Part shown: positions 1 through 64,000 of the stretch, piece after piece
How positions within the stretch are numbered: position 1 is the first letter of the stretch
How the letters are laid out: each line of letters begins with the position of its first letter
Origin: Ascidiella aspersa
Lineage: Eukaryota
Direction of reading: 5' to 3'
Assembly (NCBI GenBank): GCA_963924565.1
Contig: OZ004607.1
Location: forward strand, 39,308,001 to 39,372,000
Length of the DNA: 64,000 nucleotides
The notes under the pieces: model-generated
Database searches by the model: none
What the model was told of the DNA's origin: nothing
The model's input: only the letters and a program-made list of their open reading frames with translations
Made by a program: the position numbers and the translations under genes

Positions 1-484
1 ATAGGAATAACACACCACCGCCAAAACATACAATTTAAACCCATTTAAATTGCACTAGGGTCGGTCATTGTGCTGTAAATTACATATTGTGCTCCTTGTA
101 TTGTTTTGCTTAGAACGATCTCAGTTTAGATGCTTTAGTATTGAGAAAGTGGCTTTATTAAGGTTAGGCCGCCAAAACTATTTCGAAAATGTTGCAGCAA
201 TGTGGACTAACCACCGCTATTAAACTAAGGGTTTAGCTGAACGTAGAAGGAATATCGAAGCCCATAAAGAAGTAGGTAACATTTTAAACATTTCTTATAT
301 CTCGTCATTTTCAACCTATATATATTTGAAACGTTTAAAATATGTTAGCTAGTTTAGCATGGGCTTTATTATTTTAACCTTCAACTAGTAATAACCTACA
401 GAAACATTTAGATTGTTAGGTACTCTATGCACGGATCTGTAAGTAGCTCGGTCATGAATGGCAAAGTCAAAAAAGTAATGAAAC

Positions 485-526
485 ATTAACTGAAGATAAT
501 ACAAGCTCGTATCGAAACGTCTCAAT
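485..526 (+). ncRNA. Minimal type-I hammerhead ribozyme motif, family A copy 1 (slightly degenerate)
   Basis: AUUAA-CUGAAGA-U-AAUAC-aagcuc-GUAUC-GAAA-CGUC-UCAAU; lies between inverted arms 435-475 and 550-591. Confidence 0.6.
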
Positions 527-596
527 CAAAATGATGTCGATCTACTCGACTTTTTTGACCTTGCAATTCATTATCAAGCCACATTACAGATTGTTT

Positions 597-3500
597 TTAT
601 TCAAAAACCAACCCGTGGTAAGCCTTTATGTCGTCAGAATCGAACGAGAAGAATCCGTGACGTCGTCGATTTGGGTTCAGTAATCCGGGACTGGCGGTTT
701 GTAGAGGGCTGAAGGTGGGTGAAAATGTGGGGCTGGGTACGTAGTTCACGTATGTGGGGGTGGTGGGGAGGGAGCCGGGGTAGAGGGGCAGGGGGAACCG
801 GAACCCTGAGGGGGTCACTGGGGCAACGTGGGGCGCGCCGGTGTGGGGGCTAGGGCTGCCTGAAAAAAGAAATTAGGATCGTTAGTTTTATTTTACTATA
901 TTTTTTTACTATACTATGTTTCACGGTTATTTTTATTGTTTTTATTGTTTGTTTGTATATATACAGTATACACTGATGTTGCCATTAACTCGACGAAATA
1001 CATATTTTATAATGTAAGTTTTAAAACTAAAACACACGTAAACATATAAAATAAACAACTGTTTTGTTTTTCATTTTCCAAATCTATTCACTTTTAAAAA
1101 GGCCAATTAAATATTTACAAAGGTGGGAAAAATTAACTTGGGTTTAAAATAAAATAAAAAAATCAGTTTTTTTATTTCTATAGTATTTTATATCTTAAAA
1201 ATTTGAAAAATAAATTACAAGCATCCCACACTTTAAAATATTTTTTCCAAAATCATGTAAGATTTGTTTAAAATGTTTAAATAGCTACCTACCTCTTTAC
1301 GGGGTTTGAAAAAAAAAATATTATTAAAACTTAAAAAAAATTAACTAAAACTTTAAACCTTAAAACACAAATACAAATTGCAAACATTCCCTTATTTTTA
1401 CAATATTCTACAAAACAAGTGTAATTATGACTTTTTCACACTAACTTACTTGATACTTGCGATAGCAGTGCAGCGACACCTGGTGTCATGACCCTGTGTC
1501 TGTAATGGCCAGGAATTACCGAGGGGTGGCACCGGTACCTGACGGCGCCGACCAGGGGGCTAATGGGCGCCCCGGCCAACAACCGACCCACCTCATCACC
1601 CTCAGATGTGGCCAAAGATTCCTCACTACCATCGCTCACAGAACCACGAAGCAAACGAGTTGCAGCTGAGAAATAAATAAATACATATTATTTCAATTTC
1701 TAAAAAAAAAAATGTGACTCTCGAGTGGATTTAAACTGGAAACCAAGCTAGGTATGGTGATTTTTCGGCAAATTTGCACGAATTGTGCAAATCAGTCTTA
1801 AAATTTCTAAATAAATTACTTTGTTTTCCACATTTGTATTTCATTTAATTGAAACATTTCTTATCTAAAGAAACGAAACTAACCGAGCATTTACATTTCT
1901 CGTATGTGTCAGCACAACATTACGAACAAAACTTACATTGTTTCACAAAATATGTGGTTTATTAAAAAGTTTGTTATATTAAGAAATTGAAAAAAGCGAA
2001 AAATTTACATTTTCGGGCAAATCAGTTTCAACTTTAGCAAAAACGCCCAAAACTCGCTTTAATGCTTCATTAAAATGCGCTGTTGTTCTTCAATTGGGTT
2101 TGGGAGAAATTGACCGCGGGTGAAATCATATTTCCTGCCATTCACTCGCTAGGAACACTTGGCAGAGAGATTGGAGCGCTTTTATCCGGGCAGAGTTATT
2201 TGAAGAATGCGGAAATGACAGAGCGGGGTCGAAGGCTCTGTGGCGTAACAATGGGGCAAGTGTGACGAAACAAATACCCGAGTTTTTGTGAGAAATATAG
2301 AAGATTGAAGCACAAGGCGTTTATTGTATTTACCGGATTGTTGTGAACATTAAAGCGTGGTTCTAAACTTGAATAGTTTCACGGAAAGTCTAAATACATT
2401 TAGCTACTGCTTCTAACAAAAAAACACATGCAATTTAAATATCTCCCAAGTGTTAAACAAAATCAATCAAAAAAACAAGTTTAAAGAGATTTAGGTGTAA
2501 CTATGGGTGCAAAACTTTGTCCAGGCGTCGTTATGAGATTTTTTAAGCCTTCCTAAACCAAATATGGCTCTGAGAGATATCAGGCAACCGTAAATAACAA
2601 ATAAAATCAATCGAAAGTGCGTAGTAACTTAACATTACGTTAAATAGCCATTGTTGGTTAAACCATAAAAGTGGTCATTTTAAATTGAAACGATTCGTGC
2701 GAAACAATGCCACGTTGAACCACGCTAGAAACCAGAAGTGAAAATGAGGTCATATCAGTACTACGTGACGTCATAACTTATGGGGGGTTTCGTTACGTCA
2801 TAGTACTCACCCATCCGATGTGGGGCGACCGCTACAGGGGACTGTAGGGGTGATTCCTGGGGGGTACCAAATACGTCATCCTTGTTATCACCTCGTAAGC
2901 TTCCATCTGAAAGTGAAAGTGTGAAGGAATTTATCGATCGGATATTACTTGTATACGAGGAAAAGGGGTGGACAATATTTTTAATGTTTTGTACAAGAGG
3001 GGGTAAAAATATTATGCTGTACTTTGTCAAATCTGACTGGTTTATTGACGAACGATTTACTTCTATTTTCTTTTTTTTACCAAAACAACATTACACGTTA
3101 TTTTCATGTTATTTTCCGATAAGCTTCTTACGATATTTTGGCGTTCGGAAATGATTAAAAGACGTCATTGCTCAAACAAGCAAAATTATTCAAATAAAAT
3201 AAACAAAGGTAATGATTTTAGATTATTATGCCAACATTTTGCGTTAGCATTATTTTCCAACTTCGCCACAACCAACTTACTTTGTCTTGTAGCAGCTGCA
3301 GCAGATAGTAGCAGGGACTGTTGGTGCTGGGCCCGTCTGGTCAGGTCGGCCATGTGGGCCGTCATCGCCGCCGCCGCGCTCCCGGGGGTCATCTGTACAC
3401 CAACCGTTGTCGTTATTAAGTTGACCAAAAAAATTGGAAAAAAATTGACAAAGCGTTTTTTCATCGAAAAACAAGAATTCTAATTTTTTTGGGCGAAAAT

Positions 3501-6500
3501 TATTAAACAATTGCACTATAATAATCTCAGTAATTTTTTTATATTTAGAAAGTTAATGGGGGCAAAGTCAAATAAGTGAAAGTTTGGTGGCAAAATTACA
3601 ACATTATACACAACCGTGCCTTATTCAGTAAAAGTAAAAATAAAATAAGTTTGGGTTCTTGAATAAAAGCTGGGTTAAAGACTAAAGACAAACCGTCTGT
3701 CAACAGGGATGGGCACATCAGCAAAAATGAGGCTTTTAAGAGTATTTTAACAAACAAATAATTCATTATATCTTCTAATTAAGTAGGAAAAGAAATATTA
3801 GTACAGCGTTTCATCAACGAAAAAAGCTCGTTTTGTAGAGAGATAGCCAGGCAGTAGTGTATGTGTGAGAAGATCAAGCGTGTGTTCGAAGTAGTTATAT
3901 GGTAATAAAACCAAGATTAAAGCAATCGCAATGTTGACAGCAGATAACGTTCATTTAAAGAGTGTTTATTTAAGCAGCAATTTGACGACGGCCAGTAAAA
4001 CTGCCTCCCACCTCCTATGCGGTTAATTGTCTTAAAACGAAAGACCTGCGGATTGGCCCCTACTACGTCGGTCAGCGGTCTGCGGTGTTGAATATTGCGC
4101 TGCGCTCACAATCGAACAATGCACAATAGCCAGTGGTATTTGGGAAACCGACTATAGAATGGAAGAAATGCCAAACCGGCGGGAAGCAATTGTAAATAGA
4201 TTTTCCTGTGGTCTGTGTTAGGCCTGACGACAAAAGGGGGATGCGGAGAAGATAGCTGGATTTATATTACACGACGGTGTGCGTTGCTTAAAGCGCATTT
4301 AAAACGCACGCTTCATATTTTTACTTGAATTGTTTCAAGTTTTTAATGCAGTTTTATTACCAGATTTAGAAAAACGCTAGGCTACACCCAATCCAAGCAT
4401 TATAGGCGTAAATTCCTAATTATAAACTATTTTATTGGAATTTTATTTTATGATGCTTGTAAATGCGAGTTTTTCATCACATGTTTCTAGCAATGGTATG
4501 AATAACTTAATGAAGACACTGTAGGCAAAAATGCAATTTTTATAAATAAAAATCTACACTTTTTACCTTATTTTTACTTTTCTATTAAAAATCGTAAAAA
4601 AGGGGTGGCATATCAAAATGTTTTGGAACCTACATTAGTAACAACTTTATGCGACGATTTGCCATTGGTGACTTACGTGGTGGTTTGGTGGGTGTGGCAG
4701 GGGCGGGGTCAGTCCGCTTGGAGCCGAAAGTTCTCGAAAGTTGAACTGGTAAGTGAAACGCTTGCCCTTGGTCTTGTAAAGAATACGCTTGTTGTAGTAA
4801 TACCTGGAAAAAAACAATTTATCAGGAATATTTATTATATGGGCCGAAAATTCATTTTCCATGAGCTTATAATTGTTATTGCGTTTTCTGAAAACTGATA
4901 ACTTAAATGGCATTTTTACTTTATTTATTTCTACACATATCTACATAATGGAAACCCTAAACACATCAACCGAATTTGTCTATCAAGGCAGCCTAGAAAA
5001 CCACCAGCCTGAAGAGAGGTTTGAACGCATGGCTGGATCAAATTTGCTGTACATTATGTTTTGTGTATACATGTGCTACGTATCTTTTAAATGTGCACTA
5101 TTAAGATTTAATCCGTTCACTAAATATACCAGCAACTTATAAAGACTTCACCAAGTGCCTTCTGAAAAGGCTTTTGCAAAATAAATATTGATACTTTCAC
5201 AATTTGATATCCTAACTAAAATGAAAAAAGTATTTCTGGTGCATAAGCAAAACATACAATATTTAAAAACTATTTTGGTGCTTATGTTAAGAATTGAATT
5301 ACAGAACCATTAATTGTGTAAGAAAATAGAAAAAATGCAAGTATTGTTGCTTCTTTGCAAATTTGTGTTCTTAAAATTAAGAAAGCATTGTTTAATTTAA
5401 TAACTGTTAAGTGTGCATTAAACAGTTAGCACATTAGCCCATTAATACAATGGGCTACAAATTAATTAATGGCCCAACCAGAAGTTGTGACATCTAGGTG
5501 AAATTCCAAAGCTGGGCACACCTAGCTAAACCAACAGAGACCTGGCGTTATCTGCCTGATGTGAGCAGCCATTCTCCATACAAGGCAAGCACAAAAAGCA
5601 CAGCTAAAATAGAATGTGGCTGACTGGGAGAAGAGCTACCATTATACCACACCAAGCCATGTTTGCTGAATAGGATTTTGTCAAATATTTGGCTTAAAAT
5701 TTTTTGTTGTACTTAGTTCTGACATGCAAGGATCAATATGCCACAAAAAAACTATTGATTTACAGTCTCTATTAACTTGTAGTAGCCATATATGCTGACT
5801 AGGCATGTTTTAGGTTTGAATAGCAACGATTTTCAACAATACTTTACTGTGGATTTTTCTCATTGTTACCCAAAAAAGTCAACATTTGTTTAATTAATTT
5901 GACTAATATAGTATCATGGGCATCTTTTGCAAGGTTCCAAATCATGTATTCAAATAAATTTGGTTAATAAACTGGGGCACTTCATAAAAATAAAAACAAC
6001 AAAATTCTACTTGCTATTAAACATTGTTTGAAAAGTTGTAAATCTGCATACAGTGCTTCTTAACCCATCGTTTGAAACTATAATTTTCGCGCTATTTGGT
6101 GTTTTTGGTTTGTTAATTGTATTTGTTGGTTAGATTTGAGTCTAAAACAAGATTTTTTCAAGATTTAAGAAGATTGCCGAAGTACAATAGGCAATTTAAA
6201 GACAAGACTCTTAAATTTAGCATGTTTTACCATGTTTAATTCACTTTAATCCTACAAGAAATTTAATTGGGTCATCAAAGCTTTACTGCTATAATACTTT
6301 CGCTTGGTAGTTGGGTGGACGTGAAATAGGTTGAAGAACACTGGTTCAATTAATGAGCTATTTACCTCAAAGCTCTGCTGAGTTTGTCGTAGTTCATGTG
6401 TGGTTTGCATTTTCTCATTCCCCAAAGCTTGGCAACTTCGTCGGGGTCTTTGATCACAAACTCACCATATTCACCCTGCCACGCAATGATGTCCTGCAAA

Positions 6501-7845
6501 CATGGAAATTAAACACTGGGTTAAGATATTAATACAACCTGTAAAGCTCTTGTACAGGGGTAGGCTGTTATTTTCGAGCTGGGTCACTTTAGAATAAAAA
6601 TTCTTTTTAAAAAAGGGTCAATCTTAGGTTCTGAAGTGCATATTATATGAAGAGTGGATCTTTAAGGCAAAAAAGATAGAGGGATAGTATTACATGAAAT
6701 TTTTTTTATGAAAATAAGCCACAAGTTGCATCAAATTGCTTGACAGGCAATAGTTTTCCAGGGTCGAAAAAAACAATTGGTAATGTGGCCGTCAACAAAC
6801 TGCCTTCAAATAATACTAGAGAACAATAATTGAATACTAAAGGGTTCGATTACATATATACAAACAGATAAAAAAGCAACTTTTTAGTAGGCTTAGAAAA
6901 ATTACACTGAAAGCACAGAAAAAAATTTCACAGCATATTGAGTATCTACTATAAAAGACAGTCTGTTTATCACAATATCCTAGAATTGGGCATGAAATAG
7001 GCACCTTAAAAGTAGAGATAGACCGATATATCGGTTTACCGATTATATCGGCCGATATTTGGCTTCTACCAATATATCGGTATCAGTAAATGTAGGCCGA
7101 TATTTTGGCCGATATTTTAGTACAAAAATATGATATAATTTTTCCTGTACAACAAACTGAAAAATTGTAAAAAATCGGGTATCGGTATCGGTCCAAAAAA
7201 TGAATATCGGTCGATCTCTACTTAAAAGTGAAAAATATACCAATGTAAGCGCCATTATAAACATTAGTGTGAAACTAGTTTACCTGGTATTGCTCATCTT
7301 GCAAGAGTTCCAAGATAAAATGCCACAACTGAACTTGTCGACTACCCGGAGCAGATTCGGACTTGAACGCCCATTCCGGGATAGTTGTCTGGCTGTTCCC
7401 TAAAACATGAAGAAAAACAAAAAATGTCACATGAGTGCAGTATAAAGTGTCACGAAAGTGTGAATTTTTTTTAAAATCGCTTTTTTTTTATTTTAGTTTG
7501 GTAATTTTTTTCACTCTAACCATACAAGCCTCTTTTTATATTAAAATCAACCAATTATAATTAAAAAAAGCTATATGAACCAATTACATAACAGTATTTT
7601 CTATTCAAAAAGCCAATATTCCTAAATGTTACTTTTATAAACCTTCTAGGATAGTTCCTTAAGTTGAAGGGATTACTATTATGAACAAATTTTCCTAATT
7701 TATTTATCAGGCCAATATCCATCACATGTTTTACATATAATTAATAATGACTTTTAAAGTCAACAGTACCTGCTCTCCATACGTTGGAACTTGGTGGTGG
7801 ACGTTGTTTTATTGGATCCACGTACGCACAATGCATCTTCAGCAT
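597..7845 (-). CDS. ERF: ERF/ETV3-subfamily ETS-domain transcriptional repressor (multi-exon, 3' end probably outside window)
   Basis: Phase-consistent GT-AG exons: 7845-7770 ([11 protein letters not shown]..., in-frame TAA just upstream), 7399-7284 ([32 protein letters not shown]), 6493-6366 ([43 protein letters not shown]), 4803-4677 ([22 protein letters not shown]), 3392-3281, 2906-2811, 1665-1450 ([11 protein letters not shown]), 859-~613 ([15 protein letters not shown]). The ETS domain and the RGSVSD and FSF motifs match vertebrate ERF/ETV3. The last exon either splices at a GTTGGT donor after 613 or reads on to TAA at 597. Confidence 0.93.
7013..7220. mobile_element. hAT-type MITE with ATCGG-rich internal repeats
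   Basis: TIR TAGAGATAGACCGATAT / ATATCGGTCGATCTCTA; perfect 8-bp TSD CTTAAAAG (7005-7012, 7221-7228). Confidence 0.9.
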
Positions 7846-8072
7846 CGGAACTTAAGTTGCTGCGACGATGAAGTGAGTGAAACCGTTGCAGTCAGAACAT
7901 AATCCAAATGTTTAATTTAGTATAAAAATAGCCTTATATTAAAAGCCAGATGAAGAGCTGAAAATCAAAGGAGAATGGTAAAATAAAATTCCTGTAAAAG
8001 TTTTAGTAATATCTAGCTCAAATAAATATAATTGAAAGCGAATATTTTAAAAGTAATAACCAAAAAAAATTC

Positions 8073-8175
8073 GAGCATAAGGGTAGGAGGTTGTAGTAAG
8101 AATATCAAAGGTTATACAGAAGTAAGTAGCATTTGGTTTCAAAAAACTTTATTCATGTTCAACATTTCAACAAAA
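8073..8175 (-). repeat. Family B repeat, degenerate
   Basis: GAGCATAA..GGAGGTTGTAGTAAGAATATCAAAG..ATACAGAAGTAAGTAGCATTT..CTTTATTCATGTTCAACAT. Further partial copies at ~228-345 and ~25655-25685. Confidence 0.5.
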
Positions 8176-9639
8176 ACACTTTATGTATCTAAAATCCTTG
8201 TTAGTTAAAGCATAGCAACTTCAAAATTGCTATCAAGGTTTGTGTACAATGTCAACCTGTTGCAGAAACCTGTAGCATAACAGGAACAGCTCACCAAAGC
8301 AGCTCATGCTTCTCCACAAGTGTATTGTTCTTGCGTCAAATTACTTCCTAAGTTTTAAGTATTCCTCCCCACACATAATCATCCCTATCCGCTTTAACAT
8401 CCGAACAAGCTCCTTGCAACAACAATGCACCGCTAGAACACCTTACCTTTGTTATCTAAACAGTTCACACATTTTACCACAAGCTTTTACTAGAGCAGAA
8501 CAATGTTTATCTTATTTTTTTATAATATCTAATTAAATGAATTACACTTGTAAGACATTCCAGATATTCCAACTCTTAACAGCTTGTCAAAACAAGGATA
8601 TTTAGATCCTTATTTTTAAAGAAACAACACTTTATATTATTATATAGCGAAAATTCCATAAAATTACTAAAACTAACAAGATGCCTGTTCTGCTAATATT
8701 ATACTGGTGAACATTTTTGGGTAAAATTACACTAACACATAAATTAATTATACACCAACAAGTTAGTTAATGATCATTTATATACCAATACAAAAATACA
8801 TAAGTCATCATTTTGTACATCATATGACCTACAAAATTCACTCAGTTTCATTTATTTATCAATACTAAAAAATAACATTCATCATTTTAAAACCAGCTCC
8901 TTTAACAAAAGAAACAACATTTATCTAAACGTTAAAGAGTTCTAGTTACGAACAGCCAGCCTTTCAAGCAACGTCAATTCTAATCCAAGTTTCAGGCTTC
9001 CAGGTCAAATCGTTTCGCACCTCTGTTGGTTTGTCCTTGGAATAATGCCTCGAAAGCCAATGAGACAGACAAGCGAGCAAGAGTAGCAGACCTGTTACAG
9101 ACTAACAATCGGGTTTTCCCTGAACATCCAGGAAATTTGCGGCCACTTCGCACCAGGACTGTCGCAACAACCATTTGCAATCAACGAACCAAGCAACGCT
9201 CAAGCCCGACGCACAAACTTCCTACCAGTGGCATTTTTTTAAGTTTTCGTTCATTTTTTAAACTTATTAATGGTAAATCCCGGCAAAAGTTGTTAAACAC
9301 ATGTTTTTAATCGTTTTATGTTCCTTTGTTAAACAATGATCGGCCTTTTACAAACCGGAATAGTTTAAATAATAAATTGAAACAAAACGTTAATCTTTTA
9401 GGCCACACTTCTTATTGACCATTTAACCGTTTTATTTGTATTAAAACGGTCAGAAAGCTGTAGTTGCTAAACGCATTTTTTCATCCTATTTAATTTACCA
9501 ACACAAGGCTACTGTTTTGGCCACATTTTTTATCAACCTGCCAACAGCTTTCCTCACTATTTAAAAATTTATACGTTTCACACTAAACTTCGCTACTCTA
9601 GCGCTACAAAAATACCACAAAAACAGTTTAAAACGAATA

Positions 9640-10200
9640 TAGTGCCGACTAAGTTAGAGCGTCCTCGTAAACCAGCTTTTCTCTCACGCTTGGCGAGATT
9701 TCTGGCGAGTGAAATCAGCCAAGTATCACACAAGGCGGTCGGTCGGTCGCAGCTACTTCGCCATTTGGCGTGACTAGCTGGGCTCAACACCCGACACCAC
9801 TTAATGAACGCTTCTCTTTGTGGCCAGATTTGAGTCAGAGGCGCGCGCGAGAAATAGAACAAACGAAATCGCGACGATTCCATTCAACGGCGCAGCGGGT
9901 GCTGGTAATTTCCTTACAGAAACTCCAGGCCACTGCTGCCGGGGTTAGTGTACAAACAAGACCTGTTTCCACGCTTTGTGGCCACTAGGCATCAAACACT
10001 AGCGTCAAACCTGGTTTCCTTACAACGAATGAAGCGCTAACCTTATTTCAAATGGCGCGACCTCGATATCCGATAAGCTGTTGCTGCCGACAATGGACGT
10101 ATCCCGCTAAGCGATATTCTTTCACCCAAGATAACTTGATTAAACCACTTGGCTTGGCGAAATAGAGGGCGTGATATTAGTGCACTATGCCACTGCACAA
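9640..10200 (-). promoter_or_regulatory. Candidate ERF promoter / CpG-rich island
   Basis: GC/CpG-rich block ~2 kb upstream of the ATG with ATGGCG (YY1-like) and TTGGCG/GCGCGCG (E2F-like) motifs; transcription start not demonstrable from sequence. Confidence 0.3.
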
Positions 10201-11005
10201 CTGTCTTTTAGAAAAATTGATTTTTTTTGGTTAACTTAGCTTAAAGCATTTGCTATATACACTTACATACAACGGGGATGTATTAATATAAAATACTGGA
10301 TGGACTTCGGAAAAGATTAATATCAACTTAACTGCAATGTTGACTTGTTTAAGGTTCTATACAACTAAATTAAAAAAACAAGTTTAAATTAAACGCATTA
10401 TTAATCTACAATTTCTTAATAAAATTCAAAGTTTTATGCACTTAAAAATATATACTACTGACAGCTGACAACTAAAAATGTTTCTCAAAAACTTAACTTA
10501 GTTTAAACGGAGCCCAACTCAACAAAACACTTTTACCAGAACTTTTCTAAAACAACGTCACAATGCACTTTCTACGACCTCAAAACAACCAAACAAAGTA
10601 CCACTGAACAATCTAAACAACCTATTTCTATTCTGTAAAGCGCAAAACATCTCAAAAAGTATGACCAAAAAATCTACTCCTATTCTGTAAAGCGCAGCCA
10701 GAGGCATCCGGTTTTTATTTCTTTCCACGCGTGAGTTCGAGTGATCGCATTACAGAGGGTTGCCACAGTTGGAAGTAGCTTCCCACAGTTTAAACTGGGG
10801 TGGGGACCTAAGGTGTGTAAATACGCGATATTGGCGCGTGACGACAGATCAATGCGAGGTCCTATCTTCGCCAAACAGCCACGAGACGCCAGATTTACCA
10901 ACGCGGACCCGGCGACGCGCGGTCTCTGCCTGTTACGTCACAAAAGAACTCCCGGTAACGTCGAGTTTGGTCAAAAGGAATACTGAAGGTTATCTTTGGA
11001 GGATA

Positions 11006-11232
11006 ACCGCTCGAGGTTGCAGTTAAAAGCAGAAGGAATGTCAAAACAGAAGTAGGAAGCATTTTGAACGTTTCGAATAGTTGTTCACTCATTTTTAATA
11101 TCAGATCTGTGTTCACAAAATACTATCTACATCTCTATGGGCTTTGATATTCATTCTACGGCCAACTACAACCTCCAGCAATTAACTTAAGATTTATTCG
11201 AAACGCTCATAAAACGCAAACTTCTTCTGTAT
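11006..11232. mobile_element. Family B repeat, inverted + tandem units
   Basis: Same ~90-bp unit (CAGAAGTAGG..TTGAACGTTTCGAATA; TGGGCTTTGATATTC..CTACAACCTCCAGC) in both orientations. Confidence 0.6.
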
Positions 11233-12227
11233 GGGGTAGAATATTAAAGGTCAAACTTAACATAGCCTTGTGTGACATCACAAGTGGTCCGTGACATCAC
11301 AAAGGCGTACGGAAGTGTGTTTTGGTTTGAATGGCATAGCGGCGTGTTGGCTTGGCTTCCTGTGCTACAGACAAGGAGGGTTAGAGTTGACTTATAAGGT
11401 TAAGTTTTGCGCACGAGACAAACCCACGTTAGTATAGAGTGGCTCGACCTTGCTTGACGCAACTCATACCCGTCTGAACATTTCTATTGGGTCTTGTATC
11501 GGAAAACCATCAGGAAATCCGAATTACGGGATTCTGAGTTCGATTTTGGTACTTTGATTTCGGATTTTTTAAGGTTTTGATTGGTTAACGGTAACATATT
11601 TTAGGACCCGCAACCCTTTTATATAAATATGTAAAAATACTTTAGTGGCTAAAACAAATTTGAGTTTAATATTTTAAGAGTTTGGGAAACCGTTTCAAAA
11701 CACCCTTCAAAAACAGTACATTATTACGTTTAACATTTAAAATGAAAAGCGAGTTTTCTTGTAAAGTTTTACTTAAAAATGGCACTCGACTTTTCCGTTT
11801 ATTACAAAATAGAAATCTACTCGCTCTACGGATTCAGGACTTTTCAAAAAAATCTGTAAAATCAGTATTCGGCACGTTTTGATTCCAATTGTGCAAACAC
11901 GCCGCAAGTATAATCTCCTTTCCTCGTAAAACAATAAAATTCAAGTCAGTCACGATTAGGAAACGGGGGGCAATAAATCAGCAACAGATTTCGTTTCGAC
12001 AATTTCGTGGAAATATCGACCTTTTAGCTTTAAATTAACGTCATTAAAACATAAAGCGTTAATATTGCAATATCCATCTCACTGCCAACTAGTATATGAA
12101 TCCTAATATATTTACTGCGGAAACATGCAGAAATCTAACATGAAGAATGAATTTAAAGATCATACAGATGTACACCTTACGTGTGAAGGTTTCAAATCGT
12201 TCTTTGGTCATTTTAAATTTTAGATTT

Positions 12228-12380
12228 ATGTTAACAAAATGCTACATACGTCTATATGGGCTTTAATATTCTTACTACGTCTAACTACAACCTCGATCCA
12301 TTGTCAACAGATTTATTTAAAACGTTTACAAAATGCTACCTACTTTTGAATTTACTTTGCTATCTATTCTACGTCTAACG
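12228..12380 (+). repeat. Family B repeat, tandem units
   Basis: CAAAATGCTAC...TGGGCTTTAATATTCTTACTACGTCTAACTACAACCTC followed by a second partial unit. Confidence 0.55.
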
Positions 12381-12569
12381 ACATACTTTATTCAATATAC
12401 TTCAAAATCTTAAATTAATTTCCAGCAAAATACAACCGACTTTTACAGGCGAACTAACGCTTTACGTCGACCAGCAATTTCTTAAGCACAAAAGCTGCGT
12501 TTTTCCCTGCTTCAGTTACAGCGGCGAAAAAGCAGGCCGAAGGTTTTTTAAGCTTCAGGTTCAACAAAA

Positions 12570-12930
12570 GGGCCTTGTACAAAAATAGCCTTGTAAAAAA
12601 ACCCTTGTTAAAACGGGCAATAAATGTGCCTTGTAGACGGCAAAATAATGAGGCTTTTTTATACAGGCAAATAAATAGGCCTTATTAGAAGGGCTAATAA
12701 ACAGGCTTTTTTAAACAGGCAAAATAATTAGGCTTTTTTAAAAGAGAAAAATAAGTAGTCTTGTTTAAACGGGCAAATAAATAATATGCTTTTTTACAGC
12801 CCCAAATAAGCTTTTTAAACGGGCAAAAATATAGGCTTTGCAAGACGACCAACAAAATGTAGCGTGTTGTACAGCCAGATAAAAAGGCTTTTTTAACGGG
12901 CAAATAGGCTATGTTATACGACCAGGCCTG
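12570..12930. repeat. Degenerate ~21-bp minisatellite (AAACGGGCAAAAATAGGCTTTTT-like)
   Basis: Many imperfect tandem copies; possibly subterminal repeats of an old DNA transposon. Confidence 0.65.
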
Positions 12931-13152
12931 CAGCATCCGACACCAGCCTTTAGATGTGGTGATCTACTTGAGCGCACGTGTTGTGTGGCCTTATGTTGTG
13001 AGAGTTGTGGCTTTCTGTGGAGCCAGTTTGCTCGCCGCTGCAATCACGTTGACGCCAGAAGTAATGTGGACGTGAAACCACCATGGCACGACTCAAACTT
13101 AGTTTAAACTTCAGAATAAAACAGCATATCTTTGTGGCAAAACTAAAATAAA

Positions 13153-13275
13153 TATGAATATCGAAGCCCATACAGAAGTGAGTAGCATTTTGTGAATGTT
13201 TCGAATAAATCTTTATTCATTTTCAACATTGATGAAAAACCTGCTCAACTTCTCTATTAGCTTTGATTTTCATTA
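13153..13275 (-). repeat. Family B repeat with UUGAAAA hammerhead-like core
   Basis: Minus strand UG-UUGAAAA-U-GAAUAA-agau-UUAUUC-GAAA-CAUU (13228-13195); CG>CA change in stem III. Confidence 0.55.
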
Positions 13276-15056
13276 ATCTGTATTTCACAACTATTATCTA
13301 ATAAAATTAAATGTGTTTATTCGCAATCATACATTTAAAAGAGCCGTCATTCAAATAAGACTTGTGCAGGTTGCCGCACATTTTTATAAAATAAATTTAA
13401 AGCCATTCACGGGTTTTTCAAAAACCTAAAATTGGATTACTTGTTTTAAATACAATTCGAAATAAAACATTAAAAATTCAAAACTGGAAAACAAAACAGT
13501 ACAAAATCTACTTTCTAAAGACATAACTTAGCTGCATATAAAATAAATTTAAAGACTCTTTTTTTTCGGAAAACATATGGTTTTTAAAAGACATTTTCAA
13601 TACATACAAAACAATTCAAAGAATAAAAAACTTTGTGTTAACCCTGATTGAAAATCAAACACGCAGTTAACAGCAATTTATAAAAAGACCACAAGCGTCT
13701 AAGCAACAGCGAATCCTGTTATTCGAAAAGGGAAGCTTTCGGGTGCCGAGTCACAATGGAACATGACTCAGCCCAACACAAAAGCCTGGAAGTGCAAACA
13801 GAGAGGTCAGACAGGGAAGTTACTTGGGGTTTGGTCAACAAGCGAAAATATGCCGCGCTGGCCAATCTGGGGTCGCAACCAACAATATAAAGGACTTCCG
13901 TGATAAAATCCCATGACTGAGCGGCACCAATAGGTCAGGTTTCAAGGACAATGAGGAAATCACTGTTTTTTTTCGATATGGCGATTATATGCCGTCTTAT
14001 TATGTAGAAAATAAAGGCGTTTTTTAAATATATAACAATAATTTATTCCATTTTTGTAAACAAATATATCAGAAAACAATTATTCGAAAAAGAGCTAAAA
14101 AAATCGGATATTTTACACATTTATTTTGCATTTTTTTCCGTTTTACGACATCTTAAATAGGCGCGGGATTTTGTGCATTTTAACAAATCGGCCAGTTTGC
14201 CAACATTTAGTTAAGCAGCACCTAACTTCTTTTAGACTTCAAGTTCGAGTATTGTTTCGAATATTTAGCCAGTTTTGAACAAAATGTTTAGCTAAATGTA
14301 AGAAATCTCGGTCATCACTAAGTTAAGAGCGCAACTTTTGCTGTTTTTGATCAAAAAAGTTACAAAAAATAATTTCACGAACTTTGCAACAAAACTAAAC
14401 TCAAGCTGAAAACAATCTTTTTGTTCTAGCTCTTGTTGTTTTAACATGACTTTGCCTAAGTATTCCAAATATCACAAGCTGTAACCGTCTGCCTTGAACA
14501 TTTCTGCGAAACCACTTGCTCTTGCTATTTAGGGATGTTTTGTAAAACGCTTTTTCAACCGTAAAGTTAGAACGTGCCTTAACCCCGCTATATTAAGCAA
14601 AGACCAAAAACATAAAACGCAACTTTCCCGCTTTGAAACCTTTCCAGCGAACAAAGTCCACGTCACAGTGGGTGTTGTTGCGTCAGAATGCGGACTGTGA
14701 CAAAATAATGGCGGGAAGCAGCAGCAGTTAGTAGATGGAGCAAGTGTAAATAGAGGTTGCCAACAAATTGTGATTGCCTCTCGTCAAATAAGACTCGTTA
14801 AGTTGCCAGTTAAGAGGCACCGCTGTGTTACGCCGCGACAGATCAAACAAACACGAAGGTGGCCAGAAGAGGCCGCTTTTAACGGGCCAAATTAAACAAG
14901 GCCGGCTCCCTTTTTGAATTGACCGCAAAAACACGTTGGAAAAGATTTTAAGCGGTTATTTGAATTATACGGATGTGAAAATTGGATTAGATTTATGAAT
15001 GAAGCTATTGACTACGAATTTAGTTTGATCACTTTGTCTTTTAAAGTAAAAACTAT

Positions 15057-15094
15057 TTCACTGAAGATGATACAAGTGGGTATCGAAATTTGAA
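15057..15094 (+). ncRNA. Hammerhead motif, family A copy 2 (degenerate at cleavage triplet)
   Basis: UUCA-CUGAAGA-U-GAUAC-aagugg-GUAUC-GAAA-UU-UGAA: perfect stem II and co-varied stem I (UUCA/UGAA); the CG of stem III is missing. Confidence 0.5.
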
Positions 15095-17627
15095 TTTATA
15101 CATTTGTAGTGGATATTTACTAAAAAAACTTTCTAAACATTGTGATAACATTATCTAAAGACGATTCAGTAAATAAAGGCAACGATGGCTTCTCCTAACT
15201 AACATATATTTGTTAGGGTATTTTTAAAATAAATATTGATAATTTAAATAAAAGTTTTAATAAAATTTATGTAAAAAATACGCTCATTTCTTTTTGAACT
15301 TTTTGTCTGCCGGATTATTTACTTGTAAAACGGTTCCCAAGTACATTTAGGACTAAAATAGTAATCGTTGGCTTTTCCCGATTGATCTCCCAAACTGGGT
15401 CAAGGGCTGACGGCGCCAGTTTCACCAATTTCGGGCCAAAAGGGCCAAGACGCCCTGGATTATCCTTTGTGGTCTGTCCAAGTTGTTTTACGAAAACTTT
15501 CTCCGACCACTTACAACATCGGATGAGGGCGCGGAGACAGTACTTGAGTGGATGTGAGGTTGTTTGTTTTTCCGACCAACATCAAAGAAATGAGGTTTTG
15601 TAGAACTCAAGCGACACAAATAAATCGGAGGCTGTGTGTCGCCAAATTCACTAGAAGTTTTCAAATGCGTCGCGATGCCCTGGTAGCTTCCAAATGGCGT
15701 AGCACAATAATTCAGCTTCATATTTACCGCAAAACAGTGATATTTCTATCGCTGGCTGCGCCGCAATTTCAACGAACTTTTGTAGGGCGTAGGCGTAATG
15801 GTAAAACAAGTTCATTAACCTCTGTATTAGGCCATGGGTGGGCACTGAGCTTTCTCGACACATATTTACGGCTTTTTTGGCTTAAGGGTCAACAAACTTT
15901 TTCATAAAGAGCCAGATACATACAAGACTGACGATCGAGGGTCTGATATTATAAAAGTTTGTTTTGAACTTTGTTACTTGACTACAATAAGTGGTTAACA
16001 AAGGACACAAAAACAATCTACGAAACTGTATTAAGTTTTGCTTATGGTTACTCAAGTCGTATTATCGTTAACCCAATTCCACGGCAACATATCAACAATG
16101 TTTGTCAAGACCAAGTCTTATCTTTTAACAAAAAATATAGTATATATTTGTTGCTGCGTGTTCTCAAGGTCTGTGGTTCGACTCTCGTCAAGCGCTAAAA
16201 CACCATTTTAAAGAAACTCAAAAAACAGTGGTGCCGACCCGTTATGTTAATTTCTTGCGTTTTGCATCTCAATTTATTCATAATAATTTTAATAAGTTGT
16301 TTCACATCGAAAGCCATCGCAGTATTTCACAAGGTTGGCGTGTGGTAAGCCCACATCGACGTTCTTATCAAAAAACACCCGAAAAGTCAACACGAGTCGA
16401 CACACACACAGATTGTGGGATTAAAGCGACCGCTAAAAACATGCTTCTGCCGACAAAAAACGTTGGAAAAAGAGATTTTTTAGTAGAATAGGAAATTAGA
16501 TTTAAAAACAAATTTATGAACAAGCTATTTACAAATCATATTATATTAAGAATTAGAATTAACGACATTTGCTCTAGTTCGTCGAATTAGTCAAGTAAAA
16601 TTTTGTAATAAAAACAATACACGGATTATTATCATAGAAATTTAATTAATATTATTAAAGCCATAGCACCTAATTGAAACGACATTTATTTTTTTAAACC
16701 TTTTGAACAGAATTATGAAATACAACACACGGGTTTCATTGCAAACTCAGTAACAACCCAAAAGCCATCAGCTTTCTGCAAAGCTGACACATTTTTTTCA
16801 AACTTGACAATTATCCAGTTGTTAATATCTATACACATGTTCGCAGCGTTCTTCGACCACGATACAGAAGCCAAATCAATCAATAAAACCGAAATAATAT
16901 TCTTATTTCGACATTTTTTTACTACTTCGACAACAATCCGGTCCGGTCTGTCTACAATCTACTTTGAGTTGAAATACGACCATAGCACAGAACCGCAGGC
17001 TTGGAATGATGGCATAAGCACGACCAATCCACATTCCGCGGTAACCGATGCGCAAACATGCCACGTGGCGGCAAGGTCGAGTCAAGGTCACGCATGACCT
17101 TGTAGCTAGAAGCGGAAGCCTAATGACCTGGGCCATAAAATAATCGACGGATTCTTGCGAATCGCGTGTTCCTGCTACGAGCATCTTTATCAGGCAACTT
17201 TCGTGTCACGACATTGGAGTGAACATCTGTGGTCGTTTCAAAGCTCAATTAACTTGCACAAGAAGCGTAGGTCTTCTGCGTTCAACTAACTTGCGGTAAG
17301 TGCATTTTATGAGTTCACAGATCACGCTTAGCGATTAAAAAAAAACGCAGCAAAATCTATGTAAAAATGCACCTAAGGTTAGTCTGTGTGTCAATCAATA
17401 TGCAGTAAGTGAATTTTGGGCAAACACAAAACTGACATTGGGTTAAATTGCAGAGAATCTATGCAAAATAAAACACAAAACTCAACACATTTTTTTAAAA
17501 ACAATCGAGCTGTTCACAAATTATAATAGAATTCTCGGCTTTCTCTTTAATTTGTATGATCGGAGAAAAGCATCAAACCAAAAAAAGGATAATCTACTAA
17601 TTCCATAGAAACTTCAAAAAGTAATAA

Positions 17628-17836
17628 TGCACCAAAAGTCAAAAAGGATTGATTAAGACGTTTCGTTCGATACGTACTTGTATAATGTTTAGTTAATGTG
17701 ACTGATATATTAACTGATGATGATACAAGTGCAAATCGAAACGTCTTTATTAAGATGATGCCGATGTACACCCGTTTTTTTGGCTTTAAAATTCATTATT
17801 AAGCTACATTACAGATCTGCGCATAGTGCACCTAAG
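17628..17836. mobile_element. Family A hammerhead-bearing repeat, inverted dimer (Penelope-like pLTR remnant)
   Basis: + strand AUUAA-CUGAUGA-U-GAU...AUC-GAAACGUC at 17709-17750 and a degenerate inverted copy at 17653-17697 (...GAAACGUC-UUAAU). The downstream tail matches 416-591. Confidence 0.6.
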
Positions 17837-18735
17837 AATAAAGCAGCAACTTTTAAAATGGGAACAGAGGACACATTTTACCTTCTTCAGTCAACTTTCA
17901 TCCTATAAGTGCGATTTAATATTGCAAGCATTACAAAATAAACTTAAAAGCCACAAAGTTCAGCAAAGGGTTGGTTGTCGGACAAACAAGTGAAGTACTT
18001 GAAATGACGAAGTATGGAGCGAAGGTCACAAGCATTAAGCAATGTCACTGCACCTAATCATCGCATGTTTGACGACTTACTAAGTTTTTCGGAAAAAAAC
18101 CTAGAAATAAGTACAACTTTGTAACGACATTTTTAAAGTTATTTTTAAACTACATAGTATAAAATCAAAAAAAAAATATAGAAAAGCGATTTTTTTCGCA
18201 AAAATAAAATATGCAAAATAAATTAAAAAGTATAAAAAAAAAAAAAAACTAAAGAGTTTTTTTTTCACTTTTTACGACACGCACAAAATAGTAATAAGCG
18301 TTTTCCTTCTTCAACAGTGTACACTAGACATTGCAATTTGGATTGTATAACACTACCTCGAATATTATCGAGGTTTTAGCAAATGTTTTAGCGTTCTCTA
18401 AGTGTATCTATTCCATTAAAAATCCAACTAAACACAGCAAACATTAGATGCAATCTACAAACTCAATCCCTCGGTCTCCGATGTTCGGCAAGCTGATACA
18501 TCTATAAACAAGTAACGTTGATTCGTGATCTCCGTAAGCTTCAAAGACCCGCCTTCTCCGCTCTGCACGCGACCAACTGAACAGGTGGCCATAAAACCCG
18601 CACCACACCAGGTACTGCGATTCTAATACACGAAGTAGTGAAACGTTGACCATACATGATCCCTGGCTACCCGGCTTATACTGGAAGCACAAAACTCGCG
18701 TGTTTTCGTCGCCGACTAGCTACTGTAGCTGTGTG

Positions 18736-19197
18736 CAGGGGCGTATCCAGGGGGGGCACACGGTTATGTCCCTCCAAACTGCATTTTTTTTCCTATTTTA
18801 ACTACACAAATGCAATTTTTTTTAAAGGTTTTTTGTTTCTAGTAACGTTAAACTAAAATGAACGTTTTACTGACTTAACCAATACAAAGGCGTTTTTTCA
18901 AAGCCGCTCGCGAGTTTTTTCCGTCTTTTTAATATGTTACGTAACTTGTGTTGTGAGATGTGACGTCAGGGTTTCACGACTCTTTGTGACGTAATAGCGG
19001 AGATTCTTTTTTTCATGCTCCCTTAAAAAAATCCTGGTTTCACCCTTTGGTGTATTAGAATACCACAGAGCAGGGTTTAATTAAAAAATACGTCATGCCC
19101 ATACGTAACTTTGTGACTTCAAACCTAATATTTTTTCGCGCCCCCTTTTATATTTTTTTTCATGCCCCCCCCAAACAAAATCCTGGGTCAACCCCTG
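18736..19197. mobile_element. CAGGGGCG-terminated MITE with duplicated right end
   Basis: CAGGGGCGTATCCAGG at the left end; the right terminus AAAATCCTGG..CACCC/ACCCCTG plus flank GTGTATTAGAAT occurs twice (~19049 and ~19197); related in reverse orientation to 60550-61231. Confidence 0.7.
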
Positions 19198-22100
19198 GTT
19201 GGGTGTATTAGAATCCAACAATGCAGGGTTTGCAAAAGCGGCGAGGCCTGATATCGCAGTCAGGGTGTGCATTTACATAGAGGGTTCACGAATAGAACTG
19301 AAACCCATGAAAACCACGCAATCGTGCAGATGTTAAGACGCCTTTCGTGGAAAACTTCCCACTTGACACGATGTTACCACATGGCGCGCGCGTTATCGCG
19401 GAGGGATATTTCTGCAATTGCCGGAAGCGGAAGAATATTTACTCCATAAGCGGTAAAAAAATCTGATCGAAAATCGTTTTTTTTTTTAATTTTTTTCTCG
19501 GGATTATGGGAAAATGGTAGTTACTTGGAAACTTTTAAGAGTTTTATATGAAAAACATATAGCAGTAATTACTATCGTCTCAAAGTACGATTTAAACAAC
19601 TTTCTTTGGTCAGCCGTCCTGAATCTAAAGAAACTTGACAAATTAGGCTAATTCTGTAATTAACATCTCTAGAAAAGAGCATTTGCAGTAATAACTAACA
19701 TAACAAACGAAAACTGAAAGTCTGTCTACTCCTAAACAACCATGAAATTCTTAGGTGGCCCAGCCATATCCTTTACGTCTCGAATCTACAATTATCGTAT
19801 TTCTTCTTACACGAAACGTAATTACGAAAAAATCTTGGTTAACGACTTTTTCGTTATTACGCCATCAACGCTCTAACGAATGGCACTGCGTTTTTTCTTT
19901 AATTTTTCAGCACAACTTGTTCTATTGTTAATCTTTGACGAAATAGAAACTTTAGAACATACAAAAAAACTGGTAAACGTTAAATATAAAGCGGTAGGTA
20001 TAACATGACGAGAGCGTTATTTTAAGCGGGCCTTAATTACAACGGAGCGTCTTTCCACTAAAGCACAAGGTATAGGGCGGCACGGGAAAGGTGCCAGACT
20101 TAATTAACACACCCAGGTGCCACCAGTCACCTGCATCTAACCACGAGTTTAATGCACACTACGTTAAAAATTTATGCACAAAATCAATGCTCTCTTGGCG
20201 TGCGATCATTACCTAAAGGGCAACACTGTGTGGGTGCTGCTTTATCACCAGCGCGGCTTCAACTGTCTACCTTGGCCGCCTGGGGGTCGTACACCTACCA
20301 AGTTAAACCTTTGGGCCTACCCAAAAATAATTCTGCGAAGTTGCTGATTAAAGCCTGGAGCAAAATTGCTTCGGAAGTTTTGTAACGGTAAGAGAACTTT
20401 ATGAAAAATTAAATCGATTTTAAAGGGGGCAATACGTAGCGTTTGACGATTATCAGACACAAACATATGTACTGTAGTTAAACACAAAAGCTATTAGTTC
20501 GTTTTTAAGCCTAATAAACTTTCCCTTAATTAAACCTTGTATTTTCAGGTCAATCGACCACAGCGTTGAACTTAAAACGTGGCAAGTTAGTTCATAAATT
20601 CTCCCTACGATGACGTGGCCATTTCTTCCCCAAAAGGATGGCCGCTAAAATCGATCGAATAAAAGGGGAAAGGTTGGAAGTTGACTCACTGCACAAAATG
20701 AGGTTTAGATAGCCCTGGGCTTTTCACCTAACTACCAGTTCACTCAACTTTTTATTGACCTATATAACACCTGTCTTGTTATAAGGAGGGGCGGAAATGA
20801 GCAAGTTCGGAAACGGGTTCTTTGAAAGTTTTAAAATATTGAACAATTTTATCGATTAGATCGTTTGCTGGATACCATTGGCCTTGTTTCGCAACCCATT
20901 GGCCGCGACCCACATTTGGGTGGCCGTTTAATTAGGCCTGGTCGCCGGCTGCAGTAGTCCACAAGGTTAGGTTTATGAGGTTAGTTCTGAGCAAGATTTC
21001 TTTAAAAGTTTAAAACAATTATGGGAGCAATACAAAGACGTGGAATATATTAATTAAACTCGAACTTAATAATAATAAATCTTATTTTTTGTTCTCTAAC
21101 AAAAAAGGGCGTTACAGAGAATTGGGTCACCAAAGCTTGGCTGTTATTTCCAACGCTTTATATTGGGTCGCCCCCCAAAAAACAGAGATATTAAATTTTT
21201 CTATGACATGAAACAATTTTTTTTTTCGACTAAGCACGCAAAATATAACAGCATTGACATTGCGAGTTCATATATACAATATTCTTTACAACTAATTATC
21301 CTAGCTTAAGATTTCATTTGCCCCTGGGCTTCTTATTAAACGTCAGGGTCACTGTGAACTTTTTATTGGCCCATTACAACATTCAAATCCTCCTTGTTGT
21401 ATGTAGGGGCGGAAATTACAAATGCGGACAAGGATTCTTTGAAAGTTCGACAAGTCTTGAACAATACACACATACGTGTCGACATTTTTACTGGTATCAG
21501 CCACTCAAAAAGTCTCACCAACCATAGAATACTACTTTCTAATTGCGAACAACGTGATATTATATTGCTCATAAAATCACAAGCAAGTTAATCAGCAATA
21601 AAAAGGAAACAATTTAATAAGTGCTGCCGGCAATTAAATTATCGCTTGTTTTTTCTGTATTCCGGGGTAATTTACTTGGAGGTATTTTATATTGTTTTCA
21701 CTTTTATTACTGCGCTTAATATTAAGCGTAAAAACACAATTTTGACAGGCGTAAGACACATTTTTTTACATGTACAACCTAAAATAAGCAAAAATGAATC
21801 AGAAAAAAGCGAGTTTCTAGCTAACTTGACTCAACCCCACCAAACAGCACATCTCACTGTTGTTTTCGCAACAAATGGACAAAGAAATCGCGATCTTGGG
21901 GTGGTGCAATCGTTTGCAGGCGATGCATAGGACACAATAGGGGACGAAACAAGGGGTAAGGGTTCCTAGTAACACGAGACCTCCTGTTCCAGCTAAAATG
22001 CATTGAAACCATTCGGTCCGTGGCATTCCTTCTACTATAGAAGAACCGAAATACTGGTTGTCATCAATTTTTTATAAAAGTCAAATACATTTTTGTAGAT

Positions 22101-22782
22101 TTTTAAAGACCTTAAATTGGTTTGTTCGAAGTTTTTTTAAATATAATTCGTAAACAAACAGTATAAATTTCATGGTTCTCCCTTTTTTTTGACGAAACAA
22201 CTAACTAAGCTGGACATAAAACAAATTCATAGTTTTTTTTTATAAAAAGCATATTTTTTTAAAGACCTTTTAAAATGTAAATTAAGGACATTTTAAAGAC
22301 TTTTAAAGATTCAAAGACTTTGTGTAAACTGCATACAATAGGCTTCTTGTACAATAGAAAAGGTCGAGATACTGGTGAACTACAAGAAGCTAGGGGAGGC
22401 TCACAACATGTTTATTGTGGAAGCAGATTTCCGTCAATTCGTCGGGAGTTTTTAAAGTGCGCTTAAGGCAAGTTGAGCTTCAGGCGTCCGCAGATAAAAG
22501 TAACCTTAACCCTGTGATACTTGTTTTGACCGGGGGCATAAAGGGGCAGAAATAGTTGCTTGAGCGCGAAAAACAAAGCTTGAGACGGAAAAGGGAACTT
22601 TTCTGCGTTTCGTGCGACTCAAATTTCGACGCACACTTAACAAAATGATATCACACTTTTCAGCCAACTCTGATTTGTTTTGGCCAGAAAAAAAAAAACA
22701 GTTTTCGAGCAAAACAGTGAAGTAAAAGTCGTAGATGAATTATAAAGCCCTACATAGGCTCTCATATTTTGAGAGTTTTTAA

Positions 22783-22920
22783 AAAATCTTTAGATAATGG
22801 CTGGAGGTTGTAGTTCAACGTAGAATTAATACCAAAGCCCATACTGAAGTAGGTGTCATTTTGAACGTTTCGAACAAATCTTAAGATAATGGCTGGAGGT
22901 TGTAGTAAGACGTAGAATGC
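22783..22920 (-). repeat. Family B repeat, tandem units
   Basis: AGATAATGGCTGGAGGTTGTAGT occurs twice ~92 bp apart. Confidence 0.6.
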
Positions 22921-23071
22921 AAAACTACATTTAAAGTAAATGGCAAACACCAAGGCAGCGGCCCATTTAACACAGAAATATTCCAACCGCACAAACCAAT
23001 AAATTTCGCCAGAAATTCGAAAACAATAATTTTACCCCAAAAACAACACGATTAATGGTCCTTCTATAGCT

Positions 23072-23352
23072 CAGTGGTTCTTAAATTTTTTGAGACACGC
23101 CCCCTTTTAAAAACTCACGCCCCACATTGTTTTAAAATTAAAAAATATTAAGCAGAACAGCAATTTATTTCCAGGTAAGTTGCATTAATGCGAATGATGT
23201 AACTGTTTTTTGGATACCAAATGTTCAATTCGAGGATTAGCAGCGGGGAAATATCACTTCGCTTAATGTTTAGTCATAATTCATACACAGTTTGTCAATT
23301 TCTTGCGCCCTCCTTGTGAACCTCACATGCCCCCCCAGTTTAAGAACCACTG
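23072..23352. mobile_element. hAT MITE
   Basis: Perfect TIR CAGTGGTTCTTAAA / TTTAAGAACCACTG; diverged TSD CTATAGCT/TTCTAGCT. Confidence 0.8.
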
Positions 23353-23848
23353 TTCTAGCTGATACAAAGCAAAGCCGAGATCCGGAGCGCACGTTTTACC
23401 ACAAACCCTTCAGTTGCCCGCATACCAGGATCATGCAACCCAACACTACATAACCATCCTACCCTCTCTACCAACGCCAAGTGACCTGCTTGATTGACAG
23501 ATGCGTTCGTGACGTCATCTATCACGCGCCGAAAGTATGGTAGGTCGTGGGGCGACACCACGTGGCCGTTAGCCAATAAAAGCGTTTGGGATTTTTTTCG
23601 GTGCTGTGTGTTATTTAGTAAATCTTGTTAAAATATTAACTTTCTCCAAACCAAACACTTTGTCTACTTACAACCTTTTATGTTAAATAAATAATAACAA
23701 CTCAACGACACAACCTGGTCCTAGACAATGGGTAGATTTGGAAACTCGGTAAAGGTTTAAAGCGCTTTTATTTTTCGTACCACAACGACACAATAAAAAA
23801 ACGTTAACGTTCCTTAAAACGATCCTTTTAAACGTGAAAGCCCTAAAC

Positions 23849-24032
23849 TATAATAAAATGTTGGACGTTATATATATATATTTCTACATATATTATACTA
23901 TTAGTGCGCCCCTAAAAGCTGACTGGTACATTTAATTAGGCTAATATTGAACCTTTAAAATACTACTTGGGAGCGAAAATGACTAGCGGGCCGCACAAAA
24001 ATTTCAGGCGGGCCGCAGGTTGGACATCCCTG
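23849..24032. mobile_element. Rearranged copy of the 40835 MITE
   Basis: The right ~140 bp is nearly identical to 40985-41124; TSD CCCTAAAC (23841-23848, 24033-24040); the left end is an inverted fragment of the left terminus. Confidence 0.85.
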
Positions 24033-24139
24033 CCCTAAACCATAGTCTGAACGAGTTCAAACATGTTGGGAGGAATGTTACGGTTGATTAATAAATACAC
24101 CAAAGTGAGAAATAGCCTCAAAGATATAATCGCATGTTT

Positions 24140-24310
24140 AAGCCCATACATAAGTAAAGGTAGCATTTTAAACGTTTCGAATAACTCTTTATTGATTTTC
24201 AGAATCGAAAATGATGTTGAAAATTGAATAAAATTATTCGAAACCTTCAACATGCTTGCTACTTCTGTACGGGCTTTAATACTCTTACTACGATTTACAA
24301 CGTTCAACCA
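24140..24310. mobile_element. Family B repeat, inverted pair
   Basis: AAGCCCATAC...AACGTTTCGAATAACTCTTTATT followed by the inverted copy GTTGAAAATTGAATAAAATTATTCGAAACC...TACTTCTGTACGGGCTTT. Confidence 0.65.
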
Positions 24311-24689
24311 TCACGCTCAAAAATCGCATGTTTATTGTTAGAGTTGCAAACAAAAATAGAAATCCCGTTTTGCCTGCAATGTTACTCTCTTAAAATTGTC
24401 AAAATACCCCTTAGGGGTGGAAACTACTGCTCTAAAATCTACAAGAGTCCCGTTTAGTCGAAAGTCGTGCGCATATTTCCCACTTTGGCTGCATAAATAC
24501 ACCCGAGCGATATAATTAGAGTCCAATTTGACGCAAGTGAGAGTTGGCATACCTCGGCCGCACCAACACTTGTCATTTAACCACCAACCTGCAATTTAAA
24601 CAGACCTCGTTTGCTGAAAAAGCCAACATAGCAAAGTGCCCAGGAATCGACGTTTAACCTTACTGTCGTGTTATTATAACGCTGTAAAT

Positions 24690-25077
24690 CAGGGACCATC
24701 AAACTTTTTTATAAGGGTTTTTTAACTGTAAGAATTGACGATCACCGGGAAAAAATACCTTTGCTACGAACTTTTTTAACTTGATTATATCGTTAAACTG
24801 AAAAATATTCATAAATTTTACCAAAAATGTAGTGGGCCTCAATTGTCGTTCAGTTTAACATTTCATGAAAATTTAGTTTCGCATTGCATCCAACATTATT
24901 TCAACTGGAAATGTAAATAACTATGCAACAAAAAATGTTGTTTGTAAGCCTTAATTGAGTGTAATTCAGTTTAAAATTATCTCAAATGAATTCAACAACA
25001 CATCAACTGAGCATTACCTCCGTTAGAAAATATGCCGCGAGCCGGATCTGACACGCGGGCCGTACTTGGTGACCCTT
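24690..25077. mobile_element. hAT MITE (old)
   Basis: CAGGGACCATCAAAC ... GGGCCGTACTTGGTGACCCT; TSD CTGTAAAT/TTGTAAAT. Confidence 0.65.
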
Positions 25078-28000
25078 TTGTAAATTAACGCCATAACTAT
25101 ATATGTTTGTGACCCGACGACGTCTCAAAAGTTGGATTGTGTTGAAGTGTGCATCAGCCAAAATAAAATCGCTTGGGGATAAGTTTTGTACAGAAAGTAA
25201 CCACAGATATCCCTAATGCGACTAAACCGCGTTAATTAAGCACTCAGGTCATTCAAGCGACGATTGATTTCATAACACGAAGATAGATTGAAAGTGGCTC
25301 CCCTTGGGAAATAAATTCGATGCGACATGAATCAGCGTGAGCGCAAAGCGACAAATCACATTAGACCACGTGGCTGCCTGCTCTCCCCTCCCCCTTAACC
25401 CCTTATTAACTTTGCAACGTTAACATTAAGAATTAAATTTTCCATCACCATTTCAGGCGTTTCTTCGTTTTAATTTTAAACCGCTAATTGCTTGGCAGTG
25501 GAAACGATTAAAGGCGATAATCTGTGCGAGTTTTAGATTCTAAAAGGAGCAATTTAAACAAATTATGCGTAAAACGAAGCTATTACCTTAAAGGCGTTTG
25601 GAGATACAGCTATACATGCTTCAAACAGTAATACAACTAAGGATCATAATTGTTAGAGGTGTTAGTTAGACGTAGTAAGAATATGACCACCCGAAAGTGA
25701 ATAAAAATATAATCGAAACGATCAAAACGTTTATATGATCTTTTATATTCCAGCTACGATTAACAATTTCAGGCAGAAATGGATAATTTGGCAAAATTAA
25801 TCACAAATAGGAACAAATCAACAATCAGGTATATTCAAGTGGTTATTTTCGTTCCAATAGGATTATAAAGTTAAACCAATAGCTGGACTAATTAAAAACT
25901 AACATTTCTTTGGTTTTTACGTATTCTTAAATATAATTTTTTTAAGTGGCTATTTTGATTCCAATAAGCATTAAAGGTTAAGACTCAAATAAAAAAAAAT
26001 GCGTCTTAGAACTGAAAAAAAACGCAATCGTCAATCACAAACGCGCAATTTCCCGTAACTCGGGTCACGATTTTACAGTTTGTGACAAAAAACGCGGTAA
26101 TGGTCGGATCTTAGGGGAATGAAGTACGTTGGAAGGCGCGCGTTTAAGGGCACGAAATGATTAAATGAACTGACAATCATTATCCAGAGCAATAAAACAA
26201 TTAAAGAGGTCATTTGAGGGCGACCTTAACTGTCAGACGAATCTCGACGGTTTCGTGTCCATCATTAACCTGATAAATGACCATCCACTGTTTCACCTTC
26301 GCGCTTGCAGATCGCTTTCTACGCACGGAGCATCACGAAATTTCACGAAGTCACGATTGACTTTTGACGGAAAGGACTCGAACTCACGAACGAATGTGCA
26401 TCACCTGGTCATCGACACGATTATGCAAATTAAGCCGCACAAGAGCACCGTGGTTCACCCCTGGACACACGGACACACCGACACACGGATATATACGAAC
26501 AAGGCAAACGCAAGACAGAAAAGCCGTGATTGAAGTATTTTTTTAAAAGTTTTTTTTTAGGTTTCACCTCTTTTTTTAGAAAGCTTTACTAAAAGTTTTG
26601 GTTGATTTTTTAGCGACTTCTATTTAGATAGTTTTATCTATTTTTTAATCGGAAAAAGCTTGAAAAGCCTGTGATTTCAATTAAATCAAAACGCCAAAAT
26701 GTATTTTTCAACATTTTATTTCAATATTTTTAGGCTTTACCTATTTTAGGCTGCTTTAGGCTACTTAAAAATTGTGGATTATAATTATTTTTTTTAAATA
26801 ATTTTTTACTTTTATATTTTCAAGCTTCGAGTCGTTATTCGTGAACTTAACTGACTGTTCGTTTTGATATTTTAAACGATATTTTTGTTTAACATAATTT
26901 TTTTTTCCAAATAACAATCGTAAAAATAACACAAAAAATTTTTGTAAGGCAAGGCTTTAGTTTCTAACAAAAATTATTTTTTAAAGCTAAGAGGGGTGAA
27001 ATTAAATCAGAAAAATCAGAAATGTCGATAACCTTTTTTGAAGGCTGCAACTTTGCGTTACATTATTCGACAAATTCGCGACCGAAACCACCCAAAGACA
27101 ATTTGTCAAATTCCCTTCGTGTCTTGCCGTCTGCCAAATTATGGACAATAGTGAAAAAAACACCCAGAAAATAGATTCTCTTTAGCGTAGATTTGACAAT
27201 ATCTTACATCGCTAACCTTAAGTTCGTGTGCCAAGCTCGCATTTTGCGTCTGCCTTGAGCGTTTCTCCGGCTTTTCCAATGTACTACACAAACACCCGGG
27301 CGACCATTAACATGACTGCGATGCAATCTCGCAGTAATAACAACACTACAGGCACGACATGTTTGGGCAGCGCCTTCTCAAACTCTTGCAGCTCTTTCAC
27401 AAAAATCGCGCCACACTCTCTACAACACAAATGTAATGTATAAGAGTCGTTTTGACAATAATGTGATGTTACCCTTACTATACGACAAGGCAATTAGGTA
27501 AATACAATAATATTGTCAGGTATGACTAACAGAAAGTGCGAATCATGTTTTTTAAGTTTGCTTGCACGCCTACGAGTAATACGAATTTGTTTTTTTCCTA
27601 AAATACGAAAAGTTCCGCAAAGAGGAACACCAAAACACGGTAAAGAAATCAAAATACCGCACATTCGAGCAAAAAAACGCCTGTTACTATTGTAAGTTTC
27701 AAATTAAAACGTGCGTTTGTTTGTTTTTTTTGCATAAATTCATCTAATCATACCTGAATTACCAACCAATTACTTAAAAGTTTAATTCCATTTTTAATAA
27801 ACTTTACAGACTGCGTACCACCTAATTGCTAAATTGTTGCTGCGTAACAAATAGTTTAAAAAATACATTTACTTAAATTTACTTAACTTAAAAAAAATCT
27901 CAAAAAACAAATAAAAAAAAACTTGTTTTCAGCGCTATCCGCTGATTCTAGAAATAAGGTCGATTTACAGTTTTCGTATTAATTTTTCAAATTAATCTAA

Positions 28001-28147
28001 TTCTTCCATTTCCACAAAATCGTAACGCACGGTAACCAACGAGTTACCGTTAGTATTTGTCCAATGAAGCTATGGGGTGTAGCATCGGCTGAGAACCACC
28101 GCTTCAATCCAAATAAAGCACGTTAGTATTGTTTCGACCCCATATTA

Positions 28148-28175
28148 GGGGATTTCCCGGAAAATTCGTGAGTCA
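28148..28175. promoter_or_regulatory. Candidate composite NF-kB + STAT + AP-1 element
   Basis: GGGATTTCCC (28149-28158) overlapping TTCCCGGAA (28154-28162), with TGAGTCA at 28169-28175. Confidence 0.45.
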
Positions 28176-30107
28176 TTTTGCTCGTAAAACACAAAGCGTG
28201 GCATGAAACTGCATTTTTACACAAGATTTATTGGTAAAAAAGCCAGTTTTCTTAAAAAAACGTTAAATTCCTATGAATACCTGAAACACATAAAACGTAA
28301 AGGTTTAGTTTGCAAATAATTTTAGGGATATGGTAAAATGCAAAACAAGTCAGTTTATGACTTTATGTGATACTAAAAATGTCTGCAAATTGGCATCAAC
28401 AGTTTTTTTTAACAATCTTTCCAAAGTGACAATTTGTATAACAGCTAAAACCAAATAAAAAATCTATTTTTAACCTAAAAAGGCCAACAGAAAATTAGGC
28501 TTGAAATCCAAGATTCATCAAAAACTTTAAATACTAAAAGATATCATAAACTCCAGCTAAAATGAAAGAAACACACACATTTGTTCAACAACTGTGATCT
28601 AGCACTTCTGGGGCGGCTTTTTGACCAACGATTACGGCTTACGTATCACATAACACCGAAAGTCGGAAGGCTGCGATGGCTTTCGGTGTACTCCAGCAAA
28701 AACTAACAAAGACAGGTTATCCCACCATTCAAATAAATCCGAGGTACACACATGGTAAAAATAAACCCACGTTGCGCACAGGGAAGCGATATTAACGTTT
28801 CCGTAGTTTCACAAAGTCAGCAAACCTTTAGGAACCGCAAGTAGGCTAACTGCACGTTTTCTACGCCATAATTGAGCTCTTATGTCGCAACAATGGGCCT
28901 CGGGCGTCTACGAACCGCCAACTCCAAATTCACGTTCGTCCAATTGGAGCGTAATTATGTTTTTTTAGCGCTGCAAGGTTGGAAAACAATGTGAGCGCCA
29001 TAACACGAGATACTGAAGGGGGTTGAGGGTAATTACGTGGCACACTTACCAGGAAAAGATCCACAATTATCCGGTGTCTTCCTACAAACGGAGATATGCG
29101 CATAACAAACCGCTCTTAATTGCTATAAGTCTGTAATTACGAGTAGTTTGGCCGAGGTTTGGGCCGAGTTCGCAACAACAGATTGCGTAATCTTGCTTTA
29201 CATGGGAAATTGCTTCGGAAACACTTGAGCTTGAATCGGCAACGATTTGTCTTAAACTTGGTCTCCAGCTCTGTAAAGCTTTGGTCTCAAACGCATTAAT
29301 TCTTGGCTCTTAAAATCATTTAAATTTTCATGAAAACTAAAACAGCTTAGAATTTTTATAGTTTTCACTGTATGTCGCTGTGACGGAAAAAACGTTTTCA
29401 AGAAACTTTTAGTAAGAAATTAACGCTGAATATTATACATCATATAAATATACCTTACAATTTACAATGGCGTAAATACGAGGATAATTTCTAAATTGTG
29501 TTTTGCTTTTTAGTAAGGTATTTTTTTGCCTTTAAATCTCTGGCAAACAAACGGAACTGAACGAAAATCAAATCAAAACTAAGATTTACGAATATCATCA
29601 AAACTAAGATTTACGAATAATATCTTCTTCCAATGAAAACAAAACACTTTATCTGCAAAGCAACTTCTATCGCTTGATGCGTCGCAAGTTTAACAAACTT
29701 TTTCAAAGTTTTTGCAAGTAATAAAGTTTTAGAACCGCTGGTATAACAAAACAATTAGACTAAGCCTGGACTTTTTGTGACCACGTACCACATAATTGAG
29801 CTAACTGTTGCTGCATACAATCTGGCTACAAACTATTAAGTTATTTCACCTAAACTACGAAGCAATGAACTGTACTGATGTCTTGCTCAAGCAAACTTCT
29901 CACAAAACGCAAACAACTGAAAAAAAAGGTCGAGCTCCAAAGTGATCTGCTTTCTTCGGCAAGTGTCGGAAAGTACGGGCGATTATAACGTCACAAAGCC
30001 GGGGAGGGAATTAGCACAAGGCCAGATCGAAGACAGAAAGCTCGCAGGGATTATTACACATTGGAGTGCGATAATCCACAGGAACAAAGCGAGGGTGCCA
30101 TTCCGCC

Positions 30108-30685
30108 AACAATTAATCCCCTTCCAAGGGAATCCAGCGAGGAGATATGCACAGGAACCAGGCCTGGATTTTAATTGCTTAGCGGATTTTTTCTGGACTC
30201 GGAACAGAATGGTTAAAGGCCTATTGAACGTTATAGTAAGGGTATTTAAAGCTAGAAAGATGAGCAGAATTTGAACGTGAATATTAAGCATGGATTACTT
30301 TTAAATAATAGGTAATAAAATAATTAAAAAAATAACAAAACTGATGAGAGTCTGTTGGAAAATTTAGTAAAAATAACTTGGCAAGTTTTTACATTTTTGC
30401 ATGGTAACACAAACTTTACTTTTATTAATCTAACAATTAATTCCCTTCCAAATATCCCAATGCAGGAACTAGCCCCACGCTTTTAATTGCTTAACAGATT
30501 TTTCCTAGACTTGAATAGAATGGTTAAGGCTTATTCTAGCAGAAATTTAAACGTGATTTTTAAGCATGAAAGACTTTCAAATAAAAGGTAATGATATAGG
30601 AAAACAACAAAACTGTTGCGATTCTGTTAAAAAAATTAGAAAAAAATAACTTGGAAAGTTTTTACATTTTTGCCACGTAACAGAA
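30108..30685. repeat. Old ~320-bp tandem duplication (30108-30415 / 30432-30685)
   Basis: Colinear blocks AACAATTAAT(T)CCCTTCCAA, TTTTAATTGCTTA, GAATGGTTAA, TAAGCATG, AAATAACTTGG..AAGTTTTTACATTTT. Confidence 0.8.
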
Positions 30686-32174
30686 AATTTAAATTTCGCA
30701 AAACATAGTTAACGGAAGTTTTTGTATAAAAAGGAACTAAAAATATAAAAAAAATCAAAGAGCCTGTCAAAAAATCGCAGGTAGCAGTCAAAAAGATACC
30801 TAATCGCAAATATAAGCATTTCTTTCCGCAAAAAGCCAACAGAAAATTACACATAAAAGCAATGAATCATATTACAAATTTAAACACAACAATGGCACAA
30901 AGCATAAACAGCAAAAAATAATGACAATAGGAATTTCCTCAATTCTACCGATAACCCTTTTCGATTAATTTCCTTTCAAATTAATCCAAGGCATACATAT
31001 GGAAAACTGACAAATCCAGTTTTCGGCAACAAGCTCAATTGAAAAACCTCGACAGAGATAACTAAGTGGGAATTTCCACGTTTTCCAACAAAAACACCTC
31101 GTCCAACTAAAACCGGGTCCAATTACATCTTTAACGCAAGTCAATCAATTTAAGATCAAAGCACATCGGTAATCTCGGTGAAACAACAGCCAATATCTGC
31201 TGAACAAACCAAATAACCGCCCAAAAGTCTGTCGCTGGTGAGATACAACATCAGAACGTGCACGAAAATGTCTGGTGTGCTACTCGCTTGTTGAACACAG
31301 CAAGATAGAATAGCCCGGGGCTAATATAAAGCCTTCTTCGTTTAAAGCCAAGATGAGTCCACTTTTAGCGTGGAAAGACGACAGAAAATAATGGGCGTTG
31401 CTGCGCCTGAAGTGTGATGTCATTAATTTGAAAAATTCGTTAACAAATTACATTACACGTAAATGTAAACAAATGTCGCTTTTATAACTACAACTAAAAA
31501 TATTGTTTTATAAGAAAAAAAATATATATAGCGTAAAAAATATAAACTTCGTCAAAAAACTAGTAGTTCGGGCGAATAAATTTCACTCTGATTAACGAAA
31601 GTAGATTTACAACGTCAAAAAATCCGACTTCGCGACAACCTTAAAATTGTGAGCTACAGCTCACATAAAACTAAGTTCCACCAAGTTGCCCTTAAACATA
31701 CGACAACCGAAAAAGCGTCGGTGGACAACTTAGCATAAAAATGGCTTAAAACACCTTTACAGATTATAATTAGTTTTTTTTTATAATAAACATCAATTAA
31801 ATTAAATTCAAGTTTGTCAACATAATGCTGGAGGTCATATCAACAACGTCAATTAGCGCTAATCAGCATTTAATTGTATTATGGCGTCGTGTTTAGATTT
31901 CCCACTGAGTGAAATTCCCACGATGGATGTTTGATCCGGAAACCTTAACAAGAAATGCAACTCAGGTGATAAGCGGCAATATCCCGCCTACACATCAACG
32001 TGTACAAAGGAAATGGACGCAGATGGCGTTTGACCTCCACAACACGAACTCTTACAACGCATAAGTGATAGTTACTTGAATCTTATCAGCATAAGATAAA
32101 CTAAGAAAAAAAATCGTGACACATCATTTTACAAAAAATTATGACATTATATTCCGATAACGATACGCGATATT

Positions 32175-32378
32175 TTTTGGAGCATAATGGTTGGAGGTTG
32201 TAGTCAGACGTAATAAGAATATCAAAGCCCATACAGAAGTAGGTGTCGTTTTGAACGTTTCGAATAACTCTTTATTCATATGAAAATGAATAAATGTTGA
32301 AAATGAATAAAGAGTTATTCGAAACGTTCAAAATGATACCTACTTCTGTATGGGCTTTGATATTCTTATTACGTCTGA
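32175..32378. mobile_element. Family B repeat: ~75-bp inverted arms with a U3-A8 hammerhead-like motif, flanked by a 12-bp direct repeat
   Basis: Arms 32204-32279 and 32303-32378 are near-perfect inverted repeats. UUGAAAA-U-GAAUAA-agag-UUAUUC-GAAA-CGUU at 32297-32328. ATACGCGATATT occurs at 32163-32174 and 32379-32390. Confidence 0.7.
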
Positions 32379-32992
32379 ATACGCGATATTATTAACAAAA
32401 AATCACGATTACATATCAATTGACGTCATTTTCAACCTTAAACAGAAAAATTGATGAAATTGATACATTCAATGGTATGTTTTACATGAAATTAGGTTAA
32501 AATTTGTCTTTGTATTAAAAAGTTTAGTTACGTAGAGTTGTTTACGTAATTTCAAAGTAGAAATCGTTTTGTTGGATCGTAAATCATTGCTGCACTTCCC
32601 ATATCAATTTGGTATCGGATCGGCACCGATACCAGCCGAGTATCGGACGAGGAACGATACTAACACTTGGTACCCGGTATCGGCTCCAATCCGACATTAT
32701 CGCGCATCCATAAAAACAATTTTTTTGCCATCTCAACCAGATAAAGTCAAAAAAGCCATACATAGTACATACTGTACGCCAGCAAAGCAGACGAGTTCAC
32801 AATAAATTTTTAACAGTAGCAATTTATTGCGTTCTAGGTTTCTCTCCTACAATAATATTCAATGTAAATTATTTCCAGCATAAAAAACTCAGTAAATATG
32901 CAAATCTATTCCTTTAAACAATTCAACTATAATAAAATAGCTCCGATAGATTTGCTAACATGTAACAAGGAGTAAAAAACACGCATATTTAA

Positions 32993-33121
32993 ATACAGTG
33001 TTCCAACGGCCACTTACACACGATGCCATGTGCCCCTGGGACAGTGTTTAACCGAGCGATCGGAGTTTGCGACTATCCCTACAACGTACCAGGTTGTGGC
33101 GGAACCGACCCCAGACTCTGT
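32993..33121 (+). pseudogene. Orphan chitin-binding type-2 (CBM14/peritrophin-A) domain fragment
   Basis: In-frame IQCSNGHLHTMPCAPGTVFNRAIGVCDYPYNVPGCGGTDPRLC is the C-terminal 4 Cys of a CBM14 domain plus the likely first Cys of a following repeat. There is an in-frame TAA immediately upstream and a possible acceptor AG at 32997-32998. No partner exons were recognised. Confidence 0.7.
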
Positions 33122-34029
33122 TGGTTATTGGAGCGAAAACGTCGCAATAAAAACGCCCACCTTAAAACTACCTACGAGACGCATATTTCGGTTTGCTCAC
33201 GAAAGCGACGACAGATGCGTCGATTTACTGAAGAACCCACGCACAAAAGACGCGCAATTCCAGGCACGCGACGCAAGTCAACATCTCCATTCCAACACAA
33301 ACACCAGAGAACCAACAAAATACCAAAAAACCTCACAACCTTGACTTTACGGCCAACCGGGCGGTCGCTATAGCAACAGGGGAGTCAGCGGGCAGGTTGG
33401 AACGGATAACAATGGGCGACGCGCGAAGCAAAAAGCGACGCACCTCGTTTCAAAGCGGCGCAAGAGAATTTTCTCCCGCGGCTTAAAATATCGCGCTGTC
33501 TGGCTCAGTGTTTTTTACCCTTTTTTGGGCCACTTTGTGCATTAGAATTATTTTGCGGACACACCTAACTAATGGTTCTATAATTGCATTAAAATAAACA
33601 GCACCACGACATTTTTTCACCCTAAGTTTTTCTTAGTGCCACATTCGGGCATGTTTGAATAAGCACCAAATATATATTCGGACTGTATTGTACTTACGCA
33701 GCAACAGGCCCACACAATTACTATGTTATCATTACACACCGAATCTTATTATTACACAATAATTAATAAAGCAAACAACAAACGGAGAATTTAAACTGTT
33801 AAAAGCTTTTATAAAAAAACTACGTAAGTCCATTGTGTTGAACCAGTGATTTTAGTACAGTGCAATAATCTTCAGCATATACTGCGACAATCATAAATCA
33901 CGCACGGCTGATATATAAATTAAAATTTGGTGGACATTACCATATTTGCGGTGCTAAAAACAAGACATTGCGTTTTCCAAATCGTTCGTTCAGTTTTACA
34001 TTTTTATCGCATCTATACACACAACCATC

Positions 34030-34032
<3 letters not shown>

Positions 34033-34062
<30 letters not shown>
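34033..34062. repeat. poly(T) tract (~30 nt)
   Basis: Directly visible. Confidence 0.95.
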
Positions 34063-34065
<3 letters not shown>

Positions 34066-37000
34066 TATTTTGCTTGAAATACCCCAAAAGTTTACCGTGT
34101 ACTTGAATAAAGTTCACTTTTATTTGTTACTTCTGAAGTAACTCTTAATTATCGGTAAGAGCCTCTTTAAAATTATTCACGCCACCATTTTAAACGAGTG
34201 TAATTTTTATAAGGAGAATTAGCAAAGTCCAATTCGTTTGAAATATTTTGTTTAATACTTTAAAACAATGATCAGCATGAGTACTTTCGGTTAGCCTAAT
34301 AATTCTAAACTAAAGGGTTAATATTTAAAAGGCTACAACACATTAAAACATCAACAGCCTGCCAAATTAAAAACTCTCACTGCAGCTCGCAGACAACGAA
34401 ATATAAAACGCGGAAAAGCTTTTAACATCTTCAATAGTTTCCTAAAACGGAACAACTTGAAACAACGATAAATAATTAAAGCAAGGCCGATCAGTAAACC
34501 TACCACATCGGAAAACCCTGAGCAAGAAACCTATAGCTAAACAGAAGAAATCGAACGTTACTCAACAACCATCCGCTCTTTGATAAGGATGGAAACCGAA
34601 ATGTCAAAGCAGCGTCACAATATATTTTTGACAGCTTCGGCTATTTTTAACATCACAAGGAAATATGCGGGTTAAACTGCGCGAGATGTCGTTGTAATAT
34701 AAATAAACAAACTATCTCTATTATAACACGTATATAAGTGTAGCATTGTTTGGGAATTCTAATAAAACAATGCTCATTGTCACCGAATTATAATAATTGT
34801 AGTAGAGTTAAAGGATTTAGAAAACTTTAGAACAATAACTTTTTTTGTTAAGGGTAAACGACAAACTTAATGGATTTCATATACCCTAAAATTTATCAAG
34901 TTATGCCCGACAAGTAAGTTTCTAATACCCATAAAATGACCTACAAAAACACAATAACAGACTAAACAACATAAAATACGGTACTAGCCTTAATAGTCAG
35001 CTTTGAAAGATAGATAAAACTCACATGTTCAGCAGCAACTAAACGTAAATAGTCAACACGAGCAACAAGTATACAAATTTGTTCTAGAAAAAACGCAAAG
35101 TTAAAGCATTTGAAATAGCCAACAGTTGCGTGCGGACAATGGAAAGGTGGAAGGGGGAAGAGAGTTGCATCAAATCACCACTTCCGTGCTTTCTCTTGCC
35201 GCAATTTCGCCGACTTGCACAAAACGCTTAATTGCTGGCAATCGGGCGGACGTTGTCATATCGAGGGCCGCCATCGCCAATATATAAGTGACATAACTAG
35301 TCTGACGTAAGACGCTTCAAACGGAATTGATGCGCACTGGTACAAAGGTTGTGTCCCGTCTAGGGAAGGCATTGCTGGCGATTAGCTGAGTGCCGCTATT
35401 GGATTGAATGCGTGATAGACAGTCGGGATAAGGCGGCAACAGCACCTATAGGAAATGGATCCAACACCGCAGAAAGCTTCCTGTCTACGAGCTCCAACTG
35501 TCTGAGGGAGGCCGTCGCGAGGTTAGGCTGCATTAGCCACTTGTAAACAACCTCCAAGGCCGAGTTTAGACGATTTTTACACTACACTGTATACATAGCC
35601 ACGATAATCTGTCAATATTCCTGACTAAACAGGAAAAATGCCTAAAAAGGCCCCCAATGCACGAAAAGCAACAGCTTAAAAAATAAAAACAATGCCCCTA
35701 GGCCCGATTTTTTGTTATTTACACACAAAAAAGTGTTCATGGCGACGATTTTGATTCATATATTTGTAAAGATTCCCATTAAAAAACAGCAGAAGTATCA
35801 AAACTAATACTAATGAGAACGAAAGGCAACTGTTTAGAAGGCCAAAAACAAACCTAGGCTCGACTATTCCAATTTTCACACAAAACGGTATTTATAGCGT
35901 TAATTTTGATTGAAAGATGAATTAACATTCCTAATTGAACAGCAAAAATACCAAAAAATCTATTAATAGGCACGAAACGCAACTATTTAAAATGGAGCGG
36001 GCCTATACACTAGTGGCTTTTAAAATTGGCCAGGCAGACGTTTTTCCCGTTGCCCATACGATTTCCGACAGCTTGTTTTGAAGCTGGCTGCGCTTGCGGG
36101 TCACGGGTTGCATGAGGCATAATGCTGATGCCAGTAGTTGGGCTTTTAATTGCTCTGTGGCATTGGGTCGGGCCGGAAGCTTGTTCGACATATGTCTTGC
36201 GCTCACGACCTTGAGACGGTTGGTCAACAAGGCTGTTGGACCCTGGATGATAGTCAACAACCTAACACAGATAGGGACTAGGGTGGCGCAACTTTTCCCT
36301 ACTGTATATTGAATTGAGTGGAACAGATAAATGTGAAAATAAATTTTAATATATAGACTATTGTATTTTTTATTTTATTTAAAGGGTGAAAAAAAGATTT
36401 TGAAAAGTTTTATAAAACAATAATCAACATTTGTGCAAAAAAAAATCATAAATCCATTAAATCCAAAATAAAAGTTTTACTTTGTTTTTTAAACAAAAAT
36501 TGGTTTACAATTTAGTTTTACAATATAATTAACTTAAAGTAATTTAGTTGATCATTAAAAAGTAATCGCCAAACAATTAATAAATTTATTATGAATTTTA
36601 GAGGTCTAATTAAGTTAAAAAATGTTAATAGACAACAAGACAAACTATCACAACACAAATGATAGCCAGCACATGTTTTACAATGTCTGGAAAAAACTGT
36701 ATATCACATAGAAGAGTGTGGATTTGTTGTCATTTTTTTCAATGATGTTTTCTAAAAATTTTCCCCCTAGTTAACACACATTGGAAGAAGCAATATGAGT
36801 TGAAAGTTAACAATAAAATTTAAATAAAATTTAGCTTGTAGTGCATGTGTGTTAACGAAATATTTGACAAATATTTAGATACTAGGTCGTACAAGTTAAA
36901 GAAATCCTCATTTTCAAACTTCAACAAAAATGACTTTAAACTATAATACAAACATCTTTTAAATCATACAAAAAAAAATATATTTATTTAATACATTTGG

Positions 37001-37787
37001 AATGCAGCTTAATACAAGTAAGTGCATCGGTGGATTTATAAAATAAATTTTTATTCTAAAAGTTGAATTGAAATAATTAAAACTAAACCAATATAAGTTA
37101 AACATTTGACACTCGTCTAACCTCCTCTACCACATTTTTTGTACATAACATGTATGGGTAACCATTAGCACTCAATATAACATTAGCACGCAAATAATCA
37201 ACAGTACCATTATTCCATTACAAAAACATTTTAATGTATACTTTAGTAATATCGACTAAAATAACTTTCCACAAAGCTAGTTCTACAGAATGTACTTTTC
37301 AAGCGTCATCTTAATTGACATATTTCCATTATTACTGTACAACTAGGTTTAAAATAACTAGTTCTCTGAATATTTCAATTAAAAATAAAAACACATAAAC
37401 CATCGGGATAAAACAAAACATGTCTGATTTACATAGGATTTATCTACAAGCAAGAGTGCATGTTAGGGCACTTCACGCCCAAATCTTGGGTGTGCAGAAC
37501 CAGATTTTGAGTTGTGCATGCGTGCAATCAAGCTTTTATGCACAACTTAGGTTGGATATCCTACCGCAATTTAGATTTTTTCTAAATTTAAGTGCACAAT
37601 ATAGCAAACCAGGTGTGCACAAAAAATTTATTTAGAAAAAATATTGGGTGTGCCCTGTTACAGAATGCAGATTGGTCTACAAGCAAATACATCTTCCCAC
37701 AATATTTTTAATTAAAGTCAAAAGATAATACAAACAATGGAGTTTCAATAGCAAGAGTACTGGTAGTCAAGTAATATAATTAAACCA

Positions 37788-38060
37788 GGCGCTCTTTCAC
37801 TATTGTACGTAAAAATTTAAAAAAAAAAAACTTTCTTCAAATGCCGCATACCACAACACATATTGTTTGGGTTAGGGTGCGGGTTAGCGTTTGGTTGAGG
37901 GTGGGTCAAGTTAATATTAATAATAAACATAATATTACTTGACCCACCCTCACCCAAACGCTAACCCGCGCCCTAACCCAAACAATATGCGTTGTGGTAA
38001 GCGGTATTATTATTATTTTTTTTTTGCATAACTTTTCACGTACAATAGTGAAAGAGCGCC
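37788..38060. mobile_element. Palindromic GGCGCT-terminated MITE (Merlin-like by GG ends and 8-bp TSD)
   Basis: TIR GGCGCTCTTTCACTATTGTACGT; almost the whole element is a hairpin with GGGTTAG-like repeats; TSD TTAAACCA/TTAAACCT. Confidence 0.85.
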
Positions 38061-39219
38061 TTAAACCTTATTAAACGTTTAAGTGCTTGTTGTTAAGTTT
38101 AAAGCTAGGAAATAAAAACTATTACAAATTTATCTGTTTTTGCAAAATATTTTTTATTAAAATACAAACTGGCAAAAGTATCAAAGTAAGTAAGAATAGC
38201 TTGTGAAAATCTAGTTAACTACCAGAATTAGGAATATTCAGGCGTATCATGCAAATATAAAAATGCTTAAATACCGCAAAGAATTATCAATTTCTTAACA
38301 AATGTACCTCTGAAAAATATCACGTAAATACCTACGCAGCCTTTGTAAAAAAGTAGTTAAAACAGTGAACGATGACATCGTGGTTTCGCTAAAAAGTGAG
38401 TAAAGTAAAAAAAAATCGCTTCTATCTCCACAAAAACTTGCACACGCTTCGATGCGCTTAACTGACCAAGTGGATGCAAATCTTTTATTTTAATATTTTT
38501 TGTTAAAGGAGCAGAGTCTTCGAAGCTGGCTTTAAGTACCAACAAAACTGATTGCCTTAAATTAACTTCAACAAAGTCCGAAATTAGAAAAACACCGTTG
38601 TGGGAATGGGGCCGAAGAAATAATACCTAATAGTCAGGAATGATACCCGAATCCGTTAGAATATGACCTGTATCATCATCTAGCAAGAAAAATATCGCTA
38701 CCAAACCCCAAACCCCCGAATTCAAATCCACCTCCAACCCAAAACCACAATTTTACTCAACTATAAAACCAAACTGAACGAGAAACTGCCTTGTGCTAAG
38801 ACAGAGGCGCCCTTTCTTCCCATACCTCTCCATGTAGTTTTAGATGTCATTTATAATTTATTCCATGGGGTTTGGGACTAATTTCGTCAGGTCTACGTAT
38901 TATTCCGACAGGTTTAGGTCGTCTTTTGCAGACGATTTTAGATATTATTCTGTCGTAGATATTACTGCGTATGTGTGGTTGTCGTGGTATCCGGAATGTG
39001 CTTCCATCCGATGTATGGGACATCCCCACGAAAAATCACGTGTAATTTGCATTTTTTGTTATATATCTCTATTAAATAGAGTGAAACAGATTAGGAACAA
39101 AAGTTAGTTTGATAAATTTTAGATAAATGTACACCTGTCCTGTTGTTTGTGTATAAACAAACGAAAATAAAGGCTGATATTACCAAAGTTGTAGTGAAGT
39201 CAATCATTGTGCTTTAAAC

Positions 39220-39600
39220 CAATGGATCTCAAGCTTTTTAGCATACGGACCGGTAAAATTTCAAACCAAGTTTTTAGTTTTGCGGACCGGTGGACTTTAA
39301 AAATCAAAATAAACCCAAAATTTAGTAACGCAACAGTATACAACTAAAACACTTTTTAGCTTTCACATACAACTGGTTTTAATGTTTAACACTTAAACGA
39401 GTTGTAGCCTACTTTCAAACAAACACTTGCAGCATTGTGACGTACAATTAAGTCGAAAGGAGACTATTAACTCTATGTTACGTGACAATGGATAAGCCTT
39501 CAAACTCTTGAATTTCGCAATTGCGACATAAAATTGTAATATATTTTGCGGATCGGCAGGAAAGTTGACGCGGACTGGCGGTTGAGAATGAGAACCACTG
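39220..39600. mobile_element. hAT MITE
   Basis: Termini CAATGGATCTCA / TGAGAACCACTG; perfect TSD CTTTAAAC. Confidence 0.85.
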
Positions 39601-40243
39601 CTTTAAACGACTTCAATTCACTGTTTTACTTGTTTACAACACTTACAAAAAATGACAGCAAAAGAAAAGATAATTTTTGAGATCAAGACAGCAACAAAGA
39701 ATACAGGAAACATGTTGAGAAGGTTTATTTTTGTTTATGTCCTTTAACTGCTTTAAATAAAACCATAATTGACCCAAAAAATACTGTCGATTTTTGTCTA
39801 TTTAATTGCTCACAAACACATTTTACAGCAAACATGTTTATCGGGACAATTTGTAAATAACAAATATCAAAATTTAACCATAGCCTAAAAAGGTATGGAA
39901 ATATAAATGTAAGTATTGCTTTATCACCATATTCACATTGCTTACAAATTATTTTCAAAATATTGCATATAAAGCCACAATTATTTTAAAATGATGTGTT
40001 TGAGTACTCCACGTTGCAAGCAGAGCTGTATATACTTCATATAAATCAATTTAGCTAAGTTTTTAAATACATCAATTTAAAAAGGTAAATTTGCAAGAAT
40101 TTTCTGTCAACACAAAAGTTTTGAAGTGCATAGATAAATAAACGTATACAACAAAATAAAATAGTCAATTTTCATATAATATATCTTGAAAAACAGATCA
40201 TTCAAAGTCTGTATTTAAAAGTAACACAGAAACATAACCACAT

Positions 40244-40417
40244 TTAGTTCGATTTTGGAGGACTTGAGTCCTCATCAGACTTTTTACTTGGCATTTGTGT
40301 TTTTGCCAAGTCAATGTATGTTTGTATCTTCTTTTGAACATCAGGGATGTCATATTTTTGAGCCACATAAGCACCACAAACAGCACCCAGCGAGAAACTC
40401 ATAAGGAACCTCAACAT
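40244..40417 (-). CDS. STMP1: Short transmembrane mitochondrial protein 1 (C7orf73-like), 57 aa, CDS uninterrupted
   Basis: Hand translation MLRFLMSFSLGAVCGAYVAQKYDIPDVQKKIQTYIDLAKTQMPSKKSDEDSSPPKSN* matches the STMP1 pattern (human [27 protein letters not shown]...). An acceptor TTTACACAG lies ~45 nt upstream (AG at 40463-40462). The ORF is below the track's length cut-off. Confidence 0.9.
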   Translation of the reverse strand: MLRFLMSFSLGAVCGAYVAQKYDIPDVQKKIQTYIDLAKTQMPSKKSDEDSSPPKSN

Positions 40418-40834
40418 ATCCCAATGTAGAAAGGTTTATTCAACTTAAAAAATTGACAAACCTGTGTAAATGAACTTGAATTATTAAAAAACAAAAAAGT
40501 ATTAGGCACTAACTGCATTTGCAGGCAATTTATCTAAATAAATAGCATACTCTAGTTTAAATTAAGCAAAACAACTTGATAAGTCTGTTGACCAATATGA
40601 CATTTAAAGTCACACAAATTTATATAAAAGCAAGACAGGGCTAAAAATGTAGATGTCAAGATTTAAGTTACACATCAGGCAGTCAAGAAACGAACAGAAC
40701 ACCGTTGCCTGCTGAATCCTGTTCATTAAATTAGCTTTGGTAAGACTCAAACCAAATGCTGACATTTTGTGTGTTAAACAGGTCTTGCTGACCCTCGCCT
40801 AACCGACAAAGCTACGCAGGGTTAGTCTTTAGAG

Positions 40835-41124
40835 TAGGGATGTCCAACATTTTATTATAGTGGGCCGCATTGACACTTGGAATAATTTAATGGGCCGCAG
40901 AATCTATTACGTTTAAAGATTAAGTATTGCTCTTTAGAGTTATAACGGGCCTTCAGAGTTATATATATATTTATTTACCCATATTGTACTATTAGTGCGC
41001 CCCTAAAAGCTGACTGGTACATTTTAATTAGGCTAATATTGAACGTTTAAAATACTACTTGGGAGTGAAAATGACTAGCGGGCCGCACCAAAATTTCAGA
41101 CGGGCCGCAGGTTGGACATCCCTG
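40835..41124. mobile_element. hAT (Buster/Charlie-like) MITE
   Basis: TIR TAGGGATGTCCAAC / GTTGGACATCCCTG; perfect TSD CTTTAGAG. Confidence 0.9.
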
Positions 41125-42391
41125 CTTTAGAGGTTAAGCAAATGGGGAACCAGCCCTAGCACTGTTGCCTGCTGCATCCTGTTTAAATTTGCAATTTTAT
41201 TGAATAGGATTACAATCGTAATTATATAATGATAATTATCAGTTCAGATTATGCAACTAAACAGACTGCTTAGTTTTCAGTCGTTATGCTACAAGATACT
41301 GGCAATTGATCTCATAAAAAAACCCTTATGAACCTTTGAGCTCAAAACACACTTGTTTAAAGCGCTAAAAGCGTCAAACACGCACGGTGGTCACATTAAA
41401 TCGTTCATCCAGAACAAGGAGAAAGTTCGTAAAATGTTTTTGTTTTAAAGTTAAGTTTGTCTATTTTTTAACGTTCTTTGAATTAAAACAATAAAGTCTG
41501 TATAAAAATCATCCGAATTTATTGTTTACAGCCCCAAATCGCTGGACTTCACCTTTATCTTTTCACGTGTTATATTTTCTATAATATTAATTGTTCCTTG
41601 CCAAAATTCATGAAGAAGCGTTTGTTGATGTGAGCATGTGACACTTTTATCTAAAGATGTCGATGATATCGGATCATAGCCGATACCAAGTGGTATAATC
41701 GGTATACGTACGAATATACGACTATAGTTATGACGTCAATTGATATCGGGCAGCTAAAGTATTTACCGTACCTAACAGATCACTTATGTTTTTAACCCGT
41801 CTATATCCAAGATTCTACGTAATCGTTATATGCTGGCACATTTCTGCAATATATGTTTTATTACATAACAAACCTACTACAAGACAAATATCTTGTCTGT
41901 CCTAGTATTTGGTAAAAAAATGTTCATAAAAGTTAGACCTTAGAAACATTTTAACAGGTGAAACTCCGGACATTTAACTCTATAGATGTTTTTACTGAAA
42001 TAAATAAATTCCTCATTTTCTAAATTTTAAATGTTCACAAAACACCTGTAGATCCTCTCACCAAACAAATAACATGATTTTACAGTGACTATAAAAGTCT
42101 GAAAAAATTGTAATTTATCAAAATATAGAACATACAATGGCCAAATAGCACAAGACACAGACTAAGCCTTTTAGTGTTGAGATACGAAGCAGTACAGACA
42201 TACATAATTGGATTTTCAAGTTTGACACATTTCTTGTTTAAACAAAACATGGGTGCAACATTGGGCAGTAAGACAGATAATGCTAACAGCATAAGTCAGT
42301 GTTTTGAAAATGCTTTTTCAAAAAGTGTTTTAACATTTATACAACCCAAGAAAACAAGGCAGGAAAAAAGCAAAAAAATGAACTTTATCAA

Positions 42392-45300
42392 TTATTCAAC
42401 CATCATTCTCGGAGCGATAGACATAGACATTAGCTCCTGGAAGAGCAATTTACAAGCATATGGCAGTTTGACTTGCGAAATACGAGTTTTGTTTTTACAA
42501 CCTCGACACTCGAATGTGTGCGAGCGAAGATTTGCAATCGCAATCAAGCCGCAAAGGTTACAAACGTGAACTCGATACGGGTCAGAGGCTTCGAACAAAC
42601 GCTCACGGAGAAACTGAGCCGCTCCGTGAGCGATCTGACAATCTCTCTCCATCTCTCCAAACCGAAGACCTCCGTCTCTTGATCTTCCTTCCATAGGTTG
42701 TCGGTTAAGAATCTGCACCGGCCCTCTCGCTCTAGAGTGGATTTTATCGTCCACCATATGCTTCAACCTCTGGTAATAAGTTGGCCCGAAGAATATCTGA
42801 GTGTTCATTTTTCTTCCAGTGTGGCCGTTATACAGCACTTCGTTCCCTCGCTGCTGATATCCATACTCGTACAGCAGGTTTGAAATCTTCTGCACATTAA
42901 CCGTGTCGTTAAACGGGGTTGCGTCACCAATCTCACCCTTGTTTGCAGAAACTTTGCCTTGTAAACACTCGATAAGATGGCCAATGGTCATTCTGGATGG
43001 GATGGCGTGTGGGTTTACGATGATATCCGGCTGTACGCCTTCACAAGTGAACGGCATATCTTCTGCTCTGTAAGTGATGCCACACGTTCCCTTTTGCCCG
43101 TGACGACTGGCAAACTTGTCGCCGATCTGTGGAATTCTCACCGAGCGTACCCTGATCTTGGTGAACTTGTAACCATCCTGATTGATGCTCACCATCACTT
43201 GATCCACGATTCCAGTCTCACTCGTTCGGAGGAAAGTCGAAACATCACGCTTCTTGTACTTTGTGGTCGATCCTTCCAAATCATCCTCATTTTCTGGTAA
43301 CAAAACAGTTTTGCCGATGACGACATCGTCGCCAGAAACACGGATTCCAGGAGAAACCAAACCATCGTCATCCAGTTTATCGTAAATAGCGTGTCTCATT
43401 CCAGAGCAGGTCGCTCTCTCCGGGCGCTCAAAAGTTTCCTCTTGATTGTACGCGCTCTTGTTTTCGGCATCTTTGTACGAACGATAGAACACAGATCTGA
43501 ATAATCCGCGATCAATTGAGCTCTTGTTTACAATAATAGAGTCCTCCTGATTATATCCAGTATAAGAAGCAATAGCTACGATCACATTAATGCCTGCTGG
43601 AAGCTCTCTAAAGCGCAGATACTCCATTGATCGAGTTGTTACCAAGGGTTTTTGAGGGTAGTACAGCACATGGGCAAGAGTGTCCATCCTCACATGGAAG
43701 TTAGTAATGTAAACTCCCATGGCTTGCTTTCCCATGGCACTTTGGTAAGTGTTCCTGGGAGACTGGTTATGATCAGGAAATGGAATAATGGAGGCACAGA
43801 CTCCTAAGATCATGGCAGGGTGAATCTCACAGTGGCTGTAAGTGCTGCAGTATTGTTCCCCCTTATCCTGCAAATCCTCAGGGAACATGGCAAGCATGAT
43901 TGTTTCTTCCTCCAAAGGATCAATGTACTCCACCACGCCGCTAGCAACAAGATCTTGCCAGCTGTAGTTGTTATACTCCTCCTTTAAAAGATCAATGTGC
44001 TGCTTCTTTAGAAGAAGTTTTTGTTCTTCAACAATCAAGAGTGGCCGGCAGATTCTCCCAGCATCCGTGTAAATCCTAATCTCGCGCTCCCTAATGTCGC
44101 GAACCATCGAAACTTCAGACACAATGATGTCCATTTGTCTTCTCAGTTTTCGCAGCGTATTCATGAGCTGCTCCGGGTCACGATGTATTCCAACCCAACA
44201 TCCATTAACGAAGATCTTTGTCGCGTGCGCAATTGCAGAAGGTGAAATCTCCTCTAAGTTTTCCATTGACCATTCCTCCAAGAACTCGAGGATAGGACTT
44301 GGCTGCGATCCAACAGAGATGTAAGCCATCAGAGCAAGGTTTTTCACCAAACCCACAGCATGACCTTCAGGTGTTTCAGCAGGGCAAATCATACCCCAGA
44401 GCGAGTTGTGCAACTGACGCGGTTTAGCGAGCTTACCATCTCTTCCGATTGGAGAGTTAAGTCGCCGAAGATGTGACAAAGTTGAAGCGTATGTGAGTCG
44501 ATTTAACACCTGGGAAACTCCAGCTCTGGCCTGGTGAGCTTTTTTCTGATCTCCCCAATTCCCAGTGGCTAAAGAGTACTTTAATCCATCGGTTATAATC
44601 CTGGTCTTAATTGCAAGCTCAAGGTTAAAATCCTTTCCTCTGTCGATAAACTTTTGTGCATAAAGCCGGACTTCTTTCATTAAATTCTTAAAGAGGCCTC
44701 TGAACAGAAATGCAAGTAACGGACCGGCCAGATCAAGCCTCTTGTTGCCATAGTGATCACGGTCATCCAGCTCTCTTCTCCCGAGAGCTGCGGATAGAAG
44801 TCGATGAACCATGTAGCCAAGGAAGTATGCCTTCTTAGTTTCACAATAATCGCTGATACCAACATGAGGCAACATCTCCTTCTGTAAAATCTCCTTCGCA
44901 TACTTTATCCGCTTTTCTTTGGTAACACCAGGCTTGGCTCCACGGGATCCGATAAAATTGAGGGCAATGTTTTGCTCCTGAATCACAAAAGCCTCATCCA
45001 GTGATGGTTTAACCATTTCCATCATTTCAGGATCGTCAAAATCGTAAATCACGTGCTCGAGAATGTCACGATCCGACACAAACCCAAGCGCACGGAAAAC
45101 AATGATGATTGGGATTTCTTGGCGAATGTAAGGAATGATTGTGGTTATTCTTTGACCAATTGCACTTTTCTTAACTCCCTGCCCACCCCTTGCCAACATG
45201 TTAACCCACATTGAGCTAGTGGGCCTGGAACTATTTTCTAAACAGCTTCTGATTTCACTTGTGAAGGCATACTTTGAGTCTTTCTTTTTGAAGACGTAAA

Positions 45301-45916
45301 CGGTATTGGCAGCCATTTTTTCTTGGGCAATTAAAACCTTTTCAGAGCCGTTAATAATGAAATAACCACCAGGATCAAGTGGACATTCATTTAACTCTGT
45401 CAAATCTCTGTCCGTGAGTCCACTTAGCAAGCAGTAGGTTGAGCGAAGCATGATCGGAATTTTACCGATAAAAGTTTTCTGGTGTTGTGTTTCAATCGGG
45501 TCGCTATTGGCCTTGACAATTGTCTTTGTTATGTCAACGTACAGTGGTGCAGAGTATGTTAAATTCCTCAGTCGTGCTTCGTTGGGCATCATCGGACTCG
45601 GAGCTCCATCTTTTTCCCAATGAGTGGGCTTCGACAAATAGATCTGCTCGAATTTAATGAGGTATTTTGTCGGAGCGCTAACCTCAGTGCTTGTATGCTG
45701 TGCTTCTGCTTGAAGTTCAATGATCGGAGCGTCTTCCACGATCCTCTGTACTGACATTTGGATGAACTCGTCAAATGAGTCGAGTTGTTGCCGTACAAGA
45801 CCTTTTTCGTCGAAGTACGAGCTGATAACGATCCAACACGCCTCCTGCCATAAATCGGGCGAAATCTCATTTTCTTCACCCTGAGTATCCATTTCTTCTT
45901 CGTCATCATACATCAT
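42392..45916 (-). CDS. POLR2B: DNA-directed RNA polymerase II subunit RPB2, single-exon CDS, 1174 aa
   Basis: Full-length uninterrupted ORF with RPB2 motifs ([39 protein letters not shown]-terminal CxxC...CxxC zinc site, [20 protein letters not shown]). Confidence 0.99.
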
Positions 45917-46018
45917 TTTTGCCTTTACAATGATACTATGACTGAAAAAATCTGTAAGGAGTACATTTCAAAAAATTAATCAATGCCTAAATACAAATAT
46001 TAGCTTTTAACAACAGTT

Positions 46019-46582
46019 GGCGCTGGCTTGGAATCCCACTACAGCATTTAAATTATTAATTTACCTAACTTTATTTGGATTAGTGTTTGGGTTTAAGTAT
46101 TATTATACTTATTCCCCCAGTTTTCAATTTAGACAACTGGTTTCCTAGCTGTATTTTGTTACTGTAAAAAATGTCGTAGGATTCTAGACCAGCAGCTAAA
46201 AGTTTAACCACACTTAAATATGGTTTTATTCCTATACAAGCTTACTGCATAACAGTGGCATTGAACTCTTAAATATTTAAATTGAATTTACTTTGTGCTT
46301 CAAATAGATATTAAAGAAAGCAATTTTAATGCTGTTATTTTTAGTTTTGACAACCCTGAATCAATTCAAAGTCAATTGTAAAAAAATGACAAGCTGATTG
46401 TCCTCCTTGCTACTAAAAAGTTTCACTACAAATACTTTATACTCAAACTTAGACACTGGTCTAGAATCCCACTAATATAATAATAATACTTAACCCTCCA
46501 AAACCAAACTCACACCCTGACCCAAATAATGTTAGTAATATAACCCCCAGACAGAAATTTGGTAGGATTCCAGACCAGCGCC
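46019..46582. mobile_element. Two adjacent GGCGCTGGTCTAGAATCC-type MITEs (46019-46196, 46452-46582); solo terminus at 47044-47067
   Basis: Inverted termini ..CTGGTCTAGAATCC / GGATTC(T/C)AGACCAG; imperfect 8-bp TSDs (CAACAGTT/TAAAAGTT, CAAACTTA/CAAATTTG). Confidence 0.7.
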
Positions 46583-48199
46583 CAAATTTGCCTTGGGACA
46601 TTAATGGTAAGAATGGGGGGCACCTTGACTGGTAAACCTGTTGGTTGTATCGGTGCCTCCCGGCATATTAAATAATCTTATTGCTTGAATTGACATAAAT
46701 GGTAAATTACCTAGTTATGAGTTTATCACAAATTATTAGTAAATCAAGCTATGTGAAAGGTTGTTCAGCTAAAATAGTGTCTTACGTAACACTTGTTAAG
46801 TTATTAATTGTACTGGCTACTACAAGCTCCTAACATACTTTATAGTTCAATTTTTTCAATCTGTTGCATTAATTAAAACTTTCCGCGAACTTTTATTTCG
46901 ACAGTGATATGTAGTACATTTATAAAGTCAAAAATCAAATTATTTTGCACGCATTTGTAAAATAAATTTGCAAATCAGTTGAGGATTGTGTTTCATATAC
47001 GTTTCAACATTTACAAACAAAAGTCAAACAAATACAAAATAAGTGGCGCTGGTCTAGAATCCTACCACAGTTATGAAATCAAGGCACAAAATTTGCCTCC
47101 AATTCTACAACTGCTGCTCCCACCAGCAAGTCTGGCAGAGAATGAATTGTTTTCCAAATTTCAATTAAACTTGCGGCGGTAAATACACCCTATTGACACT
47201 TAATTATTAGGCGAAGCTTATCGCGAAGTAATTGGTCGCCCCAAAAAATGCTGACGCCGCATTTAAAGCAAGCATTATAAATGTGTCGCCGATATTCTGC
47301 CTTGAACATCCCTACTCGAAATGCTTCCCTCCGTTAATTGTACTGTGGGTGAAACTTTATTCACGGCCTTACCTCTTTTTGTATTACCGCGACAATACGA
47401 TGAAATACGATTTGGAGAATATTGGAAACATCGTATTTGGAGAATATTTGCTATTTGCACCTGTTCTGTATGTTACTCCAATCCAACATATCTACACACA
47501 ATTATAAGTTGTGTATAATAATCTAATAACTTATGGCTTTGAAGCGAAGGGGGTTCAAATATGGCGTAGATTTTGGCAAATGATCGAAACATACATTTGA
47601 TCAATAAAAATTTACGTAGATAATGCTTACGGCCATGTTATTACATTTTGGTCAGCTAGCATGTTTAAAAAGTCAATATTTTCATTCTCTCTAAATGATT
47701 TAACGTCTATGGTTTGCTATACTTTTTCCAACTTTTACTGTGTAAATTTTTACCATGCCTTGGTCTGAGCAATCACTGTTGAAACAGAGTTTAAATCTGT
47801 AGTTTTGAGCAATATGCAAACACGTTTATGTGCCTAATAAGCCACGTTTTATATTGAAAGTTTTGCCAATTTAAATCCAATAAACGCAAGATTTATTTAT
47901 TTATGACGCCATGTTATGACGTAGCTTTGTAACGTCGTCGTTAAGAATGCGTTAAACTTAAGCTTTTTGTTGTTGCGGCCCTTGTATAATTATATTTGCT
48001 TAGACCTGGTGTTGATATGTTTGAATGGTGCAACAATTACAACATGTGCTAACAGAGATGTGTACACTGCCTGAAGGATTCGCATTTAAATTTGCGGTGG
48101 TAAAATATTTTGTGTTGTAAGAGCAATAGGTTTTTTTACTTAGAGAGGCCTCTTTATGAAAGGCAAGTCGCATGTGCATAGTTTTACTAGGCAAGCCAC

Positions 48200-48640
48200 T
48201 TCCAACACAAATGTTGCACGCGCGGGACAATAGGGCGCAGCAGGGATGCCAGCAACCGCCTCGTCGCGACGCGAGCTGGACAAAGCAAGCGAATATGAAC
48301 GAATTCTGTATGAAAATTTTTCTGCTGCTAGATGGCTGTCGTTAGCTACAAAGTGCTAAAACGCAATATTTCAGGTTTTTACCCCCCAAGCAAAGGCCAT
48401 TTGGAGTGCAGCCTCATAAACTTTTACAAAGCACCTACATACCACTCTACGCCATGTCTGAAAATTTGAAGGTTCTACGATGTCTACTTTTTCTATAAAG
48501 CTTCGGACAAAACTCGGTCTGAAACAAACCATAGGAAACCATAGGAAACCATAGGAAACCATAGGAAACCATAGGAAACCAAAAAAGAATAACGGCAAAA
48601 ACAAGATATGTCCCGAAAATAAATTTTCGGCCCATATAAT
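48200..48640 (+). mobile_element. Helentron/HINE (DINE-1/CvA-like) non-autonomous element; left boundary uncertain
   Basis: Internal perfect (ATAGGAAACC)5 at 48531-48580, then AAAAACAAG and a terminal stem-loop CCGAAAAT-AA-ATTTTCGG ending in CATATAAT. The same end occurs on the minus strand at 4834-4859. Confidence 0.55.
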
Positions 48641-49569
48641 TTCTACTGAAATCGGCATGTACAAAATTTGGAAGCAGCGCCCCCGGTGGACATCAGTTAT
48701 TTATAAAAGGGGTTGAATTTTTGAAGTTCTTGTAATTCGTTAAGTTGCCTATTTTCCTCGAAAACAAATTTATAGTTAGGAGTTGGTTGTTAAGTTCGGC
48801 GCGCTACCTTTGTTTTTGTCTCAAATATATTTCTGCGTTATATTGTAGCAATACTTGGGAATTGCTGTAAAATTGTGTTAATCAAAGCCCCTATAAAGCA
48901 ACCTATAATGAGGTTTGTTTACGTATACTATATCGTTCCTATTATCACAACCTAAAATAAATCAAACGCAAATGTAGTATATCTGGTTCACTTCTGAAGT
49001 GTGTGTTGTTTAGCCGTCATAAAATTTTGGCTAATTAAAGAAAATTTAGCTGCCACTCCGCAATATGTTTTAACTCAAATCTACGTTATGAAAACCAGCT
49101 TGGCAATATCCCTTTTCTTTCAAGCGTTTTATTTTTTTGCGAAGCAGACATAAAATGCAATTTCTTCTTATATTACATCCAATATATATCTTTTTTTTGG
49201 TTGTTTATAAACTGTTGTTAAATAATTTACATAACACTTCTAAATTTGACCTGTCGTACGTTCTATGTAATTACAATATGTAACTAAAAGCAACTTTAGA
49301 TGAAAGGTTTGGTGATTTTAATCAAAACGATGCTTATTGCAAAAAACTTCGTGTTTTTTACATTTCTGCCGACTAGCAAACTCGAGCTCATTGGCGACGC
49401 TAAGTGGCGATTAGCATGTTGTTTCCTGAGTGACAGATTTCAAAACATTTCACTTTTTCTTGAACTTTTCACGTTATTCACTTTGCATTAAATCAAACAT
49501 TTCAATTCAGTTGGTCACATTTACAGCATCGTCTGAAGCGATTCAAACGCGTGTTATGGTTGCACAGCA

Positions 49570-52500
49570 ATGGAAAACGACGAGCAGTATGTGCGGCAGT
49601 TAGAAGAGATTTTCAACCAATTTTGCGACAGCGAAAATGCCGGTTTGAACAAGGAGCAACTGACTGCGCTTTGTAAAAGGTGTTTTTTCGGTCAAATTGG
49701 ACCTTTTTTAAACTATTCTTGCATATTTAAGAAATTTTTTTTCCTAAATTTGCTTATTCATATTATTTTCATCGATTTCTTACAATATTCCCACATTTAT
49801 TAAATAAATTGTCTCTTATTTTAATGTATTGCAATGATAACATGTATTTGCAAATATATAAAATATTGTATTTTCAATTAAATGTTAAAAAAGTGTATGA
49901 TCTGAAGTTTCACAAAACCCGAATATTTATTTTTGTCCAAATATATGTCGTGCCTTAAGTCTGCATTTCACACCGAGATGTTTGGTGTGCAGCGCCAAAT
50001 TTTGCACACCTTAGGTTGAAAATCCTACCACAATTTAGATTTTTTTCAAATTTAAGTGTGCAATATACAAACTCAAGTGTGCACACAAATTTTTCTGCAA
50101 AAATATTGGGTGTACACCTGCCATAGAATGCAGACTGGCATTGATGTATGAAACTTCCTAAAGAACCGAATTATCATTTATAGATTATCGCTTGACGAAG
50201 AATCTGCAAATAGAATCTTTTCCTTGGCCTTTCCTGATAAAATCCTTTTCTCCAATCATGTGATAGAATTTGATCAGTTCTGTGAATGTTTTGTTGCTAT
50301 TTTATCGGAAATCAATCAATCTCCACAAAGTACCACAGAATCAGGGACTGATCAAGAACCTGATAAAGAAGGTGTGTTACTGTTAGCTGCATGTTCTTTT
50401 TAGGCTTAATTAAAATGACTTTTTTGTATTGTTATAGTCTAATGTTATTCAATCAAGTTTTTTAACTTGTGAACAACTCTTTAATCCAAATATAAACAAC
50501 ATTGAAAAATACTAAACCAGAATACTAAAGTACTAGCAAATTAACCAAATTATAAACTTAACAAAATTGGTATTAACAGCAACAAAATAAAATATTTAAC
50601 AAAATATAAAGCAAAAATCTTACCAATATGCTCACAGTATTTGTAACCTAAATACAACTAACTTTTAATGTGGACTTCTAGCATCATTCGCAAAAGTAGT
50701 TTGAACAACAATATAAACCAGTGTTTCTTAATCAGGTGAACCCGAGGGTGAATAAAAGTTTTGCAGGGGTGAACCAACCAAAAGGGGTGAATAAGGGTGA
50801 ACGTCTAAAATGGATGATACCCCTCAAACAGGGTGGATATTTTAATTCATTTTGTGCTGTTAGTTTTATCATGTCATGAGACAAGGGTGAATGAAATCTA
50901 TAGATAGATGCCAGGGGTTAACAAAACACAAGAAGTTTAAGAAGGACTGATATAAACTATAATACTAACCATATTTTAAAAAGCAGATAAAATAATTTGT
51001 TTCCAGATGATGTGACACCTCGCCTTGTTCGTGGAGGTCGGCGCTATGGCAGAAAAACTGCTCCAAACGTCATTGAAGATGAGAATGATGACAAGAACGG
51101 GTCTCCGGTGTGCAATGAAGATGACCCTAAAAACGACAACTGGTAGGATTATTTTATAAAAAAAAAATATTTTTATAAATAGTTCTTACAATTTGTAAAA
51201 TTTTTTTTTTAAGATTAGTAGCTGTTAAATTCAATTAAGCAGAAACATGTGAAACTGTTAACTTACTACAGTGAAACTTTTTTTTCTTGTGGCTTCCTCC
51301 AGAAAATATAAACAGTTCTCAGCTAAGTGGATTAATGTGATGTCACAATAAATAAATTTCACAGCACAAAAAGACTGTGTACAAGGTTAAATAATAATCC
51401 TTCTAGACTGGTTATACTCTAATCGCACACCAAAAGTTCTTATAGTTTGATATGTCTCTGACAAAACAGATATCTATAATTTCTGCTTTTAAATTTACTT
51501 TTTCAACAGGCAAAACTTTGTTAAACCATCGCAGAATTGAATTGTTTTTTTAGGTTAGGTCAGAATGTGTCATCAACTGAAATTGAAGATATTGCTGATT
51601 ATTCAAACAAGCTTTATTACGAACCTGGTTTCGGTGATATTGTTGCCGATGTGAATGCAAGTTACATTGAGGAAATAACTCCTGTCGCTGAAACATCTGT
51701 GGAACAGTCACTACTTGGAAAAAATGAATGCAGTATCATTGCAATGTCTACAGAAGATATGGTAACAACAAATTTAAAAAAATAAACATCAATTTTGTTT
51801 GTTTTAATTATATTCAATTACTTTATGTATGTTTATTGTGTCTCAAACAAAAAGGGCATTTCCCAAAAAAGGAAGTTTACTGTTTTTTTATTTAAAATCT
51901 GTTTTTTTTACCTGAGCATAAAATCTAAATTAGACAAGTACATATATCTATCTATCCCATATTATTGAATTCCTTTAAATTTTAAAACTATACAGAGTTC
52001 TAACTTATGTTTGCTAAAGCCTTGTGCCATGTTAACTCTTTGAATTAACATATATTTAACTGTTATATGCCAATATTAGTAATTAATAACAGTTTTTTTA
52101 ACAGAGCAAAAATGTACTGTTTTTTAATTTTAATTCTGTTTTGTTTTTACCTGATCATAAAAAGTAGATTAAACAAGTACATATTTGCTAGATTTTGCTT
52201 TTAAAATTTTAAAGGGTTCTACGTTAGTGTTTGCATACAGCATTTGGACGTTTTAAGCTTGAATTAACACATTTTTTACTCCTATCTGCATATTTTTTTA
52301 AAAACAGTCACAAAATATTTTCTATTATAGGGAGCAGGTTCTAACCATGGCAATCCAAACCGATTCCATGAAAGTGGAGTCACCAACCTTTTTGCGAACC
52401 TTGATGTTGAAGGGAGTGGCATTGTTGATGTGGAGGCAGTAGTGGCTTCATGGAGATTGTACGGCGTTGAAGATCCGCTGGAAATTCTCCAGGTAAGAAG

Positions 52501-55500
52501 CTCTATTAAGTTGCAATGCAGTGGTTCTTAACCAGGGTGCTATTTTTCATGCCTAATGAAGTTTAGAGGCATTTCAGTTCATTTTTAGTTTAACATTTGC
52601 TATAAATTGCCTACTTTTTGTATGATAAGTGTAAGAAATCAAGTTATTTGTTTCTACATTGTGCACAGTAGGTGTGTGATGTTTTAATTTCATTTATTGT
52701 GACAATACGTAAACGACTTGGCAAAAGAAGTAGGGATGCCCTGACTAATTGTATTTCATACAGCATGCCATGGGCAGAAGGTTCAAATATAAGCAATTAA
52801 AAACTACTGGTGTGGCGCCTAGCATTCAATTATAAAGTAACAACAAAATAAATCTTGTACAGCGAAAATGAGTATAAGAAGTGTTTAGGATCTTAAATTT
52901 TGTTGTCTTGCATCCATAGATTTTGCTGGGTTAGAAATATATTTTTTGTTCCGCAAGTTAATGCCTTAAATTAAGGTATCTGGGTGTTGGCTGAAGATGC
53001 CTTAATTAACCTCATGGATTATTGTTGTAGTATAGTATAAATTATTTATTTGCTATTGCTATTCAACAAGCATGGCATATAGTTAGCTTAAAAGCAATTT
53101 GATACAAGTTATTAAAGACACAGTTAATTCAAGTCAGCCTTGTGTGACTAACTATCTTCTTATTCCAAGTCTTAGTTCTTTACCACAACTGCCATATAAA
53201 TATTGACTCTCCTTATATTCACTTGAATTAAGTCTTTGTAAATGAGTTTGCTAAAGATAAATATTTGTACTGTTCTGTTGGAATAGCAATTATATTTTCA
53301 TCCCAAGATTGAAAGCACTATTATAACGTGTTTTAAGGGTTCTTTAAAGTGGTAAAAAAGTTGGGATACAACACCTTTTGTTTAAGGAAACACAACCTAT
53401 TGTTTTACAAATATACAAAAGCTGTAATGCTACCTCCATTCAAAATAGTTACTGTGATGCTCTTAGTCTGTGCTGTGTATTAAGAAAGCCTTTACATTAA
53501 AATACGACAATCATATATGTGAGTTGATCAATAATATCTGCCGTTGTTTTTCTTTCACAGGTGTATCGCAATCTATAATTTTTTGCCGACATTTTACTAC
53601 AAAAATGTAATATAGTTTTTAGAAATTTTTTTTTTGCCTAAAAAATGTTTTTGTTCAGCATCATGCCAAATAAACATGAATGAATGTAGGTACATAAACC
53701 GAAAAGTTATTTGAATCTTTTTAATTATTTCAATTTTGACTATATTCTAGCCTAGGTGTAAAAAAATTTGATATTAGTTATCGGGCATCGTGGGGAAGAA
53801 ACAATAAAAATTGGGTAACGGTATTGTTCAAAAAAGTGAAATATTTCAATCTTTTGTGGTAAAAATGTCTCTATACAGAAACAAACTTATTATAAGATAA
53901 CATTGATGTCTGAATTTATTTAAATCGGTGCTTATGCAAACATCTAAAATCGGTGCTTATGCAAACATCGAGTGTAAACAAGCTTTCAAATGTAATACCA
54001 TCACTAAAACCTAACAGGAATGACATGCTCCAGCTAACATAATTTATTACTCAACATATTTCATAGGCCACTTTAAAACTTTCTCACAAATCCTAATCGG
54101 TAAAAACAACTAAATTTTTTCTGACTGACTTCTCTTTCCTGTAAACTTCCAAATATAAAAAAAACATACATTTTAGGTCTTCCAATTTTTGTTTTATCTA
54201 TTTTGGAGAGCTACATATAAATACATTAACCCCTTAAATATTTATTCACAATTTAAAAAATTCGAACTTTTACCTTGTACTCAAAAAAAAAAAAAGCGCA
54301 TTCTATCAATTGCTAACTAACGTTTCAGTTGTATTTCGCTAGCATATGAACCCTATATGATTTTCACAGGCTCTTCAATTTCCTCTCGGTGACGGACAGA
54401 TCGATGGTTACGATTTGTCCTCGGCGCTAGAACGTGAAGTGGTTTTATCCTCAGGTCCCAATCCACAAGTGATGGGACACTCGAAACTCCAGATTGGGAT
54501 GAACAGAGCACTCTTAGCAAGTTACAGCGCATATATTCAACATGTCAAGTAGGTCTATTGATTTTGTTCTTGAAGTTATGGTATGTCGGATAGGACTGTT
54601 TTACGGTTCCATGGTGAAAAACTTTTTGAAGCTATGTCTGTTATTTTGGAGCATAATAATAACTCGAATAGATCTTAAATGAAACGTTTTGAATGAATCT
54701 TAAGAAAATGGCTGGAGGTTTTAGTTAGACGTAGAGTGAATATCACAGCCCATACAGAAGTAAGTAGAATTTTGTGAACAATTTAACTAGAAAGAAAGTT
54801 TCTAGAAAGGGATTGTATTTTGTAACTGTAAAAATAATCTTAACTTTAAAAAACATTAAATTTATTGACTGTAAAAAAATTAACTAGTTTTCTTGGAAAA
54901 TGTGTTTCATAATTAATAACAAAAAAAAGTTTGGCTAATTTTATTAACCGTAATAAATCTTAATTTAAAATTTTATGTTAATTTTTTGTTACTTACAGCT
55001 CAGAAACAGATCAGTACAAAAACCTGACCGAAAAAATGCGCGACGACCTCGAAAAATCCGAGTTGCGAGCGTCAAAACTTATCGAAGAAGTTGACGATCG
55101 CTATCTAAGCATGGATCAACAGAACGAACACAACCAGAGCATCGTGGAGCGAAAATGGGCGAAGAAACTCACATCAGTTCATCATATGCACGACCAGGAG
55201 CGCGACTCACTCGTAACACAGTTCAACCAAGACAGGGAGGTTTACAAACAAGAAATTGGTAAGAAAAGGGTAAAAATGTGACTTTTTGGTGATAAAAGCA
55301 AGTTGTTTGATAAGCACAATTATATTTGCAAGTGGAATATGTTATTATAAAAAAATAGAACGTTGTGTTGTTTTAGAAGGCACAACTAATATTATTGGCA
55401 GGTTTTTGTTCAATTTAGTTTGTGGCAATATTTCACAGATTATTTTATACACATTTATCAAATTAATAAGAATTTTTGAAATAATGCAATGTGGTTAATA

Positions 55501-58500
55501 TGTGCAGCAATATTTTTTTAGCCCTTTCAAATCAAACTACACACAAGTTTTCTTTTTTTAAAGCAAATCAACAAGGGTATTATGGCAGTATGATCTTTAT
55601 GCTCTTTAGAATTCAAAATTTCTAATCTATTTTTTCCAGAATCGTTAAGAAGCAATGACAAACTCCTCCAGAAACGAATTAAAATGCTCAAGTCAGAAAA
55701 CGATTCGATTTCCCGTGAGTCTTCACAATTCTGTCAGAAACTCATCGAAGCTGAAAAAGACGCAGAACGACTTAGAAGAGATCTTGAGTGTCTCCTCAAT
55801 GAAAAGGTAACAAAAAAAACAAGTTAATTAAAGTTTAGCACTTTTAAAGAATCTATTAATGAGATAATCTTGCCTGGAATCAAGTCCTACAAACAAATTG
55901 GATCAAAATTTTTTGTTTTACATAAAACGGTAATCAAAATAATTTAAAATAAATAAAAAATTAAGTGCAGCACTTCATAAACATAATTTTACGACCTTGA
56001 ATAATCAAAATTAATAAAAATACTAGAAAATGGTTATTTGTACTTTATAGGCTTATAAGTCAACGAATTTATTCATAAGCAAATTTAAAAATGATAAAAA
56101 TAGTAAAATTTTGAATTCTACAATATTTTTTTACCTTAATTAAATCTATATTTTTCAGTCGTCTGGTCAGTCTGACCCCTACAACACTTCACAAGAAGAA
56201 AAATTTGCCATCATTATAAAAGAATATGAAGCCCAGTGTAGGGTAAGTGGAGTGTTTGCTACACCTTGTCAGATTAAAGTCCTTATGGAGGACAGCTATA
56301 GCTTACAAATAGCAATTACTGGGCAATTATTTTGGCCTGAAATCGCTTGTTGAGATTATAACTGGTACCTTTTACAAAACAAACTAAATACCACATTTAC
56401 TTACATCATGTTACATTTGCTTCATTTTTCTCCTGCTAGCTGTTCTTAAGCTTTTTTATGCGAAGTCCCAATTTTTTTTGCGTGGGTCAGGGTCGGCATG
56501 AAATTATTCAAAGTGAAGCCATAAAGTTAAAAAACAAGTAGGCTTAAGAAACCTTCTGTTTTTGGTCAAAGAAATATGATACTAAAATAATTTTTTTATT
56601 TTTGAGAAGGCGACAAAGCGTTTTTTATATAGAATTCTATATATTTTAGTAATTTGTATACATTTTCAGTTAATGCTTTGTAAGATTTTAACTAGGCCTT
56701 TATGGAACCCCTACAACTAGTCCAGGGACAGCAGTTTAAGAATCCCTGTGTCAGATGATTTATCAGGTATAGCTTTGTAAATAAGTTGACAGTTTTTCAA
56801 TTTCATTTTAATACCTAAGTATTTAAAACATTTTAGAAACACATCCGTACTATTTCTGTTTTTAATTGGATATTGTTTTGTTTACAATCAAACTTTTTTT
56901 TTTAATCAAACTTTTTTTTCGATTAGATATTGTTTTGTTTTTACAAGCCAGCTTAGTGTGAAATACTGTGTTATCACAGACAACGTTCCACAATTTAAAA
57001 ATGAATGATATTAAACAGGGAAGATTATGTTAGCACTTGTTGAATGGAGCAACGACAGATCTTTTTATTGTTGTTCTGTTGATTTAGCGGATGCTTTAAC
57101 TCCCAGCTTTGGCAAGATTGTAGCAACCGCGCTTTATATCTGATTCTTGTTTATGGAGTCGTGGTTTAAACATTAACGTTTCCGCTGTTTGGCAAATATT
57201 GGAAATTTTAGTGATCAATTTGTACTTGTCCTGAAAGGCACAGTTATATCTGGAGTTTTTAGAAAGTGAAATTAAAAGTTAAAATTGCTTGGATATCAAT
57301 TAAAGTATTAAGTAAATTGACTTTTTTTCTGAGTATGGATTCTAGTATAAAGTGTTTGTACATTTATTTTATTTTTTTTATATTAATTTGTTTAGGGCAA
57401 GACATTTTGCCATAAAAATGGAAAAGCCAAGCAACTCGTTAGTTCTGTAGCAGACTTTTGCAAAGTAAAAAGTTTAAGTTACCAGGACTGAAACAATTTT
57501 CATTTTAAGTTGTTTAGAATACTAGTCTGAGTAAGAGATAAAAAGTGAAATGAAAAGTTTTCTATTTTTTATTATATAATTCATATCACATTGAATTATA
57601 GAGATGAAAAGTTGAATAGCTACAAGAATATTTACCAGCCAGTTGGTAAACAGGTGATTTTATCGACAACATTTTATTTCCTTTTTTTCTCAAATGAATT
57701 ACAAACGTTAGCAATATAAAAAATACTATTAAATAATACATAAATATAAAACTTACACAACTACAAAGCTAGATGTTAACAACATAAAGCAACTTTAGGA
57801 ATAAATGACAAACATTTGTTCCGCTGTAGGCTACTGTTTCTTGCGACCCAAAACTGTGTCGCCGTTTAATTTGGTTGGGTCGCTGACCGAAGTAGTTTTG
57901 TATTGTTAGATTTGTTAAGATTCATTCTGGGCAATTTTCTCCAATATTTGTAAAGCAACGTGAAGATATGGGTCATTTTCATCGACTTGAATTAAATATT
58001 AATGCTATAGTATTATTGGTTCACTTTATGCTTACAAAATGTTCAGTGAAGAGAATTGGGTTGCTAAAGCTTATACTGACTTACTCTTGGTTTTCTCAGT
58101 TATCTTTGCTTTTGGTTTTTGGGTTGTCACGAAAAGAGGTTGTGAAGAACTGCTTTTGGCCAAAGTAAACAATTAGAAGCAGACTTTTATTAGGCAATTA
58201 GAAGACAACTTAAAGTAAATCTTTAGTTTTAATTAATACAAATTTGTTGTGTTTTGCAGCATTTGGCCGATAAAAACGACGAACTTGTTCTCGAACTTGA
58301 ATCTGTTCACGGGAGACTTAAGTTACTTGAATCCCATGATCGTCATCATGGCATGAGTGAAAGTTCGTTTCACGATGAAAAGTTGAAAGAAGGTTCATCG
58401 CCCAAGAGAAAGAAACCTCAACGTCGCAATTCCAATATGTCCGACGTAGAGCACACAAGTCATAACTTCAGTGAAATTGATAATGGTGAGAAATAACAAG

Positions 58501-61500
58501 TAGATATCGTTTTATTTTGGTTAAAGTCAATTAGGAAATAATTTTTTTCAGAATTGCTGGAAACCTTTGATATTGAGTAGATTTATAATAATGTGAAGTG
58601 TATTTTCTAAAGATTAAGCATGCTGTTATTTTTTGTTAAACATTTAAAATCAAACTTTAAACATATTCAAAGGAAGTTGTGTACAGAAATTGTAGACTAA
58701 TCAAAAACACTCATAACTTTTTTAATTTTTTTGTAGTTTAGGCAACTATCTTTTATTTTCAAATTCTCAGATAATACAGTATATTTGCATATAATAAAAA
58801 TTTGCTTACACAATGATATCGAGACTAAGCCTACCTAAAAAAAAGTGCAAAAACCTTATGTACATCACAAATACTGGAATATTTTAGCAAAAAATTTTTT
58901 AGTTTTTTTTAATTAAATCAAAAGTCACGACAGAAAGGCATTAGATGTTATTTGTTGCAGATCACGTATTTGAGAAGCATGATACGCGCGGGTTCGCGAT
59001 GCAGGAATCTGCAGAAACCAACATGAGGATGCAAGAGTTGGAAAGATTAGTGGAAGACCTACGTGAAGACAAGAGGAGATATATGGAGGATATAGCAAAG
59101 GAAAAGGTAATATTTTGTAAGATTACAGAACGTTTAAATTAATTATTTGTCTATTTGTTCACCTTACAACATATTTGTGGCTCTGTTGTTTTAATTGTAC
59201 TCTTTATCTTTTTTGGGTTAAATTTAATTTATAAATTGTTTTCTTCCTAATTTGAAAAGTGTTTTTTTTTTGATAAATCGTCTCAGTTAAGTTATAAGTA
59301 TATGATTTTCTCTTTTAGTTTGTTTTTTGTTACACTTGTGATTTCTTAATGTGTGCCACTTTTTTTATATGGTAGAAATTGCAAAGAAAAAGGTAATATC
59401 TTACGCATTAAACTTACCTCTTTATTTATTTACTAATTCACTTTACATTAAATAGTCGTCCCCTTTTTAATGTGCTCTTTTTTTGTATTTTTATAGTGCT
59501 TTTGATCATTTAGTTTGTTCATTTTTTATTTAGAAAGTATTTTATTCTCTTATTTTACAATTGTTTTTTTTGTTTTTTTGTTCTATTTGAATCCTTTGAA
59601 TTATAAGTTATTTTAAACTTTATACATTAATTTTCTTATAGTTCAATTTAGGTAATTTCTTTTATATTTTATGATTCTTTTCACCTCTCTTTGTTTATTC
59701 TGATTACTTGTTTTGCAACTTTTTGAAAGTTATTTTAATCTGTTTGTTTTTTAATGGCAGCTCAATATGTTTATCCTATCTTTTTTTGCTGCCAATTTTA
59801 TCTTTCCAATTGTTACATCATAGATGACGCTTCAGTCGAAGATGGAAAAGGAATTGCAGAATCGACTCGAAAGTGAAAAGTCAAAGCTCCGTCGTTCTGA
59901 TGACAACCGAGCCGTGGAGGAGCAGCAGACCATGACCATAAAGTTACTCAAGCAAATCACACAAGAAAAGGACGAGGTAAAAAAATTGATGCAAAAAAAA
60001 AAAATGTAAAAGTTTATCAAATTTACTTCCTTTAATTTTAATTTTATTTTAACAGAATGTTTATTATTTTTTTGACTGATTAATTAGGCTAAAGTGTTAG
60101 TTGTGGCACCTCACAATTCCTAAATATTTTAGAAAATCCTTGAAAGTCAAATTGCATCTGTACCAAAAATGCAACACATATTGCTTAAAGGTATAATATA
60201 TGTGTTTGTATTGCTAATTGGATGGTAAACAAAACTCCTGAACACATAATACGCCAAAATTTACATTTATATTTTTAATGATATTAAAATTTTAATACTT
60301 CTGTTGCTAAATAGTTTAAATTAAGGATTTATTAGGTTAACTGGGTAAAATTTATTTTTGCCTTTCTGGGTTATTATAATTTTGCTGCTTTATTCTTGTG
60401 TATTAAAGTACTACTCCTTAAATTGTTGTCAAGCACTCTCACAATTAACAAGGCTGTAAACAATAAACTTCTTAATGTAAAGTGGCCTACCACTTGTAAC
60501 AGGAAATCTTGATCAAGGATGGCTAAATATTTTGCCAACACCAACTTACCAGGGGCGCATCTAGGATTTTTGTGGGGGGGTCATGAAAAAAAACTCTCAC
60601 TAAATTACGTCAAAATTTTACGTCACCAATTACGTCACAAATTTCTGATAAAGTATTTTTATATTAAAACGATAAAAACGCCTGCGTGCAGCGTGGAAAA
60701 ATGCCTTTCTATAGTTTAGAGTTTCCCAAACGTTGATTTTAGATTTAGTGTGTGATGAGGTCACGGCGCCTTCTGTATAAACTGATTTCTACAAACAATA
60801 AAACGGCCAAGACAGTGTTTATTAATCTATGGGTCGCGAGCCGAAATTGTGTCACCAATTGATTTGGTTGAGTCGCCGACTGCAGTAGTTAGCATGGGTG
60901 AGATTGGTTCTAAGCAATATTGCTCCAAAATTTGAAAAACATATTTAACATGAATTAAATTCGCACTTATGGAAGTGATTTCGTAAGGTTTGTTAACTTA
61001 CATAAGTTCAGTCAAGAGAAATTGGGTCACCAAAGCTTTGCTGTTATGATTGTTATGTTCAGTATTCAGGTCGCCGCGAAAAAAGGTTGAGAAACACTAG
61101 GGTAAGACATAATTGTAATTTTCATAATTTAGATTAGCACAAGGCGCAAAATATTTTTGCATTTACGTAGTTAAAATAGGCAAAAAATATAGTTTTTTCG
61201 GGGGGGCATGTGCCCCCTGGACCCGCCACTGTCACTCACCCTTGCATTCTTGTCTCAAACAGCTTGAATCGAAATACTTGAGTCTTAAGACCGCGCAAGA
61301 GAGCCAGGCATCGATCGGCCAGCAGGGAATGACTGATCTTTGCAGGGAATTCGCGCAAGAAAAAGCAGAGCTCGTCGCCTCACACCAAAAGCAGGTGATT
61401 GTGGGTTTAGAATCTTTTTAAGGCTTGTCTCTTTGCTTTCGTCATTGTAGTTACAAGAAGCAAGAAGGATATATATTATGAGATTAAAGTAACTTGCTGT

Positions 61501-63309
61501 GTGTGCCATTAAGGCCATTATTTTGATTTTTTTTTTTGTTTTAATAATTACAATGCTATTACAGGTATTTTTTTAGACTAGTTGTTTTAGCTTACGTTCG
61601 TGATCGATCTTGAATTTATAATATATATAAATATATATATTATATAAATAAAGCAATCCCGTCGTTGTGTTATGTTACAGCTTAAAAAATACACGACTTG
61701 ATTTACTGTTAAAATATGTTTGCACATTAAATAATAGCTGTTATTAGGGCTTTTAAGGTTTGGCTTACCGCAACTCTTCCATCTAATTTAACTGTTAATT
61801 ATTCGATGTTGTTACAGAAGTGGGCTATATTTTAAAATACCGATTCTGTACCTCACACCATCGTTAAACAAACATAGGCTGATCTTACTTATTGCTTTAA
61901 AAACTAACCTATTATGTTAAAGAACGTCCACGAAATTTATCTTGATACAATAACAGTATGTTGCTGTTTTTCTGACCAACTTGTTGTTCATGGTGCCACT
62001 TGTGTGACAGCCTTGTAATAAATGTAATAAGGTAATTTCACCTGCTCTTTATCTTACGCATTGCTGTGTATTTTAAAAGCAAGTGTGTTTTAAAAGTTAA
62101 TAAAATAATAATCCTGATCCTGTTCTAACATTGTTAGTTATTGATCTTTTATGCATATCGAAAAATCCAAAAAAACACAAAGGGAAAAAACATCTAAAAC
62201 AACCGTTTTAGTAACCTTGCTTATTTTGGGATATTTTTAATATTTTGTAGCTGTCCACAAATCTAAACTTTTTGGTTTTCTCGGTTCAGATCGAAGATTT
62301 GACCTCTAAAGTTGACCTTGCCGAGCGTCGTTGTTCGGATGAGAGCAAGGCGAGCGAAAGGTTGGCCGAACAACTCAAGTCCGAGCGATTACGTCACAAT
62401 GATGCATTGTCCGCTCACCAAGAGGTCATCTCCAAGTTCGAGAGGTCAGTTTAAAAACACCAGCGACGTGTATCTGATATGCAGTTAAATTATATCTGTC
62501 CTGGTAAAAAAATGTTGAAAATTGTGTTTGGTTTAAACAGCCCTTCCCAACATTTTTTAGTAGGCGACCCACTTTTAATGCGAGTTTTTTTATGCGACAC
62601 ACAATGAGATATGATCAATTGAATGAAAACAAATTAATGAGAAAAAACAGTGCATACAGGTACACATGTAATTTACTAATAACGCGAAACTTGAGCTTGC
62701 ATATTGAATATTATCAAATCAAGCGTAAATGTTGCGTAATGATAATGCAATAATTTTCTAATCTAATAGAAAGCTGTAGCATTTAAAAATGCTTCGCGAC
62801 CCACTGGTTGGAAAGCACTGGTTTAAATGATGCACTCGATTGTTGTTTGTCTCATTATAAACGGTCATTATTACGTTTCTATAACTTACACAAGCCAACC
62901 TAGATTTACTTCCATTGGTTCTGGTTGTATTTGTGCTCCAACTTTAATTTGATTTAATATAAATTTCCGAAATGTGTCTTTCAACAACAATAATTGTTAC
63001 GTCGTTATTACTTACGCAGACCAAAAAAAATATTCGAGTTACCAAGTATAAAATATTTTTTGTTGTATTTGTTCAAATGATGCACCGTTGTTGTTAATAA
63101 ATTTGTCTCTTCACAAACGATGATTATGACGTCACAGGAGCGCTGCCCCACAGCAGGACGATGCATCGGTGAGTGAGCGAGTGAAGCAAGTCAGTGCAAA
63201 GTACGAAGAGGATTTGAACCGACAGAAGCAAGCTCACACACAACAACTTAAGCTGGTTAAAGATGAAATGCAGCAGAAACTTGATCAACTGCTGAGCGAG
63301 AAACACCAG
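49570..63309 (+). CDS. NINL: Ninein / ninein-like centrosomal EF-hand + coiled-coil protein (partial, continues past window)
   Basis: Phase-consistent GT-AG exons: 49570-49679, 50184-50371, 51007-51142, 51554-51761, 52331-52492, 54370-54548, 54999-55258, 55640-55806, 56159-56242, 58260-58485, 58961-59106, 59824-59976, 61263-61394, 62290-62444, 63138-63309. Ninein-family motifs: YVRQLEEIF...LNKEQLTALC, EFDQFCECFVAILS, PRLVRGGRRYGRK, EILQALQF, QEEKFAIIIKEYEAQCRHLADKNDEL, then coiled coil. NIN vs NINL cannot be resolved; it may be a co-ortholog. Confidence 0.88.
49958..50138. mobile_element. MITE, TIR AGTCTGCATT; second copy at ~37450-37674
   Basis: AGTCTGCATTTC ... GAATGCAGACT; shares the internal CCTACC(A/G)CAATTTAGATTTTT..AAATTTAAGTG with 37560-37600. 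Confidence 0.7.
50719..50949. mobile_element. hAT MITE
   Basis: Termini CAGTGTTTCTTAA / TTAAGAAGGACTG; perfect TSD ATATAAAC; internal GGGTGAA repeats. Confidence 0.85.
54644..54780 (-). repeat. Family B repeat in ninein intron
   Basis: Begins TTTTGGAGCATAAT like the 32175 copy; contains GGCTGGAGGTT..AGACGTAG..GCCCATACAGAAGT. Confidence 0.6.
60550..61231. mobile_element. CAGGGGCG-terminated MITE with a nested hAT MITE (60813-61099)
   Basis: Outer termini CAGGGGCGCATCTAGG / CCTGGACCCGCCACTG. Inner element CAGTGTTTATTAA...GTTGAGAAACACTA with TSD GGCCAAGA/GGGTAAGA. Related inner-family copies at ~6051-6343, ~20900-21180 and ~57835-58150. Confidence 0.75.
62538..62820. mobile_element. hAT MITE
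   Basis: CAGCCCTTCCCAAC ... GTTGGAAAGCACTG, internal GCGACCCAC repeats, flanked by GTTTAAA. Confidence 0.7.
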
Positions 63310-64000
63310 GTTAGGAACACTTCTGAATATGTAGATTTGCCTAGGGACACTTCTGGATATTTTTACTATTTAAAACAGGAAACTCTGGGTATTTATATTT
63401 ATTACTTGACAAATGGCGTATGGGTTTTAACATTTCCAGGAGTGTTACTGTATCGACAGTTGGTGCAATATATAGGTAAGGCCAAGCGCCGTTTAATTAC
63501 TGCTTTTAAATGACTGACTACAACGTTTTTGGCAAAGTCTCTTTGCTGTACGAAGTCTTCGTGATAATTTAGACTCCATGTAAACCTTCAGTTATTTAGG
63601 AAAGTAAATTTTGTTAAAATTAAATATACCTAATTTGTGTATTTATTCCAACTTAAAAGCGTAGCAGTTTGCTTTCTAATTGTTTTGGTGATTGTCACGT
63701 AAAATAATGCTGATTTGCTCAATATGGATTTCGACCTTCAGTGTTTATTAGTTTATAGTTTAATGCTAACGACTTGACTTGAGAATCAACTTAGACTTCA
63801 CTTAGATTTGACCCCCAAACAAATTAACCTTGTCTTGAAAAGCATTACCCTTGTTTACTGTTTCTTTGAACACTTGAATCAAAATTTTAATTCATTTAGT
63901 TGTTTTATAACTTGTTGATTCATGATTCATTGCTTTACAAAAAAAAGAAATTTAAATGCCAGTATACCAAAAACTAAAAACTTAATATCTTATTACATTT

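Follow-up and report, generated by a model that had tools for sequence, protein, structure and literature searches.

Minimal hammerhead ribozymes (min-HHRs) of metazoan Penelope-like elements (PLEs) have been described by Cervera and De la Pena in 2014 (PMC4209133). The family A repeats studied here resemble them in the core, the single base between positions 9 and 10.1, the G10.1-C11.1 pair, the palindromic stem III, the short stem I, and the occurrence mostly as solo copies with some opposite-strand pairs. Stem II has 5 bp here compared with 7–8 bp in the Schistosoma min-HHR, and the U3-A8 core variant given in the same report corresponds to the core of a sister family, family D, in the present genome. 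The solo motifs were called probably truncated PLEs, and cleavage and circles were proposed to supply the template. Unlike what this proposal implies, the ends of the short copies (stubs) analyzed here avoid the cleavage site; a mapping of solo-motif ends was not found in the accessible part of that report.

The in vitro activity of PAc, the Poseidon element of Anolis carolinensis, has been reported by Frangieh et al. in 2024 (PMC11167929). PAc cuts and extends both strands, uses uncleaved RNA, and has two internal reverse-transcription (RT) starts located 111–118 nt after the AUG of stem II. The spacing in family A is similar, with an AUG at the start of stem II, the cut 26 nt downstream, and the end of the tail 114 nt after the AUG (111–118 nt in PAc). 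Unlike PAc, the stem II AUG of family A opens a frame of nine codons, with the main ORF beginning 9 nt past the cut. Genomic 5' ends, a pile-up at a start site, or an extra G were not found in the accessible text of the PAc report.

The inverted pseudo-LTR (pLTR) Penelope of Adineta vaga and the general PLE layout (PMC3846280, PMC8557442) share with the present loci the head-to-head pLTRs, a one-sided tail of 30–40 bp, a target-site duplication, a putative TATA box and initiator in the pLTR, and the overlap of the pLTR with the first codons. For this layout, antisense self-priming or endonuclease resolution has been suggested, whereas the data presented here favor two primings on capped sense RNA. 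The non-LTR retrozymes of animals are also hammerhead-bearing, non-coding, and kin to PLE pseudo-LTRs (bioRxiv 10.64898/2026.07.22.740005), but they are tandem, while the stubs here are dispersed, inverted, and variably truncated pieces of a parent element. The element class, the pLTR hammerheads, the solo copies, the inverted pairs, the tail, and the putative TATA box and initiator are therefore already known. What is new is the end signature of the stubs, a mechanistic addition that we have not found in print.

The window, a stretch of 64,000 nt from Ascidiella aspersa, contains two paired loci and one remnant of family A. In copy 1 (416–591), the tail-bearing arm lies inverted on the minus strand at 416–476 and, by sequence comparison, covers approximately the last 60 nt of the element. 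The second arm, on the plus strand at 483–591, starts at the modal 5' stop, an A located 7 nt above CUGA, and does not include the 3' tail. Its minimal hammerhead spans 484–527, with the core at 490–521 and a predicted cut after 521. The target-site duplication AGATTGTT is read directly from the plus-strand sequence at 410–417 on the left, where it possibly extends to ~14 nt with one indel, and at 588–595 on the right. In copy 3 (17628–17836), the short inverted arm on the minus strand (17628–17702) has its 5' end 10 nt above the core and carries a decayed hammerhead, its core broken by three substitutions and a 4-nt insertion. The tail-bearing arm on the plus strand (17707–17836) begins at the modal 5' stop, extends to the distal reverse-transcription start, and includes the ORF start codon at 17755; its minimal hammerhead spans 17708–17751, with the core at 17714–17745 and a predicted cut after 17745. 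Copies 1 and 3 are 78% identical over 114 nt. The remnant, on the plus strand at 15057–15088, consists of 32 nt of the hammerhead region, ending in GAAA, and has neither ACGUC nor the tail.

The original prediction gave all three loci one consensus, CUGAWGA-U-GAUAC-loop-GUAUC-GAAACGUC. It is present at 490–521 and 17714–17745, while 15057 offers only the 32-nt match. A search of the window with CTGANGA-N5-30-GAAACGT also returned only the matches at 490 and 17714, compared with 0.01 expected; an Rfam scan of the 64-kb window returned no hammerhead family match at E<=5. The covariation of stem I claimed at 15057 (UUCA/UGAA) falls away, since the family sequence ends at GAAA there and the following TTTGAA, with ACGUC absent, is flanking DNA. 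Inverted copies of the motif or its tail had been noted at two loci, and both are found: the inverted part of copy 1 is the 3' tail only, leaving one hammerhead at that locus, and the inverted part of copy 3 is a second hammerhead. Their interpretation as ribozyme dimers is not upheld, because the two motifs lie on opposite strands and one transcript would thus hold one sense and one antisense copy. As originally noted, every window copy is mutated; at 490, G10.1 has changed to A and stem I is altered, and at 17714 stem II has lost two pairs and stem I one. The hammerhead copies in the window are probably inactive.

The assignment of the motif to the minimal type-I hammerheads of Penelope pseudo-LTRs is borne out by the core, the extra base after A9, G10.1-C11.1, and the palindromic ACGU. 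Families A to E have in common the core, the extra U, G10.1-C11.1, and ACGU, and differ in their stems. In 11 sequences from these five families, the hammerhead features are invariant, except for the exchange of C3-G8 and U3-A8 (the latter in family D) and the mutations of the window copies. In the same sequences, 8 of the 10 pairs of stems I and II are altered on both sides among the sister families, and 81.8% of the cells are paired, compared with 60.0% after shuffling and 21–37% with slid partners. The number of pairs changed on both sides is by itself within the shuffle range (81/500 shuffles). The fold is supported at the sequence level by compensatory stem changes among the four sister families and A; as the compared sequences are few and related, this covariation supports the fold but gives no probability. 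Within family A (24 ungapped arms of 41), core and stem positions vary alike and without compensation, as would be expected of dead copies. Energy minimisation did not recover the active fold for the monomer or the dimer.

In the 308.6-Mb genome, exact matches number 598 for the hammerhead pattern and 605 for the tail, compared with 0 for the reversed-pattern controls, and a looser core pattern matches 964 arms. A DNA search gave 1646 first-look candidates, 40 of which were scored. The copies had been thought to form a separate non-autonomous family without an ORF. Instead, they derive from a protein-coding Penelope-like element, of which they are pieces truncated to varying degrees at the 5' end. 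When longer copies are walked upstream, a short untranslated region is followed by a frame with GIY-YIG-type motifs and then by RT motifs. A family A RT piece matches RVT_1 in Pfam (E=1.2e-7). Pfam gives no match for the C-terminal 309 aa of family A and does not detect the endonuclease there; the endonuclease is called from its motif and from 42–49% identity to the sister ORFs, and the family D endonuclease scores against GIY-YIG at E=7e-4, below the cut-off. The order of RT followed by a C-terminal GIY-YIG endonuclease was assembled from overlapping, broken copies, which are 50% and 47% identical to the intact ORFs of 848 and 843 aa present in this genome for sister families B and D.

Homologues were found in 170 proteins at E<=1e-30 in a search limited to 759–2165 aa; nearly all are unnamed, and most have ~760–900 aa. 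A motif scan finds DKG and no Zn-finger-like CxxC linker between RT and endonuclease. The Penelope/Poseidon group is described with DKG and without the CxxC linker (PMC8557442), and family A fits this group by its motifs. In each long arm, the final 79 nt correspond to the beginning of the ORF, and the peptide encoded after the cut resembles the N-terminal part of the intact ORFs of families B and D, whose elements have the layout pLTR-ORF-pLTR. Among the family A loci examined, no complete copy and no copy with the 5' pLTR-ORF junction was found, the longest reaching back to approximately codon 187. Judged by sequence, the short repeats are the pseudo-LTR and ORF start of an EN+ Penelope-like element. 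Young Penelope copies whose ORFs of 816–848 aa are intact or nearly so are located at L122:4125-6653, L123, L126, and L121:1226-3769, and the family D units at young loci are arranged in tandem, ~2.67 kb apart and >99.8% identical. A long family A copy contains a 640-aa transposase-like frame (L079:3428-5347).

The anatomy of the insertions was determined for 81 family A loci, obtained from 90 tail-anchored loci among the first 100 of the 605 tail matches by dropping 9 duplicates. In 54/81 loci, a second, inverted arm is linked to the first at their 5' ends; by the criteria used, the other 27 have none. One arm reaches the tail, and in 43 of the 54 pairs the other ends 20–40 nt short of it, so the 3' ends of paired arms fall at two sites ~30 nt apart. 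A target-site duplication of 10–16 nt, mostly 12–13 nt, flanks 44/81 loci (one mismatch allowed, no shuffled background). In family D, the head-to-head layout is found in 42/59 loci, 26 of the 42 with a duplication of 10–17 nt scored in the same way; measured from the core, the 3' ends of the long arms lie at 108–116 nt in 37/42 and those of the short arms at 68–88 nt in 32/42. Arms vary continuously in length, the shortest having 30 nt and the longest extending >1 kb into the ORF, and the head-to-head junctions differ between copies. The arms of a pair stop at independent positions and are therefore not mirror images. Except for one two-arm direct repeat, tandem arrays of the short unit are absent from the 90 tail-anchored loci.

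The 5' ends of the arms pile up just above the hammerhead. In family A, 67 arms extend that far, and 34 of them end no more than 10 nt above CUGA. The commonest stop is an A, 7 nt above the core, and the stops are spread over ~9 nt. Inspection by eye of the first 100 of the 964 arms places ~48 stops 2–10 nt above the core, with ~47 arms running through. The stop rate is 12–15 per 100 over the core itself, 6/100 at the cleavage site, and 5–7 per 100 in each of the remaining 10-nt bins up to 100 nt downstream. The sequence TATAAG begins 30–31 nt above the modal A. A prediction of the stop positions in the sister families was set down before these families were searched, and families D and B agreed with it. 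Of 70 family D arms, 37 have their stop precisely 3 nt above the core, 11 have it at 5 nt, and 5 run through (1458 pattern matches compared with 10 in controls; 60 regions from the first 80 rows, with 5 unrelated-looking and 6 duplicate rows left out). In family B, arms stop 6–13 nt above the core (54 matches; 20 regions from the first 27 rows, minus 3 run-through rows and 1 unlike row). A TATA-like box is found at -35/-33 relative to the core in family D, at -38/-37 in family A, and at -42/-40 in family B; no clear TATA box is seen in family C. Since the distance from stop to core tracks the TATA-like box in each of these three families, the stop goes with the promoter and not with the ribozyme. 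The Penelope of D. virilis has a TATA-less internal promoter (PMC2377424), and this layout may therefore not be general.

Other sources of these 5' ends were considered and rejected. Cleavage at the canonical site would leave an excess of ends there, and the 6/100 observed equals the background. Cleavage in a type III fold at a GUC just upstream of the modal stop fails by inspection, as stem I could not form and stem III would be limited to 2 bp; in family D, the stop is not accompanied by such a triplet. If the ends came from cis- or trans-splicing at the AG that precedes the hammerhead, a common leader would be expected, and none is seen in the junctions inspected.

The stops are frequently accompanied by a non-templated base. 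In family D, a G is found where the element has T in 28 of the 37 arms that stop 3 nt above the core (p=3.5e-10) and in 6/11 arms that stop at 5 nt, one duplicate pair still being among the 11. In two-armed family D loci, G is found at 2/20 premature stops compared with 21/28 at the start site. Family B has G in 8/15 arms. The raw count for family A is 47 G compared with 98 A/T genome-wide (47/145); removal by eye of run-through copies and duplicates gives 39/111 (p=5e-4), and removal also of every G that the inverted arm could supply gives 25/97 (p=0.16), leaving family A with a weak G excess of its own. In some loci (e.g. L204, L223, L254), the extra G is found at the predicted sense start on both arms. 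Both forward arms of the window begin at the modal A (483, 17707), which fits the model of run-off at a start site, and are preceded by A and T, not G. Reverse transcriptases can add C opposite a cap, and a non-templated G is thus the mark expected of a copied cap. A literature search found no report stating either a cap-derived G or twin priming in Penelope elements, with thin coverage of subscription journals, supplements, and figures.

Based on these observations, we propose that the loci are truncated Penelope-like insertions with a pLTR hammerhead, formed when both strands of a staggered cut were primed on capped, uncleaved sense RNA and the cDNAs ran off its 5' end; we give this reading a probability of roughly 0.75. 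The base at which the ends pile up would be the transcription start, lying 30–31 nt below the TATA-like box, and the extra G would be the copied m7G cap. Each nicked target strand would prime one arm, after which the two cDNA ends would be joined. The RT start sites lie in the first ORF codons and therefore occur twice, near the 5' end of the transcript and in the following pseudo-LTR. When the 5' copy is used for priming, a cDNA of ~125 nt that runs off at the cap would result, accounting for the short arms; use of the 3' copy would give the arms that enter the endonuclease and RT regions. The integrated templates are taken to be uncut because the start sites would be lost with a cut in the 3' copy, and ends would accumulate at the cleavage site with a cut in the 5' copy. 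The hammerhead would occupy the extreme 5' end of the mRNA and be reverse-transcribed as a passenger. In an active element, its job is probably a protein-assisted cut that removes a capped leader of ~39 nt (35–39 nt); the main AUG follows the cut by 9 nt in A, 4 nt in D, and 13 nt in B. A role of the hammerhead at the front of the mRNA is likely, and it is the least supported step of the proposal.

Three other explanations bear on the same observations. The pile-up could reflect RT stalling or template switching fixed by the hammerhead fold or a bound protein, with the G as ordinary terminal addition. In each of the three families tested, the stop does adjoin the 5' strand of stem I, and in family A the stop rate rises already over the core and the stops are scattered over several bases. 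Such a stall or switch is nevertheless unlikely, given that the distance to the core varies by family (3, 7, and 6–13 nt) together with the TATA-like box and that G is rare at premature stops. Self-priming on an antisense template, a published model for the rotifer Penelope (PMC3846280), would account for the head-to-head arrangement and for the short fold-back or palindromic bases at some junctions. It would leave the extra G on both arms of one locus unexplained, and the independent stops of the two arms, which form no mirror images, make it decidedly improbable as the source of these stubs.

The reading of the original prediction, in which the stubs are an independent non-autonomous short element, SINE- or retrozyme-like, with a unit of ~125 nt that is transcribed, cut out by the hammerhead, and mobilized again, is largely refuted and has the smallest probability of those considered. 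Hundreds of copies do have similar ends, and retrozymes are reported to derive from PLE pseudo-LTRs (bioRxiv 10.64898/2026.07.22.740005). A retrozyme is expected to have a fixed unit, a tandem arrangement, and ends set by the ribozyme; the arms here are variable and extend continuously into the ORF, the copies are dispersed with hardly any tandem repetition in the 90 tail-anchored loci, the junctions vary by copy, and the ends are off the cleavage site. Most short arms also stop below the TATA-like box and thus have no promoter, which argues against an independent element.

If priming on capped sense RNA is taken as the origin of the family A stubs, a wider generalization can be drawn, toward which we lean with some reservation. 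Solo and head-to-head PLE hammerhead stubs would be cDNAs that were primed from both nicked strands and ran off the 5' end of capped, uncleaved mRNA, and the genome would log the start of each family to the base; the hammerhead would act as a self-decapping switch and not as a template-preparing enzyme. The integration route of PLEs and the job of their hammerhead are open questions in the papers cited here, and the stub ends bear on both. The end statistics give genomic support for priming by both strands on capped sense RNA and count against antisense self-priming and cleaved or circular templates for these insertions. Such priming would explain the abundance of solo minimal hammerheads in animal genomes. 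The young sister families B and D, with their intact ORFs, make the model testable in the published in vitro system.

One raw RNA run with the same species label was mapped to one family A and one family D copy, using ~6% of the run for each. The 969 and 1070 mapped reads continue into unlike sequence in 93–94% of cases, on both strands, with little depth over the ORF, and they mostly represent stubs within other transcripts. No start or cut site is visible in this sample of one run. Loose read ends at the cut position of family D were considered as cleavage products and rejected, as they track a C/T variant.

Sister families are also represented around the family A loci. The window contains approximately ten family D stubs with the U3-A8 core (241–318, 8070–8165, 10994–11235, 12235–12406, 13151–13232, 22794–22914, 24140–24322, 25635–25727, 32176–32382, and 54707–54774), which outnumber those of family A. 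The stub at 32176–32382 is head-to-head, 96% like the intact element, and has the anatomy of the family A stubs. An old head-to-head remnant at 16611–16768 resembles family C with 71–76% identity. Elsewhere in the genome, a family A stub abuts a family C arm at L135, downstream of position 3056, and further family A loci have B or D stubs within 1.5 kb.

The window also contains other features. A palindromic element of 275 nt at 37787–38061, for which Rfam gives only below-threshold miRNA matches, is probably a MITE. The minus strand at 42392–45967 has an uninterrupted, intron-free frame of 1191 aa that resembles the RNA polymerase II subunit RPB2. A short exon-like frame at 32993–33100 has a cysteine pattern resembling that of a chitin-binding domain.

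Follow-up and report, generated by a model that had tools for sequence, protein, structure and literature searches.

The abundant repeat family B in the window (the whole stretch of 64,000 nucleotides analysed here) probably consists of head-to-head stub insertions of the pLTR and ORF start of an autonomous Penelope-like element (PLE), with the motif that they carry being the parent's own minimal hammerhead of the U3-A8 type; we propose that the stubs originated by run-off of reverse transcription. Both the motif and the element type are already known. What family B adds is a large, young set of copies with an intact parent, which makes several questions on PLEs testable: at which site transcription begins, if the template is cut by the ribozyme, and how ends come to be inverted.

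The best copy in the window contains the string UG-UUGAAAA-U-GAAUAA-agag-UUAUUC-GAAA-CGUU-CA reported in the initial annotation. Its inverted arms, put there at about 75 bp, are 80 nt long and 96% complementary (32200-32279 and 32303-32382); the flanking 12-bp direct repeat and the tail on one side only, which is the left, were also found. With +1 as the A of the first ATG in the parent ORF, the parts of this copy and three older relatives are as follows.

32163-32174, no strand: target-site duplication, left copy, 12 bp (from the sequence)
32176-32279, minus strand: tail-bearing arm, parent +10 to +113; the 5' half of the core is absent; differs from the intact parent L175 at 4 of 104 nt
32176-32203, minus strand: PLE 'tail' (+86 to +113), on one arm only (from copy comparison)
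32280-32293, plus strand: junction filler, 14 nt, mostly a short sense duplicate of +5 to +17 (from the sequence)
32294-32378, plus strand: tail-less arm, parent +1 to +85, its first base exactly that of the first ATG; 2 differences in 85 nt from L175
32295-32330, plus strand: predicted minimal type I hammerhead, with features as in PMC4209133
32295-32296 and 32329-32330, plus strand: hammerhead stem I, UG with CA
32297-32303, plus strand: hammerhead core U3 to A9, followed by the extra U at 32304
32305-32320, plus strand: hammerhead stem II, 6 bp
32321-32323, plus strand: hammerhead G12-A13-A14, followed by the palindromic ACGU at 32324-32327
32328, plus strand: predicted hammerhead cut, after this U
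32379-32390, no strand: target-site duplication, right copy (from the sequence)
13151-13232, minus strand: older family-B arm that retains the core; helix III is altered and CA follows the triplet as an insertion
24140-24322, no strand: older head-to-head family-B copy, decayed motif
10995-11245, no strand: older multi-arm family-B copy, decayed motif

In the computed fold of the best copy (-131.9 kcal/mol, z = -23.8) the 80-bp hairpin buries the hammerhead motif. All ten places assigned to the family in the initial annotation (about 228, 8073, 11006, 12228, 13153, 22783, 24140, 25655, 32175 and 54644) do match family B, and a weak eleventh match lies at 1249-1309; the whole motif, however, is present only in the arm at 32294, with helix III altered in the arm at 13232, an extra U and CCU in that at 24214, and the 5' core absent or lost in the other window arms. 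An older variant of family B, in which CA follows the triplet directly as an insertion, is represented by nine distinct arms, among them 13151-13232 and those of L338 and L339. Across the 308.6-Mb genome a 30-mer over the core has 800 exact matches and a 25-mer in the tail 1005, the reversed controls giving 0 in both cases, and more than 1000 short copies stand against few long ones. That family B is more successful than family A does not follow, the 800 matches being to a 30-mer and the 531 of family A to a 21-mer, which are not comparable; family A itself (window 490, 15061 and 17714) carries a C3-G8 minimal hammerhead.

Judged by its sequence, the motif fits every published feature of the PLE minimal hammerhead, the U3-A8 variant included, so that the U3-A8 reading of the initial annotation holds. 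It combines a complementary 3-8 pair with G12-A13-A14 (UUGAAAA...GAAA), an extra U at 9/10.1, G10.1-C11.1, a 6-bp stem II, a palindromic helix III (ACGU) and a NUH triplet. According to PMC4209133, PLE minimal hammerheads have an extra base between 9 and 10.1, G10.1-C11.1, a long stem II and a palindromic 15.2-16.2, lie in pLTRs and occur mostly as truncated singles or opposite-strand pairs, all as here; a U3-A8 core is reported there for Schistosoma (Cercyon). Family B differs from that description in its stem I of 2 bp, where 4-5 bp is typical and a 2-bp helix I is reported for D. virilis, in the coexistence of GUC and GUU alleles, and in an inferred start that precedes the core by 3 nt, with no sign of an intron. 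Of 227 young arms, 155 carry the triplet GUU and 70 carry GUC; the two intact parent ORFs read GUC, and near-intact long copies also occur with GUU. An Rfam scan of the window returned no hammerhead at E<=5, only hairpin-type miRNA matches below the cut-off.

The covariation that supports a hammerhead lies, on comparison of the sequences, between families and not within family B. The earlier argument that stem II is kept while its loop varies rests on three copies and fails, since among 289 arms spanning +3 to +60 no covariation was found and the core and stem II show the same decay as other positions of the arm (in the 62 older arms G5 is kept in 69%, G12 in 73% and C11.1 in 63%). At the same ORF position a sister PLE has CUGAUGA (C3-G8), a 5-bp stem II of other sequence and the same ACGU, and families A and C have C3-G8 cores, other stems and palindromic ACGU or AGCU. 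Two caveats raised in the initial annotation stand: stem I (UG/CA) has only 2 bp, and the GUU form has its energy minimum in a fold with UUGAA mispaired to UUCAA. Cutting by the motif is predicted for the dimer only. In modelling, that hammerhead dimer reaches -1.7 / -2.3 kcal/mol, far weaker than the best dimer fold (-18.2 / -14.2 kcal/mol) and weaker than its counterpart in three other PLE families.

The autonomous partner that the initial annotation expected to share this terminus is present in the same genome. Walking upstream from L053 through copies that extend past the motif led to an intact PLE encoding a reverse transcriptase (RT) with a GIY-YIG domain, of which the arms are the first ~85-113 nt of the ORF, in keeping with the postulated Penelope origin. 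A protein search gave two intact ORFs of 840 aa (L175:3634-6153 and L176:3382-5901), each lying between direct copies of the arm spaced 2666 nt from one another; the parent unit is 2666 nt long, and its hammerhead core overlaps the first codons of the ORF. Pfam recognises RVT_1 (E=1.8e-9) and, under the cut-off of 22.6 bits, GIY-YIG (E=7e-4, 20.2 bits); the alignment shows DKG, the CCHH residues and a pair of cysteines flanked by GIY and YIG, and one cysteine lies in the RT-EN linker. The parent has the features of EN+ PLEs, i.e. pLTRs, partial tandems, an inverted 5' copy and an optional tail, and is 43% identical to the sister PLE over 844 amino acid columns. A search on the GIY-YIG family found other PLE families, the parent not among them. 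A tandem array of the parent (L177/L178, G000:C9:23.485-23.496 Mb; period 2671) has a C-terminal frameshift in all units, and in its ribozyme C11.1 is changed to U. C3-G8 hammerheads were also seen in at least four further PLE families (L179/L180, L181, L183 and L063-L080), some of which have intact ORFs of 790-850 aa. The natural U3-A8 / C3-G8 sister pair, together with the GUC and GUU alleles, could be used for cleavage assays.

The anatomy of the insertions was analysed on 180 tail-selected loci (90 from each of two sets of 100 among the matches listed), or 165 after removal of 15 duplicates; 17 of 104 inverted arms that were not adjacent or too short were left out, giving 87 inverted copies, and of 141 pairs, 11 that did not show the pattern with a single tail were left out, giving 130 pairs, a set that mixes searches and is enriched for long copies. 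Duplications of at least 8 bp flank 55 of the 87 inverted copies (3 of 435 shuffled-flank controls), with lengths of 8-16 bp and a mode of 12 bp (26/87), and 14 of 61 single-arm copies. Tail-less arms end at +78 to +86 in 104 of the 130 pairs, whereas the tail, the criterion by which loci were selected, reaches about +110 to +113; these two end zones fit the pair of internal sites at which RT starts in vitro according to PMC11167929. The filler, the centre and the length of the arms vary from copy to copy, some stubs (L237 and L216) continue into the ORF past the tail, and most have no upstream TATA-like box. Family-B stubs show the insertion pattern that PMC3846280 and PMC8557442 describe for PLEs.

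A DNA-transposon MITE with a hammerhead-like centre arising by chance, which the foldback shape, small size and many copies could bring to mind, is refuted and has next to no probability, in line with the initial annotation: the single tail, the asymmetric and variable arms and the variable duplications follow the PLE pattern, fixed symmetric terminal inverted repeats and a constant-length duplication are not seen in family B, and the arms have sequence identity to an RT and GIY-YIG element. A non-autonomous family, as put forward in the same annotation, which would be self-propagating and of retrozyme- or SINE-like type, cut by its hammerhead and mobilised in trans, is largely refuted and very improbable. 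The excess of short over long copies, the roughly 2:1 preponderance of GUU over GUC in young arms when both intact ORFs have GUC, and the ability of pLTRs to act in trans (PMC3846280) would speak for it. Yet the copies share no unit, none of their ends concentrate at the cut site, GUU also occurs in near-intact long copies, two stubs extend into the ORF beyond the tail, and the arms are the parent's terminal repeat and ORF start, mostly without a TATA-like box. Non-LTR retrozymes (bioRxiv 10.64898/2026.07.22.740005) are likewise non-coding, hammerhead-bearing and derived from PLE pLTRs, but are head-to-tail tandem units with one ribozyme per unit; such units bounded by the cut site were not found among the family-B stubs, which are dispersed, head-to-head and of no fixed unit.

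The 5' ends of the arms point to how the stubs arose. Of 252 such ends, 58 lie exactly at +1, compared with 1.6 per position over +5 to +60, 93 lie within 3 bases of +1 and 25 farther upstream; +1 is the first A of the ORF, 3 nt before the hammerhead core. The base preceding +1 is G in 22 of the 28 tail arms that end there, where the template has U (32% expected, p=5e-7), the single-arm copies among them accounting for 10 of 14; G mostly stands before a second end as well, 2 nt upstream, and the two together, with one mirror case dropped, have G in 25/32, against 24/108 for other ends. In the tail-less arm of the best window copy (32294) this base is A, not G. What we take to be a TATA-like box lies ~30 nt upstream of +1 in families B, A and the sister. 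An untemplated G has been attributed to cap copying for L1/SVA (PMC3287187), and PLE transcription starts lie in the pLTR (PMC2377424, PMC8557442 and PMC6765202). The extra G at the end of the stubs is likely a copied mRNA cap and hints at their mode of origin. The expectation that copy ends would map after GUU did not hold: 6 ends fall at +34 to +36 (P=0.35), and in the 30 of 197 targeted loci examined the junctions scatter over +28 to +41 with no pile-up at the cut site. A splice acceptor as the origin of the +1 end was considered and rejected, there being no AG before +1 and no shared upstream sequence.

In 30 loci each of family A, the sister and family C, selected on stem II, short ends 6-14 nt upstream of the core make up 14/24, 10/14 and 9/25, respectively, and are preceded by G in 3/14, 5/10 and 2/9; because this excess is weak or absent, the G signature is firm only for family B. 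Cap-derived or untemplated G, twin priming and ends at the start site were not found stated for PLEs in the literature searched, which included few subscription papers.

The two arms of a copy mostly agree in their allele at +35, differing in 7 of 63 cases (28.6 expected if independent), which leaves an origin of the arms from independent parent copies unsupported. Start-site ends pair with start-site ends in 30 cases, upstream with upstream ends in 14, and mixed pairs number 2 (p=5e-10, in a set enriched for long copies). In 35 pairs it is the tail arm that extends further 5', in 60 the tail-less one, and because either can be the longer, one-way snap-back, as described for R2 in PMC11371274, is disfavoured. 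Two cDNAs copied from one RNA, or from sibling RNAs, at the same end fit better than snap-back or the antisense self-priming proposed for PLEs in PMC3846280, although mixtures are possible.

The stubs are likely run-off cDNAs of capped, uncut sense RNA, as argued by the stop at +1, the extra G and the lack of a cut-site pile-up. In the mechanism we propose, RNA polymerase II would begin either at +1 or 2 nt before it, ~30 nt downstream of the pLTR's TATA-like box; the PLE protein would nick both target strands ~12 bp apart, and reverse transcription would be primed at two internal sites, about +80 and +112, i.e. the two ends of the tail. Where the primed site is near the RNA 5' end, the cDNA would run off after at most ~113 nt, often copying the cap as an extra G, and a foldback would result when two of these cDNAs are linked head to head through filler; the ribozyme would have left most templates uncut. 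The stubs themselves are likely to lead no further, most having no promoter and inverted copies like that in the window folding over the ribozyme.

A competing account accepts the same parent and motif, but ascribes the +1 pile-up to a structural stop or fold-back of the RT at the 5' edge of the hammerhead, or to antisense self-priming, and the G to plain untemplated addition or slippage at the ATG. We consider it unlikely, if distinctly less so than a non-autonomous family. The usual sharing of the +35 allele is what self-copying predicts, several junctions are ATG-ATG or palindromic, and the three other families have no clear G excess; set against these, the G also precedes single-arm copies and the second end and is infrequent at other ends, a stem I of 2 bp poses no barrier, the longer arm may be either of the two, and families B, A and the sister have a TATA-like box ~30 nt upstream. 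A further reading concerns activity only and is compatible with the run-off account: the hammerhead may be one by descent that no longer cuts, kept as protein-coding or RT-binding sequence. This is the less shaky of the alternatives but still doubtful. The 2-bp stem I, unfavourable dimer and competing fold, the lack of cut-site ends and the overlap of the motif with an ATG-initiated frame are all consistent with it, as are the ribozyme mutants that leave PLE insertion in vitro unaffected (PMC11167929). However, positions 3 and 8 have changed as a pair, stem II has been re-paired and the palindrome kept across families whose peptides differ there, and a related PLE ribozyme cuts with its protein present (PMC11167929).

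RNA reads (run X6, raw, same species label, about 6% read; 1289 reads placed) concentrate on the first ~170 nt, 94% of them continuing into other sequence, and have zero depth over the 5' ORF (L175 3804-4308); they are stubs read through in host transcripts. In this portion of the run there was no place where many molecules begin or end. Loose ends at +1 occur in 80 reads, in agreement with the DNA junctions, and loose ends exactly at the cut site, +36, in 43; the C/U difference at +35 and the CA-insertion subfamily (9 arms) may explain the latter.

The closest known systems share much with family B. EN+ PLEs of Penelope/Poseidon type with an inverted, 5'-truncated pLTR (Adineta Pen2a, PMC3846280; overview in PMC8557442) likewise have a ~840-aa RT with a C-terminal GIY-YIG, a pLTR over the first codons with a TATA-like box, one ~30-nt tail, head-to-head inversion, 8-16-bp duplications and tandem arrays, whereas family B is distinguished by an extreme excess of ~110-nt stubs that stop at one point with an extra G, and by data that favour sense templates in contrast to the antisense self-priming proposed in PMC3846280. 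PAc Poseidon of Anolis resembles family B in that stem II begins with an ATG, an AC-rich tail lies ~110 nt inside the ORF, two ends match two RT start sites and the ribozyme cut site has no ends, but it has a C3-G8 in place of a U3-A8 pair; short run-off copies and cap copying are not described for it in the available text of PMC11167929. Whether the stubs can be taken as a fossil record of the Penelope reaction we regard as an even question; such a record would comprise a capped start 3 nt before the hammerhead, an RT that copies the cap and uses uncut RNA, and head-to-head repeats that arise when two sense-strand cDNAs are started on one RNA end, at the two sites bounding the tail, not by antisense self-priming. 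If so, solo PLE hammerheads in animal genomes would largely be run-off products primed at the tail's 5' copy, and two templates could be paired through the palindromic helix III.

Two other features of the window may be recorded. A single uninterrupted frame of 1191 aa, apparently intronless, occupies 42392-45967 on the minus strand and resembles what we take to be the RNA polymerase II subunit RPB2. At 37851-37998 there is a near-perfect hairpin of ~150 bp with GGGTTA-like units and sub-threshold Rfam miRNA matches, which is probably another foldback repeat because similar sequence occurs in the flank of L453.
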